Below, in pieces: positions 1-64,000 of a stretch of DNA of 64,000 nt. Below the pieces are notes generated by a model. The model searched no databases, was not told where the DNA came from, and was given only the letters and a program-made list of their open reading frames with translations. This stretch comes from an uncultured Planctomycetia bacterium. GTDB lineage: Bacteria > Omnitrophota > Gorgyraeia > 2-02-FULL-51-18. The stretch spans positions 3,194-67,193 of the forward strand of contig CAZTBX010000099.1 in NCBI GenBank assembly GCA_964612035.1. Direction: 5' to 3'. Each line of letters starts with the position of its first letter. Within the stretch, counting starts at the first letter, position 1. A program made the translations under genes and the position numbers.

Positions 1-1
1 T

Positions 2-805
2 AACTTCGAGATCCGCAAGCAGCTCCTGGAATACGACAACGTGATGAACAAGCAGCGCGAGGTGATATACGCCGAAAGAAAAAAAGTGCTGGAAGGCGAA
101 GACCTGCGTGAACATTTTCTCGGCATGATCGAAGAAGTGGTGGACGGCATGCTCGAGGGCTACTCTCCGGAGAAAGAGAACGCGTTCAAGAGTTTGAATG
201 ACCTGGTCCGTAAAATTTTTCCTCTCTCGCTAGACGGTTTGGAAAATGCCGTAGGCGACTCGCTGGCGGATGAGATCATCGGGCGCGCCAAGGCCGCCTA
301 TGAGGAAAAAGAAAAAGAGATTAGCGCGGAGTTCATGCGCCACCTGGAGCGTTCCATCCTTCTCGATGTCGTGGACGCCAAATGGAAAGAGCATCTGCGC
401 AACACCGACACCCTGCGCGAGGGCATAGGCCTGCGGGCCTACGGACAGAAAGACCCGCTCGTGGAATACAAGCGCGAGGTGTTCGAGGCTTTCCAGGACA
501 TGATCCAGGCCATCAAAGAAGACTCGCTTGGTTTCATTTTCCACGTGCAGCCCGTGAGCCCGGAAAAGATGCTCCAGACCCCCGTGAAAAAAAAGTCCGT
601 CCCGTTGCAATTTTTGCACCCGGATGCGACAAACGCCGCACGCCGTTCCGCATTAGCTCCGGTTCCTGAAGAGCAGGCGCGTCCTCAGGTCTTCAACGGT
701 CTTCAGTCCGTCCAGCCCGCCCAGACCCACGGCGAAAAAGTGGGCCGCAACGATCCCTGCCCCTGCGGCAGCGGGAAAAAATACAAGAAATGTCACGGGC
801 AATAG
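2..805 (+). CDS. secA: Preprotein translocase SecA, C-terminal fragment; the gene continues upstream of the window
   Basis: Frame 2 from position 2 reads [23 protein letters not shown]. The C-terminus has the SecA zinc-binding motif [15 protein letters not shown]. Confidence 0.9.
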
Positions 806-809
806 GGCG

Positions 810-2399
810 GTGATACGCCGCCTGAGGGATATCTCCCTTATCCTTTTTTCGGCGGCGCTTCTCGTGCTGCCTTACCATTTTCAATCCCTGGGCGTCCTGG
901 CGTTCGTCGGGTTCATCCCTTATTTTTTCTGCCTCCGTCACCAAACGCCTGGCGGTGCCTTCAAATATTCTTTCCTGCTGGGCTTCCTTTTTTTCGCCCT
1001 TCTCGGTTTCTGGCTCACGAACGTGAATGTCATCGGCTTCGTGCTGCTGTCGGCGTACCTGGCGTTGTTCTTCGCGTTTTTCGGATTTTACGCGGTGTCT
1101 TTCCTCAAAACCGAGACCGGTGGCGCGCGCGCGGCGCTGTACACGGCCGCTATCTGGACGGCGCTCGAGTTCGTTCGCGGCTGGATGATCAGCGGTTTCC
1201 CGTGGGCGCTTCTAGGCTACAGCCAGTGGAAGAATCTCGTTATCATCCAAATAGCCGATATCGTGGGACCTTACGGTGTTTCTTTTTTTGTGATGGCCGT
1301 GAATGTGGCGCTGTTCGAATTGATACGGACGGCGCTCGGTCCCAGGGCCGGCGCGATGGAGCCCGCAACACGGCTCAAAGTGCTGCGCGGCACGGCGCTG
1401 TTCCTTTTTGGGCTCTCGGCCTCGGTGCTCGGCTATGGCGCCTGGTCGCTATCCTCGCGGGACGCGCTTTCCCGCCCCGCCATGCCCAAAGCCGTTCTGC
1501 GCGTGTCCGTGGTGCAGGGCAACATCCCGCAGGAACAGAAGTGGAACGCCAAGATCAAAGAGATCATCTTCGAAAAATACAAACGGCTCACGCTGATGGC
1601 CGCGGGCGAGCGGCCGGACCTCATCGTGTGGCCAGAGACCTCTTTTCCGGGATATCTCGAGGACGAACCCATCCTGGCGGCAAAATTGCGCAACATGGTG
1701 CGGCAGGGGCGCACGGCGGTGCTCGTGGGCGCGCCGTCTATGGGAGACCTCGAAACAGGCGGTCTCAAATTTTTCAACAGCGCCATTCTCTACAACAAGA
1801 ACGGCGAGGAGGAAAAAAGGTACAGCAAGGTGCATCTGGTGCCTTTCGGCGAATACATCCCGTTCGAACCCCTTCTGGGGTTTCTCCGCCATTTTTTCCC
1901 CATCGGGCATTTCAACGCGGGAGAGGACAAAACCGTTTTCAAATTGAGGGGCGAGTCGCCGGGCAGAGTGTCGGCCGCGCGTTTTGGCGTGCTCATCTGC
2001 TATGAGGACATTTTCCCCGGACTCGTGCGCGCTCTCTGTCTGAACGGCGCGGATTTCCTCGTCAATATCACCAATGACGCCTGGTTCGGCAAGACCTCCG
2101 CACCTTATCAGCACGCGCAGGCGTCGGTGTTCCGCGCCGTGGAAAATCGCGTGCCCGTGGTTCGCTCGACAAACACGGGCCTATCCTGCTTCATCTCCGC
2201 CGAAGGCCGCATACTCTCCAGCGTCAGCGAAAAAGGGGAGGAGATCATGGTGGCCGGCTACAAAACCCAGGATCTCGTCCTGCGCCGCGTCCGCACTTTT
2301 TACACCCGCTTCGGGGATATTTTCATGCTCCTCGTCGCAGCCCTCCTCGTCCTCTCCTACAAAGAAAAGTCCGCTCGGGAACGATATACCCAGTTTTAA
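810..2399 (+). CDS. lnt: Apolipoprotein N-acyltransferase
   Basis: 529 aa with a multi-TM N-terminus and a C-terminal CN-hydrolase domain (motifs VVQGNIPQ, LIVWPE, FGVLICYE). Sits directly after secA. Confidence 0.85.
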   Translation: MIRRLRDISLILFSAALLVLPYHFQSLGVLAFVGFIPYFFCLRHQTPGGAFKYSFLLGFLFFALLGFWLTNVNVIGFVLLSAYLALFFAFFGFYAVSFLKTETGGARAALYTAAIWTALEFVRGWMISGFPWALLGYSQWKNLVIIQIADIVGPYGVSFFVMAVNVALFELIRTALGPRAGAMEPATRLKVLRGTALFLFGLSASVLGYGAWSLSSRDALSRPAMPKAVLRVSVVQGNIPQEQKWNAKIKEIIFEKYKRLTLMAAGERPDLIVWPETSFPGYLEDEPILAAKLRNMVRQGRTAVLVGAPSMGDLETGGLKFFNSAILYNKNGEEEKRYSKVHLVPFGEYIPFEPLLGFLRHFFPIGHFNAGEDKTVFKLRGESPGRVSAARFGVLICYEDIFPGLVRALCLNGADFLVNITNDAWFGKTSAPYQHAQASVFRAVENRVPVVRSTNTGLSCFISAEGRILSSVSEKGEEIMVAGYKTQDLVLRRVRTFYTRFGDIFMLLVAALLVLSYKEKSARERYTQF

Positions 2400-2436
2400 C
2401 CCAGCCTTGATTGGGGCCGGTAGGGCCTGTTCGCTA

Positions 2437-2499
2437 TCCGCCTCCAAAAAGATTTTTTGCACGGAAATGGCACCCTGTGTCGTCCTGTTAGGTGGGAGG
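2437..2499. repeat. Left terminal inverted repeat of the accessory island (core ~56 bp at 2444-2499)
   Basis: tccgcctCCAAAAAGATTTTTTGCACGGAAATGGCACCCTGTGTCGTCCTGTTAGGTGGGAGG is the reverse complement of 4675-4731 with about 7 mismatches in 56. Confidence 0.8.
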
Positions 2500-2529
2500 C
2501 AAGCCATGCAGGAAGGCGTCACAAGGCTA

Positions 2530-2566
2530 TTGAAATATGTATAATTATATGTATACTTATATGTAT
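2530..2566 (+). promoter_or_regulatory. Sigma70-like promoter for brnTA with overlapping ATATGTAT direct repeats (candidate operator)
   Basis: -35 TTGAAA at 2530-2535, a 16 nt spacer, and -10 TATACT at 2552-2557. ATATGTAT(A) recurs at 2535-2543, 2547-2555 and 2559-2566 with ~12 bp periodicity. Confidence 0.5.
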
Positions 2567-2580
2567 CGGGCGAGGCCCAC

Positions 2581-2859
2581 ATGGACGTAGAATATGGGGG
2601 TTTCGTCTGGGACGATAGAAAAGAAGCCGAGAATATCCTCAAGCATGATGTTGATTTTAAGTCCGCATGCAGGGCGTTTCTCGATCCGGATAGAAAGGTA
2701 TTTAGAGATTCAAAACACAGCCGCTATGAGACGAGAAAGTTTTGCATCGGAAAAGTGGACAACCAGATCATGACGGTCCGATTTATGGTGAGAGAGCATA
2801 AGATCCGTATCATCGGCGCCGGTTATTGGAGACAGGGGAGGGCCTACTACAATGAATAA
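2581..2859 (+). CDS. brnT: BrnT-family (DUF497) type II toxin
   Basis: 92 aa. The layout FVWDDRKEAENILKHDVDFKSACRAFLDP...IRIIGAGYW matches BrnT/DUF497. Its stop overlaps the brnA start. Confidence 0.75.
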   Translation: MDVEYGGFVWDDRKEAENILKHDVDFKSACRAFLDPDRKVFRDSKHSRYETRKFCIGKVDNQIMTVRFMVREHKIRIIGAGYWRQGRAYYNE

Positions 2860-3091
2860 AAAAGTTCATGACCCAAATATGCCTGTCGGCAAATTGACAA
2901 GGGTCGTCGATGACCTGCCGCCGCCAAGCGAGCTCGCAAAACCCTTGCAAGGTGTGCGCATCACCATCATTGTCAGCAAGTCCAGCGTGGAATACTTCAA
3001 AACGAACGCCCGCAAATATCACACGAAGTATCAACGCATGATGCGCGAGGTGCTGGACAGCTATGTCTCCCGCCAGGCAGTCGCGCACTAA
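2852..3091 (+). CDS. brnA: BrnA-family antitoxin (RHH/CopG-like)
   Basis: 79 aa. The C-terminal motif VRITIIVSKSSVEYFKTNARKYHTKYQRMMREVLDSYV matches the BrnA pattern (V.L.L..DV.EWFK...GYQTRIN..LR.YM). It overlaps brnT by 8 nt. Confidence 0.7.
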   Translation: MNKKVHDPNMPVGKLTRVVDDLPPPSELAKPLQGVRITIIVSKSSVEYFKTNARKYHTKYQRMMREVLDSYVSRQAVAH

Positions 3092-3181
3092 TAAACAGCC
3101 GGAGGTCCCGTTCGCCGTCACCCGTTCGCTAGCTTAGTCTAATGCCTCCCCACCGACTGCGTCCGGTATGCGCCCCTAATT

Positions 3182-3240
3182 TCCGCCTTATTTTAAAATA
3201 ATCTGCACGGAAAATGCCTGGTCCGTCGTCTTGTATAGCA
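3182..3240. repeat. Degenerate internal third copy of the island terminal repeat, in the same orientation as the left copy
   Basis: tccgccttattttaaaataatcTGCACGGAAAATGCCTGGTCCGTCGTCTTGTATAG aligns with 2437-2499. Shared blocks are tccgcct, TGCACGGAAA(A)TG and GTCGTC(C/T)TGT. Confidence 0.55.
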
Positions 3241-3261
3241 GAAACCGTAAAGTGAGAGGTC

Positions 3262-3290
3262 TTGAAAAAACAACTTATAGGTTGTATACT
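3262..3290 (+). promoter_or_regulatory. Sigma70-like promoter for the XRE regulator module
   Basis: -35 TTGAAA at 3262-3267, a 17 nt spacer, and -10 TATACT at 3285-3290. The hexamers and spacing match the brnTA promoter. Confidence 0.5.
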
Positions 3291-3301
3291 TTAGGAGCGG
3301 T

Positions 3302-3388
3302 ATGTATTCGGTCAGGTTCTTTAAAGAAGAGATCGCCACCGCTTTGAAGAGAAAACGGATATTTGAGGGGAGAAGTATCGATGAATAA
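3302..3388 (+). other. 28-codon upstream ORF (MYSVRFFKEEIATALKRKRIFEGRSIDE), possibly a decayed toxin remnant or a leader peptide
   Basis: ATG at 3302 lies downstream of the promoter. The TAA stop at 3386-3388 overlaps the ATG of the XRE gene at 3381. It sits where a HigB/RelE-like toxin usually precedes this antitoxin type. Confidence 0.25.
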
Positions 3389-3710
3389 ACACTTGGGTTC
3401 GGATCTCAAAGAGACCTATAAGAAATTTGCTAAGGCAAGCCCTAAAAATGCACTCGAAGCCCAAATTCTGACCGGTAAACTCGAAATGGCGAATTTACTG
3501 ATCTCTCAAAGGGAAGATCTCGGTCTCAGCCAGAAAAAATTGGCTGAAAAACTGGGTGTTAAGCAGCAGCTCATCAGCAAAATAGAAAGCGGCTCTAACA
3601 ATATTACACTCGATACGCTGATCCGAGTATTGACCGTTTTGGGGGTCGCTTTGAAGGTCGAGAGAGTTAAATTAGAGAGAGCTCAAAAGGTATTACAATT
3701 TGTAACATGA
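3381..3710 (+). CDS. XRE-family helix-turn-helix protein resembling HigA-type type II antitoxins; orphan, with no intact toxin
   Basis: HTH core LSQKKLAEKLGVKQQLISKIESGSNNITLDTLIRVLTVLG. The RBS gaggggag lies 8 nt before the ATG at 3381. The ORF track starts at 3363 using TTG. Confidence 0.7.
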   Translation: MNKHLGSDLKETYKKFAKASPKNALEAQILTGKLEMANLLISQREDLGLSQKKLAEKLGVKQQLISKIESGSNNITLDTLIRVLTVLGVALKVERVKLERAQKVLQFVT

Positions 3711-3728
3711 ATTGACCGTCCTCCGCCC

Positions 3729-3831
3729 ATAGAATGGTACCGTAGAATGGTACCGGGTACGGAGGGGACAGCTACCAGAGTGTAACGTGTCCCTTTGGTA
3801 AGCGGTACCGTTCTACGTTCTACGTTCTATG
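3729..3831. repeat. Iteron-like array of the GTAGAAYGGTACC motif plus three tandem GTTCTAC heptamers
   Basis: ATAGAATGGTACC at 3729-3741 and GTAGAATGGTACC at 3742-3754 lie in direct orientation. GGTACCGTTCTAC at 3804-3816 is the inverted form. GTTCTAC repeats at 3810-3816 and 3817-3823, followed by gttctat at 3824-3830. Confidence 0.7.
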
Positions 3832-4126
3832 ATCGACGCTCGCCACACGCCGGCTCTCCATTGATTGACTCGTTTTTGGATTAGAGTTAACCTCTTTCTT
3901 TAGGATGTTGTCCGATATATGTCATGTAAGCAAATAGCCTCGGAAAAATTAAGTTATGATTAGCGACGCTTTGTCTCTGATTGATTTTCTCAAAAAACAC
4001 TTGATGGAATACTCAGTTAAAAGTGCATTGTTTAACTCTGACGGTATCAGGATTGAAGGAGACAGTTTTATTGAAATAGATAAAATCCCAGTCCAGTGTA
4101 GAACGGTACCGCTTACCAAAGGGACA
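3788..4126. repeat. Perfect 29 bp inverted repeat pair (3788-3816 and 4098-4126) enclosing ~280 bp of AT-rich DNA
   Basis: TGTCCCTTTGGTAAGCGGTACCGTTCTAC at 3788-3816 is the exact reverse complement of GTAGAACGGTACCGCTTACCAAAGGGACA at 4098-4126. Confidence 0.85.
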
Positions 4127-4135
4127 GGTTGTTAG
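3956..4135 (+). CDS. Hypothetical 59 aa ORF (MISDALSLIDFLKKHLMEYSVKSALFNSDGIRIEGDSFIEIDKIPVQCRTVPLTKGTGC)
   Basis: Open frame from ATG 3956 to TAG 4133-4135. It is just under the 60 aa ORF-track threshold, has no clear RBS, runs through the right 29 bp IR, and overlaps the ORF6N stop by 4 nt. Confidence 0.2.
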   Translation: MISDALSLIDFLKKHLMEYSVKSALFNSDGIRIEGDSFIEIDKIPVQCRTVPLTKGTGC

Positions 4136-4668
4136 TATTTGACATGAAAACCGACCGGTTTTTTCGGCGTCGATTTTGGTGATTCGAGCAATTCCTTGAG
4201 AGCCTCAAAAACGACTTTGAATTGCTTATCGTGTTTTTCGTATTTCCTCTCCAGTTCCTCGATCTTCTGACGGACAAGCTCATTGGTAGCGACCATTTCG
4301 CGGAGTTTGATGAAAGCCCGCATGATCAGGATATTGGCCTGCACTGCCCGGGGACTGTTGAGTATCCCGGAAAGCATGGCTACTCCTTCCTGGGTGAAAG
4401 CGTAAGGTAGGTAACGCCGCCCTCCACGGCCTTTGTTTGAGGTTCCAAATTGGAACCTCAAAGATTCAGCCTCATCAGCCGTTAAACGAAACATAAAGTC
4501 TTCTGGAAATCGGCTTATGTTTCGCTGAACAGCTTTATTTAGATTTTTAGTTAGGACGCCATAGAGTTCCGCAAGCTCACGGTCCAACATGACCTTTTTA
4601 CTCCTAATAAAATAGATCCTCCGCTCGACTTGCTCGTGCGAAAGCATGATATTCCCGTGTTTTGTCAT
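4132..4668 (-). CDS. ORF6N/KilA-N domain DNA-binding protein with a C-terminal coiled coil
   Basis: 178 aa. The core VMLDRELAELYGVLTKNLNKAVQRNISRFPEDFMFRLT...GRGGRRYLPYAFTQEGVAMLSGILNS is typical ORF6N. An AGGAGG RBS 7 nt upstream lies inside the right terminal repeat. This is the only minus-strand gene in the window. Confidence 0.75.
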   Translation of the reverse strand: MTKHGNIMLSHEQVERRIYFIRSKKVMLDRELAELYGVLTKNLNKAVQRNISRFPEDFMFRLTADEAESLRFQFGTSNKGRGGRRYLPYAFTQEGVAMLSGILNSPRAVQANILIMRAFIKLREMVATNELVRQKIEELERKYEKHDKQFKVVFEALKELLESPKSTPKKPVGFHVKY

Positions 4669-4674
4669 GACACC

Positions 4675-4731
4675 CCTCCTTACCTAACAGGACGACGGAG
4701 GGGGTCATTTCCGTTCAAAAAATCTTTTTGG
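4675..4731. repeat. Right terminal inverted repeat of the accessory island
   Basis: CCTCCTTACCTAACAGGACGACGGAGGGGGTCATTTCCGTTCAAAAAATCTTTTTGG is the reverse complement of 2444-2499 at ~87% identity. It contains a CCCCTCC(17 nt)GGAGGGG hairpin and supplies the ORF6N RBS. Confidence 0.8.
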
Positions 4732-4776
4732 CCCGCTCGCCCCACAACGCTCGCCACCCGCCAGCCCCACAGCGGT

Positions 4777-4805
4777 TTGACAGCTCAAGCCCTAGTCGCT
4801 ATAAT
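4777..4805 (+). promoter_or_regulatory. Sigma70 consensus promoter upstream of lysS
   Basis: -35 TTGACA at 4777-4782, a 17 nt spacer, and -10 TATAAT at 4800-4805. Confidence 0.6.
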
Positions 4806-4852
4806 AATTTCCATAAATTTAAGTAAGCAAAGAAGTTGCGAAAGGAACGGGC

Positions 4853-6304
4853 TTGAAAGAAGAAAACGAGCTTGTTAAAGAACGCTTTAAAAAGTTAGAG
4901 CAGATAAAGGCCATGAATATAGACCCTTTCGGGGGAAAATTCCCGAAGCAGGGGCCTATTTCTGAGCTTCCCAAGCTTGTGGAAGGCAGTCGCGTGGCCT
5001 CAGCCGGCCGCCTCTCGGCCATGCGTGTCATGGGCAAGTCCGTGTTCTGCGACCTGAAAGATGAAAGCGGCCGCATCCAGCTTTATATCAAGCACGAGAA
5101 TCTCGGCGACGCGCAATTCTTGCTTTTTGAGCGCCTCGACATCGGTGACATCATCGGCGTCGAGGGCGAGCTTTTCAAGACCAAGACCGGCGAGATCTCC
5201 ATCCGCGTCGAAAAACTTTCACTGCTTGCAAAAAGCCTGAGGCCTTTGCCGGAAAAATGGCATGGCCTGAAAGACGTCGAGGCGCGCTACCGCCAGAGAT
5301 ACCTCGACCTCATTTCCAACGACGAGACAAAGGACATTTTCCGCAAGCGTTCGATGATCATCCGTGAGATACGCCGCGTGCTCGATGACAAAGGCTATCT
5401 CGAAGTCGAGACGCCCATGATGCATCCCATCCCCGGCGGGGCGGCGGGGAAACCGTTCAAAACGCATCACGAGGCGCTGGACCTGGACCTTTTTCTACGC
5501 ATCGCGCCGGAACTTTACCTGAAAAAGCTTTTGGTCGGCGGTTTCGACAAGGTGTATGAGATCAACAAGAGTTTCCGCAACGAGGGCATCTCCACGCGGC
5601 ACAATCCCGAATTCACCATGCTCGAGGTGTACACGGCGTATCAGGACTGCGAGGACGTCATGCAGCTCACCGAGGACATCGTGAAGCATGCCGCGCAAAG
5701 CGTGTTTGGCACGCTGACGCTTGAGCAGGGCGGCCGCGTGCTCGACCTCTCCAAATGGGAACGCGTGTCTTTCGCGGCGCTCATGAAAGATTCTTTCGGC
5801 ATCCTGCCCGATGACGATATCGCCTCGTGGCCGGACAAGCTGCGCAAAAAGGGCGTGAAGATAGAAAAAAAGGACCTGTCGAGGACTCAGCTCATCAACA
5901 TCATCGCGGACCTGCTCGAGCCCGGCAAAACGGACGCTCACCAGACGCTGAAGCCCATGTTCGTCACGGATTATTTTTCAGAACTTTCGCCGCTGGCGCG
6001 CCGCAACAAGAAGCACCCCGAGCTCAGCGAGCGTTTCGAACTTTATTTTGGCGGCATCGAGATCGCCAACGGCTATTCCGAGCAGAACGATCCCATCGAG
6101 CAGCGTGAACGCCTCGAAGAGGAGATGAGGGAAAAAGGAAAAGGCGCGGGAGAGCTGGACGAAGATTTTCTGACGGCACTCGAGCACGGCATGCCTCCGG
6201 CCGGCGGCCTCGGCATCGGCATCGACCGTCTCGTGATGCTGCTCACCAATCAGCCCTCCATCCGCGAGGTGATCTTATTTCCCCAAATGAAAAAAGAGAG
6301 TTAA
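4853..6304 (+). CDS. lysS: Lysine--tRNA ligase (class II)
   Basis: 483 aa with an N-terminal anticodon-binding OB fold and class II motifs (FRNEGIS, PPAGGLGIGIDRLVM). Confidence 0.9.
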   Translation: MKEENELVKERFKKLEQIKAMNIDPFGGKFPKQGPISELPKLVEGSRVASAGRLSAMRVMGKSVFCDLKDESGRIQLYIKHENLGDAQFLLFERLDIGDIIGVEGELFKTKTGEISIRVEKLSLLAKSLRPLPEKWHGLKDVEARYRQRYLDLISNDETKDIFRKRSMIIREIRRVLDDKGYLEVETPMMHPIPGGAAGKPFKTHHEALDLDLFLRIAPELYLKKLLVGGFDKVYEINKSFRNEGISTRHNPEFTMLEVYTAYQDCEDVMQLTEDIVKHAAQSVFGTLTLEQGGRVLDLSKWERVSFAALMKDSFGILPDDDIASWPDKLRKKGVKIEKKDLSRTQLINIIADLLEPGKTDAHQTLKPMFVTDYFSELSPLARRNKKHPELSERFELYFGGIEIANGYSEQNDPIEQRERLEEEMREKGKGAGELDEDFLTALEHGMPPAGGLGIGIDRLVMLLTNQPSIREVILFPQMKKES

Positions 6305-6334
6305 ACGATGGAAACCGAAAACCCATTCTCGTTA

Positions 6335-6397
6335 ACCAATGAGGCGCACCAGGTACCAGAGCACCAGTCACCAGTAGGTTCTGGTGCTCCATTGGTC
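6335..6397 (+). terminator. Hairpin downstream of lysS (possible terminator; no clear U-tract)
   Basis: GAGCACCAG at 6359-6367 pairs with CTGGTGCTC at 6381-6389 around a 13 nt loop. The stem is extended by ACCAATG and CATTGGT. Confidence 0.3.
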
Positions 6398-6399
6398 TC

Positions 6400-7573
6400 A
6401 TGAACTTTCACTGGTTCATTGCCAAACGCTATCTCTGGTCCAAGAGGCGCCATCCGTTCGTCGGAGTGGTGAGCACGATCTCGGCGCTGGGCATTTGCGT
6501 CGGCGTCGCCGCGCTCATCGTGGTGCTCGCCGTGATGAACGGGTTTGACGAAGACCTGAAAGAAAGGGTGATCGGCCTCCGTTCGCATCTCATCGTCGAA
6601 AAGGACGGCGCCTTCACTGACTCCGAGGCCGTCATGCAGCGCGTTCGCGCCGTGAAAGGCGTGGCGGGAACTTCCCCGTACGTGGAGGGCCAGGCGTTGG
6701 TGCAGGTCGGTGAGTGGGGCAGTGGCGTTCTCGTGCGCGGCATAGACCCGCGCCGGGAAAAGAAAGTGTCCAAATTTTTCCAGTATCTGACCGAGGGCAC
6801 GCTCAGCGATTCGCCGAGCGGCGTCGTCGTCGGCTCCGAACTTGCCAAGCGCGCCCATATCAGCCGCGGCTCCAACCTTCTCATCGCCACGCAGAACACC
6901 GAGAAACCGATGCGTCTCACCGTTGAGGGGATATTTTCTTCGGGGATGTACGAATACGACGCGAACCTCGTTTTTCTGAATTTGAAGAATGCGCAGGCGC
7001 TTTTCGGCCTCGACAATGGTGTCAGCGGCGTCTCGGTGTACCTGAAAAAAGCCGAGCTTGCCGATCAGGCGAAAAGATCCATGCGAAACATGCTGCCGTC
7101 GGCGTTCTTCATCCGCACCTGGATGGACATGAACCGCACGCTTTTTTCGGCGCTGAAACTGGAGAAGATCGTGATGTTCCTGATCCTGACGCTGATCATT
7201 TTCGTGGCGTGCCTCAACATCGCGGGCAGTCTCACCATCCTCGTGATGGACAAGACCAAGGACATCGGCGTATTGAAAGCGCTGGGGGCGGCACCGTATT
7301 CGCTGGTGAAGATATTTGCGCTCGACGGCCTCATCCTCGGTCTCGTGGGCTCCGGCGCGGGTTTTCTGATCGGGACCGGGCTGTGCGCGCTGCTCAGCCA
7401 GCATTCTTTCGTCGAGCTTCCTAAAGAAATTTACTACATCGACCGTCTGCCGGTGCAGGTGAACGCCAAGGATACGGCGATAGTGCTGATCGTGGCCATT
7501 TTTCTGAGTTTTTTGTCGGCTTTATACCCGGCCACGCGCGCGGGGCGGCTGGATCCCGTAAAGGCTCTCCGCT

Positions 7574-7581
<8 letters not shown>
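6400..7581 (+). CDS. lolC: Lipoprotein-releasing system permease (LolC/LolE, FtsX-like)
   Basis: 393 aa with an N-terminal TM segment, a periplasmic MacB-like domain and a C-terminal FtsX 3-TM domain. It is followed by lolD. Confidence 0.8.
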
Positions 7582-8250
<669 letters not shown>

Positions 8251-8254
<4 letters not shown>

Positions 8255-9198
8255 GTCTCAAGATCTATCTGGACGGCAGACTGGTGGACCGCGAGCACGC
8301 GGTGATCAGCGTTTTCGATCACGGACTGCTTTACGGCGATGGTGTATTCGAAGGCATCCGTTCTTACAACGGTCTGATCTTCAAGCTGCGCGAGCATCTG
8401 AACCGCCTGTTCGAGTCGGCGCACACGCTGATGCTGGATATCCCGATGTCCAAGGAAGCGATCGAAAAAGCCATGATCGAGACGCTGAAGGCCAACGGGT
8501 TGAAGGACGCGTACATCCGGCTTGTCGTCACGCGGGGTGTCGGCGACCTGGGCCTGGACCCGCGCAAATGCAAAAAGGCGACGGTGTTCATCATCGCCGA
8601 CAAGATCGCGCTTTATCCGAAAGAATATTACGAAAAGGGCCTGGCACTCGTGACGGTGCCGACGGTGCGCAACCATCCGGAGGCACTGAACCCGCAGCTC
8701 AAGACGCTGAATTACCTGAACAACATCCTCGCGAAGATCGAGGCGACGAATGCCGGCATGGACGAGGCGATGCTCCTCAACGCGCAGGGTTACGTCACCG
8801 AATGCACCGGGGAGAACATTTTTTTCGTGACCGGCAAGAAAGTGGTGACCCCGCCCCCGTATGTCGGGATCCTGAAAGGCATCACGCGCGAAGTCGTCAT
8901 GCGCCTGGCGCGCGAGAACGGGTTCGAGGCGCGCGAAGACGTGTTCACGCGCCACGATCTGTACATGGCGGACGAAGTTTTTTTGACGGGCACGGCTGCG
9001 GAGATAGTCCCGGTGGTGCGCATCGATAACCGCGGCATCGGCGACGGCCGGCCCGGCAAGACCACGCTGTTTTTGATGAAGGAGTTTCAGAAGCTGACGC
9101 CGAAGGAAGGTGTCCGTTACAATCTCGGGTCTTTTTCGGTCAACGGCCGCGTGCAGGCGACGAGAACGGCGAAGGCGCCAAAGAAGGCCGCGCGCTGA
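8251..9198 (+). CDS. ilvE: Branched-chain amino acid aminotransferase (class IV PLP fold)
   Basis: Class IV aminotransferase motifs (VFDHGLLYGDGVFEGIRSY, LNPQLKTLNYLNNILAKIEA). The likely ATG at 8251 overlaps the lolD stop (ATGA). Confidence 0.75.
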
Positions 9199-9752
9199 TG
9201 TTGTGTGACGAGTGCGGCAAGAACAAGGCCACGGTGCATCTGACGGAGATCATCAACGAACAGATCTCAAAGCTGAACCTCTGTGAGGGCTGCGCCAAGC
9301 AAAAAGGCGCGGATGCCGAGCAGAATTTCGGCATCACCGACCTTTTGATGGCCCTGTCGGACGTAGAGGCGCAACCGCAGGCGGCGGGCGGCGCGCCGGG
9401 CACGGCGGTCCCGACCAAGAACAAGTGTGCGCATTGTGGTCTCACTTACGAGGATTTCAAAAAGGTAGGACGGCTCGGATGCAGCGATTGCTACACGACT
9501 TTCAAGGCCAACCTGGCGCCGCTTTTGAAGCGCATTCACGGGTCGAACCTGCACATGGGGAAATCCCCAAACCCGACGGCCGTGAAAGAGCAGAAAATAT
9601 CCAACAAACTGCACGACGAGCTGGAGACGGCCAAGCACGAACTGTTGAAAGCGGTGAAGAGCGAGGAGTTCGAGGAAGCGGCGGCGCTGAGGGACAAAAT
9701 AAAATTCTTGGAGAAAAAACTGAAAGAACAGCCGAAAGAGCACAAGGCATGA
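9198..9752 (+). CDS. mcsA: McsA-like protein arginine kinase activator (zinc-finger pairs plus UVR motif)
   Basis: CDECGKNKA...CEGCAK and CAHCG...CSDCY cysteine pairs. The C-terminal UVR-like EEFEEAAALRDKIKFLE precedes mcsB. Confidence 0.75.
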   Translation: MLCDECGKNKATVHLTEIINEQISKLNLCEGCAKQKGADAEQNFGITDLLMALSDVEAQPQAAGGAPGTAVPTKNKCAHCGLTYEDFKKVGRLGCSDCYTTFKANLAPLLKRIHGSNLHMGKSPNPTAVKEQKISNKLHDELETAKHELLKAVKSEEFEEAAALRDKIKFLEKKLKEQPKEHKA

Positions 9753-10807
9753 CCTCCAGGATCGATCATCTGCTCAAGCAGACCTGCGAGTGGCTGTCGG
9801 GCGCGGGGCCCAACTCCGACATCGTGATGAGCTCGCGCGTGCGTATCGCACGCAACCTGGAAAAGATCCCTTTTTCACACTGGGCCAACAAGAAGCAGGA
9901 AAAAGAATCGCTCGAATCGCTGGAGCAGGCCGTCGGCGGCACCGAAATGATGAAAAATGGTCTCCTCGTGCGCATGGCCGAGGTGGACGACATCGACAAG
10001 CAGTTCCTCCTGGAAAGGCATCTGATCAGCCGCGAGCACATCATGCATCCGGAATACAAGGCCGTAGTGATCGGCGACAAAGAAGCCATCAGCATCATGA
10101 TCAACGAAGAGGATCATCTACGCATCCAGGTGATGCAGTCGGGATTCAACCTGCAGGAATGCTGGCGCATCGCCAACCGGCTGGATGATTCACTGCACAA
10201 GCGCGTGAAGTTCGCTTTCAGCACGGACTGGGGGTATCTCACGGCCTGTCCGACGAACACCGGCACCGGCCTGAGGGCCTCGGTGATGCTGCATCTGCCG
10301 TCGCTGGTGATGACCAAGCAGATCAGCCGTGTCTTGCAGGCGATCAGCAAGCTCGGCATGACGGCGCGTGGACTGTACGGCGAGGGCACCGACGCCGAGG
10401 GCAATTTTTTCCAGATCTCGAACCAGGTGACGCTCGGTGCGGCCGAAGAGGACATCATCGACAACCTCGAGCGCATCATCCGCCAGGTGGTCGGCCACGA
10501 GGAAAATTCGAGAAAGACCCTGATGAAGCAGAACCGTGAAATGCTGCAGGACAAGATCTGGCGTTCGAACGGGACGCTCCGCAGCGCGCACATCATCAAC
10601 ACGCGGGAGACCATGACGCTGCTTTCCATGGTGCGCCTCGGCGTGGACATGGGGCTGATCAGCGACATCGACCGCCGCGCGGTGAACGAGCTTTTCATTC
10701 TCACGCAGCCGGCGCATCTTCAAAAGATCGAAGGCCGCGTGCTGAGTTCGGCCCAGCGCGACGTGAAGCGGGCCAATTTGATCCGGCGGAGACTTGAAGG
10801 AAAATAA
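9749..10807 (+). CDS. mcsB: Protein arginine kinase McsB (ATP:guanido phosphotransferase family)
   Basis: 353 aa from the ATG at 9749, which overlaps the mcsA stop (ATGA). Phosphagen-kinase motifs FSTDWGYLTACPTNTGTGLRASVMLHLP are present. The ORF track shows a longer in-frame ORF from 9425. Confidence 0.8.
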   Translation: MTSRIDHLLKQTCEWLSGAGPNSDIVMSSRVRIARNLEKIPFSHWANKKQEKESLESLEQAVGGTEMMKNGLLVRMAEVDDIDKQFLLERHLISREHIMHPEYKAVVIGDKEAISIMINEEDHLRIQVMQSGFNLQECWRIANRLDDSLHKRVKFAFSTDWGYLTACPTNTGTGLRASVMLHLPSLVMTKQISRVLQAISKLGMTARGLYGEGTDAEGNFFQISNQVTLGAAEEDIIDNLERIIRQVVGHEENSRKTLMKQNREMLQDKIWRSNGTLRSAHIINTRETMTLLSMVRLGVDMGLISDIDRRAVNELFILTQPAHLQKIEGRVLSSAQRDVKRANLIRRRLEGK

Positions 10808-10827
10808 ATTTACAGGGGAGAAAGACC

Positions 10828-13305
10828 ATGTTCAATAAATTCACCGAACGCGCAAGAAAAGTCATTCTACTTGCCAAGCAGGAAGCCAAACGCTTCAACC
10901 ACGACTACATCGGCACCGAACACATCCTGCTCGGGCTTTTGAGGGAGGGGGAGGGCGTGGCCGCCGCCGTGCTTCAAAGCCTCGGCATGAACCTGAACAA
11001 CATTCGTTTGGAAGTCGAAAAGCTCGTGCAAGTCGGGCCGACCACGGTGGTATCGGGGGATCTCCCGTTCACGCCGAAGGCGAAAAAGGTAATGGAGCTC
11101 GCCATGGAAGAAGCGCGCACGCTGGGCCACAACTACATCGGCACCGAGCATTTGCTTCTGGGCCTCATCCGCGAAGGAGAGGGCGTGGCGAGTCAGGTGT
11201 TCATGAACATGGGTCTGGATCTCGAAAAAGTGCGTGAAGAGGTGATCAAGCTGCTCGGCTCGACGACGCCGGGCGCGCAGTTCGACCCATCGGGACAAAG
11301 CGCCGCACCGACGGGGGGCGGACCGTCTTCCAAGACAAAAACGCCGGCTCTCGACGCTTTCGGCCGCGATCTCACAAAACTCGCCAAAGAAGGAAAGCTG
11401 GATCCGGTCATCGGACGCGACGATGAGATCGACCGTGTCATGCAGACGCTGTCGCGTCGGCGCAAGAACAACCCCGTGCTTCTCGGAGAAGCCGGTGTCG
11501 GCAAGTCCGCCATCGTGGAAGGGCTGGCGCAGAAAGTGTTCAGTGGGGATGTCCCCGAGATCCTGCGCAACAAGCGCATCATCACGCTAGACCTAGCACT
11601 CATGGTGGCCGGGACCAAATACCGCGGCCAGTTCGAAGAACGCATCAAGGCCGTCATGGATGAGATCAGGCGTTCGGAGAACGTGATCATGTTCGTCGAC
11701 GAGCTGCACACGCTCGTGGGCGCCGGAGGCGCCGAAGGGGCCATCGATGCCTCCAACATTCTGAAGCCAGCCCTTGCTCGCGGCGAGATCCAGTGCATCG
11801 GCGCGACGACGCTGGACGAATACCGCAAATACATCGAAAAAGATTCGGCCTTGGAACGGCGCTTTCAGGTCATCATCGTGGACCCGCCGTCCGTGGAGGA
11901 GACCATTCAGATCCTGCGTGGCCTGCGGGACAAATACGAGGCCCATCACAAGGTCAAGTTCCTCGACTCGGCGCTCGAGGCCGCGGCGAAACTTTCCGAC
12001 CGCTACATCGCCGGACGCTTTCTGCCGGACAAGGCCATCGACGTCATCGACGAGGCCGGCGCGCATGCCCGGCTCAACACCTACACGACACCGCCCGAGG
12101 TCAAAGAGCTGGAGAAAAGGCTCGAAGTGATCAAGCACGAGAAAGAGGACACGATCAAGGAGCAGGATTTCGAAAAGGCGGCGGCCCTGAGAGACCAGGA
12201 GAGGGAAACGCGCCGTTTGATGGACAAGACGAAAAAAGAGTGGATGGAGACGCGCTCGAAGATCGAGCTCGAGATCGGCGAAGACGACATCGCGAAGATC
12301 ATCTCCAAGTCCACGGGCATCCCTATTTCGCGTCTCGAGGAAAAAGAGACGGCGCGGCTTATGCGCATCGAGGACGAGCTTAGGAAGCGCGTCGTCGGCC
12401 AGGAAGAGGCGATCTCGACGATCTCGCATGCGGTGCGCCGCTCGCGCGCAGGCCTGAAAGACCCGCGCCGGCCCATCGGTTCTTTCATTTTCCTCGGGCC
12501 CACCGGTGTCGGCAAAACGCTTCTGGCCCGCGCGCTCGCGGAATTCCTTTTCAACGACGAGAACGCGTTGATCAGCTTTGACATGTCGGAGTACATGGAA
12601 AAATTCAACGTGTCGCGGCTGGTCGGCGCCCCGCCGGGTTATGTCGGATATGAAGAAGGTGGACAGCTCACCGAGCGCGTGCGCCGCCGGCCGTATTGCA
12701 TCGTGCTTTTCGACGAGATCGAGAAGGCGCATCCGGACGTGTTCAACCTTCTGTTGCAGGTGCTGGAGGAAGGCCGTCTCACCGATTCACTCGGCCGCAA
12801 GGTGGATTTCCGCAACGTGCTGCTCATCATGACGTCGAACCTCGGCGCCGAGTACCTGCGCAAGCAGGGCAGCATCGGCTTCAAGGCTCAGGCGGACAGC
12901 ACGGATTACAAGGACATGAAATTGCGTCTGATGGAAGAGGTGAAAAAGACTTTCAAGCCCGAGTTCATCAACCGCGTGGATGACATCGTCGTGTTCAAGA
13001 AGCTCTCGAGGGAGCAGCTCGAGCTGATCATCGAGATCGAAGTGGCGGGCCTGAAAAAGCGCCTCACCGAGAAGGGTATCGAGATCGTGCTCGACCAGAA
13101 GGCGAAAGATTTCCTCATCGATAAAGGGTTCGATCAGGCCTTCGGCGCGCGGCCCCTGAAGCGCACGCTGCAGAAGTATCTCGAGGATCCGATCGCCGAA
13201 GAGCTGATCTCGCGCAAGATACGGCCCAATGACGTCATACACGTTTCCGTGAAAGAGGGTGAGGACGGCCTCGCCTTTCATCAAGGGGCTGGCGTCACCC
13301 GCTGA
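10828..13305 (+). CDS. clpC: ATP-dependent Clp protease ATP-binding subunit ClpC
   Basis: 825 aa with a duplicated Clp N-domain, two AAA+ modules ([30 protein letters not shown]) and a UVR-like linker (FEKAAALRD). Confidence 0.95.
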
Positions 13306-13307
13306 AG

Positions 13308-14744
13308 TTGCGCCGTCCAGAGTTTAAAGGAAACAAGCGCCTTGCGTGGTGCCTTCTTTTTGTCGCCATCGGAGCGGCCGGCGTTTACCTCGCGCAGCTG
13401 AAAAAAGACGCGTTGGTACGCGAGGCGGCCGCTTTTTTACAAAAGATGCTGCTGCGGGAAACGGAGCTTGATTTTCGCATCGGCCGCATGAGGGGCAAAC
13501 TTTCGGGCGGCATTCGTTTCGAGGACGTGCGCATCGAGGATCCCGCGCTCCCCGAGGGGGACCGAATGCTTTTCAGCGCCAAAGAGATCCGTTTTCGTTA
13601 CAATTTTCTCGATTTTATCTCGAAGCAGTTCGGTTCCAAGTTGGAGGTGACGGTCGTAGAGCCCGTGATCGTGTGGCGGCCGTCGGCGAGGCTAAGCCGC
13701 GAACCGCTGCCGATACTCTCGTGGATGAAGCAGTGGGCGCTGTCGTCGAAAGGGCGTTTTTCGATACGGCTCCTGAAGACCAAGTTTTATATGGGCAGCG
13801 TGCCGTTGAAGATCGAGGAATTTTTTCTCGACGCCGGACCCGACAGTTTTCGCGCCGAGATACCGATACGGCACCTGGAGATCGCCGGGTCCGATATTTC
13901 GTCGGTGATCAAGGTGAGTGGGCGTATCGAGCCGGGGCTCATCCATGAGGATGACGCACTCGTCGGCGAGATCCGTACCGAGGGGAGCGTGGTCAACTGG
14001 AACCCGCTGCCGGCGGAGTCGGCGTTTGATTTCCGATGCTCGCGTCGTGGGCTGCACATATCGGCGTCGGATTTTCTAGGAGGCATCGAAGTGACGGGTG
14101 CCGTGGATTTTCAGAACGGCGGCGAGGCCGAGTGGACGCTACACGCCGAAGATTACGCGCTGTCGAACCTGGACGCGTTCCTCCAGTCGGCGCAAAAGAT
14201 ATCGATCTCCGGGCGCATGAGTTTGGACCTCGGTTTCAGCGGCGACCTGTTCGCGCCGCAGGTGAATGGCGACGTGCGCGTGGAATCGCCGTGGCTCGGC
14301 AAGGAACTGAAGGCCATGGACATTCACGTGGATGGCGTGTATCCGACGGTGCGCCTCACGGGGTCGAGAGTACTTCTGCAGGACGGCTCGTCGATGCGCC
14401 TGGCCGACGAGACGCTGGAGGCGCAGGATCTTTTCAATGAAAAGACTTATCAGGCGCTGGTCTCCGGGGCCCAACAGGACAACGTGGTGTGGGGAGACTG
14501 GGAGTTCAGGCATCCGCGGGACGAGAACGACAAGCCGGAATTTCTCATACAACGGTCGTTCGGTGACCGCGCGAGGCTGCATTTCAGGAAATTCAACGTT
14601 GAGGACGAGGACCTGATCGAGTCGCGCCAGACGCAGCCCATGGAACTCGGGCTTGAGCTGAAGCTCAGACCCAAAGATTCGGTGAAGCTCGAGTGGCGCG
14701 AAGAAGAGGGGTTCGTGGGGGTCGAGCGAAAGATGAAATTTTGA
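13308..14744 (+). CDS. Hypothetical membrane-anchored protein, possibly an AsmA/TamB-like envelope protein
   Basis: 478 aa with an N-terminal TM helix followed by a long beta-rich region. It lies immediately upstream of mlaEFD. Its function is inferred from context only. Confidence 0.35.
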   Translation: MRRPEFKGNKRLAWCLLFVAIGAAGVYLAQLKKDALVREAAAFLQKMLLRETELDFRIGRMRGKLSGGIRFEDVRIEDPALPEGDRMLFSAKEIRFRYNFLDFISKQFGSKLEVTVVEPVIVWRPSARLSREPLPILSWMKQWALSSKGRFSIRLLKTKFYMGSVPLKIEEFFLDAGPDSFRAEIPIRHLEIAGSDISSVIKVSGRIEPGLIHEDDALVGEIRTEGSVVNWNPLPAESAFDFRCSRRGLHISASDFLGGIEVTGAVDFQNGGEAEWTLHAEDYALSNLDAFLQSAQKISISGRMSLDLGFSGDLFAPQVNGDVRVESPWLGKELKAMDIHVDGVYPTVRLTGSRVLLQDGSSMRLADETLEAQDLFNEKTYQALVSGAQQDNVVWGDWEFRHPRDENDKPEFLIQRSFGDRARLHFRKFNVEDEDLIESRQTQPMELGLELKLRPKDSVKLEWREEEGFVGVERKMKF

Positions 14745-14754
14745 GGAGAGGCCA

Positions 14755-15534
14755 TTGAAGGCGATCATCGACCAGGTCGGCAACCGCGTGGTGGAGCTGA
14801 TCCGTTTCATGGGGGGCACTTTCACGCTGTTCATCCAGACGCTGTTCTGGATCGCGATGCCGCCTTTCCGCGTGCGCCAGGTTTACGAGCAGATGGTGAG
14901 GATCGGAGTTGATTCGCTGCCGATCGCGTCCCTGACAAGTTTTTTCATCGGCGTGGTCATCGCGTTCCAGAGCGCGTATCAGATGCAGCGCGTGAACGCG
15001 GAGATGTACATCCCGAGCCTCGTGGCGATCTCGATCACGCGTGAGATCGGTCCCGTGCTGACCGCGCTCGTGGTCGCCGGCCGTATCGGGGCCTCGATCG
15101 CGGCCGAGCTCGGCAGCATGAAGGTCACCGAGCAGATCGATGCGCTTGAGACGCTCGCAACGCAGCCGATCAAGTACCTTGTCGCGCCACGCTTCATCGC
15201 GCTTTTCACGATGCTGCCGCTTTTGACGGTGTACGCGGACTTCATCGGTATTTTGGGCGGCTACATGGTGTCCGTGCACAAACTCGGCCTGTCCCACAAC
15301 CTTTATATCAAGATGACGTTCCTGCCGCTGGAGCTGAAAGACATTTTTACGGGGCTTTTCAAGACACTGGTGTTCGCCTCCATCATCTGCATTGTTTCAT
15401 GTTACGAGGGGATGCGCGTGGAAGGCGGCGCCGAAGGCGTAGGCGCGGCGACGACGCGCGCGGTGGTGCAGTCATTCATTCTCATCATCATGGCGGACGC
15501 GCTTTTCACGATCATTTTCTATTTTGGTACGTGA
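14755..15534 (+). CDS. mlaE: Phospholipid ABC transporter permease MlaE
   Basis: 259 aa multi-TM permease of the MlaE/YrbE family, followed by an ATPase gene and an MCE-domain gene. Confidence 0.85.
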   Translation: MKAIIDQVGNRVVELIRFMGGTFTLFIQTLFWIAMPPFRVRQVYEQMVRIGVDSLPIASLTSFFIGVVIAFQSAYQMQRVNAEMYIPSLVAISITREIGPVLTALVVAGRIGASIAAELGSMKVTEQIDALETLATQPIKYLVAPRFIALFTMLPLLTVYADFIGILGGYMVSVHKLGLSHNLYIKMTFLPLELKDIFTGLFKTLVFASIICIVSCYEGMRVEGGAEGVGAATTRAVVQSFILIIMADALFTIIFYFGT

Positions 15535-15538
15535 TACG

Positions 15539-16339
15539 ATGACCGACACGATGATCGAGGCAAAAAAAGTTTCAAAGGCCTTCAACGGGCGCATGGTGCT
15601 GAACCAGCTCGATTTGAAGGTCATGCGCGGCGAGACGCTGGTCATCATGGGCCGCTCCGGATGTGGAAAAAGTGTTTTCTTGAAGAATGTTATCGGGATA
15701 CTCCGACCCGACGCCGGCGAGATGCTCGTGGACGGCGTGAACCTCGTCGGGCTTTCGACGAAGCAGATGCACCAGCTTCGCATGCGCTTCGGTATGCTGT
15801 TCCAGGCCGCGGCCCTTTTTGATTCGATGACCGTCGGTGAGAACGTGGGATTCGCGCTCATCGAGCACACGGAACTCAGTGAAAAGGCGATACGCGAGCG
15901 CGTGGAGGAATCGCTGGAGCTTGTGGGCCTGAGGGGCATTCAGGACCTGAAGCCGTCGGAGCTGTCTGGCGGCATGAAAAAAAGGGTGGCACTCGCGCGG
16001 GCGATCTGCATGCGGCCCGAGATCCTGTTGTACGACGAACCGACCACGGGCCTGGACCCGATCATGGCCGATGCGATCAATGATCTCATCGTGGAGTTGC
16101 ACGACAAACTGCAGGTGACCGGCGTCGCTGTGACACATGACATCGTGAGCGCGTACAAGATCGCCACGCGTATCGCTATGATGTACCAGGGCAGGATCAT
16201 TCAGATCGGGACGCCCGACGAGATCAAGAACACGACGAACCCGGTGGTTCGCCAGTTCATCAGCGGGTCCGCGACGGGCCCGATCACGGATATCAGTTTC
16301 AAGAGTTTGGAAGAAGTCAAAGAAGGAGAGCGTGGATGA
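15539..16339 (+). CDS. mlaF: Phospholipid ABC transporter ATP-binding protein MlaF
   Basis: Walker A GRSGCGKS, signature LSGGMKKRVALARA, Walker B LLYDEPTTGLD. Confidence 0.85.
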   Translation: MTDTMIEAKKVSKAFNGRMVLNQLDLKVMRGETLVIMGRSGCGKSVFLKNVIGILRPDAGEMLVDGVNLVGLSTKQMHQLRMRFGMLFQAAALFDSMTVGENVGFALIEHTELSEKAIRERVEESLELVGLRGIQDLKPSELSGGMKKRVALARAICMRPEILLYDEPTTGLDPIMADAINDLIVELHDKLQVTGVAVTHDIVSAYKIATRIAMMYQGRIIQIGTPDEIKNTTNPVVRQFISGSATGPITDISFKSLEEVKEGERG

Positions 16340-17070
16340 AAAAAGTGGGTCTGGAGTTCAAAGTCGGCTTGTTCGTTCTCGCGGCTATCGCCATTCTGGT
16401 GGGCCTCGTGCTGAAAGCCGGTGATTTTTATCTGAAGCCGGGTTATCAAGTCCGCTTTTTCTTTGATTCCGTGAGCGGAGTGGATGTCGGCTCGCCGGTG
16501 CGCCTGGCGGGTGTCAACGTCGGCGAGACGAAGAGCATTCGCGTCGTACGGGATGAACAGGGAGAGACGCAGGTGGAGGTCTCCGCGTGGATCTCCCAGG
16601 GCGTATTCATCGAAGATGACGCCAAGGTCGCCGTCAACTCTTTGGGGCTGCTCGGCGAAAAATACATCGAGATCCTGCCGGGGACCGGCGGGCATCCGAC
16701 GCTTTCGGATGGCGGCACGCTGATAGGCAGTCCTCCAGTGGGGTTTGAGGACCTCATCGGGAACTCGAACCGGCTCATCCACAAGATCGAATTCACCATG
16801 GACAATCTGAACCAGGTCGCCGGTGACCCGGAATTCAAGGCTGGCCTGAAAGGCACTTTCGTGAACGCCGATGTTCTCACGCGCGATCTGCGTGAGACCA
16901 CCGACGATCTGAAAGACGCGGCGAAATCCGCGCGCATCGTGCTGGCGAGACTGCGCGACGGCGAGGGCAGCGTCGGGCGCCTCTTGAAAAACGACAAGAT
17001 CGCCCGTGATCTCGAGGATTTTGTGGCCGACATCAAGGCGCATCCCTGGAAACTATTGAAGAAGAATTGA
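16336..17070 (+). CDS. mlaD: MCE-domain periplasmic substrate-binding protein MlaD
   Basis: An N-terminal TM helix followed by an MCE domain (VGSPVRLAGVNVGE). Confidence 0.8.
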   Translation: MKKVGLEFKVGLFVLAAIAILVGLVLKAGDFYLKPGYQVRFFFDSVSGVDVGSPVRLAGVNVGETKSIRVVRDEQGETQVEVSAWISQGVFIEDDAKVAVNSLGLLGEKYIEILPGTGGHPTLSDGGTLIGSPPVGFEDLIGNSNRLIHKIEFTMDNLNQVAGDPEFKAGLKGTFVNADVLTRDLRETTDDLKDAAKSARIVLARLRDGEGSVGRLLKNDKIARDLEDFVADIKAHPWKLLKKN

Positions 17071-17099
17071 CGGCTTAAGCATCCAATAAGAGGAATCAC

Positions 17100-18128
17100 A
17101 TGACGTTCGGGTTCATTCGTGCACTGTTCGTCCTCGTCAGCATGATCCTTGGTTTTCAGCTGGCGAGCAGCTATGACGGTTTCGGCGGAGCCGCGGGTCT
17201 CGTGGGTGCCGGTATCGGTGTCGGTCTAGCTTTCATCGTCATTCTCATCGAAAAGGGCCTGGGCAAGCTGTCCCTGCGCGGCATGTCCGCGGCGGTGTTC
17301 GGCCTTATCCTCGCACTCATCGTCTCCCGTTTCATCACGGGCGCAGTGGATCAGATCCCGGACATCAACCCCGAGATCGCCGCACCACTCAAACTGGTCC
17401 TGGTGCTCATTCTCTGTTATTTTGGGATGATATTTTCCATGCGCGGCCGCGACGAGTTCAACCTCATCATTCCTTACGTGAAGTTCGACCGGCAGGACCA
17501 GAAAGACGCGCTGCTCATCCTGGACACCAGCGTCATCATCGACGGGCGTATTCTCGATATTTTTCACACCCGCTTCATCGAGGGGAGATTCGTGATCCCT
17601 CGCTTTGTGTTGAAAGAGCTGCAGGCGATCGCCGATTCACAGGATCCTCTGAAACGCAATCGCGGTCGCCGCGGTCTCGACGTACTGAATAAGCTGAAGG
17701 CGACGCAGTTCAACACCGTGAAGATCCACGAAGAGGACTTTCCGGAGGTCAGCTCCGTGGACGAAAAGCTCGTGAAGCTCGCGAAGCTCTTGGACGGAAG
17801 GGTCTTGACGAACGATTACAACCTGAACAAGCTCGCGGAATTTCAGGGTGTGACCATTCTCAACATCAACGAGCTTGCCAACGCCTTGCGTCCCGTGCTC
17901 TTGCCGGGGGAGGTGCTGGAAGTGCGTCTCATGCGTGAAGGCAAAGAGCACAACCAGGCCATCGGTTATCTCGACGACGGCACCATGGTCGTCGTCGACA
18001 ATGCACGAAAGCTCATGGGAAACGTGGCCCGAGCGTCCGTCACTTCGGTGCTGCAGACGGCCGCCGGTAGGATGATATTCGCGAAACTGGATTCGGATAA
18101 GGCGGTGGCACCGATCCCGGCGCCGTGA
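17100..18128 (+). CDS. PIN/TRAM domain membrane protein (YacL-like)
   Basis: 342 aa with N-terminal TM helices, a PIN domain (ILDTSVIIDGRI) and a C-terminal TRAM-like domain. It sits upstream of ispDF, as yacL does in Firmicutes. Confidence 0.7.
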   Translation: MTFGFIRALFVLVSMILGFQLASSYDGFGGAAGLVGAGIGVGLAFIVILIEKGLGKLSLRGMSAAVFGLILALIVSRFITGAVDQIPDINPEIAAPLKLVLVLILCYFGMIFSMRGRDEFNLIIPYVKFDRQDQKDALLILDTSVIIDGRILDIFHTRFIEGRFVIPRFVLKELQAIADSQDPLKRNRGRRGLDVLNKLKATQFNTVKIHEEDFPEVSSVDEKLVKLAKLLDGRVLTNDYNLNKLAEFQGVTILNINELANALRPVLLPGEVLEVRLMREGKEHNQAIGYLDDGTMVVVDNARKLMGNVARASVTSVLQTAAGRMIFAKLDSDKAVAPIPAP

Positions 18129-18835
18129 GGATCTCAGCCATTGTTCCTGCCGCCGGCAAAAGCCGGCGCCTCGGCGGCCGGCTGGCAAAAGTGCTGAGGC
18201 CTCTCGGCGGGAAGCCTTTGATCGGGCATACGCTTGTAAACCTCGGGCGGGCATTCCATTTTCAGGAAGTCATAGTCGCTGCACAGCCGCGGCAGTTCGG
18301 TGAGCTGAAGCGTCTTTTTGGCCGTTTAGGCCTGAGCCGTACCCGCGTCGTGACAGGCGGATCCACGCGCGCCGCTTCGGTGAAGAACGCCGTGCTGGCC
18401 GTATCGGCTTCCAGCGACTGGGTGTTGATCCACGACGCGGCGAGGCCCCTCGTGCGGCCTGAAACCGTAAAGGCCGTGGTGGCGGCCGCCGAGAAGACGG
18501 GGGCGGCTATCTGCGCCTTGGCCGTGACCTCGACGGTGAAAAGAGCGGACGCGCGGAAAAAGATCATCCAGGGGACCGCGGACCGCTCAAGCCTGTTTTT
18601 GGCGCAGACGCCGCAGGTGTTCAAAAAAAAGTTGCTTCTGGGCCGCTATCTGCGCCTCGGCGCTAAGGCGCTACGCGCGACGGACGAGGCGGCGCTGTTT
18701 GACGGTTCCGGTGTCAGGGTCGCGATCGTGGCGGGAGATGCGGCCAATATCAAGATCACGACGCCGGACGATCTGGATCTTTTTCATTTTTATAAAAGAA
18801 AGGCGGGCAGGCGTGCGCATCGGCATCGGGTATGA
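18125..18835 (+). CDS. ispD: 2-C-methyl-D-erythritol 4-phosphate cytidylyltransferase
   Basis: N-terminal AIVPAAGKSRRLGG motif, 236 aa, followed by ispF. Confidence 0.85.
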   Translation: MRISAIVPAAGKSRRLGGRLAKVLRPLGGKPLIGHTLVNLGRAFHFQEVIVAAQPRQFGELKRLFGRLGLSRTRVVTGGSTRAASVKNAVLAVSASSDWVLIHDAARPLVRPETVKAVVAAAEKTGAAICALAVTSTVKRADARKKIIQGTADRSSLFLAQTPQVFKKKLLLGRYLRLGAKALRATDEAALFDGSGVRVAIVAGDAANIKITTPDDLDLFHFYKRKAGRRAHRHRV

Positions 18836-19289
18836 CATCCACGCGCTAAAGCGGGGCCGCCGGCTCGTGCTCGGGGGAGTGACTGTCCCGTTCCACAAGG
18901 GGCTGGACGGGCACTCGGATGGCGACGCGCTGTACCACGCCATCGTGGATGCCGTGTTGGGCGCATCGGGCAGCGGCGACATCGGGGATGTTTTCCCCGA
19001 TAGCGATCCGCGATATCGCGGGGCCGACAGCGCTCTTTTTGCCAAAAAAGCGATGCAGACGCTGAGGCGGAAAAAAATGAAGATCGTGCACATCGACTCG
19101 ATCGTGCTTGCGGAAGCGCCACACTTCGGACCTTACAAGGAAAAAATGAGGAAAAATATCGCGCGCGTGTTCGGCGTGCCGGTGGCACGTGTGGGACTCA
19201 AGGCAAAGACCAATGAAGGCTTCGGCCCCGTGGGTCGCGGCCAGGCCATCGCCTGCCATTCGGTGGTGTTGTTGAAAGGAAAAACCTGA
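18813..19289 (+). CDS. ispF: 2-C-methyl-D-erythritol 2,4-cyclodiphosphate synthase
   Basis: [22 protein letters not shown]...[18 protein letters not shown]. The likely GTG start at 18813 overlaps the ispD 3' end. The ORF track starts at 18699. Confidence 0.85.
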
Positions 19290-19290
19290 T

Positions 19291-19899
19291 ATGGGCGAGC
19301 ATGAAACGCTGCGGCTGATAGCGGTCGTCGTTCTCGGCGTGGCGCTGTTGAAAATAATTTTGTACAAACTATTTTTCCAGGACGTGATCCGGGCGACGCT
19401 GGAACGGGACCCTGCGGCCACCGGCGATCTCGTGGTGATCTTCAGCTATTCGGGCATCGACGCGCTCTTTTTTTACCGCATCGCGCGCCTGTTTTTTTAT
19501 TCGGGGCTCAAGTTCCCCGCGAGGATGCTGTCGCAGTTCGCCCGCTGGCTCACGGGCATCGAGATACACCCGGGCGCTGAGATCGGAAAAGGCCTTTTCA
19601 TAGACCATGGGACCGGCGTCGTCATCGGCGAGACCTCGGTGATCGGGGACAACGTCACGATGTTCCAGGGTTCGACGCTGGGGGGCACCGGCAAGCAGAA
19701 AGGGAAGCGCCATCCAACTATCGGCAGCAACGTCGTCATCGGCGCCGGCGCCAAGATCCTCGGCAATATCCAGATCGGCGACAGCGTCAGCGTCGGAGCC
19801 AATGCCGTGGTGATCCAGGACGTGCCGCCGAACTCCACCGTCGTCGGCGTGCCGGGCCGCGTGGCCCGCCGCGAAGGGAAAAGGATCGACGAGAAGTAG
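19291..19899 (+). CDS. cysE: Serine O-acetyltransferase
   Basis: 202 aa with left-handed beta-helix hexapeptide repeats ([21 protein letters not shown]...[21 protein letters not shown]). It precedes cysS. Confidence 0.8.
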
Positions 19900-19906
19900 A
19901 ACGGCC

Positions 19907-21307
19907 ATGGCCCTCAAGATCTACAACTCGCTCACCCGCGAAAAAGAAACATTCCAGCCGTTGACTCCCGGGCAGGCCTCGTTGTATGCCTGCGGCCCCA
20001 CCGTGTACGACGAACCCCATATCGGCCACCTGCGCTCCGCCTACTTTTTTGACATGATCCGTGCCTATTTCGAATATTCGGGTTACCGTTTCCGTTTCGT
20101 GCGCAACGTCACGGACATTGATGACAAGATCATCGAGAAGGCGCGCCAGTCCGGAGGCCAGAACCTCGTTCTCGAAGTGCAAAAAGTGTCTCAGATCTAT
20201 TTTGAAAAGTACAAGAACGACCTGGCGCGGCTCGGCCTGCGCGATCCCGACGAGGAACCGCGTGCCACGAGCCACGTCGGCGCTATGCTGCAGCTGATCC
20301 AGCGCCTGATCGCGAAAGGCGTGGCGTATGAGAGCGGCGGCGACGTGTATTTCGAAGTGAAGGCGTTCAAGGGCTATGGCCGGCTGTCGCATCAGGACCA
20401 GGACGCGATGAAAAGCCACGTGCGCATCGACAAGAACGAGAAAAAAAGGGACGACCTGGACTTCGCGCTGTGGAAACGCGCCGGCACCGACGAGCCCGGC
20501 TGGGACAGCCCCTGGGGTCGCGGGCGGCCCGGCTGGCACATCGAGTGTTCGGCCATGAGCATGCAGTATCTCGGCGAAAGCTTCGACCTGCACGGCGGCG
20601 GCATTGACCTTATTTTTCCGCATCACGAGAATGAGATCGCCCAAAGCGAATCGGCGACGGGCCGGCCTTTCGTGCGCGCCTGGCTTCACCACGGCCTGGT
20701 CACCGTGGATCAACAGAAGATGTCCAAATCGCTGAAGAACTACGTGACCGTTTCACATATTTTGCAGAGCGGAGGCGAAGAGCTGGGGCTCGAGGCCCTG
20801 AGGCTCTTTTTTCTAGGCACGCATTACCGCGCGCCTCTCGATTATTCGGCGGAACAGATGAAAATGGAGCTTTCGGTCGCGAAGCGCTTTTTCTTTTTCT
20901 TCGAGGAAACGCGGCAGGTGAAAGGCATCGCCGCGAAAGGCAAGTTCGCCGACTTCGAAGCGGCGTTCCGCGCGGCCATGGACGACGATTTCAACACGCC
21001 AAAAGTGCTGACGCTGATGCATGAGCTGATGCGCGAGGCGCGGAAAAAAGCCGACTCCGGGACGCTTTTGGCCGCACGCGACCTTCTGAAACGCTGGGGA
21101 GCGCTTTTCCACCTTTTTGATCATGACAGACTGCTCGAGCGGCCGGCGGACGCATCGCTGGAGGAAGACATCCGGAAACGCCGCGAGGCCCGGAAGGCCA
21201 AAGAGTTCAAGGCGGCCGATGACATCCGCTCAAGGCTTCTCGCGCGCGGGATAGCGCTCACCGATCTTGAGGATGGCAGCACGATCTGGAGGTGTGAAAT
21301 TGACTAG
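19907..21307 (+). CDS. cysS: Cysteine--tRNA ligase
   Basis: Class I HIGH motif (PHIGHLRSA), KMSKS, and zinc-ligand cysteines. 466 aa. Confidence 0.9.
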
Positions 21308-21932
21308 AAAAAAAGGTGTGCTCATCACGCTCGAGGGCAACGAGGGCTGCGGGAAGTCCACGCAGATAGGCCTCCTGGCCCGTGCCCTGCGCCGCAGAGG
21401 CAAAAAAGTTTTCGTGACGCGTGAACCGGGCGGCACGCGCGTGAGCGATGCGATACGCTCGGTGCTTCTCGACAACCGCCACCGAAGCATGACCGGCGTG
21501 TGCGAGACGCTGCTGTACATGGCCAGCCGTGCGCAGCTGATCGCCGAAGTGGTAAAACCCAGGCTTGAAAAAGGGTTCGTTGTCCTCTGTGACCGCTGGC
21601 TCGACGCCACCGTGGCCTATCAGGGTTTCGGTGAGGGTGTGGACATTGGCTGGATACGGACGCTTGGCCGCGAAGTGACGCAGGGCATCGCGCCGGACCT
21701 CAGCCTCTACATCGATATTCCCGTTCGCGTCGGCCTCGCGCGCGCCAAAAAAAGGCGCTCGCCTGACCGCATGGAAAAAAAAGACATCGTGTTCCACGAA
21801 CGCGTGCGCCGGGGCTACCTGCATATCGCGAAAACTGAAGGCCGTCGCTTCAAGCGCATCGAGGCGCGTGAGCACGATTCATCCAAGACCATTCATGAGC
21901 GCATCCAAAAGGCGGTTCACTGTGTCCTTTAA
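21294..21932 (+). CDS. tmk: Thymidylate kinase
   Basis: P-loop LEGNEGCGKSTQ, DRWLDATVAYQG and a lid region. The start is uncertain (GTG at 21294 or TTG at 21300). The ORF track starts at 21267. Confidence 0.8.
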   Translation: MKLTRKKGVLITLEGNEGCGKSTQIGLLARALRRRGKKVFVTREPGGTRVSDAIRSVLLDNRHRSMTGVCETLLYMASRAQLIAEVVKPRLEKGFVVLCDRWLDATVAYQGFGEGVDIGWIRTLGREVTQGIAPDLSLYIDIPVRVGLARAKKRRSPDRMEKKDIVFHERVRRGYLHIAKTEGRRFKRIEAREHDSSKTIHERIQKAVHCVL

Positions 21933-22800
21933 AGAGCTGGAGTCTCTGCAGCCATCCGTCATCGGCTCGCTGAGAGCCATGCTTTCTAGGCACCGGCTGC
22001 CGCACGCGCTTCTTTTCGAGGGCCCTCAGGCATCGGGACAAATGGAGATCGCCCGGGCGCTGGCCAAGATCCTTTTCTGTGAAAAACCCGGGGACGAGGC
22101 CTGTGATGCTTGCGCGGACTGCCGCCTGGCCGATGCCGGGGCGCACCCCGACTTTTTTCTGCTGCAACCCGAAGCCGATTCGCGGACCATCAAGATGGAG
22201 GAGGTGCGGACAATGCTCACGCGCGTCTCGCTGAGGCCGCTTCGCGCAAAATTCAAGGTATTTCTGGTACACCGGGCCGAATGCCTGAATGAGGTCGGCC
22301 AAAGTGCGCTCTTGAAAACGCTCGAGGAGCCGGAAGGAAACTCGGTGTTCATTCTCATCAGCCACGCGCCGGAGGCGATACTCGCCACCGTCCGCTCACG
22401 CTCTCAGGCCCTGAATTTTCGTCCGAGGCCGGTGAGCGACGAGGAAAGCGCCGAGATAGAGCCGGCCAAAAAAGCCATCGTGGAATTCGTGATGAACCGC
22501 GGCCGTTATCCAGCGCCCGATCTGGGCCCGCTGGACAGGACGCAGCTTTTGGCCGTGCTCGAGACGGTCATCGTTTTTTTCAGAGACGCCATGGTTCTGG
22601 CTGAAAGCGCGGACGAAATGCTTTCAGGTCCCGAAGACAGGGGAGCGAAGCAAAAATGTGCGCAATCATTTTCCATCGAGGAGATACTCGACACGCTGGA
22701 GACGGTGGGCGAATTCAAAGAAAAACTGTTGTCCAACGTGAACCTGAAGCTGGCGCTTTCCGTTTTCTGGGACAGGCTTCTCGCGGTGGCATCCGCATGA
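21895..22800 (+). CDS. holB: DNA polymerase III delta-prime subunit
   Basis: Clamp-loader AAA+ fold lacking a canonical Walker A (LPHALLFEGPQASGQ). Zinc-module cysteines (CDACADC). Its position after tmk matches the conserved tmk-holB pairing. Confidence 0.7.
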   Translation: MSASKRRFTVSFKELESLQPSVIGSLRAMLSRHRLPHALLFEGPQASGQMEIARALAKILFCEKPGDEACDACADCRLADAGAHPDFFLLQPEADSRTIKMEEVRTMLTRVSLRPLRAKFKVFLVHRAECLNEVGQSALLKTLEEPEGNSVFILISHAPEAILATVRSRSQALNFRPRPVSDEESAEIEPAKKAIVEFVMNRGRYPAPDLGPLDRTQLLAVLETVIVFFRDAMVLAESADEMLSGPEDRGAKQKCAQSFSIEEILDTLETVGEFKEKLLSNVNLKLALSVFWDRLLAVASA

Positions 22801-24350
22801 GCGACCGCTACTATCTCACGACGCCGCTTTATTACGTGAATTCCAGGCCGCATGTCGGTCATTCGTACACGAATATCGCCGCGGACGCGCTGGCCAGGTT
22901 TCAGCGTCAACGGGGGAAAGAGGTGCTTTTTCTGACTGGCACCGACGAGCATGGGCAGAAGATAGACCGGGCGGCCCGCGAGGCCGGCATGTCCCCGAAG
23001 GAATTCACGGACAAAATTTCCCAGACCTTTGTCAGTCTTTGGAAGACGTTGAACATATCCTACGACGATTTTATCCGGACGACGGAAGCCCGCCACAAGG
23101 AAACCGTGGGATACGTTTGGAATAAGATCAAAGACGCCGAAGTGTTGGTGAACGGCAGATCCGAAAAGGTCTTATACCGGCACACCTACGACGGATATTA
23201 TTGCGTTTCCTGCGAAACTTTCATCACCGAAGGGCTGTTGGATCCCAACAACCCCGCGATGTGTCCGGATTGCAAACGGCCGCTCGAGCGGATGAAAGAG
23301 GAGACATACTTTTTCAGGATGTCGGCCTATCAGGAGCGGCTCATGGCCGATATTCGCCAGGGCAGGATGAAAGTACTACCGGAATCGCGCCGCAAGGAGG
23401 TGCTGGGATTTCTCGAACACAACCGCCTCGCGGACCTCAGCGTCTCACGCCCCGTCAGCAGGCTGTCATGGGGCATCCCATTGCCGTTCGACAAGGACCA
23501 CGTGACCTACGTCTGGTTCGACGCGCTGATCAATTATATTTCCGCCTGCGGTTACGGGCGGGACGAGAAATTGTTCAAGAAATGGTGGCCGGCAGGCGTC
23601 CATATCATCGGCAAAGACATACTCCGGCATCATGCGGTGATATGGCCGGTGCTTTTGTACGCTTTGGATATTCCAATGCCCCAAATGATATTTGCCCACG
23701 GCTGGTGGGTGCAGGGCGGCGAAAAAATGTCGAAATCACGCGGGAACGTCACCGACCCCGTCGAGATCGTCAAAACATACGGAGTGGATGCCACCCGTTA
23801 TTTCCTGCTCCGGGAAACGGCATTCGGACAAGATGGCACTTTCAGTGAACAGGCGCTGATACTCCGCTACAACACGGACCTGGCGAACGATCTGGGAAAT
23901 CTGCTGCATCGGACGCTCACGATGTGCGAAAAATATTTTGAAGGCAGTGTGCCCGGGCTCGCAAAGGACTTCTTGAGTAAGCTCGGGAAAGACCACCCGT
24001 TCGCCGTTAAGACATCCGCTCTGCTGGATAATTTGGATCATTTGCCGACGGATCTAGTACCTCTCATGGACAGACTGGCATTCTCGGAAGCGCTGGAAAG
24101 AATATGGGTGGTCATTGACCTCGGCAATAAATACATCGAGTCCGCCGCGCCATGGAAAATGTGGAAAGAGAACAAGACCGACGAAGTGAAGATGCTGATC
24201 GCCGTGCTGCATCAGAGCCTTCAGGCCATCAGCGTCGCCGTTTCTCCGTTCATGCCGACTGTCGCGGAATCCATGAAACGGCAGTTGGGCGCCGGCGGTC
24301 CCAAGATAGCCAAAGGCGTGCCTATATTTCCAAGGATTGAAGTTAAATAA
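22797..24350 (+). CDS. metG: Methionine--tRNA ligase
   Basis: Begins MSDRYYLTTPLYYVNSRPHVGHSYT with the HIGH region and has a KMSKS motif. The ATG at 22797 overlaps the holB stop. Confidence 0.9.
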   Translation: MSDRYYLTTPLYYVNSRPHVGHSYTNIAADALARFQRQRGKEVLFLTGTDEHGQKIDRAAREAGMSPKEFTDKISQTFVSLWKTLNISYDDFIRTTEARHKETVGYVWNKIKDAEVLVNGRSEKVLYRHTYDGYYCVSCETFITEGLLDPNNPAMCPDCKRPLERMKEETYFFRMSAYQERLMADIRQGRMKVLPESRRKEVLGFLEHNRLADLSVSRPVSRLSWGIPLPFDKDHVTYVWFDALINYISACGYGRDEKLFKKWWPAGVHIIGKDILRHHAVIWPVLLYALDIPMPQMIFAHGWWVQGGEKMSKSRGNVTDPVEIVKTYGVDATRYFLLRETAFGQDGTFSEQALILRYNTDLANDLGNLLHRTLTMCEKYFEGSVPGLAKDFLSKLGKDHPFAVKTSALLDNLDHLPTDLVPLMDRLAFSEALERIWVVIDLGNKYIESAAPWKMWKENKTDEVKMLIAVLHQSLQAISVAVSPFMPTVAESMKRQLGAGGPKIAKGVPIFPRIEVK

Positions 24351-25528
24351 TGGAAGCTTATTTAGATTACAACTCCACCACTCCTATTGACCCCGAAGTG
24401 TTCGAGGCCATGAAGCCTTGCTATGGCCCGCTATTCGCCAACGCCTCGAGCTTTCACCAGAGAGGCCAGGCGGCGCGTCATGCCATCGAGGCGGCGCGCG
24501 AAAGCATTGCCGCCGCGCTCGAAGTGGAACCCGGTGACATCGTGTTCACTTCCGGCGGCACCGAAGCGGACAACCTGGCGGTGAAAGGGGCGATGGAAAT
24601 GGCCGCCTCTGGGAGGGATCATCTCATCGTGTCGCAGATCGAGCATCAGGCGGTGCTGTATCCGGCCCAGCAGTTCGAGAAAAAGGGTTTTCGCGTGAGC
24701 TTTGCGCCTGTCGACTCGAGCGGCCTCGTGGACCTCGAATTTCTGAAACGCGAGATCACGGACAGAACGGCGCTCGTGAGCCTCATGCACGTGAACAATG
24801 AAACCGGTGTCGTGCAGCCGGTAGAAGAGGCCGCGCGCCTGGCACACGCCAAAGGCGCTTTTTTTCACTGCGACGCCGTGCAATCCTTCGGCAAGCTTGA
24901 ATTTCACCCGGAACAGTGGGGTTTTGACCTCGTATCGTTGTCCGCGCATAAGATCTGCGGCCCGAAAGGGGCGGGGGCGCTTTATGTGAGAAAAGGCGTG
25001 AAGCTGAAGGCCCAGACGCATGGGGGGCATCAGGAAAAAAATATCCGACCCGGCACCGAGAACGTGGCTGCCATCGTGGGTTTCGGAAAGGCCGTGGAGC
25101 TGGCCGAGAAAAAGAGAGAATCTGAAGCCACGCGCGTGAAGGCGCTGCGCGACAGGCTCGAAGAGGGGATGTTGCGTGCCGTGAAAGGTTCTGCCGTGAA
25201 CGGTGTTCGCGAACGGCGCGTCTATAACACGCTCAGCGTTTCATTCGACGGTTTGGACGGCGAGACGCTGCTCATGAACTTGGACCTGAAAAATATTTTC
25301 GTATCCACGGGGTCGGCATGCACCGCCGGGTCTGTGGAACCATCGCATGTACTCGTTGCGATGGGTCTTGCCGAATCGCTGGCGCGCAGCACCCTCCGTT
25401 TTTCTCTCGGCCGTTTCACCACGGAAGCGGAGGTTGACTACGCCCTGCGAGAGCTGCCCGGTATCGTGGAGCGGCTGCGGCGGTCTTCGACGACGGTAAA
25501 ACCGGTCACTCACGGAAAACTCCCGTAA
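24350..25528 (+). CDS. Cysteine desulfurase (NifS/IscS-like class V aminotransferase)
   Basis: 392 aa with a PLP-lysine region (SLSAHKICGPKGAGALYVRKG) and a C-terminal active-site Cys loop (STGSACTAGS). Confidence 0.8.
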   Translation: MEAYLDYNSTTPIDPEVFEAMKPCYGPLFANASSFHQRGQAARHAIEAARESIAAALEVEPGDIVFTSGGTEADNLAVKGAMEMAASGRDHLIVSQIEHQAVLYPAQQFEKKGFRVSFAPVDSSGLVDLEFLKREITDRTALVSLMHVNNETGVVQPVEEAARLAHAKGAFFHCDAVQSFGKLEFHPEQWGFDLVSLSAHKICGPKGAGALYVRKGVKLKAQTHGGHQEKNIRPGTENVAAIVGFGKAVELAEKKRESEATRVKALRDRLEEGMLRAVKGSAVNGVRERRVYNTLSVSFDGLDGETLLMNLDLKNIFVSTGSACTAGSVEPSHVLVAMGLAESLARSTLRFSLGRFTTEAEVDYALRELPGIVERLRRSSTTVKPVTHGKLP

Positions 25529-25538
25529 AGAAAACAGA

Positions 25539-26315
25539 ATGATCGTAGACACTCATTGTCATTTGCATTTCGACGCCTTTGACGCCGACCGTGACGCGGT
25601 TATTCAGCGCGCCCGCGAATTCGGGGTCGAATACCTCGTCAACGTCGGCACCGACCCCGCCACGAACGAGGCCGCCTGGGCGCTCGCTTCGAAAAACGAA
25701 CACATGTGGAGCACGGCTGGTATGCACCCTCATCATGCGCATGAAGCGGGTGAAGAACACCTGGATGCCATGCGTCACTTCATCGATGAAAAAAAGCCCG
25801 TGGCTGTTGGTGAAATAGGTCTCGATTTTATCAAAAGCGAGGCGGACCCCGATTCACAGAAAAAGGTATTTGCCCGCATGCTGCAGGTGGCCAAAGAAAA
25901 AGGCCTGCCAGTCATCATCCACTCGCGTGAAGCGCTGGACGACACGCTAGCAGTGCTGAAAAGCGAAGCGCCGGGCATACGCGGCGTGATGCACTGTTTT
26001 TCATATGACATGGAGGGGCTAAAAAAAGTACTGGATATCGGTTTCATGGTCTCCTTCACCTGCAATCTCACTTTCAAGAACGCGGGACCGCTTCTCGAGG
26101 TGGCGAAGAAGGCGCCCATCGAGCGTTTCATGCTCGAGACCGATTCGCCGTATTTGGCGCCTCAGATCTATCGCGGGAAAAGGAACGAGCCGTGCTGTCT
26201 CCGGAACCTCGTGGACTTCCTGGCCGAACAGAGAGGGATGAGCGTCGAGGCGCTTGAGCTGGCCACCACCGAGAACGCCGTCGCCTTTTTCGGGTTGAAA
26301 GCCCAGAAGCCATGA
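25539..26315 (+). CDS. tatD: TatD-family metal-dependent hydrolase
   Basis: IVDTHCHL start with His/Glu/Asp metal ligands spread along 258 aa. Confidence 0.8.
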   Translation: MIVDTHCHLHFDAFDADRDAVIQRAREFGVEYLVNVGTDPATNEAAWALASKNEHMWSTAGMHPHHAHEAGEEHLDAMRHFIDEKKPVAVGEIGLDFIKSEADPDSQKKVFARMLQVAKEKGLPVIIHSREALDDTLAVLKSEAPGIRGVMHCFSYDMEGLKKVLDIGFMVSFTCNLTFKNAGPLLEVAKKAPIERFMLETDSPYLAPQIYRGKRNEPCCLRNLVDFLAEQRGMSVEALELATTENAVAFFGLKAQKP

Positions 26316-27352
26316 AAAGCGTTTTTGCCGGCCACAAAGCCACGATCTTTATGTTGCTAGTGGCGTCTCTTTTTTACGCGGCCCTCCTTTTCGTCGGGCA
26401 GCCGGCATCGAGATCCGGCGGTGTCGAGCCGGCGCGCGTCGTCCAAAGCCGGCAGCTGCAGGAGATCCGGCAGAGGGAAGAGGTGTTCCGCGAAAATTTC
26501 CGCCGCCATTCGGGAGCCGTGCAGGTTTTTTCTTTCGGGTTCTTGACGCTCTTTTTTTTAGGCCTTTATTTGGACACACGACTGATCGCGGCGCGCAGGG
26601 CTGGCCGACCCTGGATCCCTGGCGGACGCGGGATCGCAGCGTCTCCCTGGGGCCTTTTGGATGCGGCGCAGGTCGTCGCTTTTCTTTTTTTCTCCGAAGT
26701 CGTCATTTCCGGTGTGGAGATGGCGGCGCTTTTTTTCGGGTTCAAACCCATTCCCGGCGAACTGCTTCTCATGCTGAACAGTTTTGTGCGCAATCTCGCC
26801 GTGGCTATTTTCATCGTCTGGCTGGTGCGGAAAAAGTTCGGCCGGTCGCTTGAGGACATCGGCCTCACCGCGACAGATCTCTCGAAGAACGTGAAGCTCG
26901 GCCTTGTCGGTTATGTCGCCATGGTCCCGTTCCTCGTCCTGTCCCTGATGGCGTTGACGGCCTTGTCCCAACTTTATTCGTATGAACCGCCGCCGCAGAA
27001 AGTTGTGCAGATCTTTTTGGAGCAAGCCTCGGAGCCTTATCTTCTTTTTTTCACTTTTTTTGTGGCACTGCTCGGGCCGGTGATCGAGGAGATCTTTTTC
27101 AGGGGGTTTGCGTACAAGGCGCTGCGTTCGCGATACGGGGCCAGGCGGGCGATGATAGCGACGGCGGCCGTGTTCGCCCTGTTCCACATGAATCTTTTTA
27201 TTTTTCTGCCCATATTCGTGCTCGGGATATTTCTAGCGTATCTTTATGAAAAAACGGGGTCGCTGGTGCCTTCGATCACCGCGCATGTCGCGCACAACCT
27301 GATCATGGTCACGCTCACGCTGTTCTTCAGGGCGCTGTCCGTACCCGCATGA
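26312..27352 (+). CDS. CPBP-family (CAAX) intramembrane metalloprotease
   Basis: Multi-TM protein with motifs EEIFFRGF, FALFHM and HVAHN. Confidence 0.7.
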   Translation: MKSVFAGHKATIFMLLVASLFYAALLFVGQPASRSGGVEPARVVQSRQLQEIRQREEVFRENFRRHSGAVQVFSFGFLTLFFLGLYLDTRLIAARRAGRPWIPGGRGIAASPWGLLDAAQVVAFLFFSEVVISGVEMAALFFGFKPIPGELLLMLNSFVRNLAVAIFIVWLVRKKFGRSLEDIGLTATDLSKNVKLGLVGYVAMVPFLVLSLMALTALSQLYSYEPPPQKVVQIFLEQASEPYLLFFTFFVALLGPVIEEIFFRGFAYKALRSRYGARRAMIATAAVFALFHMNLFIFLPIFVLGIFLAYLYEKTGSLVPSITAHVAHNLIMVTLTLFFRALSVPA

Positions 27353-28266
27353 GCCGTCGCCTGAGATCTCTAGGGGAGTTCGAGCTCATCCGGCGCATCC
27401 GCCGCCGTGTGCCTCGCGGTCGCTCGGTGAGCGTTGGCATCGGCGACGATGCCGCGGCCGTGCGGATGAAACCAGGCAAAGAGACGCTTTTTACGACGGA
27501 CCTTCTCATCGAGGGGACGCATTTCCGTCTATCGGAAGCGAGTGCAGGCGACATCGGGCGCAAGGCGCTTGCCGTCAACATCAGTGACATCGCGGCCATG
27601 GGTGGCTTGCCGCGCCATGCGGTGGTGGGGCTCGGTGTTCCGGGGCGCTGCCCGGTGCGTTTCGTCGACGAATTTTATAGAGGGCTGCTCAAGCTTGCGC
27701 GCGAATTCGGCGTGTCGGTGGTCGGGGGGGACACGGTGAGGGCCAGCCGCATTGTCGTGTCTGTCGCGCTTCTCGGTGAGGCGGATAAAAAAACCATGGC
27801 CAGGCGCTCGGGGGCCAAAGTAGGCGACGTGCTATTCGTGACAGGGGCGCTCGGCGCTTCTTATCCGACAAAAAAACACCTGCATTTCACGCCACGCGTC
27901 TCGGAGGCGCAGTTTCTCGTCAAAAATTTTCATATTCACGCCATGATGGACATTTCGGACGGCCTGGCCTCGGACCTGTTCCGCATCGCCGAAGAAAGCC
28001 GCGTCGGGGTCTGGATAGCCGCCGAGGCCGTGCCGCTCACGCCGGGCGCCACGCTCGAGCAGGGTCTTTCCGACGGCGAGGATTTCGAGCTTTTATTCGC
28101 GCTTTCCCCAAAAGACGCGGCGGCGCTGACGCTCGATAAGGCCGGTCAACGCAGCGGTCTCTATCACCCGATCGGAAAGATCGTTGAGCGCCGGCACGGC
28201 ATACGGCTCGTGAGGCGCGGGGTCGCCGAAGCGATGGAACAGAAAGGTTACAAACATTTTCGGTGA
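27349..28266 (+). CDS. thiL: Thiamine-monophosphate kinase
   Basis: AIR-synthase-related fold (GEFELIRRI, GIGDDAAAV, DLLIEGTHF, NISDIAAMGG). Confidence 0.8.
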   Translation: MSRRLRSLGEFELIRRIRRRVPRGRSVSVGIGDDAAAVRMKPGKETLFTTDLLIEGTHFRLSEASAGDIGRKALAVNISDIAAMGGLPRHAVVGLGVPGRCPVRFVDEFYRGLLKLAREFGVSVVGGDTVRASRIVVSVALLGEADKKTMARRSGAKVGDVLFVTGALGASYPTKKHLHFTPRVSEAQFLVKNFHIHAMMDISDGLASDLFRIAEESRVGVWIAAEAVPLTPGATLEQGLSDGEDFELLFALSPKDAAALTLDKAGQRSGLYHPIGKIVERRHGIRLVRRGVAEAMEQKGYKHFR

Positions 28267-28727
28267 TAAAAATGATATCCCGCTCGCCGTCTGAAACGAA
28301 AAGAATAGGTCTGCGCATCGGCCGCCGACTCGGAGCCGGTGACGTCGTCGCGCTCCACGGGCCGCTTGGCTCTGGGAAAACCACGCTCGTGAAGGGAATA
28401 GCGCGTGGCCTGGGTCATCGCCGCGAAAAGGACGTCTTGAGCCCCACATTCGTCGTCATCCATGAGTATGCGGGGCGTGAAAAAATATTTCACCTCGACT
28501 GGTACCGGCTGTCTTCGGTGCGTGGCGTGGACAGAGAGCTTGCCGAGGAATGTTTTTCCGCCAGTGCCGTGACGCTTGTCGAATGGCCCGAGAGAGGCCG
28601 ATCCATTTTACCGAAAGATAGGATAGAAGTGACGCTCGGCCATTGTGGCGGGGATTCGCGCAGCATCCACATTTGCGGCCGTGGCACGAGGCGGCGATGG
28701 GCGCTGTCGCGCGGGAAACATCGATGA
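28263..28727 (+). CDS. tsaE: tRNA t6A37 biosynthesis protein TsaE
   Basis: 154 aa with P-loop LHGPLGSGKTTLVKGI. Confidence 0.8.
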   Translation: MIKMISRSPSETKRIGLRIGRRLGAGDVVALHGPLGSGKTTLVKGIARGLGHRREKDVLSPTFVVIHEYAGREKIFHLDWYRLSSVRGVDRELAEECFSASAVTLVEWPERGRSILPKDRIEVTLGHCGGDSRSIHICGRGTRRRWALSRGKHR

Positions 28728-29401
28728 AGCTAGTGGCTTTTGACTGTTCGACGGGTGCGTTGTCGCTCGGGGTGTTCGATTCCGGAAAAAGACTGGCCGG
28801 TGAAACGACAAGCTCCGGCATGCACTCGACCACGCTGGCTCCGGCCATTGAAAAGGCGCTTCAAAAGAGCGGGTTCGCTCTCAAGGACCTGGACTGCATA
28901 GCCCTGGGACTGGGCCCCGGTTCTTTTACGGGTCTGCGCGTGGCTGTCACGACCGCCAAGACACTCGCTTACGCGGCCAAGAAAAACATCGTAGGAGTGT
29001 CCAGCCTTGAGGCGATGGCGCAAGCCTGTTCCGAAAAAACCCGGCCGATCGCGGTGATAGGCGACGGGCGGAAGGGGATGCTTTATTTCGCGCTTTACCG
29101 GCGTACGGCGAAGGGCCTGAGCATTCTACGGAAGCCAGCGCTGGTTGACGCGGAACATCTTTTTCAAAGTTTCAAAGGCCCGGCGCATTTTATCGGCGAA
29201 GTGGAAAAATTCATGACACGGCTTTCCGAATTATCTAAAAAGCGAGTAGGCATCACCTGGGACGAGCGGAACTCCGTTCCGAAAGCCGAAGGAGTGGCCG
29301 AGGCCGCCATTTTGCGCGTACGCAGCAAAAAGTTCGACGATGCTTTCCTGTTGGAGCCGCTTTACCTGCATGCCAGAGACTGCAATGTCACCAAAAAATA
29401 A
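28724..29401 (+). CDS. tsaB: tRNA t6A37 biosynthesis protein TsaB (inactive Kae1 paralogue)
   Basis: MKLVAFDCSTGALSLGV...GPGSFTGLRV. It follows tsaE with an ATGA overlap. Confidence 0.8.
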   Translation: MKLVAFDCSTGALSLGVFDSGKRLAGETTSSGMHSTTLAPAIEKALQKSGFALKDLDCIALGLGPGSFTGLRVAVTTAKTLAYAAKKNIVGVSSLEAMAQACSEKTRPIAVIGDGRKGMLYFALYRRTAKGLSILRKPALVDAEHLFQSFKGPAHFIGEVEKFMTRLSELSKKRVGITWDERNSVPKAEGVAEAAILRVRSKKFDDAFLLEPLYLHARDCNVTKK

Positions 29402-30527
29402 AATACCGCTTGTATGGGCCGAAGTGGACCTGAAAAATCTCAGGGCCAATCTCAGCGCTCTCAAGCGCTCACTCGTCTCCAAACACACAGAAATACTCGC
29501 GGTGGTGAAAGCGGACGCGTATGGACATGGGATGAAGGTCGTGGCGCGCGAACTGGCCAGGCAGGGCGTCGCGTTTTTCGGCGTGGCCAATATCGATGAG
29601 GCCCTGGAGCTTCGAAAAGCGCTGCCCGCAGCCAAGATCCTCGTGCTCGGCACTTTTCACGAACAGCAGCTGCCGCTTTATCTCAGCGCACGTATCCGGC
29701 CCAGCATCTCTTCGCTGGAAGACATGAGACTCGTGCAGCGTGCCGCCCAGCGAAAAAAAACTCCGTTCGCCGTGCACGTCAAGATCGATACGGGCATGGG
29801 CCGTCTCGGCGTGTGGTGGGAAGACGCGGAAGCTTTTTTCCATCAGGCGGTGAAAATGCGCCGCGTGCGCATCGAGGGCGTGTACACACATTTTTCAAGC
29901 GCGGACCACAAGGATGGCTCCATCACCACCAAACAGATCGCGTTGTTCAATGGCACCCTGGCGCTGCTCAAGCGTCTGAACATCCATCCTCGCTATTTTC
30001 ACGCTGCCAACAGCCTTGGCGCCATCCGTTTCCACAAAACACATCTGAATCTCGTGAGGCCCGGCATTGTCCTGTACGGTCTGAACCCTTATCGCGGCGG
30101 ACGCCTGTCCATCAAGCTCAAGCCGCTTCTTTGTCTCAAAACCCGCATTTCGTTCCTGAAGAAAACCGCCAAAGGCCGTTCCATCAGCTATGGCGCCACT
30201 TACCACACTTCCAAGCCGACCTGGATAGCGACACTACCCGTGGGGTACAGCCACGGGTACCGCCTCGGCTTGTCCAACAAGGCTCATGTCATCGTTCGCG
30301 GCCGGCGTTGTCCGGTGGTGGGACGCGTCACCATGGACCACACGCTCGTGGATGTGGGGCATGTACCCGGCGTAAAACGCTGGGACGAGGTGACGCTGAT
30401 CGGAAAGCAGGGGCGTGTCGAGATCAGCGCCGAAGACATAGCTTCCTTAATGCAAACCATCCCCTACGAGGTGGTGTGCTCCATCCATAGTCGTATCCCA
30501 CGCTTCTACAAGCACATCGGGAAATAG
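29385..30527 (+). CDS. alr: Alanine racemase
   Basis: PLP-lysine motif AVVKADAYGHG and a C-terminal beta domain. The start may be at 29370 or 29385. Confidence 0.85.
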   Translation: MSPKNKIPLVWAEVDLKNLRANLSALKRSLVSKHTEILAVVKADAYGHGMKVVARELARQGVAFFGVANIDEALELRKALPAAKILVLGTFHEQQLPLYLSARIRPSISSLEDMRLVQRAAQRKKTPFAVHVKIDTGMGRLGVWWEDAEAFFHQAVKMRRVRIEGVYTHFSSADHKDGSITTKQIALFNGTLALLKRLNIHPRYFHAANSLGAIRFHKTHLNLVRPGIVLYGLNPYRGGRLSIKLKPLLCLKTRISFLKKTAKGRSISYGATYHTSKPTWIATLPVGYSHGYRLGLSNKAHVIVRGRRCPVVGRVTMDHTLVDVGHVPGVKRWDEVTLIGKQGRVEISAEDIASLMQTIPYEVVCSIHSRIPRFYKHIGK

Positions 30528-30544
30528 GCCCCTCGCTCTGTATT

Positions 30545-30572
30545 TTGACAGCACTTGGTTCCGTGCTATAAT
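30545..30572 (+). promoter_or_regulatory. Consensus sigma70 promoter upstream of ilvB
   Basis: -35 TTGACA at 30545-30550, a 16 nt spacer, and -10 TATAAT at 30567-30572, inside an AT-rich intergenic stretch. Confidence 0.6.
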
Positions 30573-30641
30573 ACAAAGTTTACTAAAATGGTCTTGTATT
30601 GACTCAAAAAAGGATCGCTTTTAGATCATAAAGGAAGCTGA

Positions 30642-32318
30642 ATGTCTAAGATGACGGGTGCCCAGATCGTCGTGGAAGCTTTCACACGCGAAGGCGTGGA
30701 ATACGTTTTCGGATTGCCTGGCGGAGCTTGCCTGCCCCTGTTTGACGCGTTATACGACGCAAAATTCAAAGTCGTTCTCGTGCGCCATGAACAAGGCGCC
30801 GTCCATATGGCCGAAGGCTACGCGCGTTCCACGGGCAAACCGGGTATCGTTGTCGTGACTTCAGGTCCCGGCGCCACGAACACCGTGACGGGGATCGCCG
30901 ATGCGTACATGGACTCCATTCCTCTGGTTGTCATCACGGGGCAGGTGAAATCGTTTCTCATCGGGAATGATGCCTTTCAGGAAGCCGACGTGACCGGCAT
31001 CACGCGTCCCATCACGAAACACAATTATCTCGTGAAAGACATCAAAGACCTCGCACGCGTCGTGAAAGAGGCGTTTTACATCGCCACGCACGGCCGTCCG
31101 GGACCGGTGCTCATCGATTTCCCTTCGGATGTGAGCCTCATGTCCATCGACTTTCAGTATCCGGAAGAAGTGAGCATCCGCGGGTTCAAGCCGACCACGC
31201 AGGGTCATCCGGGCCAGATCAAAAAGGCCGCGAAGATGATCGAGGAATCGAAGAAGCCCGTGGTGTACACCGGCGGCGGCGTCATCATCGCGGGTGCGGC
31301 GCGTGAGCTCGTGGAATTCGTGGAAAAAACGAACGCGCCCTGCACAAACACGCTGATGGGTCTCGGCGGCGTGCCGGCCAATCACCGTCTTTTCATGGGC
31401 ATGCTCGGCATGCACGGGACCGTGTACGCGAACCGCGCGGTGCATGAAAGCGACCTTCTCATCGCTATCGGCGCGCGCTTCGATGACCGTGTCACCGGAG
31501 ATTTAAAAAAATTCGCTCCGACCGCCAAGATCATCCACATGGACGTGGACCCTTCGGCGATCTCAAAGAACGTGAAAGTGGACATCCCCATCGTTGGCGA
31601 CGTGAAGCAGATACTGCAGGAGCTGAACAAGATCGTGAAGCCCGCGGACACGGCCTTGTGGCTAGCCGATATCGAGAAATGGAAAAAGGAGAGCCCTCTG
31701 CGCTACCGTGATGACACCGAAGAGATACGCCCGCAGTACGCGATCCAGAAATTGTCGGACATTTACGGCGGCGATGCCATCGTGTCCACGGACGTGGGGC
31801 AGCATCAGATGTGGGCGGCCCAGTATTACAAGTTGAACGGTCCGAACCAGCTTCTCACCAGCGGCGGCCTCGGCACCATGGGCTACGGATTTCCGGCGGC
31901 CATCGGCGCGCAGTTCGCGTTCCCCGGCCGCACCGTCTGCTGTATCACCGGCGACGGTTCGATACAAATGAACATCCAGGAGATGGCGACGGCAGCGCTG
32001 CACAAACTGCCGATCAAGATCGCCATCATCAATAACAATTATCTTGGCATGGTGCGCCAGTGGCAGGAGGCGTTCTACAAGCGCCGCTATTCGAGCTCAG
32101 AGATGTCGGGCAACCCCGATTTCGTGAAGCTCTCCGAGGCCTATGGCGGTGCTGGCATCCGTGTGACGAAAAAAGCCGAGGTCGAAAAGGCTATTCAGTG
32201 GTCGCTCACGGTGACAGACCGGCCGTGCGTACTGGATTTCGTCGTGAAAGAGGAAGAAAACGTTTTTCCCATGATCCCCGCGGGCAGGTCCTTCGAGGAA
32301 ATCATGGACATGGCTTAA
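30642..32318 (+). CDS. ilvB: Acetolactate synthase large subunit
   Basis: 558 aa ThDP enzyme (GGxGxxN...NN motif [17 protein letters not shown]). It is followed by ilvN and ilvC. Confidence 0.9.
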
Positions 32319-32332
32319 AACAAAGGGGATGT

Positions 32333-32845
32333 ATGGCCGTTCATGACGCGACACCCATTGAACACCGGATACTCTCGGTGCTCGTCGAAAATCGGTCTGG
32401 TGTACTGTCCCACGTGGTGGGGCTTTTTTCGGCGCGAGGGTTTAACATCGATTCACTGGCCGTCGGAGAGACCGAGGACCCGACGATGTCGCGCATCACG
32501 CTGGTCGCTGCCGGAGACCAGAAGACGCTCGAGCAGATCAAAAAGCAGCTGAACAAGCTCATCGACGTCATCAAGGTGCAGGACCTGACCACCGAGGAAT
32601 TCATCGACCGCGAGCTCATGCTCGTAAAAATGAAGAACACGCCTCCGATCCGCGAAAAGGTGCAGGCGCTCTCGGCGGAGTACCACCTTCGCATCGTGGA
32701 TGAAAATCCGGATGTGGTCACTTTCGAATGCACGGAGTCAAGGGAGAACACGCAAAAGCTTTTCGGCAAATTAAAAAGTATCGGGATACTGGAAATTGCC
32801 CAGACCGGGGCGGTCGCTCTTTCCAAAAAACCTCCGAAAGACTAA
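32333..32845 (+). CDS. ilvN: Acetolactate synthase small (regulatory) subunit
   Basis: ACT domain start HRILSVLVENRSGVLSHVVGLFSARGFNIDSLAVG. ATG at 32333. The ORF track shows a longer ORF from 32060. Confidence 0.85.
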   Translation: MAVHDATPIEHRILSVLVENRSGVLSHVVGLFSARGFNIDSLAVGETEDPTMSRITLVAAGDQKTLEQIKKQLNKLIDVIKVQDLTTEEFIDRELMLVKMKNTPPIREKVQALSAEYHLRIVDENPDVVTFECTESRENTQKLFGKLKSIGILEIAQTGAVALSKKPPKD

Positions 32846-32877
32846 GTCCCGTTCCAAATTTAAACTAGGAGAAAAAA

Positions 32878-33864
32878 ATGGCGAAAATTTATTATGACCA
32901 GGACGCGGACTTGACGGACATCCAGGACAAGACCGTCGGTGTCATCGGTTACGGGATCCAGGGGCGCGGCCAGGCACTGAACCTGCGTGACAGCGGCGTG
33001 CGTGTCATCGTGTCCCAGAGACCCGGCGGGCCCAATTACGAAATGGCGAAAAAGGACGGATTCCAGCCCGTCGAAGCGGCCGAGGCGGCGAAAAAGTCCG
33101 ATATCATCATCATCCTCGCGCAGGACCCGCTTCAGGCGGACATTTACAGGCAGTCCGTGGCGCCGTATCTGACGAAAGGCAAGGCGCTGGCTTTTTCACA
33201 CGGCTTCAACATCCATTTCAAGCAGATCGTGCCCCCGAAATTCGTGGACGTGTTCATGGTGGCGCCCAAAGGCCCGGGCAGCCTTGTGCGCCGTCTGTAC
33301 GAAGAGGGAAAAGGCGTGCCGTGTCTCGTGGCCATTTTCCAGGACGCGACCAAACGCTGCAAAAACATCGCGCTGGCCTATGCCAAGGGTCTCGGCGGCA
33401 CGCGCGCCGGTGTCATCGAGACGACTTTCAAAGAAGAGACGGAGACCGATCTTTTCGGTGAGCAGACGGTGCTTTGCGGCGGCACCAGCGCCCTCATCAA
33501 GGCGGGGTTCGACACGCTGATCCAGGCGGGCTATCAGCCGGAGATCGCGTATTTCGAGTGCCTGCATGAACTCAAACTCATCACCGACATGATCTATGCC
33601 ACTGGGATCCAGGGCATGAGGAAGCGCGTGTCGGATACCGCCGAGTACGGTGATGTCACGCGCGGACCGCGCGTGGTGAACGCCCAAACGCGCAAGGAAA
33701 TGAAAAAGATCCTGAAAGAGATCCAGAGCGGGAAATTCGCGAAGGAATTTCTAGCGGACTATAAAAAAGGTAAAAAGAATTTCGAAAAATTGCGGCACGC
33801 GGACGACAAGCACCCGGTCGAACTGGTGGGAGCGAAGCTGAGAGGAATGATGAAATGGCTGTGA
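32878..33864 (+). CDS. ilvC: Ketol-acid reductoisomerase
   Basis: Rossmann motif [18 protein letters not shown]. 328 aa class I KARI. Confidence 0.9.
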
Positions 33865-33869
33865 AAGAA

Positions 33870-33979
33870 GCGAAAAGTGAAAAGCGAAAAACGAAAAGTG
33901 ATGGAGCCACTTCGTGGCCTATATAAAAGTCGCCGAAGGCGACTCAATAGTTTTACGCTTTTCGTTTCACGCTTTTCGC
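33870..33979 (+). promoter_or_regulatory. Structured ilvC-leuA intergenic region: imperfect ~30 nt GCGAAAAG-rich inverted repeat arms around two short hairpins (candidate attenuator/terminator)
   Basis: Arm 33870-33900 (gcgaaaagtgaaaagcgaaaaacgaaaagtg) pairs imperfectly with arm 33951-33979 (ttttacgcttttcgtttcacgcttttcgc). Inner hairpins are GCCACttcGTGGC at ~33905-33917 and GTCGCCgaaGGCGAC at 33929-33943. Confidence 0.4.
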
Positions 33980-33985
33980 TAAATT

Positions 33986-35539
33986 ATGACAGATAACAAT
34001 AGAATTTACATTTTCGACACCACTCTAAGGGACGGCGAGCAGTCTCCGGGCGCGAGCCTGGACGAAAAAGGCAAGCTCGAGATAGCCAAGCAGCTCGCGG
34101 AGCTTCGGGTGGATGTCATCGAAGCCGGATTTCCCATCACTTCGCCGGGAGATGCGCAGGCGGTCAAGCGGATAGCCCAGGAAGTGAAGGGGCCTATGAT
34201 CTGTGCCCTTGCGCGCACCGTGCAAAAAGACATGGACGTGGCGCTGGATTCACTGAAGCCGGCGAAAAAGTCACGCTTGCACGTTTTCATCGCGACTTCC
34301 GAGATACACAGGCGTTACAAGCTGAACAAGGCAAAAGAGGAAATACTCCGCATCGCCGCCGAGTCCGTGCGCTATGCGCGCAATCGCATCGGCGAGGTCG
34401 AGTTCTCTCCCGAAGACGCGTCACGCACCGAGCCGCCTTTTCTGTACCAGGTGCTTGAGGCCGTCATCGACGCGGGCGCCACCGTACTGAATATCCCCGA
34501 CACGGTGGGATACGCCACGCCTTTTGAATTCGGCAATCTCATCAAAGGGATATTCGATAACGTGCCCAATATCCAAAAGGCCATCATCAGCGTGCATTGC
34601 CACAACGATCTCGGCCTAGCCGTTGCCAACTCGCTGGCGGCCGTGCGCTTTGGCGCGCGCCAAGTCGAATGCACGGTGAACGGCATCGGCGAACGCGCCG
34701 GTAACGCCGCGCTTGAGGAGATCGTCATGGCGCTCGACACGCGTAGCGATATTTTCGGCAAGCACACGAATATACGGCGCGACCAGATCTGCAAGTCCAG
34801 CCGCCTCGTGAGTTCGCTCACGGGCATGGTGGTACAACCCAACAAGGCCGTGGTCGGGAAAAACGCTTTCACGCACGAGTCCGGCATCCATCAGGACGGA
34901 CTTTTGAAGCTCCGAAAAACCTACGAGATCATGCGTCCCGAGGACGTAGGGTTCGGCGAAACCAAGCTCGTACTCGGCAAGCACTCGGGCCGCCACGCGC
35001 TCGAGTCGCGCCTCGGCAAGATCGGCTACAAGCTTTCGCCCAAAGAGCTGGACAAGGTGTTCGAAGATTTCAAGACGCTCGCGGACAAAAAAAAGGAAGT
35101 GTTCGACGACGACATCGCGGCCCTCGTGGACACGCGGATCGCGGGCACGCCGAAGCGTTATGAACTCGCGTATCTCCGGGTGCTCACGGAAAGCGGCAAA
35201 GATCCGACGGTGTCGGTAAAGATCAAGGACAAAGGAAAGGTGCTCTCGGCCTCGGGGACAGGCAGCGGGCCGGTGGATGCGGCCTACAAGCTCGTGGACA
35301 AGATGATCAAGCGGAAGACGAAGCTTCTGGATTACCAGATCCGTTCCGTCACCGTCGGCAAAGACGCGCAGGGTGAAGTGACGATCAAGGTTGAGGGGCA
35401 AGCCGGCCATGTGGTGCTCGGCCAAGGACTCAGCACCGACGTCATCGAAGCCAGCGTGCGCGCGTATCTCGACGCGATCAATAAGATGGTGCACCGGTCG
35501 CAGGCATCCTCCAAAGGCCGCCTCGACCACGGTGTGTGA
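33986..35539 (+). CDS. leuA: 2-isopropylmalate synthase
   Basis: DTTLRDGEQSPG start, HCHNDLGLAVANSLAA, and a C-terminal LeuA dimerisation/regulatory domain. 517 aa. Confidence 0.9.
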   Translation: MTDNNRIYIFDTTLRDGEQSPGASLDEKGKLEIAKQLAELRVDVIEAGFPITSPGDAQAVKRIAQEVKGPMICALARTVQKDMDVALDSLKPAKKSRLHVFIATSEIHRRYKLNKAKEEILRIAAESVRYARNRIGEVEFSPEDASRTEPPFLYQVLEAVIDAGATVLNIPDTVGYATPFEFGNLIKGIFDNVPNIQKAIISVHCHNDLGLAVANSLAAVRFGARQVECTVNGIGERAGNAALEEIVMALDTRSDIFGKHTNIRRDQICKSSRLVSSLTGMVVQPNKAVVGKNAFTHESGIHQDGLLKLRKTYEIMRPEDVGFGETKLVLGKHSGRHALESRLGKIGYKLSPKELDKVFEDFKTLADKKKEVFDDDIAALVDTRIAGTPKRYELAYLRVLTESGKDPTVSVKIKDKGKVLSASGTGSGPVDAAYKLVDKMIKRKTKLLDYQIRSVTVGKDAQGEVTIKVEGQAGHVVLGQGLSTDVIEASVRAYLDAINKMVHRSQASSKGRLDHGV

Positions 35540-36408
35540 TGTCTAGGTCTTCGCCCCCAAAACTAGACTCCAATACACAGCTGTACGGCATCATCGGTGA
35601 CCCCATCGGCCACTCGCTTTCCCCGAAGCTTCATAACGCCGTTTTTGAGAAATTCGGCATGAACGCCGTGTACCTGGCTTTCCGGGTCGAAGCCAGCCGC
35701 GTCGAACAAGCCTTTGACGCCATGCGGGCGCTTGGCATCGCGGGGTTCAACGTGACGGTTCCGCACAAGGAAGCGGCGATCGACTGCATCGACGAGATCC
35801 CTCATGATATCGACCGCGTCATCGGCGCGATCAACACCATCGTGAATCGTGATGGAAGGCTTTTTGGATACAACACCGACAGCCCGGGGTTCTTGAGTTC
35901 TTTGAAACAGGAGCTTGCTTTCAACCCCAAGGGGAAAAAAGTCCTGCTCCTGGGCGCCGGAGGCGCCGCGCGGGGAGTGTCTTTTTCGTTGGCTTTGGCC
36001 GGAGCTGAAAAAATGTGGGTCTACAATCGCACGCGGGAGAAAGGTGTGGGTCTCGCGGATCTTTTGACGAAACATTTTCCAAAAACGGAGTTTTCGGCCA
36101 TCGGCGGCTCCGGAGAAGCGGCCATGGAAAAGATCGATCTCGTGGTGAACACCACTTCCGTCGGGATGGAAGGTAATCCCGGTGTTCCTTTGGACCTCCG
36201 TCATTTGAAATCGCAGCCGGCGGTGGTTGACCTCGTGTATTCACCGGAGGAAACCGAATTTCTCAAGCAGGCCAGGCGTCTCGATCTGCGTTGCACGAAC
36301 GGCCTCGGGATGCTCGTCGCGCAGGCCGCGCTCTCGTTCGAGCGCTGGACAGGCAAAACAGAGGGCGTTCAGGCGCTGATGGCGGACGTTCTGAAAAAAT
36401 GTCTTTGA
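35536..36408 (+). CDS. aroE: Shikimate dehydrogenase
   Basis: LYGIIGDPIGHSLSPKLHN start and NVTVPHKE motif. 290 aa. Confidence 0.85.
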   Translation: MMSRSSPPKLDSNTQLYGIIGDPIGHSLSPKLHNAVFEKFGMNAVYLAFRVEASRVEQAFDAMRALGIAGFNVTVPHKEAAIDCIDEIPHDIDRVIGAINTIVNRDGRLFGYNTDSPGFLSSLKQELAFNPKGKKVLLLGAGGAARGVSFSLALAGAEKMWVYNRTREKGVGLADLLTKHFPKTEFSAIGGSGEAAMEKIDLVVNTTSVGMEGNPGVPLDLRHLKSQPAVVDLVYSPEETEFLKQARRLDLRCTNGLGMLVAQAALSFERWTGKTEGVQALMADVLKKCL

Positions 36409-37187
36409 TCGTGTTCCTATTCGGGACCCTCGTCGGCAGTTTTCTGAACGTATGCATTTTCCGCATTCCGGCGAACCGTTCCATTGTGTTTCCAGGGTCC
36501 AGCTGTCCGTATTGCGCGAAACCGATACGCTGGTTCGACAATATTCCTTGCCTGAGCTTCTTGGCGCTGCGCGGACGCTGCCGCGACTGCGGAGCGAAAA
36601 TTTCTCCGCAGTATTTTGTCATCGAGTTTTTGACGGGGACGCTTTTCGCCGTGTTCTACGGCCGTTTTGGAGCCACACCGATAGCAGCGATCTATCTGGT
36701 GTTGACGCTGGCGCTTCTCGTTGAAAGTGCCATCGACTGGAGACACGAGATCATCCCGGACCGCATCACACTGCCGGGGATGCTGCTGGGCGTTGTTGTT
36801 TCAGCCGTGCTTCCTTCACTTCACGGTGAGGAGACGGCGCTGCGCGCCACCCTGCAGTCGCTGGGCGGGCTTCTCCTCGGGGGTGGGTTCTTGTATTTGG
36901 CGGCGGTTGCCGCCGAAGCGATATTGAAAAAAGAGGCGATGGGCGGCGGGGACGTGAAACTGCTCGCGATGATGGGCGCATTCCTTGGCTGGAGAGGTGT
37001 GCTCTGGACTGTCTTCGTGTCCTCGCTTCTTGGGAGCGTCGTCGGCGTATACTTGCGTCTCACAAAAGGCCGCGAACGCATTCCGTTCGGGCCGTTCCTG
37101 GGCGCGGCCGCGGTACTTTATATTTTTTTCGGGGAAGTGGTGATCCGGTGGTATTCCCAAGCGATGGGCTTGGAGAGAATTTTTTAG
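36399..37187 (+). CDS. pilD: Prepilin peptidase (A24 family)
   Basis: N-terminal Cys-pair zinc motif (CPYC...CRDC) and multi-TM A24 peptidase body. ATG at 36399 overlaps the aroE end. The ORF track starts at 36291. Confidence 0.75.
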   Translation: MSLIVFLFGTLVGSFLNVCIFRIPANRSIVFPGSSCPYCAKPIRWFDNIPCLSFLALRGRCRDCGAKISPQYFVIEFLTGTLFAVFYGRFGATPIAAIYLVLTLALLVESAIDWRHEIIPDRITLPGMLLGVVVSAVLPSLHGEETALRATLQSLGGLLLGGGFLYLAAVAAEAILKKEAMGGGDVKLLAMMGAFLGWRGVLWTVFVSSLLGSVVGVYLRLTKGRERIPFGPFLGAAAVLYIFFGEVVIRWYSQAMGLERIF

Positions 37188-37202
37188 GCGGAGGAGGTCT
37201 GT

Positions 37203-38327
37203 ATGCTGCGTTTCTTGAATAGCGGGGAATCTCACGGAAAATGTCTCGTTGCGATACTCGAGGGCATGGTGGCCGGTCTTCGCGTGGACGAGGCCGACAT
37301 TGATCATGATCTAGCGCGGCGCCAGGAAGGCTATGGCCGCGGCGGCCGCATGACCATCGAAAAAGACCGCGTGGAGATCCTCTCCGGCGTGCGTCAGAAA
37401 AAGAGCATCGGTGCGCCCATTGCGCTCTTGGTGGTGAACAAGGATTTCAAGATCAACGAGCTTCCGGTGGTCAAGCGGCCCAGGCCCGGACACGCGGATC
37501 TCGTCGGCGCCATGAAATACGGGTGCGAAGACGTGCGGGACGTGCTAGAGCGGGCGAGCGCCCGCGAAACCACTACGCGCGTGGCGATCGGTGCGATCTG
37601 CCGCGCTTTCCTGAAAGAGTTCGGCGCGGAACTCGTGAGCCACGTGGTGCGCATCGGGGACGTCGTGGCCGACGCCTCCGGCATGGATTTTGAGCGCATC
37701 CGCCGCGAATCGGCGACATCGCCCATGCATTGCGCCGACAAGGCCGCGACCAAAAGAATGATGGCAAAGGTCGACGAGTCACGCAGAACCAAGGACACTA
37801 TCGGCGGCGTTTTTGAAGTCGTGGTGAAAGGCGTTCCACCGGGCCTTGGCAGTTTCGTCCACTATGATCGGCGCCTCAACGCGCAGATGTGTGCGGCTGT
37901 GATGTCCATTCAGGCCGTGAAAGGCGTTGAGATCGGCATGGGATTCCGTGCGGCCGGAACGCCGGGGCGCCTGGTGCACGACGAGATCTTTTACGACAAG
38001 AAAAAGGGATTTTACAGAAAGACCAACAATGCTGGCGGTTTCGAGGGCGGCGTGACGAATGGCGAAAACCTCGTGATCCGCGCGGCCACGAAACCGTATT
38101 CGACGCTGATGAGCCCGCTCCGGTCCGTGCACATCGATTCGAAAAAAGAAGAAAAGGCGACCATCGAGCGTTCGGACGTGACGGCGGTGCCGGCCTGCGG
38201 CGTCGTAGGCGAGGCGATGGTGGCGTTCGAGCTCGCAAAGGCCTATCTCGAGAAGTTCGGCGGGGACAGTCTCATCGAGACGCGGCGGAATTTCGACGGT
38301 TACCTGAAACAGCTCAAGGATTTCTAA
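37203..38327 (+). CDS. aroC: Chorismate synthase
   Basis: FLNSGESHGKCLVAILEGMVAGL start. 374 aa. Confidence 0.9.
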   Translation: MLRFLNSGESHGKCLVAILEGMVAGLRVDEADIDHDLARRQEGYGRGGRMTIEKDRVEILSGVRQKKSIGAPIALLVVNKDFKINELPVVKRPRPGHADLVGAMKYGCEDVRDVLERASARETTTRVAIGAICRAFLKEFGAELVSHVVRIGDVVADASGMDFERIRRESATSPMHCADKAATKRMMAKVDESRRTKDTIGGVFEVVVKGVPPGLGSFVHYDRRLNAQMCAAVMSIQAVKGVEIGMGFRAAGTPGRLVHDEIFYDKKKGFYRKTNNAGGFEGGVTNGENLVIRAATKPYSTLMSPLRSVHIDSKKEEKATIERSDVTAVPACGVVGEAMVAFELAKAYLEKFGGDSLIETRRNFDGYLKQLKDF

Positions 38328-38336
38328 GGCGGAAAA

Positions 38337-38867
38337 TTGTCGGACGAAAAAAATATCGTTCTCGTCGGGTTCATGGGCACCGGGAAATCGAGCGTGGGCA
38401 AGGCGCTCGGGAAAAAATTGAAACGTCCCGTCATTGACCTGGATGAAAACATAGAGGCTGCGGAGAAAAGAAGTATCCGCGACATTTTTGAAAAGGACGG
38501 CGAGGCGCATTTCCGCTCCCTTGAAAAAAAAGCCGTCCAGGCGCTTTCGGGTGAACGCGGCGTCGTGATCACGACGGGCGGAGGGGCGGTGCTGGACGAG
38601 GACAACAGGCGCGTGCTGAAGAAAAACGGCATTCTGATCACTTTGTCGGCAACGCCGGAAGCGATCTACACGCGCGTGAAACATTCCGGCCATCGGCCGC
38701 TACTCAACCACGGCGACCCGCTTTCGGAGATCAAGCGCCTTTTGTTGCTGCGTGAACCTTATTATAGGCAGTCGGATATTTCCATCGACACCGACGGAAA
38801 AAAGCCGGCCCAGGTGGCCGAAGAGATCCTGACTGCGTTGGAAGGAAGACTGCATGGCCAAGATTGA
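38337..38867 (+). CDS. aroK: Shikimate kinase
   Basis: P-loop GFMGTGKSSVG. 176 aa. Confidence 0.85.
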   Translation: MSDEKNIVLVGFMGTGKSSVGKALGKKLKRPVIDLDENIEAAEKRSIRDIFEKDGEAHFRSLEKKAVQALSGERGVVITTGGGAVLDEDNRRVLKKNGILITLSATPEAIYTRVKHSGHRPLLNHGDPLSEIKRLLLLREPYYRQSDISIDTDGKKPAQVAEEILTALEGRLHGQD

Positions 38868-39885
38868 TCTGAAAAAACTCCTGGCATTGACCCTGACCCA
38901 TGATTTTGGTCCGGTCACTTTACGGGAACAGCTGAAGGCCCGGGGTTCTGTCGAGGCGATATTGGACGCTACGCCGGACGCAAAGAAGTTTTTAGAGGCG
39001 GCGGATGACGAAATGCAGCTTGCCAAAAAACACGGCGTCGGCATCGTGGCGTATTTCGATGAGCGTTATCCGGCAGACCTGCGCGAGATCTACGACCCTC
39101 CCATTCTACTGTATGTGCAGGGAAAGCTACCGGCGGCCTCCAAGCCCCGCATCGCCGTCGTGGGATCCAGAGACGCTTCGCTTTACGGCCTCCGAATGGC
39201 GCAATCGATCTCGAGAGACTTATCGGCGGCCGGGGCTGTTGTCGTGAGCGGTCTTGCCCGTGGCATCGATACGGCGGCACACGAAGGTGCGCTTTTGGGC
39301 GGCACGGAGACGGTTGCGGTGCTCGGCAGCGGTCTTCTGCATCTTTACCCAAGCGAAAATCGTAAAGTGGCGCAGCGGATAGCCAAAAAAGGAGCTGTGC
39401 TTTCGGAATTCCCACTGCGCATGCATGCCCAGCCCCGTTTTTTTCCGTACCGAAACAGGATCATCAGCGGCCTCTCACGCGCCGTGCTCGTCGTGGAAGC
39501 GCGCGAAAAAAGCGGGGCGCTGATCACGGCGGATGCCGCTCTCGAACAGGGCCGAGACGTTTTTGCCGTACCGGGGAACGCCGATTCGGCGAAGTCCGGA
39601 GGCACCAACAAACTTTTAAAGCAGGGGGCTCGGATGGTGACCTCCGCCGAAGATATCCTTGAGGAACTGCATCTCAAGCGCGTGTCAATGCTGGCGCCGG
39701 CTTTCAGCGATGAGGAGAGCCTGTTTCTATCATTCTGGAGAGACGGTGAGTCGCATCTCCTGGACGAAGTCATCGAAGAAGCGGGTTTCCCCGCCCGCCG
39801 AGCCGCATCACTGGCCACGCTCCTGACGCTGAAAGGTGCCCTGCGCGAACTGCCTGGAAAATATTTCATGAGAAATTCGAATTAA
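38854..39885 (+). CDS. dprA: DNA-processing protein DprA
   Basis: Rossmann-like DprA core (IAVVGSRDASLYG...VVSGLARGIDTAAHEGAL). It sits directly upstream of topA as in many genomes. Confidence 0.85.
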   Translation: MAKIDLKKLLALTLTHDFGPVTLREQLKARGSVEAILDATPDAKKFLEAADDEMQLAKKHGVGIVAYFDERYPADLREIYDPPILLYVQGKLPAASKPRIAVVGSRDASLYGLRMAQSISRDLSAAGAVVVSGLARGIDTAAHEGALLGGTETVAVLGSGLLHLYPSENRKVAQRIAKKGAVLSEFPLRMHAQPRFFPYRNRIISGLSRAVLVVEAREKSGALITADAALEQGRDVFAVPGNADSAKSGGTNKLLKQGARMVTSAEDILEELHLKRVSMLAPAFSDEESLFLSFWRDGESHLLDEVIEEAGFPARRAASLATLLTLKGALRELPGKYFMRNSN

Positions 39886-42150
39886 ATGGAAGCCCTGAAG
39901 AGTATACAAGTCCGTCTGAACGGCGAAGCGAAAACACTGGAGTCTCCAAAAACGCTTGGCGCGCTTCTCGCGGAGCTCTCGATCCCCAGAGAAAAGGTCG
40001 TCGTCGAGCTCAATCTTGACATCGTCCCGCGAGACCGGCTGGACGGGGCGTCCCTGAAAGACGGCGATGAGATCGAGATCGTTCATTTTGTGGGAGGCGG
40101 CGCGCCCGCGCACGCCCTCGTGATCGTCGAGTCGCCAGCCAAATGCAAGACCATCAACAAATATCTCGGCCCTCAATACGAAGTGGCCGCCTCCATGGGC
40201 CACGTGATCGATCTGCCCAAAAGCAAGATGGGCATAGACATCGAGAAGAATTTTGAGCCTCAGTACATCATCGTCCGCGACAAGAAAAAGATACTCGGTG
40301 AACTGCGCCGTAAGGCGAAAGGTAAAAAAGAGATCTACCTCGCCTGCGACCCTGACCGCGAAGGCGAGGCCATCAGCTGGCACCTGAAAAATGAGCTCGG
40401 TGACGGCAAGATCGTGCGCCGCGTGGTGTTCAACGAGATCACGAAAGAAGCGGTGCTGGACGCTTTCCGCCACCCGATGGACATCAACTTGGATCTTGTG
40501 GACGCCCAACAGGCGCGTCGCGTACTTGATCGCCTGGTAGGCTATAGCTTAAGCCCGCTTCTTTGGCAGAAAGTGGGCCGCGGCCTTTCGGCCGGCCGCG
40601 TGCAATCCGTGGCCCTTCGCATGATCGTGGACCAGGAAAGAAAGATCCGGGCGTTCAAGCCCGAAGAGTACTGGAGCATCGAGGCCGAGCTCAAAAAGAA
40701 AAAAGGGGATCGCACGCATTTCACCGCGAAGCTCGAAGAGATCGCGCAGGTCAAGGCCGACCTGAAGAATGAAAAAGCGGCCTCCGAGCATCTAGAGAAG
40801 GCGCGCACCCAGCCTTTCATCGTGAAAGAGGTGAAACGCTCGAAGAAAAAAAGGAATCCCTCGGCCCCGTTCACGACGAGCAAACTCCAGCAGGCGGCCT
40901 ACAACCAGCTTCGTTTCCCGGCCTCCAAGACGATGAGAACGGCGCAGACGCTTTACGAGGGCGTGGAGCTGGGGAGTGAGGGCAGCGTGGGTCTCATCAC
41001 CTACATGAGAACCGATTCCGTGCGCATCTCGGATTCGGCGCTGAAAGAAACGCGCGACTTCATTCTTAAAAAATACGGCAAGCCCTATTTGCCTTCCACG
41101 CCGAATATTTATAAGGCTAAAAAAGGCGCTCAGCAGGCACACGAAGCCATTCGCCCCACGTCGGTGACCAGAATGCCCTCTGATATAGAACCCTTTTTAG
41201 CCCCCGACCAACAGAAGCTTTACACACTGATCTGGGAACAGGCCGTGGCCAGCCAGATGACGCCGGCTTTGATCGCCCAGGAGACGGCGAACATCAGCGC
41301 CGGTGATTGTATTTTCCGCGCCAGCGGCAGCCGCACGGAATTCGCGGGCTTTCTCCGCGTGACGCGTGATGACGACAAGGACAATCCGTTGCCGCCGCTA
41401 GAAGAAGGCGAGGCGCTGGATCTCGTGAACATCGACAAATTCCAGCATTTCACGAAACCCCCGGCGCGTTTCACCGACGCCTCGCTCGTGAAGGCCCTCG
41501 AAGAACAAGGCATTGGCCGGCCGTCCACCTACGCCCCGATCATCGCGACGCTCACCGAGCGCGACTATATCCGCCGCGAAGGCGGCAGCCTCGTGCCGCA
41601 GGAGCTCGGCATGCTGGTCACGGACCTTCTCGTCCAATATTTTTCCAAGGTCATGGACTTCCAATTCACGGCCGGTATGGAAGAAGAGCTGGATCACATT
41701 GAAGAAGGGAAAATAGGCTGGGTCAAAGTGGTGAAAAGCTTCTATTCCGTTTTCAGCGGCCAGCTAGAGATCGCAAAGACCGAGATGCAGACCGTGAAAA
41801 AAGAGAACGAGCCCACGGATGAGATCTGCGAAAAATGCGGTAAGCCGATGGTCATCAAATGGGGCCGCCGCGGGCGATTCATGAGCTGTTCCGGATGGCC
41901 CGAGTGCCGCAACGCCAAGTCCATTTCCACAAACTTTCCGTGTCCGCAGTGCGGAAAAGGAAAGCTGGTCGCCCGCCGGGCCCGCTCCGGCCGTGGGCGC
42001 ACTTTTTACGGCTGCACCGAGTATCCGGCCTGCAATCTCATCGTCAACAAACTGCCGTCGGCGGAGGGTTCCGAGCCGAATGCCGCTCCCGCCGCGGGCG
42101 AAACGGCGCCAGGGCCCGCCGCCGAGGGAACGGAGAGCTCCGATGGATAA
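39886..42150 (+). CDS. topA: DNA topoisomerase I with an in-frame N-terminal ThiS-like ubiquitin-fold domain (residues ~1-72 ending GGG). It is either a genuine fusion or a lost stop between thiS and topA.
   Basis: The first 72 aa (…LNGEAKTL…IVPRDRLDGASLKDGDEIEIVHFVGGG) match the ThiS/MoaD sulfur-carrier pattern including the C-terminal GG. The reading frame continues APAH-ALVIVESPAKCKTINKYLG into a complete Toprim/TopA body with C-terminal Cys4 zinc ribbons. Confidence 0.8.
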   Translation: MEALKSIQVRLNGEAKTLESPKTLGALLAELSIPREKVVVELNLDIVPRDRLDGASLKDGDEIEIVHFVGGGAPAHALVIVESPAKCKTINKYLGPQYEVAASMGHVIDLPKSKMGIDIEKNFEPQYIIVRDKKKILGELRRKAKGKKEIYLACDPDREGEAISWHLKNELGDGKIVRRVVFNEITKEAVLDAFRHPMDINLDLVDAQQARRVLDRLVGYSLSPLLWQKVGRGLSAGRVQSVALRMIVDQERKIRAFKPEEYWSIEAELKKKKGDRTHFTAKLEEIAQVKADLKNEKAASEHLEKARTQPFIVKEVKRSKKKRNPSAPFTTSKLQQAAYNQLRFPASKTMRTAQTLYEGVELGSEGSVGLITYMRTDSVRISDSALKETRDFILKKYGKPYLPSTPNIYKAKKGAQQAHEAIRPTSVTRMPSDIEPFLAPDQQKLYTLIWEQAVASQMTPALIAQETANISAGDCIFRASGSRTEFAGFLRVTRDDDKDNPLPPLEEGEALDLVNIDKFQHFTKPPARFTDASLVKALEEQGIGRPSTYAPIIATLTERDYIRREGGSLVPQELGMLVTDLLVQYFSKVMDFQFTAGMEEELDHIEEGKIGWVKVVKSFYSVFSGQLEIAKTEMQTVKKENEPTDEICEKCGKPMVIKWGRRGRFMSCSGWPECRNAKSISTNFPCPQCGKGKLVARRARSGRGRTFYGCTEYPACNLIVNKLPSAEGSEPNAAPAAGETAPGPAAEGTESSDG

Positions 42151-43024
42151 GTTCGCCGAGAAGTTCCTCGTTTATTTGAAAGTTGAGAAAAATTACTCGC
42201 CGCACACGCTGATCGGTTATTCGCATGACCTTAAAGAATACTACGCCTTTCTCGAAAACGGCGGCGCGCTCGAAGCGGGCAAGGATTCGCTGCGCCGCTA
42301 TCTCGCGCATTTGAACGAAAAAGGCCTTTCCAAGCGCACGGTCAGCCGCCGCATGGCGACCTTAAGGACCTTTTACCGCTTTCTCAAGCGCGAGGGTCAC
42401 GTGAAAGACAATCCGATGGCGTTTCTGAAAAACCCAAAGCTCGAAAAAAAGCTTCCGATGGTGCTCGATGAAGGCGAGGTTAGCCGCCTGCTCGACTCGC
42501 CGGAAGATGACGCGTCGGGCCTGCGTGACAAGGCCATCCTCGAGACGCTGTACTCGACGGGCATGCGCGTTTCCGAGCTCGTGCACATGGACCTGGAAAG
42601 CGTGGACTTCATCGGCGGCGTGTGCCGCGTGCTTGGAAAAGGGAGCAAGGAACGGCTTTGTCCCATCGGCGACCGGGCGCTGCGCTCGATCCGCCGCTAC
42701 CTCGAGGAGAAAGGCCGCGTGACGAAAAAGGCCGATCGGGTGCTTTTCGCGAACCACTCACCGAACCAAAAAGGTTCACGACTCACGGACAGAAGCGTCC
42801 GACGCATCGTGGAAAAATACATCGAGAGAACCTGCCGGCGGGAGAGTATCTCTCCGCACACGCTGCGGCATTCGTTCGCGACGCATCTTCTCAACCGCGG
42901 CGCCGACCTGCGGTCCGTGCAGGAGCTTCTCGGGCATGAAAACCTTTCGACGACGCAGATCTACACGCACGTATCGACACAGCGCCTGAAAGAGGCCTAT
43001 GACAAGGCGCACCCGCGCGCCTAA
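42143..43024 (+). CDS. xerC: Tyrosine site-specific recombinase XerC/XerD
   Basis: N-terminal core-binding domain (FLVYLKVEKNYSPHTLIGY) and catalytic R...HxxR...Y (HTLRHSFATHLL, TQIYTHV). Conserved dprA-topA-xerC order. Confidence 0.8.
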   Translation: MDKFAEKFLVYLKVEKNYSPHTLIGYSHDLKEYYAFLENGGALEAGKDSLRRYLAHLNEKGLSKRTVSRRMATLRTFYRFLKREGHVKDNPMAFLKNPKLEKKLPMVLDEGEVSRLLDSPEDDASGLRDKAILETLYSTGMRVSELVHMDLESVDFIGGVCRVLGKGSKERLCPIGDRALRSIRRYLEEKGRVTKKADRVLFANHSPNQKGSRLTDRSVRRIVEKYIERTCRRESISPHTLRHSFATHLLNRGADLRSVQELLGHENLSTTQIYTHVSTQRLKEAYDKAHPRA

Positions 43025-43031
43025 GAATCCG

Positions 43032-44315
43032 ATGATATTTTTTATTTACGACCTACTGTTCTGTTGTTTCGCCCTTGCGTATTTGCCGTTCTTTTTCCTG
43101 AAAGGCAAGCATCGCGGCGGCTTTGGATCGCGTTTCGGGGCGGTCCCGCAAAGCGTTACGGCCTCGCTCAAAGGACGGTCGGTGGTGTGGATACACGCGG
43201 TGTCCGTGGGGGAGATAGGCCTCGCCGTCCGCCTTGCCAGTGTGCTGAAAGAAAGATGTTCGCCCTCCCTTCGCGTCGTGTTCACGACGACGACGCTGGC
43301 CGGACGCGAGGTGGCCGAGAAGATCAAATCGCCCGAAGACACCGTCCTTTATTTTCCGATAGACCTCACTTTCTGCATCCGTCGCTTCATCCGCGGCATT
43401 TCCCCGAAAGCCGTGATCCTTCTCGAAACGGAGATCTGGCCGAATCTCATCCGGGAACTTCACCGCCGGCGTGTGCCGGCCTTCATCGTGAATGGACGCA
43501 TTTCGGACAAGGCCATCGCCAAATACCGCCTCGTCCGTTTTTTCATGCGCCACGTGTTCGAAAATTTGAGTGGGATCGGCGCCCAGAACGAGGCCATGCG
43601 TGCGCGCTTTTTATCCGTCGGCGCGGCGGCGGACCGCGTGCAGGTCACGGGCAACATGAAGTTCGACTGGCAGCCCGTGCAGGCCCAGCTCTCCGCGGCC
43701 GTGCTGGCCCGCAAACGGCTGAAAACGAACGGCGCATTTCTTCTCGTGGCGGGCAGCACGCATGAAGGTGAGGAAGAGCTTTTTTTCAACCTGAGCCGAT
43801 CGGTGGAAAAGACGGCAGGACTCGTGTGTCTGGTGGCGCCGAGACATCTCGAGCGTTTATCGTCAGTGGTGTCGCGTGCGGCCAAGGCGGGCGTTTCCGC
43901 GTCGCTTTTTTCTCAGGGGAACGGGGCCGCCGGCCCGGGGAGCGTGTTCATTTTAGACCAGATGGGCATACTGCCCTCCTTTTATGAGATCGCGGATGTC
44001 GTGTTCGTCGGGGGAAGCCTCGTGCCTGTCGGCGGCCACAATCCCGTCGAACCGGCCTATTTCGGCTGCCCGATATTGTTCGGTCCGCACATGAACAATT
44101 TTGCGGACATCAAGGAGGAGTTCAAGCGTGAACAGGCCGCTTTTGAAGTGCAAGACGCAAAGGCGCTTGAGGAACAGGTTTTAAGGCTTATGAAAGAGCC
44201 TGCGCTCCGGAAATCGGCCGGAGAGGCCGCTTATCGTCTCGTGCAGAAAAACCAGGGCGCCGCGCGCCGCAACATCGAAACTTTTATCCAGCCATTAGGA
44301 GCACAACTTCAGTGA
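43032..44315 (+). CDS. waaA: 3-deoxy-D-manno-octulosonic acid (Kdo) transferase
   Basis: N-terminal TM helix and a GT30 fold (WIHAVSVGE, ETEIWPNLI). It is followed by lpxK. Confidence 0.8.
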   Translation: MIFFIYDLLFCCFALAYLPFFFLKGKHRGGFGSRFGAVPQSVTASLKGRSVVWIHAVSVGEIGLAVRLASVLKERCSPSLRVVFTTTTLAGREVAEKIKSPEDTVLYFPIDLTFCIRRFIRGISPKAVILLETEIWPNLIRELHRRRVPAFIVNGRISDKAIAKYRLVRFFMRHVFENLSGIGAQNEAMRARFLSVGAAADRVQVTGNMKFDWQPVQAQLSAAVLARKRLKTNGAFLLVAGSTHEGEEELFFNLSRSVEKTAGLVCLVAPRHLERLSSVVSRAAKAGVSASLFSQGNGAAGPGSVFILDQMGILPSFYEIADVVFVGGSLVPVGGHNPVEPAYFGCPILFGPHMNNFADIKEEFKREQAAFEVQDAKALEEQVLRLMKEPALRKSAGEAAYRLVQKNQGAARRNIETFIQPLGAQLQ

Positions 44316-45292
44316 AAAAACTCATCGCAGGGCTTTTATCTCAAGTGTATCGCGCGGGACTCATCGCCACGCAGTCGAGCTACCGCCTTTTTCCTTCCCG
44401 CATACGGAAAGTCCCGGCGCGCGTGATCAGCATCGGAAACATCACCTGGGGTGGCACCGGAAAAACGCCGATGGCCGCGAAGCTCGCCAAGGATCTGTCG
44501 TATTACGGCAAGAGAGTGGCCGTGCTCATCCGCGGCTATGGCATGGATGAAGTGGCCGAGCTTCAGAAGAAGCTGCCCGGCGTGCCGGTGATGGTCGGCC
44601 GCGATCGCGTGCAGTCCGCGCTTTCAGCCATTAAGGAGCACCAGAGCGATCTTCTCATCCTCGACGACGGTTTCCAGCATCTGCGCCTGCATCGCGACCT
44701 CGACATCGTCGCCATCAACACGACGCAGCCGTTCGGCCCCGGCGGGCTTTTGCCGGCCGGCACGCTGAGGGAGCCGCTGGAGCATTTGTCGCGCGCGCAT
44801 ATCTTTGTCCTCACGAAAAGCAACATCGGCGCGAAGAATATCCCCTGGATACGCAAAAAACTGGCGGCCATCAAACCGGACGCACCAGTGTTCGAGGCCG
44901 TGCACCGGCCTTTGCGGTTCATGGACTATGTGAAAGGGCGCATCACGACGCTGGCCGAGATCCGCGGCCGCAAAGTGGCGGCGATCTCAGGCATCGGCGA
45001 CCCTTACTCTTTCGAGAGAAGCGTGGAAAGTCTGGGCGCCGAGATCGTGTTCGCCGCGCGCTACGACGACCATCACCCCTACCGTGCGGGAGAGGTGATG
45101 GATTTCATCAAGCACGCGCGTGCGCTCGGGGTTTCGGAGGCCGTCACGACGGAAAAGGATTTTCACCGGCTTGAACCCCTGCTGAAAAAAGAACTTTCGG
45201 CGGAGGCTGGCTCTTTCAGCTTCCAGGTACTTCAAATAGAATTCCAGATTGGCAATGAAGAAGACTTTATTCGAAGATGTCTTAATTCTTAG
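44312..45292 (+). CDS. lpxK: Tetraacyldisaccharide 4'-kinase
   Basis: P-loop GNITWGGTGKTP. 326 aa. Confidence 0.85.
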   Translation: MKKLIAGLLSQVYRAGLIATQSSYRLFPSRIRKVPARVISIGNITWGGTGKTPMAAKLAKDLSYYGKRVAVLIRGYGMDEVAELQKKLPGVPVMVGRDRVQSALSAIKEHQSDLLILDDGFQHLRLHRDLDIVAINTTQPFGPGGLLPAGTLREPLEHLSRAHIFVLTKSNIGAKNIPWIRKKLAAIKPDAPVFEAVHRPLRFMDYVKGRITTLAEIRGRKVAAISGIGDPYSFERSVESLGAEIVFAARYDDHHPYRAGEVMDFIKHARALGVSEAVTTEKDFHRLEPLLKKELSAEAGSFSFQVLQIEFQIGNEEDFIRRCLNS

Positions 45293-47222
45293 TCTCGTCA
45301 AGACCGCGCAGGCGCTGGTACGCCTTCTGCCGCTCGGTGTGTGCGTGCGCGGGGCCCGGGTGCTCGGCGTGGCGGTTTATTTCCTCTCGAAGCGCCGCAG
45401 GATCGCCTACAAAAATCTGCGCGCCGCGTTCGCCGGCGAAAAAAGCCGCCGCGAGATGAAACGCATCGCGCGCGTGTCCATGGAAAACCTCGTGGCGTCC
45501 GCCGTCGAGCTCTTGAAGGCGCCCGATCTCGACCGCGCGTACGTGGACCGACATGTCCGTATCGACGGAAAAGAACGCTTTGAACCTTATCTTCAGCAAG
45601 GCCGGGGCCTGATATTCCTCACGGCGCATCTGGGCAGCTGGGAATTTTTGAACATCACCGCCAGCATCCTGAATTACCCCATGGTCGCTCTTGCGCGCGT
45701 GCAAAAACATCCGCGCTCGGACGCGTTCCTGAACGAACTGCGTACTTCGAAAGGTAGCCAGGTCATCCATAAAGGCATGCCGATCCGCGAGGCGCTCCGG
45801 TCGCTAAGACGGGGGAAGATACTCGGGATCCTGAGCGACCAGGATGGCGGGAAAAACGGGTGCTTCGTGCGTTTTTTCGGCCGTTTATCGTCTACCCCGA
45901 CGGGTGTGGCGACTTTCGCGATGAGGACCGGAGCCCCGATATTCCCCGCTCTGGTGCATCGTGAAAACCTCGTGGACCACGTCGTGGAAGTTGAAGGTCC
46001 TTTGCGCATGCCCGAGAACGAGGACGATCCCAGGAGAGCCGAACATTTCGTGCTCCAACAGTTCGCGGATGTGCTGGAAGCCAAGATCCGAAAATACCCG
46101 GACCAGTGGCTTTGGGCGCATCGCCGGTGGAAATCAAGCCCTGATCGATCCGTGCTGATCTTAAGCGACGGCAAGGCGGGGCATCTAAACCAGTCGCTGG
46201 CGTTCTTTGCCGCTTATCGCGAGGAGAAAAGAGCGAGAGGTCAGTCCGACGACACGCTGAAGCTCGCGGTGATCGAGGTGCTTTTCAAAAGCGGTCTCCA
46301 TCGTCGTTTTCTCGCCGGGCTCACGCTTCTCACGCGCGGGAGACTGCCTTTCAAGCATACGCTTATGAAATTCGTCCTTGTCGATGAGTGCTATGATACG
46401 GTCATGAAAACTTATGCGGATGTCGTGGTTTCCTGCGGTTCCTCGTTGAGTGGTCTGAATCTGCTCGTCACTTATGAAAATCAGGCGAGGTCCGTGCTGC
46501 TCATGAACCCTCCTGTTCCTTCCGCAAGGTTCGACGCCGTGATCGTCCCTGGCCACGACGAACCCAGACGCGCTTCGAATGTATTTGTCACCGAAGGACC
46601 GCCGGTGATGATCAGTGAGGCGGTGCTGTCCGAGGAAGCCGAAAAACTGAGCACCGAGCTCCGCATCCCCGAAGGCCGACGCATCGGTTTTCTCATCGGC
46701 GGCGATACGGAGTCGCTGAAATTCGAGCCTGTCGTGGTGGAAAACATGATCGGCCAAATGAAGCGTCTCATGAAAGAGATGAACGCGCTGATCTTCGTCA
46801 CTTCTTCGAGGCGCACGCCGCCATGGGCCGATACTTTATTGAAGCAGGCCTTTGAGCGCGAAGAGCGCTGCCCGCTCCTGGTCATCGCCAACGAAGCAAA
46901 CCGGAACGGCGTCGTGAAAGGGATACTGGGGCTCTGCGAGCTCGTGGTGGTCACCGGCGAATCCATGTCCATGCTTTCGGAAGCCGTCGCCTCGGGCAAA
47001 CGTGTCGTGGCCTTGCTGCCGGTGAAGGAAGCGTCGCTGAAGAAAAAACACAGAGCTTTTTTGCGCCAGATGCAGGCCTCCGGCCGCCTGGGCACTGCTG
47101 AGGCCGAGAACCTCTGCGACAGCGTGCGAGGACAGCTCCTGACGACAGCCGTCGATCATCGCAACGGTTCCAGCGACAAAAATCTTCAAGCGCTGCGCGA
47201 AGCGGCACGCAGGCTTCTATGA
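45249..47222 (+). CDS. Two-domain protein: N-terminal LpxL/HtrB-family lipid A late acyltransferase, C-terminal ELM1/DUF1022-like domain
   Basis: Residues ~1-300 carry the LpxL-family region (FLTAHLGSWEF, ILSDQDGG). Residues ~300-657 resemble ELM1-family proteins (ILSDGKAGHLNQSLA). There is no stop between the domains. Confidence 0.6.
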   Translation: MAMKKTLFEDVLILSLVKTAQALVRLLPLGVCVRGARVLGVAVYFLSKRRRIAYKNLRAAFAGEKSRREMKRIARVSMENLVASAVELLKAPDLDRAYVDRHVRIDGKERFEPYLQQGRGLIFLTAHLGSWEFLNITASILNYPMVALARVQKHPRSDAFLNELRTSKGSQVIHKGMPIREALRSLRRGKILGILSDQDGGKNGCFVRFFGRLSSTPTGVATFAMRTGAPIFPALVHRENLVDHVVEVEGPLRMPENEDDPRRAEHFVLQQFADVLEAKIRKYPDQWLWAHRRWKSSPDRSVLILSDGKAGHLNQSLAFFAAYREEKRARGQSDDTLKLAVIEVLFKSGLHRRFLAGLTLLTRGRLPFKHTLMKFVLVDECYDTVMKTYADVVVSCGSSLSGLNLLVTYENQARSVLLMNPPVPSARFDAVIVPGHDEPRRASNVFVTEGPPVMISEAVLSEEAEKLSTELRIPEGRRIGFLIGGDTESLKFEPVVVENMIGQMKRLMKEMNALIFVTSSRRTPPWADTLLKQAFEREERCPLLVIANEANRNGVVKGILGLCELVVVTGESMSMLSEAVASGKRVVALLPVKEASLKKKHRAFLRQMQASGRLGTAEAENLCDSVRGQLLTTAVDHRNGSSDKNLQALREAARRLL

Positions 47223-49321
47223 ACGTTCTTCAGATACTCCCTGAACTCAAGTCCGGCGGCGTCGAACGCGGCACCGTGGACCTCGCCAAACACCTGAAGC
47301 AAAACGGCCACAAAGCCGTGGTGGTGTCGGCCGGCGGCCCGATGGTCGGGGATCTCACTTCTGCCGGCATCACGCACTACGCCCTGCCGGTGCACAAAAA
47401 ATCCCTGTTCGCCATGTGGCAGTCCATGCGGCTTCTCACGCGCATCGTACACTTGGAGTCCATCGAGGTCATTCACGCCCGGAGCCGCGTCCCGGCGCTA
47501 GTGGCGTTCTTCGTCAGCCGCCGCACGCAGGTGCCTTTCGTCACCACCTGTCACGGTTTTTACCGCAAGCATTTTTTGAGCCGTTTCATGGGTTTCGGAA
47601 AGATCGTGATCGTCGCCAGCCACATCATCGGAAAAAGGATGCGTGACGATTTCGGCGTGCCGCAGGCGAAGCTGCGCCTGATCCACCGCGGCGTGGATCT
47701 CGAAGAGTTCAAGTTTCCTCCCGAGGTCCCCGCCGCGAAAAAAGAGGTGGTCATCGGCCTCATCGGGCGCCTGACGCCTATCAAGGGACACGCGTTCTTT
47801 CTGAAAGCCATGGCGCGCGTCACGCGCGTGTTCCCGAACGTGAAGATACAGATCATCGGCGACGCGCCGAAGCCTCAGTACAAAGAAGACCTACTCACAC
47901 TGACGCGGCACCTGGGGCTTTCGCACGCCGTGCAGTTTCTCGGCACGCGTTATGACATCGCAGAACTCCTGTCCCAGATGACGGTGCTTGTCGCGCCCTC
48001 GGTGGGCGAGGAGGCGTTCGGCCGCGTCGTGATCGAGGCGGGTGCCTGCGGCGTGCCAGTGGTGGCGACGCGGATGGGAGGCCTCGTGGACATCATTGAG
48101 AACGAGAAAGACGGACTGCTGGTCTCCGCCGACGACCCGCGTGTCCTCGCAGATGCGGTGCTGCGGCTACTGAAAGACCCGGATCTTGGACGAAAGTTCG
48201 CCGTTTCACTGCGGGAAAAGGTTCAGCGGGAGTTCGGCCTGCCCCTGATGTTCGAAAAAACGCTGCGCGTGTACGAGGAAGCGGTGAACCAGAAGCGTAT
48301 TCTCGTTATCAAGATCAGCGCCGTCGGCGACGTCATCCTCACCGTCCCTTCGCTGCGCGCCCTGCGGCGAAAATACCCGGAGGCTTGGATCTCGGTGCTC
48401 GTGGGCCGCAAATCGAGGAAGATCATCCGCAACTGCCCTTACGTCAACGACACCATTGTGTATGACGAACCGAGAAGATTCCGTCTTTTGGCGAATTTCA
48501 GGATGGCACGGCTTCTGGCGAAAGAAGGCTTTGATATCGTCGTGGACCTGCAAAACAACCGTGCCAGCCATTTTCTTTCTTTTTTCTGCGGGGCAGGGAT
48601 ACGCGCCGGACACACGAACCGCAAGTGGGCGTTCTTTCTGAACCGGAAAACCAAGGACAGTCCGAACACGATGCCCCCGCTCGAGCACCAGTTCCAGGTG
48701 CTGAAGCTTCTGGGCATCGAGGACTACGACAAAAAACTGGAGCTATGGACGGAAAAAGAAGAGGACCAGCGTGTTCGGGTGTTTCTCGAATCGCAATGGG
48801 TGTCCCCGAGCCAGGTGCTCGTGGGGCTGAACCCCGCTTCGTCGCTTCGCTGGCCGACGAAACAGTGGCCGATAGAAAATTTTGCGAGGCTCTGCGATGA
48901 GCTCGGGAAACGGAACATACGCGTCGTGGTGACCGGCTCGAAAGAAGACGCTCCCTCGTTGGACAAGCTGTTCGCGCTGACGCGGCATAAGCCTATCAAC
49001 GCGGTGGGGAAGACCAGCATCACGGAACTCATTGCCCTTATTCGTCGCTGCCAGCTTTTCATCAGCTCGGATTCGGCGCCGATGCACATAGCCGCAAGCG
49101 TGGACATTCCGTTGATCGCTATTTTTGGACCGACGGACCCAAAACGGCATCTCGTGCCTCCGTCGCGTTACCAGGTGTTCTGGAAAGAGATCCATTGCAG
49201 TCCCTGCTATCTCCGAAACTGTCCCATCGGGCACCCGTGCATGAAAAAGATCCCGGTGCAGGACATCTTCGACGCGGCGCTTCATTTCGTCAACCAAGGC
49301 CGCAAGAGAGACCCTGCATGA
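47219..49321 (+). CDS. Bifunctional glycosyltransferase: N-terminal GT4 (GT-B) domain fused to a C-terminal GT9 heptosyltransferase-like domain
   Basis: GT4 motifs EAFGRVVIEAGACGVPVVAT occur within residues ~1-360. The sequence then runs KRILVIKISAVGDVILTVPSLRAL with C-terminal GT9 motifs. Confidence 0.7.
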   Translation: MNVLQILPELKSGGVERGTVDLAKHLKQNGHKAVVVSAGGPMVGDLTSAGITHYALPVHKKSLFAMWQSMRLLTRIVHLESIEVIHARSRVPALVAFFVSRRTQVPFVTTCHGFYRKHFLSRFMGFGKIVIVASHIIGKRMRDDFGVPQAKLRLIHRGVDLEEFKFPPEVPAAKKEVVIGLIGRLTPIKGHAFFLKAMARVTRVFPNVKIQIIGDAPKPQYKEDLLTLTRHLGLSHAVQFLGTRYDIAELLSQMTVLVAPSVGEEAFGRVVIEAGACGVPVVATRMGGLVDIIENEKDGLLVSADDPRVLADAVLRLLKDPDLGRKFAVSLREKVQREFGLPLMFEKTLRVYEEAVNQKRILVIKISAVGDVILTVPSLRALRRKYPEAWISVLVGRKSRKIIRNCPYVNDTIVYDEPRRFRLLANFRMARLLAKEGFDIVVDLQNNRASHFLSFFCGAGIRAGHTNRKWAFFLNRKTKDSPNTMPPLEHQFQVLKLLGIEDYDKKLELWTEKEEDQRVRVFLESQWVSPSQVLVGLNPASSLRWPTKQWPIENFARLCDELGKRNIRVVVTGSKEDAPSLDKLFALTRHKPINAVGKTSITELIALIRRCQLFISSDSAPMHIAASVDIPLIAIFGPTDPKRHLVPPSRYQVFWKEIHCSPCYLRNCPIGHPCMKKIPVQDIFDAALHFVNQGRKRDPA

Positions 49322-50100
49322 CCGCGCCGAAAAAGCGCAGCACGCTCCGCGTCACGATCCTGGCGTTTTTGTGCGTTTTGTCCGCCGTTTATTTTTACCG
49401 GTACAACTACGAAGTGCCGATACTCATGTATCATCATGTCGGCGACTGTTCCACTCTCCCCGGACCCTGCGTTAACCCCAAAACGTTCGAGCGACAGATG
49501 GAATTTCTCAAGGTGCATCGTTATCGCGTGTTTTCGCTGGAGGAACTGCTGAGCCGCCTTCGCGCCGGCGAACCGTTGCCACCCAAAACCGTGGCCATCA
49601 CTTTTGACGACGGCTATATCGACAATATCGATCACGCTTTTCCGGTGTTGAAAAAAATGGGTTTTCCGGCGACGATCTTCATGATCACTCGCAACATCGG
49701 GCAGGAAGGTTCGTTATCGGAGGAGGACCTGGGGATACTGGACAGCTCGGGCGTGTCCATCGGCAGTCATACGGTGAGCCATTCTTTTCTTCCGAATCTC
49801 GACTCAAAGTCCGCTTTGTCTGAGCTCGAGGGATCCAAAAAAGATCTAGAGGGGGTGCTGGGCCACTCGGTCACCCTGTTCAGCTATCCAGCGGGCGGAT
49901 TGACGGCGAGGAGCCTGGCCCTCGTGAAGACGACCGGCTACGAGGGGGCCGTGACCACCAATTATGGCTCCGAACGGCACAACCCTTACGCGCTTCACCG
50001 CATCAAGGTCGGCGAATCAGGCGGAAGTCTGCTCAGCCTCTGGATCAAAACCAGCGGCTTGTATCATTTCGGTAAACGGCGTGTGGAGATCAAGGCGTGA
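49318..50100 (+). CDS. Polysaccharide deacetylase (NodB homology domain), membrane-anchored
   Basis: TM helix followed by ILMYHHV...TFDDGY...H-x-x-H motifs. ATG at 49318 overlaps the upstream stop. The ORF track starts at 49195. Confidence 0.7.
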   Translation: MTAPKKRSTLRVTILAFLCVLSAVYFYRYNYEVPILMYHHVGDCSTLPGPCVNPKTFERQMEFLKVHRYRVFSLEELLSRLRAGEPLPPKTVAITFDDGYIDNIDHAFPVLKKMGFPATIFMITRNIGQEGSLSEEDLGILDSSGVSIGSHTVSHSFLPNLDSKSALSELEGSKKDLEGVLGHSVTLFSYPAGGLTARSLALVKTTGYEGAVTTNYGSERHNPYALHRIKVGESGGSLLSLWIKTSGLYHFGKRRVEIKA

Positions 50101-51068
50101 ACATCCTCATCGTCAACGTCAACTGGATAGGGGACGTGCTTTTTTCGACGCCCGCCATCCGCGCCATCCGAAAAAGATGGCCCGACGCGTATATCGCTTG
50201 TTGGGTCCCCGCACGCTGCGCGCCCGTTCTGCGCAGCAACCCGCATCTGAACGAAGTGCTTACGGGAGGAAATCCACTTGTGCTCAGACGCCGGCGCTTC
50301 GAGGCGGTTTTTCTTTTTCATCGTTCAAGGAGCAAGGCTTTTGCGTGTCTGCTGGCGGGCATTCCAAAACGGTTCGGCTATTCGGGCCGCCGCCGGGATT
50401 GGATGCTCACGCATCGCTGTCCGCCGGCCGACGCATCCATGCATCGCCTGGATCATTTTTTGAACCTCGTGCGTTCTTTTGGCATCGAGGATGACGGAAG
50501 GTCCATGGATTTTTTTCCAAAACCCGGAAGCGACGCCGAGCTCGACCGCCTTTTTGACGAACACGGGATCAAGAAAGACGAACCGTACGTCGTGCTGCAT
50601 CCGGGCGGCAACTGGGACCTGAAGCGCTGGCCGCCGGCGTTTTTCAAGAAATGGGCGAGGCTTCTCATCGACAAAACCCACTGGAAAGTCATTATCTGCG
50701 GAACGGCCGGGGAAGCGTCCCTCGCGCAGGAAGTGCTCGAAGGTTTTTCGGAAAAAGAGATGGTGTCGCTTTCCGGAAAAACCTCTCTCGACGGTCTCGC
50801 CGTGCTTCTCAAGCGCGCGCGGCTTCTTATTTCCAATGATTCGGGGCCTCTCCACGTGGCCGCCACGCAAGGCACGCCGATCGTGGGCGTATTCGGACCC
50901 ACGCTGCCCGAGATCACGGGGCCGCAGGGCGAAGGCCGGTCCGTGATCCTGCGCAAAGACGTCGGCTGTGAAGTGCCGTGTTATTTTAGGGCCTGCAATT
51001 ACCGCCAATGCCTGGACCTGCTTTCTCCCGAAGAGGTGTTTGAAAGGTCCGAGGAGCTTTTGCGTTGA
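50097..51068 (+). CDS. Glycosyltransferase family 9 (LPS heptosyltransferase-like)
   Basis: ILIVNVNWIGDVLFSTPAIRAIRKRWP start with a C-terminal GT9 nucleotide-sugar binding region. Confidence 0.75.
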   Translation: MNILIVNVNWIGDVLFSTPAIRAIRKRWPDAYIACWVPARCAPVLRSNPHLNEVLTGGNPLVLRRRRFEAVFLFHRSRSKAFACLLAGIPKRFGYSGRRRDWMLTHRCPPADASMHRLDHFLNLVRSFGIEDDGRSMDFFPKPGSDAELDRLFDEHGIKKDEPYVVLHPGGNWDLKRWPPAFFKKWARLLIDKTHWKVIICGTAGEASLAQEVLEGFSEKEMVSLSGKTSLDGLAVLLKRARLLISNDSGPLHVAATQGTPIVGVFGPTLPEITGPQGEGRSVILRKDVGCEVPCYFRACNYRQCLDLLSPEEVFERSEELLR

Positions 51069-53083
51069 GGAAAAAACCTTTCGAGGCGAGGAGCATCCTC
51101 GTCGTCACACTGTCCAATCTGGGTGACGTCGTGCTCACACTGCCGGTGATCCACTCGCTTCAGGAAGCGCACCCCAAGGCGGACATGGATGTCATCGTCG
51201 GCGTTGGCGGACAGCCAGTGTTCGAAGGAGACAAACGCATCCGGCGTGTCATCGTGTACGATAAAAGATCCTCCTGGCCGGCCAAGTGGCGTCATCTCAT
51301 GGAGGTACGCCGTTCGCGATACGACATCATCGTGGATCTGCGGCATTCGTTGATAGGGCTTTTAGGCGGAGCCCGCCGCCGGAACGCCTATGTGGATCTT
51401 CGTCTCCGCCGTCTGCATCAGACCGTACGCCATCTGAGGGCGTTGAAGGGGCTTGCGCCCAACCACGAGGAGGTGTCTTTTCTGGCGGGCCGAGCAGACG
51501 CGGGGGATGATCCACTGCCGCGCGAACTGGCCGATGAAAAGATCGTCGTGGCTTCCGTCGGGTCTAAAAGTCATATCAAAAAGTGGCCGGCCATCAGTTA
51601 CGCGGCGCTTCTCGACCGCCTTGCCGTGAACGACGGCTACCGCATCGTTCTCGTCGGAGACGCCTCGGATGCGCCCGATGCGGCCGAGGTGAAGCGCCTC
51701 TTATCATCGCCCGCCCTGGATCTCACCGGGCGCACGGATTTCCGACAGCTTGTTTCGTGCATCAGCCGCGCCGAGCTTGTCGTGACGAATGACAGCGCGC
51801 CGCTGCATATTGCCGATGCGCTGAAAGTCAGGACGCTTGCGATATTCGGGCCGACGGACCCTAGAAAATACGGACCCCGTTTTAGCCAAAGCCGGTCGGT
51901 GAGAAAACCTCTTTTCTGTTCGCCCTGCGAAAAGGCGTTGTGTCGTTTCGGGCACGAATGCATGCGCGAGCTCGGCGTCGAAGAGGTGTACCGCAAAGCG
52001 AGGCAGATCCTCTACGATGAACCCGCCGCCCTTGCCCCGAAAATCCTCATGCTGCGTCTAGACAGAATGGGGGACGTCATGTTTTCGCTTCCCGCCATTG
52101 CGGCGGTGAAAAAAAGATTCCCGAAAAGTTTCGTGTCGCTCATGGTGCGGCCCTATACGCAGCCGCTGGTGGAAGGACATCCTCTGATAGACGAGGTGAT
52201 CCCCTACCGCTACGAGCGCGGCGGCCGGCATCGGACCCCGATAGGCTTCCTCCGTTTTTTGAGCGAGATCGCAGGCAGGCGCTTTGACATGGCCTTCATT
52301 CTTCATCCGAGCAACCGCTCGACCTGGCTGCCATTCCTTGCCGGCATCCCGTATCGCTTCGGTTTTGATTCGCATTGGCCGGCATTGCTGACGAAAGCCG
52401 TGAAAGACAAGCGCAGCGAAGGCAAGAAGAGCGAGGCGGATTACACCGCGGACATCGTGCGTGCCTCCGGAACCGAGGCCGTCGAAAAAAATCCTGTTTT
52501 CCCGGTCTCGAGATTCGACGCCCTGCGTATCGAAAAACGCCTGGCGGCCGAGGGCTGTGCGGGGGACGAGGCCCTGATCGTTCTGCATCCGGGCGCAAGC
52601 TGTGCCTCAAAACGCTGGCCGATACAGCGTTTTTTAGAATTGGCGCGTAAGATCGCCGCATCTCATCCTCATCGAATGGTGGTCATCGGCGGAGCCGAAG
52701 AGATCGGGAATGCCGGGTGCTGGACGGAGTTCCGAGACCGCGTGCTCGATCTCACGGGCTGTTTGGATCCGAAAGAGCTGGCCGCGCTGCTCAAGCGCTG
52801 CGAACTGCTTGTATCCAACGACTCCGGCCCCGTGCATGTCGCCTCGGCCGTTGGCACACCCACGGTCGCTATCTTCGGCCGGAATCAGGCTGGACTCAGT
52901 GTGGCGCGGTGGCGGGCGCTGGGGGAAGGTCACACCGTTCTCAGGGAGGATGTCGGCTGCGTGGTGTGTCTAGCGCATCGCTGCAGCATTGATTTTGAAT
53001 GCCTCAAAGCTGTTCAAGTCGAAAGCGTGTATGAGGCCATTCAAAAGACACTGGGCGCCCGGAAACATGCGCTACAAGCTTAG
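51065..53083 (+). CDS. Tandem GT9-GT9 protein (two complete heptosyltransferase-like domains in one chain)
   Basis: Domain 1 begins ILVVTLSNLGDVVLTLPVIHSL. Domain 2 begins ~residue 320 with ILMLRLDRMGDVMFSLPAIAAV. Each has its own C-terminal GT-B half. Confidence 0.7.
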   Translation: MRKKPFEARSILVVTLSNLGDVVLTLPVIHSLQEAHPKADMDVIVGVGGQPVFEGDKRIRRVIVYDKRSSWPAKWRHLMEVRRSRYDIIVDLRHSLIGLLGGARRRNAYVDLRLRRLHQTVRHLRALKGLAPNHEEVSFLAGRADAGDDPLPRELADEKIVVASVGSKSHIKKWPAISYAALLDRLAVNDGYRIVLVGDASDAPDAAEVKRLLSSPALDLTGRTDFRQLVSCISRAELVVTNDSAPLHIADALKVRTLAIFGPTDPRKYGPRFSQSRSVRKPLFCSPCEKALCRFGHECMRELGVEEVYRKARQILYDEPAALAPKILMLRLDRMGDVMFSLPAIAAVKKRFPKSFVSLMVRPYTQPLVEGHPLIDEVIPYRYERGGRHRTPIGFLRFLSEIAGRRFDMAFILHPSNRSTWLPFLAGIPYRFGFDSHWPALLTKAVKDKRSEGKKSEADYTADIVRASGTEAVEKNPVFPVSRFDALRIEKRLAAEGCAGDEALIVLHPGASCASKRWPIQRFLELARKIAASHPHRMVVIGGAEEIGNAGCWTEFRDRVLDLTGCLDPKELAALLKRCELLVSNDSGPVHVASAVGTPTVAIFGRNQAGLSVARWRALGEGHTVLREDVGCVVCLAHRCSIDFECLKAVQVESVYEAIQKTLGARKHALQA

Positions 53084-53870
53084 AATTCTTACTCTCGCCG
53101 CCGCCGTTTTCCTGGCGGGCGCGGGGGTTGTTCACGCTTCCACCAATTTCGCCAAAAAGATCCCTCAAGCGACCGCGGCCATAGAAGCGCCGGCCGCGAA
53201 GCTTCGTATCGGCGAGCATCTTGTTTATGAAGTCTATTGGATGGGCGTGCACGTCGGCATCGGCGAACTCCGCGTGCTGGAAAAAGTCGCGATCGAGGGG
53301 CGCGAGGCCATCCACGTGGTTGCGATCGCCAAAACCAACGATTTCCTTTCAAAGATCTATCCGGTCAATGACGAGGTTCACAGCTATCTGGACGCGGAGA
53401 CGCTTCAGTCCCTCCGCTTCGAGAAAAAATTGAGCGAAGGGAATTACCGGGCGCATGAGCGCGTCACCTTTGATTGGAACGGCGAGAAGATCGTGTACGA
53501 CGGCTTTCGCAGCGGCACGCACAAAGAGTTTCCGCTGCGCGTGCGGCCGCATCACGACATCCTCAGCTGCTTCTACTGGTTCCGCACGCAGCCCGTCGAG
53601 GTCGGAACATCGATCAAGACCTGGGCCAGCGACGAGGAGGAGGACTGGGAAGTTGAGATCCGGGTGCTGCGCCGCGAAACCAAGGAACTACGCGGCAAGC
53701 GCGTGGTGGACACGCTACTCGTCGAGCCCCAGTCGAAGGTGAAAGGCATGCTGTACAGCCGCGGCCGCGTCTGGGTCTATTTCAGCGCGGACAGCCGGCG
53801 GGTGCCGGTGTGGGTGCTTTTCAAGACACCGTTCGGTCCGGTGAGCGGGATTTTACAGAATTTCGAGTGA
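53067..53870 (+). CDS. DUF3108-like secreted protein of unknown function
   Basis: Signal peptide MRYKLRILTLAAAVFLAGAGVVHA followed by a beta-rich body (YEVYWMGVHVGIGELRV...). The ORF track starts at 52989, overlapping the previous gene. Confidence 0.5.
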   Translation: MRYKLRILTLAAAVFLAGAGVVHASTNFAKKIPQATAAIEAPAAKLRIGEHLVYEVYWMGVHVGIGELRVLEKVAIEGREAIHVVAIAKTNDFLSKIYPVNDEVHSYLDAETLQSLRFEKKLSEGNYRAHERVTFDWNGEKIVYDGFRSGTHKEFPLRVRPHHDILSCFYWFRTQPVEVGTSIKTWASDEEEDWEVEIRVLRRETKELRGKRVVDTLLVEPQSKVKGMLYSRGRVWVYFSADSRRVPVWVLFKTPFGPVSGILQNFE

Positions 53871-53895
53871 AAAACCCGCTTTGGAGGGCGTTTCA

Positions 53896-53925
53896 TTGAC
53901 ACTTCCGATTGTTCGATGCTACAAT
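53896..53925 (+). promoter_or_regulatory. Sigma70-like promoter upstream of the hldE-kdsB-pyrG-kdsA... block
   Basis: -35 TTGACA at 53896-53901, an 18 nt spacer, and -10 TACAAT at 53920-53925. This is the only sizeable intergenic gap in the LPS cluster. Confidence 0.5.
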
Positions 53926-53954
53926 GCGTTCTTTGTGATTTCATGAGGTGATTT

Positions 53955-55021
53955 TTGCGGACAACCGCCAGCCATTTTGGCCGTCAAAAGAAAGTTCTTT
54001 CCGGTTTTGAGCACGTCAAGGTGCTCGTCCTAGGCGATCTTATCCTCGACGAATTCATCTGGGGCAACGTTTCCCGCATTTCCCCCGAAGCGCCGGTGCC
54101 CGTCGTATGGGTCGAGTCCGAGAATTTCATGCCCGGAGGCGCCAGCAACGTCGCCAACAACATCCGCGCGCTGGGAGGAGAAGTGTTCCTGGCCGGCATC
54201 GTCGGAGACGACGCCCGCGGGGAGACGCTGCAGACGCTTTTGCGGAAAAAAGGCGTGCACGGTGAGGGGATACTGGCGGACAGAGGCCGACCCACCACGC
54301 AAAAAACGCGCGTGATCGCCCATCACCAGCAGGTGGTGCGCATCGACCGTGAGGAGCAAAAACCGATCTCCGATGTACTGCTCAGGCGCCTCGTCGCCTA
54401 TGTGCAGAATAAGATAGCGGATGTCGACGCGCTCATCATCGAAGACTACGGCAAAGGCGTCATCGTTCCAGGCCTTGTCCGTGAGATCGTGGACATCGCT
54501 AGAAAGCACGGAAAGATCATCACCGTGGATCCCAAGGAGACGCATTTTTCCTATTACCGGGGCGTGACGACGATCACCCCCAATCATCATGAGGCCGCCT
54601 CGGCCGTCGGGTTCCGTATCAAGGACGACGACACTCTGCAGAAGGCCGGCCAGACACTGTTGAAAAAACTGCGCTGCGAGGTCGCTCTGATCACTCTCGG
54701 AGAGAACGGCATGGCTATTTTCCAGCAGGGGAAACGCATGGTGAAGATCCCGACGGAGGCGCAGGAAGTGTTTGACGTGTCCGGCGCCGGCGACACGGTG
54801 ATTGGCACTTACACACTCGCGCGCGCGGCGGGCGCCTCGGCTCTCGAGGCGGCGCAGATCGCCAATTGCGCGGCCGGCGTCGTCGTGGGCAAGGTCGGCG
54901 TCGCGGTCGTCACGCCCGAAGAACTTTTGAAGCGGCTGAAAAAGAAAAACGCAACGAGCGTTCAAGGTGCACATTCTCCGGTTTCTTTCAATGGCGCGGC
55001 GCGGCGCCAGCGGGCGCGCTC

Positions 55022-55025
<4 letters not shown>
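53955..55025 (+). CDS. hldE: D-glycero-beta-D-manno-heptose-7-phosphate kinase (HldE domain I, PfkB family); no adenylyltransferase domain
   Basis: VLVLGDLILDEFIWGNVSRISPEAPVPV with a PfkB C-terminal DVSGAGDT motif. 356 aa, ending before kdsB. Confidence 0.75.
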
Positions 55026-57365
<2,340 letters not shown>

Positions 57366-57373
57366 GGAAGCCC

Positions 57374-58225
57374 ATGAAACCACGGATGATCCGTATCGGC
57401 AAGCTGTGCATCGGAGCGGGAAAGCCGCTAGTGCTCATCGCCGGGCCGTGTGTGGTCGAAAGCCGCCAAAGCGCCCTGCGCCACGCGCGCGCTATCGGGA
57501 TCATCGCCTCTCGCGTCGGCCTGCCCTGGATATACAAATCAAGCTATGACAAGGCCAACCGCAGCTCCATGAGTTCGTTCCGGGGCCTCGGTATTGACGG
57601 CGGCCTTCAGATCTTGAAAGACGTGCGTGAGGAGGTAGGCGTTCCCGTGTTGACGGATGTGCATTCCCCTCACGAGGCGGTGAAAGCCGGCGTCGTGGCC
57701 GACGTGCTGCAGATCCCGGCGTTTCTCTGCCGGCAAACCGACCTTTTGCGCGCGGCCGGCGAGACCGGAAAAGTTGTGAACGTGAAAAAAGGCCAGTTCC
57801 TTTCGCCGTGGGAGATGAAGAACGTGGCGGAGAAAGTCGCCTCGACGGGGAACGCTCGCGTGCTTCTCACCGAGCGCGGTACTTTTTTCGGATACAACGC
57901 GCTCGTGAACGATTTTCGCAGCATTCCGATCATGAAAGATTTTGGATATCCGGTGATCTTTGACGCCACGCATTCGGTTCAGCGCCCCGGTGGATTAGGA
58001 AAAAGCTCGGGTGGAGACAGGCGATTCGTACCTGCGCTCGCGCAAGCGGGGGTGGTGGCCGGAGCGGATGGTATTTTCATGGAGGTGCATGAACGGCCGA
58101 GCCGGGCCCCGAGTGACGGACCCAACATGGTGCCTCTGCGAGACCTCGAGCGCCTGCTAGACCGGCTGTCAAAACTTTCACGCCTAGTCAGAAAAGAAAG
58201 GCCGGTGACGCTGCATGCCGATTAA
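57374..58225 (+). CDS. kdsA: 2-dehydro-3-deoxyphosphooctonate aldolase (Kdo-8-P synthase)
   Basis: [12 protein letters not shown]...[13 protein letters not shown] motifs. ATG at 57374. The ORF track starts at 56900. Confidence 0.9.
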
Positions 58226-59174
58226 AGTGGCCAAGCAGGTGATACGCATCGAGCGGGACGCACTCACGCATCTCATGTCAAAAATAGACGGCACTTTTGA
58301 AAAGGCCTGCGAGATCATCATGAAATCAACGGGCCGTGTGGTCGTGACCGGTATGGGCAAGCCCGGATTCATCGCCCAAAAGGTTTCGGCCACTCTGTCC
58401 TCGACCGGCACGCCTTCGCTTTTTCTCCATCCGGCCGAAGCGCTTCACGGCGATCTCGGCCGCGTGATGAAAAATGACGTCGTCATCGCTTTTTCCAACA
58501 GCGGCCAGACCGAAGAGATCGTGAAGCTGCTTCCTTATATTAGGCGCATCGGGGCGAAGCTGATCTCTTTCACCGGCAATAAAAAGTCCGTGCTTGCCGA
58601 GCAGAGCGACGTGACGCTCGATGTGAGCGTACGCAAAGAGGCCTGCCCGTTGAACCTTGCGCCCACGGCCTCCACCACCGTCATGCTCGCGATGGGAGAT
58701 GCGCTCGCGCTGACACTGCTAGAGAAAAAAGGGTTCAAGAGCGAAGATTTCGCTTTTTATCATCCCGGCGGCAATATCGGCAAAAAGCTTTTGCTCAAAG
58801 TCTCCGACCTCATGCGCAAAGGCAAAAAAAACCCCGTGGTGCCCGAGACGATGCGGCTTGAGCAAGTGCTTTACCGCGTGACGAGAGCCCGAGCGGGTTC
58901 GGCCACTGTCGTTGACGGACGCGGACGCCTAAAAGGTATTTTCACCGACGGCGATCTGAGGCGCCACTTGAAGCGCGGCAAGAACATTCTCGATGCTCGT
59001 ATCGGCCAGCTCATGACGCGCCAGCCGGTCACCGTTGCGCCGGACCAGCGCGCCATGGAAGCGCTGCAGGTGCTGCGCGCCCGAAAAATTGACGAAGTTC
59101 CTGTCGTGGATTCCAAACGCCGCCCCGTGGGCCTTCTAGATATTCAGGATCTGTTGGACGCGGGTTTAAGCTGA
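58215..59174 (+). CDS. kdsD: Arabinose-5-phosphate isomerase (SIS domain plus tandem CBS)
   Basis: SIS motif [15 protein letters not shown] and a C-terminal CBS pair. 319 aa. Confidence 0.85.
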
Positions 59175-59177
59175 TCC

Positions 59178-59711
59178 TTGCAGATCCCCGAACAGCTCAA
59201 AGGACGTCTTTCAAAGATCAAGCTCGTTATCGTCGACAATGACGGTGTGCTCACGGACGGGCGCATCATTCTCGGCGACTATGGCGATGAGCTCAAGTTT
59301 TTCGACGTGCAGGACGGTTTCGGCCTGGTGATGCTGCGCCGCGCGGGCCTTCTCACGGCCATCATCAGCGCCAAAAAATCACGCGTGAACAAGCGTCGCG
59401 CCAAGGAACTCGGCGTCTGCAAGCTGTACCAGAACGCCTTCGATAAACTGAAGGTCTTTGAGAAGTTGACCCGTCAATTCAAGGTGACTCCGGAAGAGGC
59501 CTGCTATGTCGGCGACGACTTGATCGACATCCCGGTGCTAACGCGCGTGGGTTTCGGCGTCGCCGTGGCCAACGCCGTGCCCGAAGCCAAAGAGGCCGCT
59601 CACTATGTCACGACGCGTGGGGGCGGACGCGGGGCCGTGCGCGAAGTGGCCGACATGATCCTGCAGGCGCAGGGGCGCTGGGCGGAGGCGACGGCGCGGT
59701 ATTTTCGATGA
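59178..59711 (+). CDS. kdsC: 3-deoxy-D-manno-octulosonate 8-phosphate phosphatase
   Basis: HAD motif I-like start IVDNDGVLTDGR and YVGDDLIDIPV. 177 aa. Confidence 0.85.
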   Translation: MQIPEQLKGRLSKIKLVIVDNDGVLTDGRIILGDYGDELKFFDVQDGFGLVMLRRAGLLTAIISAKKSRVNKRRAKELGVCKLYQNAFDKLKVFEKLTRQFKVTPEEACYVGDDLIDIPVLTRVGFGVAVANAVPEAKEAAHYVTTRGGGRGAVREVADMILQAQGRWAEATARYFR

Positions 59712-60472
59712 GCCAGTGGCGCAGTCCATTCGCGTGGCCGCTGGTGATCGTTGTCCTCGTTCTGACGATGGCGCTTTTCGCTCGCCGCATAGAACCCAAG
59801 ACCATTAAAACATCCTCGTCTGCGGATCTCATCCGCTCGAGCGCCGAACAGCATTTGCAGACATTCAAGCTCAAGGGGTTCGACGAGCAGGGCAAACAGT
59901 TCTGGAACCTGGAAGGCGAGAACGCTAGGATCGATACCACTAAGACCGTGTACCTGGAAAAAGAGGTTACGCTGAAGCTTCGTGACGGCATGGTGGTGAA
60001 AACCGATCACGTGCAATGGTCGCAGGACCAGGGCATCATGAGGACGGATGCGAAGGTGTACGCGGACCATGCGAGCGTGAAAGTGACGGGCCGGGGCGCT
60101 CTGGGAAAGCCGAACGAGAGTTTCCTGCAGCTCAACCGTGACGTGGAGATGACCATCAACGCCACCACGAAAGTCAATTGCTGGGGCCCGATGAAGATCT
60201 TTTATGCGCAGAATAAAATGGTTTTCTACCGTCAGGTGCAGGTGACGGACGACAAAGGGACGCTGAAGGCCAGGCGCATGGATGTGTCTTTTGACCCGGA
60301 CACGAAAAAGATCGAGCAGATCATCGCTATCGGGGATGTCATCATCCAGCGCGGCGAAGACCAGACGCGATCGCAGCGCGCGATCTATTCGGTGACAACA
60401 GGCTCCGTGCGCCTCGAAGGGGACCCAGAGCTCACTTTGCACAAGGATTCAAGCCCACTTGTCTCTTCTTGA
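59708..60472 (+). CDS. lptC: LptC/LptA-family (OstA-like) LPS transport periplasmic protein, membrane-anchored
   Basis: N-terminal TM helix and a beta-jellyroll OstA-like body. It sits immediately upstream of lptB. At 254 aa it is longer than a typical LptC. Confidence 0.6.
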
Positions 60473-61181
60473 AACCAAGGCACTGAAAAAGTCTTACAAC
60501 GGCCGCGCCGTCGTGAACGGTGTGGATATTTCTATCAATCCCGGTGAAATAGTGGGACTTCTGGGCCCGAACGGCGCTGGCAAGACCACCACCTTTTACA
60601 TGGTGACCGGCGTTATTCGTCCGGACAGCGGCAGCATTGTGTTTGACAAGCGCAACGTGACGCAGTACCCGATGCACAAGCGCGCGCGCCTCGGCATCGG
60701 CTATCTTTCGCAGGAACCCTCGATTTTCAGAAAACTCACCGTCGAGGAAAATATCATGGCCATTCTCGAGACGCTGGACCTGCCGCTGTTTGAGAGGAAA
60801 AAAAGGCTGGAGGAGCTCTTGAGCGAGCTCGAGATCAAGCATCTGCGCAAGTCCAGGGCTTTCACGCTCTCGGGCGGCGAACGGAGACGCCTCGAGATCA
60901 CGCGTGCCCTCGTGACGCATCCCTTGTGCATACTGCTCGACGAGCCCTTTTCCGGCATAGACCCCATCGCCGTGTCCGATTGCCAGCACCTGATACAAGA
61001 GCTGAAGAGCAAAGGGCTTGCGATCCTCCTCACCGATCACAATGTCCGTGAGACACTCGCCATCACCGACCGCGCCTATATCATGTTCGAGGGTAAAATT
61101 CTCATTTCCGGGACCAAAGACGAGCTTTTGACCAACAAGGAGGCTCGCAAGATCTATCTCGGCGAAAAGTTCAAGATGTAG
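60459..61181 (+). CDS. lptB: LPS export ABC transporter ATP-binding protein LptB
   Basis: [43 protein letters not shown]. Confidence 0.9.
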
Positions 61182-61261
61182 GTCCTCGAAGTTTACCCTG
61201 CACGGCAATTGTGGTAACATATTTCTTTTGAGTAACTAACAGCGAAAGGGACTTTTTTGTC

Positions 61262-61558
61262 ATGGTCGTGGATATCGCAGGGCGGCATTTTCACGTGTCG
61301 GAACCGCTGAAGGAGTATGTGCGGGGGAAGATGCTGAAACTCGACAAATACTCCCTGAAGCTCGAGGCTGCGCATGTGGTGCTGGAGGTGCAGAAGTTCC
61401 ATCATGTGTGCGAGATCACGACGCTGGGTAAAAACCTGCGCTTCACGGCCAAGGAAGAGGCGAGCGACATGTACGCCGCTTTTGATAACTGCCTTGGCAA
61501 CATGCAGTTACAGCTTGGGCGCCAACACGAACGCGTAAAGGACCACCGGAAAAAATGA
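61262..61558 (+). CDS. hpf: Ribosome hibernation promoting factor (short HPF/RaiA form)
   Basis: 98 aa, VDIAGRHFHVSEPLKEYVRGKMLKLDKY. It sits downstream of lptB as in many genomes, but with no rpoN between them. Confidence 0.8.
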   Translation: MVVDIAGRHFHVSEPLKEYVRGKMLKLDKYSLKLEAAHVVLEVQKFHHVCEITTLGKNLRFTAKEEASDMYAAFDNCLGNMQLQLGRQHERVKDHRKK

Positions 61559-62793
61559 AAGCCAGTTTAAAAAAACTCAAAGACTGCCGCATGAAGCTTT
61601 TCGTCGAGGTCGAGGCCGACCTCGTCGAGCACCGCTTCCAGGAAGTCCTGCGCGGTTTCCAGCGCGCCGCGCGCCTGCCCGGTTTCCGCGAAGGCAAGGC
61701 CCCGTTCGAGCTCATCGAAAAGAAATATTCCGAAGAGGCCAAAGAGGAAGTGCTGAAATCGCTGATCCCCGAGGCGTATCACCAATCGGTGCGCACGCAG
61801 AAAGTTTCGCCGGTCTCGATGCCGTCCATCGCCGAGATCCGCTTTGAGCGGAACAAGAAGCTGACTTTCACGGCCGAGTTCGACCAGTCACCGGAAGTCC
61901 CCATCAAAAATTACAAAGGCGTGAAGCTCGAGAGAGCGTCCACCGAAGTCACCGACGCCGACGCGGAAAAGGCCGTCGGCTCGCTTCTGGACTCACGGGC
62001 CGCTTTCGTGCCTGTCGAAGAAGCCAGGCCCGTGCGCGAGGGAGACTTCGTGGCCGCGGATATCGACCTCTGGCTTGACGGCGCCTATGCGCCGGGACAG
62101 AAAGGCGTTCTGCTTTCCGTTCAGCGCGCGGACAAAGACGATTTTTACGAGAAAGCGCTGGGCGCCGGGATCGGAGAGGCCCGCGAGGTGCAGCTCAAGC
62201 CCGAAGGAAAACCTTTTGCCAAGGTCTGGATCCGTGCGATCAAGGAAAAAAAACAGCCACCGCTTGATGAGGAATTCGCAAAGTCTTTCGGCAAGGACAC
62301 CGTCGAAGCGCTGCGCGAGGCCGTGCGCAAAGATGTTGCGTCTTACAAACGCTCGGACTCCATGGAAAAAATGAAAAAGCAGCTTTTCAGTAAGCTTCTA
62401 TCATCGGTGTCTTTTGTGGCGCCCGACTCTCTGATCCAAAAACAGAAACAGCGGCTCATGGAGCAGATGAAGCAGCAGTTTTCCCGTGCCGGTGCGTCCG
62501 AGACGGAGGCCGCTAAAGAAATGGCCGCGGCGGAGACTGAGATCGCCCTGCGTGCCGCCGAACAGGTGAAGCTTTATTTCATTTTGCAGAAGATAGCGGA
62601 GATCGAGCATGTCGAGGCGGATGAGCTTGAGCTTGAACGCCGGCTCCAGACGCTGGCGGCACAGTCCAAGCGCCCGATCGACGAAGTGCGAAATACGTTC
62701 GAGGAAGACCTGCGCGATTCTCTGCGCGAGACCAAGACCGTGGATTTTTTGATCGCCAACGCGAAATTTGAAGAAATGAAAACTAGCGTATAG
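61555..62793 (+). CDS. tig: Trigger factor
   Basis: 412 aa with an N-terminal ribosome-binding domain (GFREGKAP), a PPIase-like middle and a C-terminal arm. It is followed by clpP. Confidence 0.85.
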   Translation: MKASLKKLKDCRMKLFVEVEADLVEHRFQEVLRGFQRAARLPGFREGKAPFELIEKKYSEEAKEEVLKSLIPEAYHQSVRTQKVSPVSMPSIAEIRFERNKKLTFTAEFDQSPEVPIKNYKGVKLERASTEVTDADAEKAVGSLLDSRAAFVPVEEARPVREGDFVAADIDLWLDGAYAPGQKGVLLSVQRADKDDFYEKALGAGIGEAREVQLKPEGKPFAKVWIRAIKEKKQPPLDEEFAKSFGKDTVEALREAVRKDVASYKRSDSMEKMKKQLFSKLLSSVSFVAPDSLIQKQKQRLMEQMKQQFSRAGASETEAAKEMAAAETEIALRAAEQVKLYFILQKIAEIEHVEADELELERRLQTLAAQSKRPIDEVRNTFEEDLRDSLRETKTVDFLIANAKFEEMKTSV

Positions 62794-62874
62794 CGGATAG
62801 CGTAGAGCGGATAGGATGTCATTTCTATACGCTAAACGCTATACGCTCCACGCTCATAAATAAAGGATAATCCC

Positions 62875-63477
62875 ATGAGCATACTCATTCCAATGGTCAT
62901 CGAACAAACGGGCCGCACCGAGAGGGCTTATGATATTTACTCGCGGCTTTTGAAAGACCGCGTGATGTTCATTGGCACGCCGATAGACGACAATGTCGCG
63001 AATCTTATTGTCGCGCAGCTTTTGTTCCTACAGATGGAAGACCCGGAAAAAGACATACACCTTTATGTCAACTCACCGGGCGGCTCGATCACGTCTGGCC
63101 TTGCGATCTACGACACGATGCAGTTCCTAAAGCCGGATGTGTGCACCTACTGCGTGGGGCAGGCCGCGAGCATGGGGGCCGTGCTGCTCGCCGCGGGCAC
63201 GAAGGGCAAACGCTACGCGCTACCCAACTCCCGCATGATGATACACCAGCCGTGGGGAGGCGTTCAGGGCGTCGCCGCGGACATCAGCATACAGGCCAAG
63301 GAGATCCTGAGCCTCAAGGAACGCCTGAACAACATCCTCGCCAAGCACACCGGCCAGGACGTCGCGAAGATCGAAAAGGACACCGACAGGGATTATTTCA
63401 TGTCCGCGGAAGAGGCGCGCGCCTACGGACTCGTCGATGAGGTGGTCACCAAGGTCCACTCCATCAAAAAAACATGA
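62875..63477 (+). CDS. clpP: ATP-dependent Clp protease proteolytic subunit
   Basis: Catalytic triad context ([16 protein letters not shown]). 200 aa. Confidence 0.95.
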
Positions 63478-64000
63478 GCGAGTACCTGCTTCTCACGCCG
63501 GGACCCACGAACGTCCCGCGGCGTGTGCTCGAAAAGACCGCGCTGCCGATGATCCATCATCGGACCAAGGAATTTCAGGGCATTCTCGAGCGCGTGAATG
63601 CGAACCTGCAGAAGGTTTTTTTCACGCAACACCCGGTGGTGACCTTCGCGTCTTCGGGCACCGGCGCCATGGAGGCGTCGATCTCGAATCTACTGGCGCG
63701 AGGCGACACCGTGCTTTCTTTTTCCGCCGGTAAGTGGGGCGAGCGCTACCGCGACATCGCACGCAATTTTGGTCTCGACGTGAAAAGCCATGAGACCGAA
63801 TACGGCCGTGCCGTGGCGCCGGAAGAGGTTCGCGTCGCGCTGCAAAAACATCCGGGTGCCAGGGCCGTTCTCGTGACGCATTGCGAAACTTCGACGGCGG
63901 TGACGCATCCTATCGAGGCGATCGCGAAAGTCACACGCGGCACGAACGCGCTGCTCATGGTGGATGCCGTCAGCGGCCTTCTCTGCGATGAGTTCAAAAT
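63474..64000 (+). CDS. Class V aminotransferase (serine--glyoxylate/phosphoserine aminotransferase-like), 5' fragment running off the window
   Basis: [20 protein letters not shown]...[14 protein letters not shown] at 63474 overlaps the clpP stop. There is no stop before the window end, so it is absent from the ORF track. Confidence 0.6.

Follow-up and report, generated by a model that had tools for sequence, protein, structure and literature searches.

The 64-kb window analyzed here (the whole stretch of DNA, 64,000 nucleotides) contains a gene in which a complete sulfur carrier protein, ThiS, is joined in frame to the N terminus of a complete bacterial DNA topoisomerase I (TopA). This thiS::topA fusion is genuine and ancient, and it typifies a large share of the Omnitrophota, a candidate phylum. 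Its ThiS moiety is still an ordinary ThiS, held on a flexible tether to TopA that varies in length and is not conserved. We put at about 0.5 the probability that this old fusion, derived from a coupled gene pair, encodes a polyprotein that is cut after Gly-Gly as MoaD-MoaE fusions are. A literature search found no earlier description of a ThiS-topoisomerase fusion.

Two complete proteins in one reading frame

The ORF reading of the window places the fusion at 39886-42150 of the plus strand, as a single frame of 754 amino acids made up of ThiS (residues 1-72), a five-residue linker (APAHA), and a complete TopA. Its ATG directly adjoins the stop codon of dprA (TAA, 39883-39885). The fusion and the genes considered with it are the following.

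24350..25528, plus strand: NifS/IscS-type cysteine desulfurase, context only (PF00266, E=2.8e-82)
27349..28266, plus strand: thiL (thiamine-phosphate kinase), 11.6 kb upstream, context only and outside the fusion (TIGR01379, 273.8 bits; cutoff, 184)
38854..39885, plus strand: dprA, immediately upstream of the fusion (PF02481, E=2.2e-78)
39886..40101, plus strand: ThiS domain, residues 1-72 (PF02597, TIGR01683, PDB matches, AlphaFold model)
40090..40101, plus strand: VGGG tail of ThiS, residues 69-72; putative processing site after Gly71-Gly72, or flexible hinge
40093-40101, plus strand: GGG codons (Gly-Gly-Gly) closing ThiS
40102..40116, plus strand: linker Ala-Pro-Ala-His-Ala
40117..42150, plus strand: complete bacterial topoisomerase I, residues 78-754 and stop (TIGR01051, PF01751, PF01131, PF01396 twice)
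40117-40440, plus strand: Toprim domain of TopA
40483-41736, plus strand: Topoisom_bac core of TopA
about 41821-42045, plus strand: two C4 zinc ribbons of TopA
after the zinc ribbons, plus strand: disordered acidic/Pro-rich tail of TopA
41993..43024, plus strand: xerC-type tyrosine recombinase, conserved downstream neighbor (PF00589, PF02899)

The original prediction had described the first 72 residues as a ThiS-like domain with a terminal Gly-Gly-Gly. Profile searches place this domain within ThiS, so that it is a genuine ThiS rather than merely ThiS-like. Residues 9-72 match the Pfam ThiS family (PF02597) with E=3.6e-16 for the isolated domain (59.9 bits; cutoff, 22.5), and the NCBIfam model for sulfur carrier protein ThiS, TIGR01683, aligns over its full length (positions 2-64 of 64) with residues 10-72, scoring 72.3 bits where the curated cutoff is 37.45. 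All six PDB sequence matches are ThiS or closely related small β-grasp chains (including 2k5p/3cwi, 1tyg_B, 2cu3, and 1f0z), and the fused domain ends in ...EIVHFVGGG, the natural C terminus of Bacillus subtilis ThiS (PDB 1tyg_B). In an AlphaFold2 model, residues 1-68 have pLDDT values of 81-96; the strands (7-11, 14-18, 38-42, 45-47, and 62-67) and a helix (24-30) follow the β-β-α-β-β...β order, and as modeled, the ThiS half is a confident β-grasp (ubiquitin-like) fold. Apart from the C-terminal tail, VGGG (residues 69-72) alone falls below a pLDDT of 50, and the model thus shows it as a flexible tail between two confident domains.

Past the linker, the frame enters LVIVESPAKCKTI, bearing out the predicted in-frame continuation through an APAH linker into a canonical TopA. 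Position 1 of TIGR01051 (topA_bact) aligns to residue 78, and the match covers residues 78-680 with 794 bits (cutoff, 456). Toprim (PF01751), Topoisom_bac (PF01131), and two zinc ribbon (PF01396) domains were found, and the translation contains the catalytic motifs VIVESP (as LVIVE82SP), DPDREGE (D155-P-D157-R-E159-G-E), and GLITYMRTDS (GLITY373MRTDS), of which we take E82, the D155/D157/E159 cluster, and Y373 to be catalytic from what is known of E. coli TopA. Averaged over all 754 residues, the pLDDT of the model is 90.3.

As to the neighborhood, xerC lies 3' of topA in every related locus examined; its listed GTG start overlaps topA, and the true start is probably near 42150. The cysteine desulfurase scores 483 bits with TIGR03402, below the equivalog cutoff of 530; it could supply the sulfur for any thiocarboxylate formed on ThiS. 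Both remarks that had been made about thiamine genes held up: thiL is nearby, and a Pfam search of 50 ORFs of the window, covering some but not all of the small ones and not the ilv/leu/aro genes of the syntenic block, disclosed no ThiF, ThiG, or JAB/MPN domain. The flanks fetched from other loci likewise yielded no JAMM/MPN, ThiF, or ThiG gene.

Spread and origin of the fusion

Searches with the full-length protein revealed at least 99 distinct relatives (counted as 90%-identity clusters) that are 55-75% identical to it and have the same architecture of PF02597, Toprim, Topoisom_bac, and Zn_ribbon. All named carriers belong to Candidatus Omnitrophica/Omnitrophota. The database labels of these proteins are only "type I DNA topoisomerase" or "hypothetical protein." The full-length query was needed to see this spread, since the 167-residue N terminus retrieved mostly short TopA fragments and just eight fusions. 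About 5 fusion representatives were present among the best 150 of a representative-sequence search, which undercounts fusions because full-length ones cluster with other TopAs. A contig scan with the ThiS-junction alignment (pattern LVIVESP[AT]K) gave no Omnitrophota genome among the matches listed, which were ordinary TopA or free ThiS loci of other phyla. As far as the sequences searched go, the representative-sequence search shows the fusion to be rare outside the Omnitrophota lineage. Inside it, the fusion occurs in at least three deep clades of a neighbor-joining tree built on the TopA part, and it is kept in two loci (L085 and L086) despite a changed upstream context.

Nine metagenome loci (L091-L099), all those matched by a pattern scan for a split junction, have a separate thiS whose stop codon overlaps the ATG of topA (TGATG or TAATG). 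In each of the nine, thiS encodes 66-68 amino acids and scores 80-85 bits with TIGR01683; the product ends in GGG followed by at most one residue before the stop, most carrying one extra residue (A, S, V, or G), and topA begins MAK[N/H/Q]LVIVESP. The one long split locus examined in full, L095, reads pilD-aroC-aroK-dprA-thiS-topA-xerC, and the order dprA-[thiS]topA-xerC is common to it and to the fused loci L001, L002, and L090. L083 and L084 show the same synteny without thiS, topA being coupled directly to dprA (TAATG) in L083. Comparison of orthologous dprA-topA loci, proposed in the original prediction as a search for a separate thiS, therefore disclosed three states within one synteny: no thiS, a separate overlapping thiS, and a fused one.

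Because the split loci of the same synteny have overlapping thiS stop and topA start codons, we interpret the fusion as a read-through of a translationally coupled pair. To judge from the anatomy of the loci, a thiS between dprA and topA with its stop overlapping the topA start (TGATG) would be the ancestral state, and loss of the overlap would have joined two complete proteins end to end. The linker of four to five residues would then be what is left of the old junction, namely a residue added to the end of ThiS, the Met that once initiated TopA, and the three residues with which TopA continued; indeed, the modal linkers of the fused proteins, 5 and 4 amino acids, have the length predicted for read-through of split junctions. 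The series from no thiS through a coupled pair to a fusion shows overlapping stop and start codons turning into polyproteins.

The existence of split loci in a related lineage lends some color to the suspicion, voiced in the original prediction, that a sequencing or assembly frameshift or a lost stop merged separate thiS and topA genes in this contig. The short (1.2-kb) contig L087 has a split junction within an otherwise fused crown clade, and a single-base error could interconvert the two states. However, about 100 independent assemblies (NCBI, JGI, ENA, and Logan) share the in-frame junction with different nucleotides and linkers. The fusion is also present in L001, L002, L085, L086, and L090, further loci that come from different samples, and the junction is in frame in the window and the first four of these; the Gly codons vary synonymously (GGA GGC GGC, GGG GGC GGG, GGC GGC GGC, and GGC GGC GGG). 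APAHA is no frameshifted form of the TGATG overlap, and the visible assembly error of L002 sits inside topA, away from the junction. An artefact thus has next to no probability, and the other option in the original prediction, a real fusion of a ubiquitin-like domain to TopA, is the one upheld. Chance is likewise excluded, because each half exceeds its curated family cutoff by a wide margin and roughly 100 independent sequences repeat the junction. L087 itself is 91% identical to the fused L090 up to GGCGGCGG, and its last 25 nt are unrelated; it could be a real fission, a recombination, or a chimeric contig end, and we gave it no weight.

Two separate proteins could also arise without proteolysis, TopA from an internal GTG and ThiS by a programmed frameshift into a stop. 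Both elements that the original prediction pointed to exist in the window: a GTG at 40120-40122 (Val79) and a +1-frame TGA at 40121-40123. This use of them did not survive comparison. The GTG is missing at the Val79 codon in L001, and the LVIV segment of L086 has no GTG at all; the one motif that resembles a Shine-Dalgarno sequence (GGGAGG, 40092-40097) precedes the GTG by 22 nt, too far to serve it. The +1 TGA is missing from both L001 and L086, no slippery sequence is conserved because the Gly codons vary synonymously, and the frameshifted product would end in GGG plus RPRTPS, still without a free Gly-Gly. No alternative-frame stop or internal start at the junction is conserved among the loci compared, and we rejected this very improbable explanation for lack of conservation. 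Since topA has no conserved start of its own, the TopA of the cell is therefore synthesized as the fusion, whose uncleaved form, of about 83 kDa, would yield junction-spanning peptides such as DGDEIEIVHFVGGGAPAHALVIVESPAK.

Putative processing of the junction and its alternatives

A free Gly-Gly carboxylate is required for the adenylation and thiocarboxylation of ThiS. As encoded, Gly72 is peptide-bonded to Ala73 with no stop codon, so the carboxylate is not free in the primary product. It is thus reasonable to suppose, as the original prediction did, that the ThiS half could work as a sulfur carrier only once a protease had freed it, and the fusion protein probably has to be cut apart as a ubiquitin precursor is. 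Gly71 and Gly72 are invariant in 99/99 fused homologues (Gly70 is present in 97), and the linker ranges from 4 to 35 amino acids (mode 5), is rich in A/K/G/S/P, and is unconserved except for a small first residue at P1' (A in 75, S in 18, K in 3, G in 2, and T in 1; never Pro). The invariant Gly-Gly, the variable linker, and the fact that MoaD-MoaE precedents are cleaved give the idea of release a firmer motivation than it had before. With a small P1' residue and low model confidence at VGGG, cleavage is plausible as judged from the alignment and the model.

We infer that the polyprotein would be cut after Gly71-Gly72 by a C-terminal processing peptidase, for which a JAMM/MPN+-type enzyme is the obvious candidate. 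The products would be a ThiS whose Gly-Gly carboxylate is free to be adenylated and thiocarboxylated, along with a TopA that has a short N terminus of the usual kind, predicted to begin APAHALVIVESPAK. The same activity would trim the single residue after GGG in the split-gene relatives. Trimming of the ThiS C terminus seems common from such sequences, because most split-locus ThiS proteins and many standalone ones carry residues after GGG (48 of 119 short standalone matches, some of which may be fragments of longer fusions). Against cleavage, a linker of 4-5 residues puts the scissile bond near the initial strand of Toprim and might thereby impede proteolysis, neither the window ORFs searched nor the fetched flanks showed a JAMM/MPN gene, and the invariant Gly-Gly could instead be a hinge or a recognition element for a partner of the uncleaved tail. 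A retropepsin-like protease encoded in L095 was considered as the processing enzyme and dismissed, there being no link to the fusion; the small ORFs upstream of dprA in L083, L085, and L086 gave no match to an aspartyl-protease domain.

The fused ThiS is, on the sequence evidence, under purifying selection: all 84 of 84 fused domains match TIGR01683, and dN/dS is 0.09 for the close pair L087/L090. Its nearest free relatives are 44-56% identical, and the one examined in its locus lies in a thiE-thiS-thiG-thiF operon. The same columns are conserved in the fused and free sets (N12, G13, E14, L27, L28, L31, V38, E41, N43, I46, G60, D61, E64, I65, V66, F68, V69, and G70-72); comparison of the two revealed no column conserved in the fused set only.

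What the released carrier would do is a separate matter. Among the KOs relevant to thiamine, K22699 is presumably a sulfide-dependent Thi4. thiC, thiE, and thiL are reported to be near-universal in 176 complete Omnitrophota genomes, and thiG (K03149) to be present in just 38 of the 176 (bioRxiv 10.64898/2026.06.07.730766). The KO entries given for Omnitrophota MAG genome 231 name K03154 thiS, K03168 topA, K21029 moeB, and K21140 mec (a JAMM) together, and thiG, thiF, and thiH do not figure among these entries (PMC10066038). In the KO table of Seymour 2023, the "thiamine complete" module, as defined there, consists of only thiC and an HMP kinase. The classical need for free ThiS may thus be missing in many fusion carriers, and with ThiG in so few complete genomes a role of ThiS outside thiamine is possible. 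A bolder proposal, which we think unlikely on balance, is that the essential topoisomerase I of Omnitrophota is the C-terminal part of a ubiquitin-like precursor whose released ThiS serves a non-thiamine function, as an alternative sulfur carrier or as a TtuB/SAMP-like modifier (with a MoeB-type E1 and JAMM recycling). If true, bacteria would have evolved on their own a counterpart to the eukaryotic ubiquitin-ribosomal-protein fusions, and the stoichiometric co-production of ThiS and TopA would be functionally meaningful, not accidental. A practical consequence is that KO/Pfam pathway calls will record thiS as present because of a topoisomerase gene, and reconstructions of thiamine synthesis in Omnitrophota can be misled by this.

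Retention of ThiS where ThiG is absent from most genomes calls for a non-thiazole explanation, and one is that the domain is never cleaved and remains a permanent ubiquitin-like appendage of TopA. There it might bring TopA to a protein that binds ThiS (E1-like or other), serve in regulation or stability, or present a tail that is recognized without thiocarboxylation. We consider such a tethered domain possible, if doubtful. It fits the stability of the fusion across deep clades, the confident folding of both domains in one chain by AlphaFold, the lack of a linked protease gene in the flanks examined, and the absence of ThiG from most complete genomes and from the entries of genome 231, which has a thiS KO. 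On the other hand, a new interface should have left fused-specific conserved positions, and there are none; a low-complexity linker of 4-35 residues argues against a fixed docking geometry; and Gly-Gly, important only for C-terminal chemistry, is invariant here, whereas the permanent ubiquitin-like domains of eukaryotes typically lose it. Several lineages have TopA without ThiS and one keeps a separate thiS, so TopA does not need ThiS in cis. More improbable still is a ThiS without function, kept because topA, on being coupled to thiS in translation and then fused with it, has lost its own ribosome-binding site and start, so that deletion would silence an essential gene. In the split loci, the start codon of topA shares bases with the stop codon of thiS, and nothing but the Gly codons (GGAGG-like) resembles a Shine-Dalgarno sequence; this arrangement, the want of a conserved internal start in the fused loci, and the rarity of thiG in the phylum would agree with such a ratchet. 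But a mere translation spacer would not keep an equivalog-level ThiS in every fused domain, show so low a dN/dS, or retain exactly the conserved columns of free ThiS, including the invariant Gly-Gly. The ratchet was also escapable, for clean losses of the domain occurred repeatedly and left topA coupled directly to dprA (L083). Cleavage after Gly-Gly remains our preferred reading, and the fusion raises a well-defined question that would be cheap to test, namely whether Gly-Gly processing of the ubiquitin kind matures a bacterial topoisomerase and, if so, which peptidase does it. It also raises the question of the purpose of ThiS in organisms that mostly lack ThiG.

Comparison with known carrier fusions

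Fusions of ThiS/MoaD-type carriers are already known, but they join the carrier to its own pathway partner; a complete, still-constrained ThiS joined to an unrelated essential housekeeping enzyme across an uncultured phylum is unusual. MoaX of Mycobacterium tuberculosis is cut between Gly82 and Ser83, and this cleavage is required for activity (PMC4326299). The MoaD-MoaE fusion of Deinococcus radiodurans (DR2607) is cut by the JAMM protease DR0402, and HvJAMM1 of Haloferax cuts linear SAMP1 fusions (PMC8832034); in these systems, as in MoaX, activity depends on the cut directly behind Gly-Gly. ThiS-TopA resembles MoaX, DR2607, and the archaeal SAMP1-MoaE in having a β-grasp sulfur carrier with an intact Gly-Gly in frame and N-terminal to a second complete protein, and it resembles MoaX in the small residue that follows Gly-Gly (Ser in MoaX; Ala or Ser in 93/99 ThiS-TopA proteins). 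It differs in its partner, an unrelated essential DNA topoisomerase rather than an enzyme of the carrier's pathway, and in that cleavage, demonstrated for MoaD-MoaE fusions, is putative for ThiS-TopA.

In Ub-eL40 and Ub-eS31, ubiquitin, a protein modifier, is made as the N-terminal part of a ribosomal protein and processed by dedicated deubiquitinases; both products are needed separately. As in these precursors, a Gly-Gly-ending β-grasp protein stands N-terminal to an unrelated essential housekeeping protein, to which it is joined directly or nearly so. Unlike ubiquitin, ThiS is a sulfur carrier; the Omnitrophota fusion has an independent origin, in two genes that overlapped, and any processing of it is hypothetical.

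HcyS-Ala/HcyD of Wolinella, QbsE/QbsD of Pseudomonas, and CysO/Mec+ are systems in which the Gly-Gly of the carrier is masked by one or more extra residues and exposed by a JAMM-type metalloprotease encoded beside it. Similarly, the split-locus ThiS ends in GGG plus one residue, and many free ThiS proteins carry short extensions. On the fused ThiS, in contrast, the extension is not 1-2 residues but a 680-residue enzyme, and the thiS::topA locus has no adjacent protease gene. With the canonical free ThiS of the ThiF/ThiG/ThiH(O) thiazole pathway, the fused domain shares an equivalog-level match to TIGR01683, the same conserved positions, and the ...EIVHFVGGG ending; it differs in that its C terminus is not free in the primary product and its gene is linked to dprA, topA, and xerC rather than to any thi gene.

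A ThiS domain fused in frame to TopA

Window positions 39886-42150 hold a single open reading frame (ORF) of 754 codons, which begins with an ATG placed directly after the dprA stop codon:

38854-39885, +, dprA; its TAA stop abuts the ATG of the fusion ORF
39886-42150, +, ThiS-TopA fusion ORF

Residues 9-72 of the product match the Pfam ThiS family, and residues 10-72 match the equivalog model TIGR01683 ("sulfur carrier protein ThiS") from its position 2 through its end, scoring 72.3 bits (curated cutoff 37.45). Each of the six PDB sequence matches is either ThiS or a small beta-grasp chain close to it, and the C-terminal end of the domain, ...DEIEIVHFVGGG, is identical to that of B. subtilis ThiS (PDB 1tyg_B). 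No stop codon follows; five codons for APAHA (40102-40116) lead into LVIVESPAKCKTI, on which the TopA equivalog model TIGR01051 begins at its position 1 (794 bits versus a cutoff of 456). The product also has Toprim, the Topoisom_bac core, and two C4 zinc ribbons, and its catalytic motifs are readable in the translation; the C-terminal part is an unremarkable TopA. By all sequence and fold criteria the N-terminal domain is a ThiS, encoded without a free C terminus. The original prediction of a ThiS-TopA fusion was accurate in all details checked, including a GTG at the junction (40120), a TGA in the +1 frame (40121-40123), thiL (27349-28266, TIGR01379 match), and the lack of ThiF, ThiG, and JAMM: no ThiF, ThiG, or JAB/MPN domain was found in the scanned window ORFs.

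When the full protein served as query, the window's own product (P0269) was recovered together with about 95 other clusters (90% identity) of the same architecture (ThiS+Toprim+Topoisom_bac+Zn_ribbon), 55-75% identical and drawn from NCBI, JGI, ENA, and Logan assemblies. All named clusters are Candidatus Omnitrophica/Omnitrophota, and their public annotation reads "type I DNA topoisomerase" or "hypothetical protein". The DNA junction is in frame in five loci (the window and the fetched loci L001, L002, L085, and L086), whose linkers differ; Gly codons vary among junctions as well (GGA GGC GGC, GGG GGC GGG, GGC GGC GGC, or GGC GGC GGG). Synonymous Gly codons together with differing linkers indicate constraint at the protein level, not an assembly error repeated. 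Hence, of the two options initially considered, a sequencing or assembly error is rejected, and the genuine fusion is upheld by about 100 clusters of relatives and by varying in-frame DNA junctions. We conclude that the fusion is real (probability about 0.97). When 1.84 billion cluster representatives were searched exhaustively, the matches listed included only a few fusions; other N-terminal extensions of TopA were Lys/Ala-rich tails or zinc ribbons. The ThiS-TopA architecture thus appears confined to an Omnitrophota lineage.

We also considered whether TopA is made separately. The GTG of Val79 is not conserved as an independent topA start (it is GTC in L001, and L086 has no GTG whatever), and the TGA required for a programmed +1 frameshift is missing from L001 and L086. 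A Shine-Dalgarno-like motif occurs only once, 22 nt before the Val79 GTG. There is therefore no sign of a separate topA start or of frameshifting, and TopA in fusion carriers is translated as the fusion.

Two irregularities in gene calls were noted. In L002 (GCA_900206355.1), a frameshift inside Topoisom_bac splits the fusion gene (337-2542) into two ORFs that overlap (337-1062 and 1004-2542). This assembly error has no connection with the ThiS junction and makes protein P0001 appear as a 241-aa "ThiS+Toprim" protein. The window xerC ORF, as mechanically listed (41993-43024), starts with a GTG 158 nt inside topA. Since the topA stop and the xerC start are no more than about 20 nt apart in L001, L085, and L086, the true xerC start in the window is probably near 42150.

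Absent, coupled, and fused states of the locus

The gene order aroC-aroK-dprA-[ThiS-topA]-xerC-kdtA-lpxK is common to the window, L001, L002, and L090. In more distant fused lineages the upstream part is changed (PIG-L is inserted in L085, and dprA is missing from L086), with the fusion and downstream xerC-kdtA-lpxK retained. It had been proposed that orthologous dprA-topA loci be compared for a separate thiS, and both outcomes were found. Two Omnitrophota loci of the same synteny, L083 and L084, have a plain topA, its ATG overlapping the dprA stop, and no thiS. A metagenome scan for a split junction (GGNGGNGGN-NNN-TRATG-N9-LVIVES) gave nine matches (L091-L099, about seven distinct sequences). 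In all nine, a 66-68-aa thiS (MELTVNG...EIVHFVGGG plus 0-1 residue; TIGR01683 80-85 bits) ends in a stop overlapping the topA ATG (TGATG or TAATG), and TopA begins with MAK[N/H/Q]LVIVESPAK. The long locus L095 has Omnitrophota synteny, pilD-aroC-aroK-(small ORF)-dprA-thiS-topA-xerC, and its TopA is 52-57% identical to fused and unfused Omnitrophota TopAs alike. Its relevant features are:

3822-5903, -, topA of the split locus
5903-6106, -, thiS of the split locus
7231-7644, -, 137-aa retropepsin-like aspartyl protease (PF13975/PF13650) between aroK and dprA
2170-2916, -, ORF6N protein adjoining xerC

A retropepsin-like domain was not detected in small ORFs upstream of dprA in L083, L085, and L086. 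Thus, three states, with no thiS, coupled thiS, and fused thiS, share one genomic frame.

When the split junction is concatenated, it reads GGG-[A]-[M]-A-K-N-LVIVESP, a linker of five residues, or of four where thiS ends at GGG (L094). The commonest fused linkers, typically A-x-A-K/H/E-A, are likewise five (35 of 99) or four residues long (10 of 99). Because these lengths agree, the fusion is best read as the product of a lost stop/start overlap, by which a translationally coupled thiS/topA pair would have come to encode one polypeptide. In a neighbor-joining tree of the TopA part, fused sequences fall into at least three deep clades with unfused ones interleaved, which would be compatible with one old fusion and several later losses or with several fusions.

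In the split loci (e.g., L095), the topA ATG is preceded at 5-9 nt by the Gly codons of the ThiS tail (GGCGGAGG/GGAGGC), which therefore probably serve as its Shine-Dalgarno sequence too. Contig L087 (1.2 kb) shares 91% identity with fused L090 through dprA and thiS as far as GGCGGCGG. At the junction (L087 1190-1232, L090 3200-3260) the two part, and the last 25 nt of L087 encode GGGS and a stop overlapping ATG GCG AAA AAC CTT GTG (MAKNLV). L087 represents either a genuine fission/recombination among fused relatives or a contig with a chimeric end.

Other parts of the window contain further gene groups:

3363-3710, +, HTH_3 regulator
4132-4668, -, divergent ORF6N-domain protein
9425-10807, McsB-like ATP:guanido phosphotransferase
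10828-13305, ClpC-type double-AAA+ chaperone with Clp_N repeats, directly downstream of the former
24350-25528, +, NifS/IscS-type cysteine desulfurase
45249-47222, Lip_A_acyltrans+Elm1-like fused enzyme
47219-49321, GT4+GT9 fused enzyme
51065-53083, double GT9 fused enzyme

The HTH_3 and ORF6N genes may be mobile-element remnants or a toxin-antitoxin-like pair. The genes at 9425-13305 form a protein-arginine-kinase/ClpC pair; the organism also has an LPS (diderm) gene set. The last three, unusually large, belong to an LPS-core cluster (45249-53083) downstream of xerC-kdtA-lpxK; the first two of them are conserved in L001, L085, and L086.

The Gly-Gly junction and the fate of ThiS

TIGR01683 matches every one of the 84 fused domains scanned. 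The dN/dS of ThiS codons is 0.09 for the only close pair with DNA (L087/L090, 91% nucleotide identity) and at most 0.42 for more distant pairs, in which synonymous sites are saturated. When fused domains were aligned with 71 free ThiS proteins ending at Gly-Gly, the strongly conserved columns coincided (N12, G13, E14, L27, L28, L31, V38, E41, N43, I46, G60, D61, E64, I65, V66, F68, V69, and G70-72), and no column was conserved only in the fused set, a comparison biased toward agreement because similarity to the fused profile decided which free proteins were used. The closest free ThiS proteins, 44-56% identical, belong to Acidobacteriota, Verrucomicrobiota, and other groups; the one inspected in its locus lies in a thiE-thiS-thiG-thiF operon. 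Profile matches, selection, shared columns, and free relatives together suggest that the fused domain derives from, and is still like, canonical thiamine-pathway ThiS. The strength and pattern of this selection, and the recurrence of clean domain losses, contradict the view that ThiS is retained solely since topA translation depends on it.

Across 99 junctions, extracted from clusters, fragments, and cluster members, Gly71 and Gly72 are invariant and Gly70 is kept in 97. Gly72 is followed by Ala in 75 junctions, Ser in 18, Lys in 3, Gly in 2, and Thr in 1, and never by Pro; the linker is otherwise unconserved, rich in A/K/G/S/P, and 4-35 residues long. An AlphaFold2 model built on a 122-sequence alignment (mean pLDDT 90.3, pTM 0.81) has residues 1-68 as a beta-grasp, with pLDDT below 50 only at residues 69-72 (VGGG) and in the C-terminal tail (727-754). 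Junction variability and the model hence predict two self-contained domains linked by a flexible, exposed stretch, of which Gly-Gly is the only conserved feature.

ThiS chemistry requires a free Gly-Gly carboxylate. The domain is constrained like a working ThiS, gives no evidence of a new interface, and sits on a tether of no set length. Cleavage of the polypeptide after Gly-Gly, which would yield ThiS with a free C terminus and TopA, is the simplest reading; we give this model as a whole even odds. The uncleaved junction would yield the tryptic peptide DGDEIEIVHFVGGGAPAHALVIVESPAK, and cleavage would yield a ThiS C terminus ...EIVHFVGG(G) and a TopA-side N terminus APAHALVIVESPAK. Most split-locus ThiS proteins carry one residue (A/S/V/G) beyond GGG rather than ending at Gly-Gly, as do, with 1-16 residues, 48 of the 119 short standalone ThiS proteins most like the fused domain (P0390-P0508), some of which may be fragments of longer fusions. 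These residues make C-terminal ThiS processing plausible in the lineage; the standalone tails suggest either that many ThiS proteins are trimmed or that part of the set are pieces of ThiS-ThiG fusions. One of them, P0390 (L088 8001-8210), ends in GGGLCT within a thiE-thiS-thiG-thiF operon, its gene overlapping the thiG start.

That ThiS is never released, and stays as a permanently tethered domain, we consider rather unlikely. No ThiF, ThiG, ThiH, or JAB/MPN gene was linked to the locus in any state in the flanks examined. In 176 complete Omnitrophota genomes, thiE, thiC, thiL, and iscS each occur in at least 167 and thiG in only 38 (2026 preprint, bioRxiv 10.64898/2026.06.07.730766). For genome 231, a 93%-complete Velamenicoccia metagenome-assembled genome, the accessible part of the KO list includes thiS, topA, thiC, thiE, thiL, moeB, moaD, mec (JAMM peptidase), and K22699, and in that part thiG, thiF, and thiH are absent (Seymour et al. 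2023, PMC10066038). Both the rarity of thiG and this thiS without thiG, thiF, and thiH favor a tethered domain, which retains its weight because ThiS may serve a non-thiazole purpose or stay unreleased. The thiamine link is weakened accordingly, as a lead only, since the figures are for Omnitrophota genomes in general. K22699 we take to be a sulfide-dependent Thi4-type thiazole synthase. KO tables will score a TopA fusion as "thiS present". The published figure of >75% of Omnitrophota encoding thiamine biosynthesis (PMC10066038) does not by itself show the thiazole branch, since the module as stored in supplementary file 3 consists of K03147 (thiC) and HMP/HMP-P kinase only.

Comparison with known carrier fusions

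The searchable literature yielded no account of a ThiS-topoisomerase fusion. The principle itself, in which a second protein follows a ThiS/MoaD carrier in one chain, is known, and the closest precedents are cleaved, as proposed here. MoaX of M. tuberculosis, a MoaD-MoaE fusion, requires cleavage between Gly82 and Ser83 by a yet unidentified protease (PMC4326299); in D. radiodurans the JAMM enzyme DR0402 cleaves the MoaD-MoaE fusion, and HvJAMM1 cleaves linear SAMP1 fusions (PMC8832034). Gly-Gly processing is plausible but unproven as the mechanism for ThiS-TopA, as is its membership in this class of cleaved precursor fusions. Our working model is that ThiS-TopA would act like a Gly-Gly-processed ubiquitin-like precursor, by analogy with MoaX, D. 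radiodurans MoaD-MoaE, and ubiquitin-ribosomal protein fusions. Compared with these, TopA is unprecedented as the fusion partner, the phyletic spread is wide, and the series of fused, split, and absent states is unusually clear.
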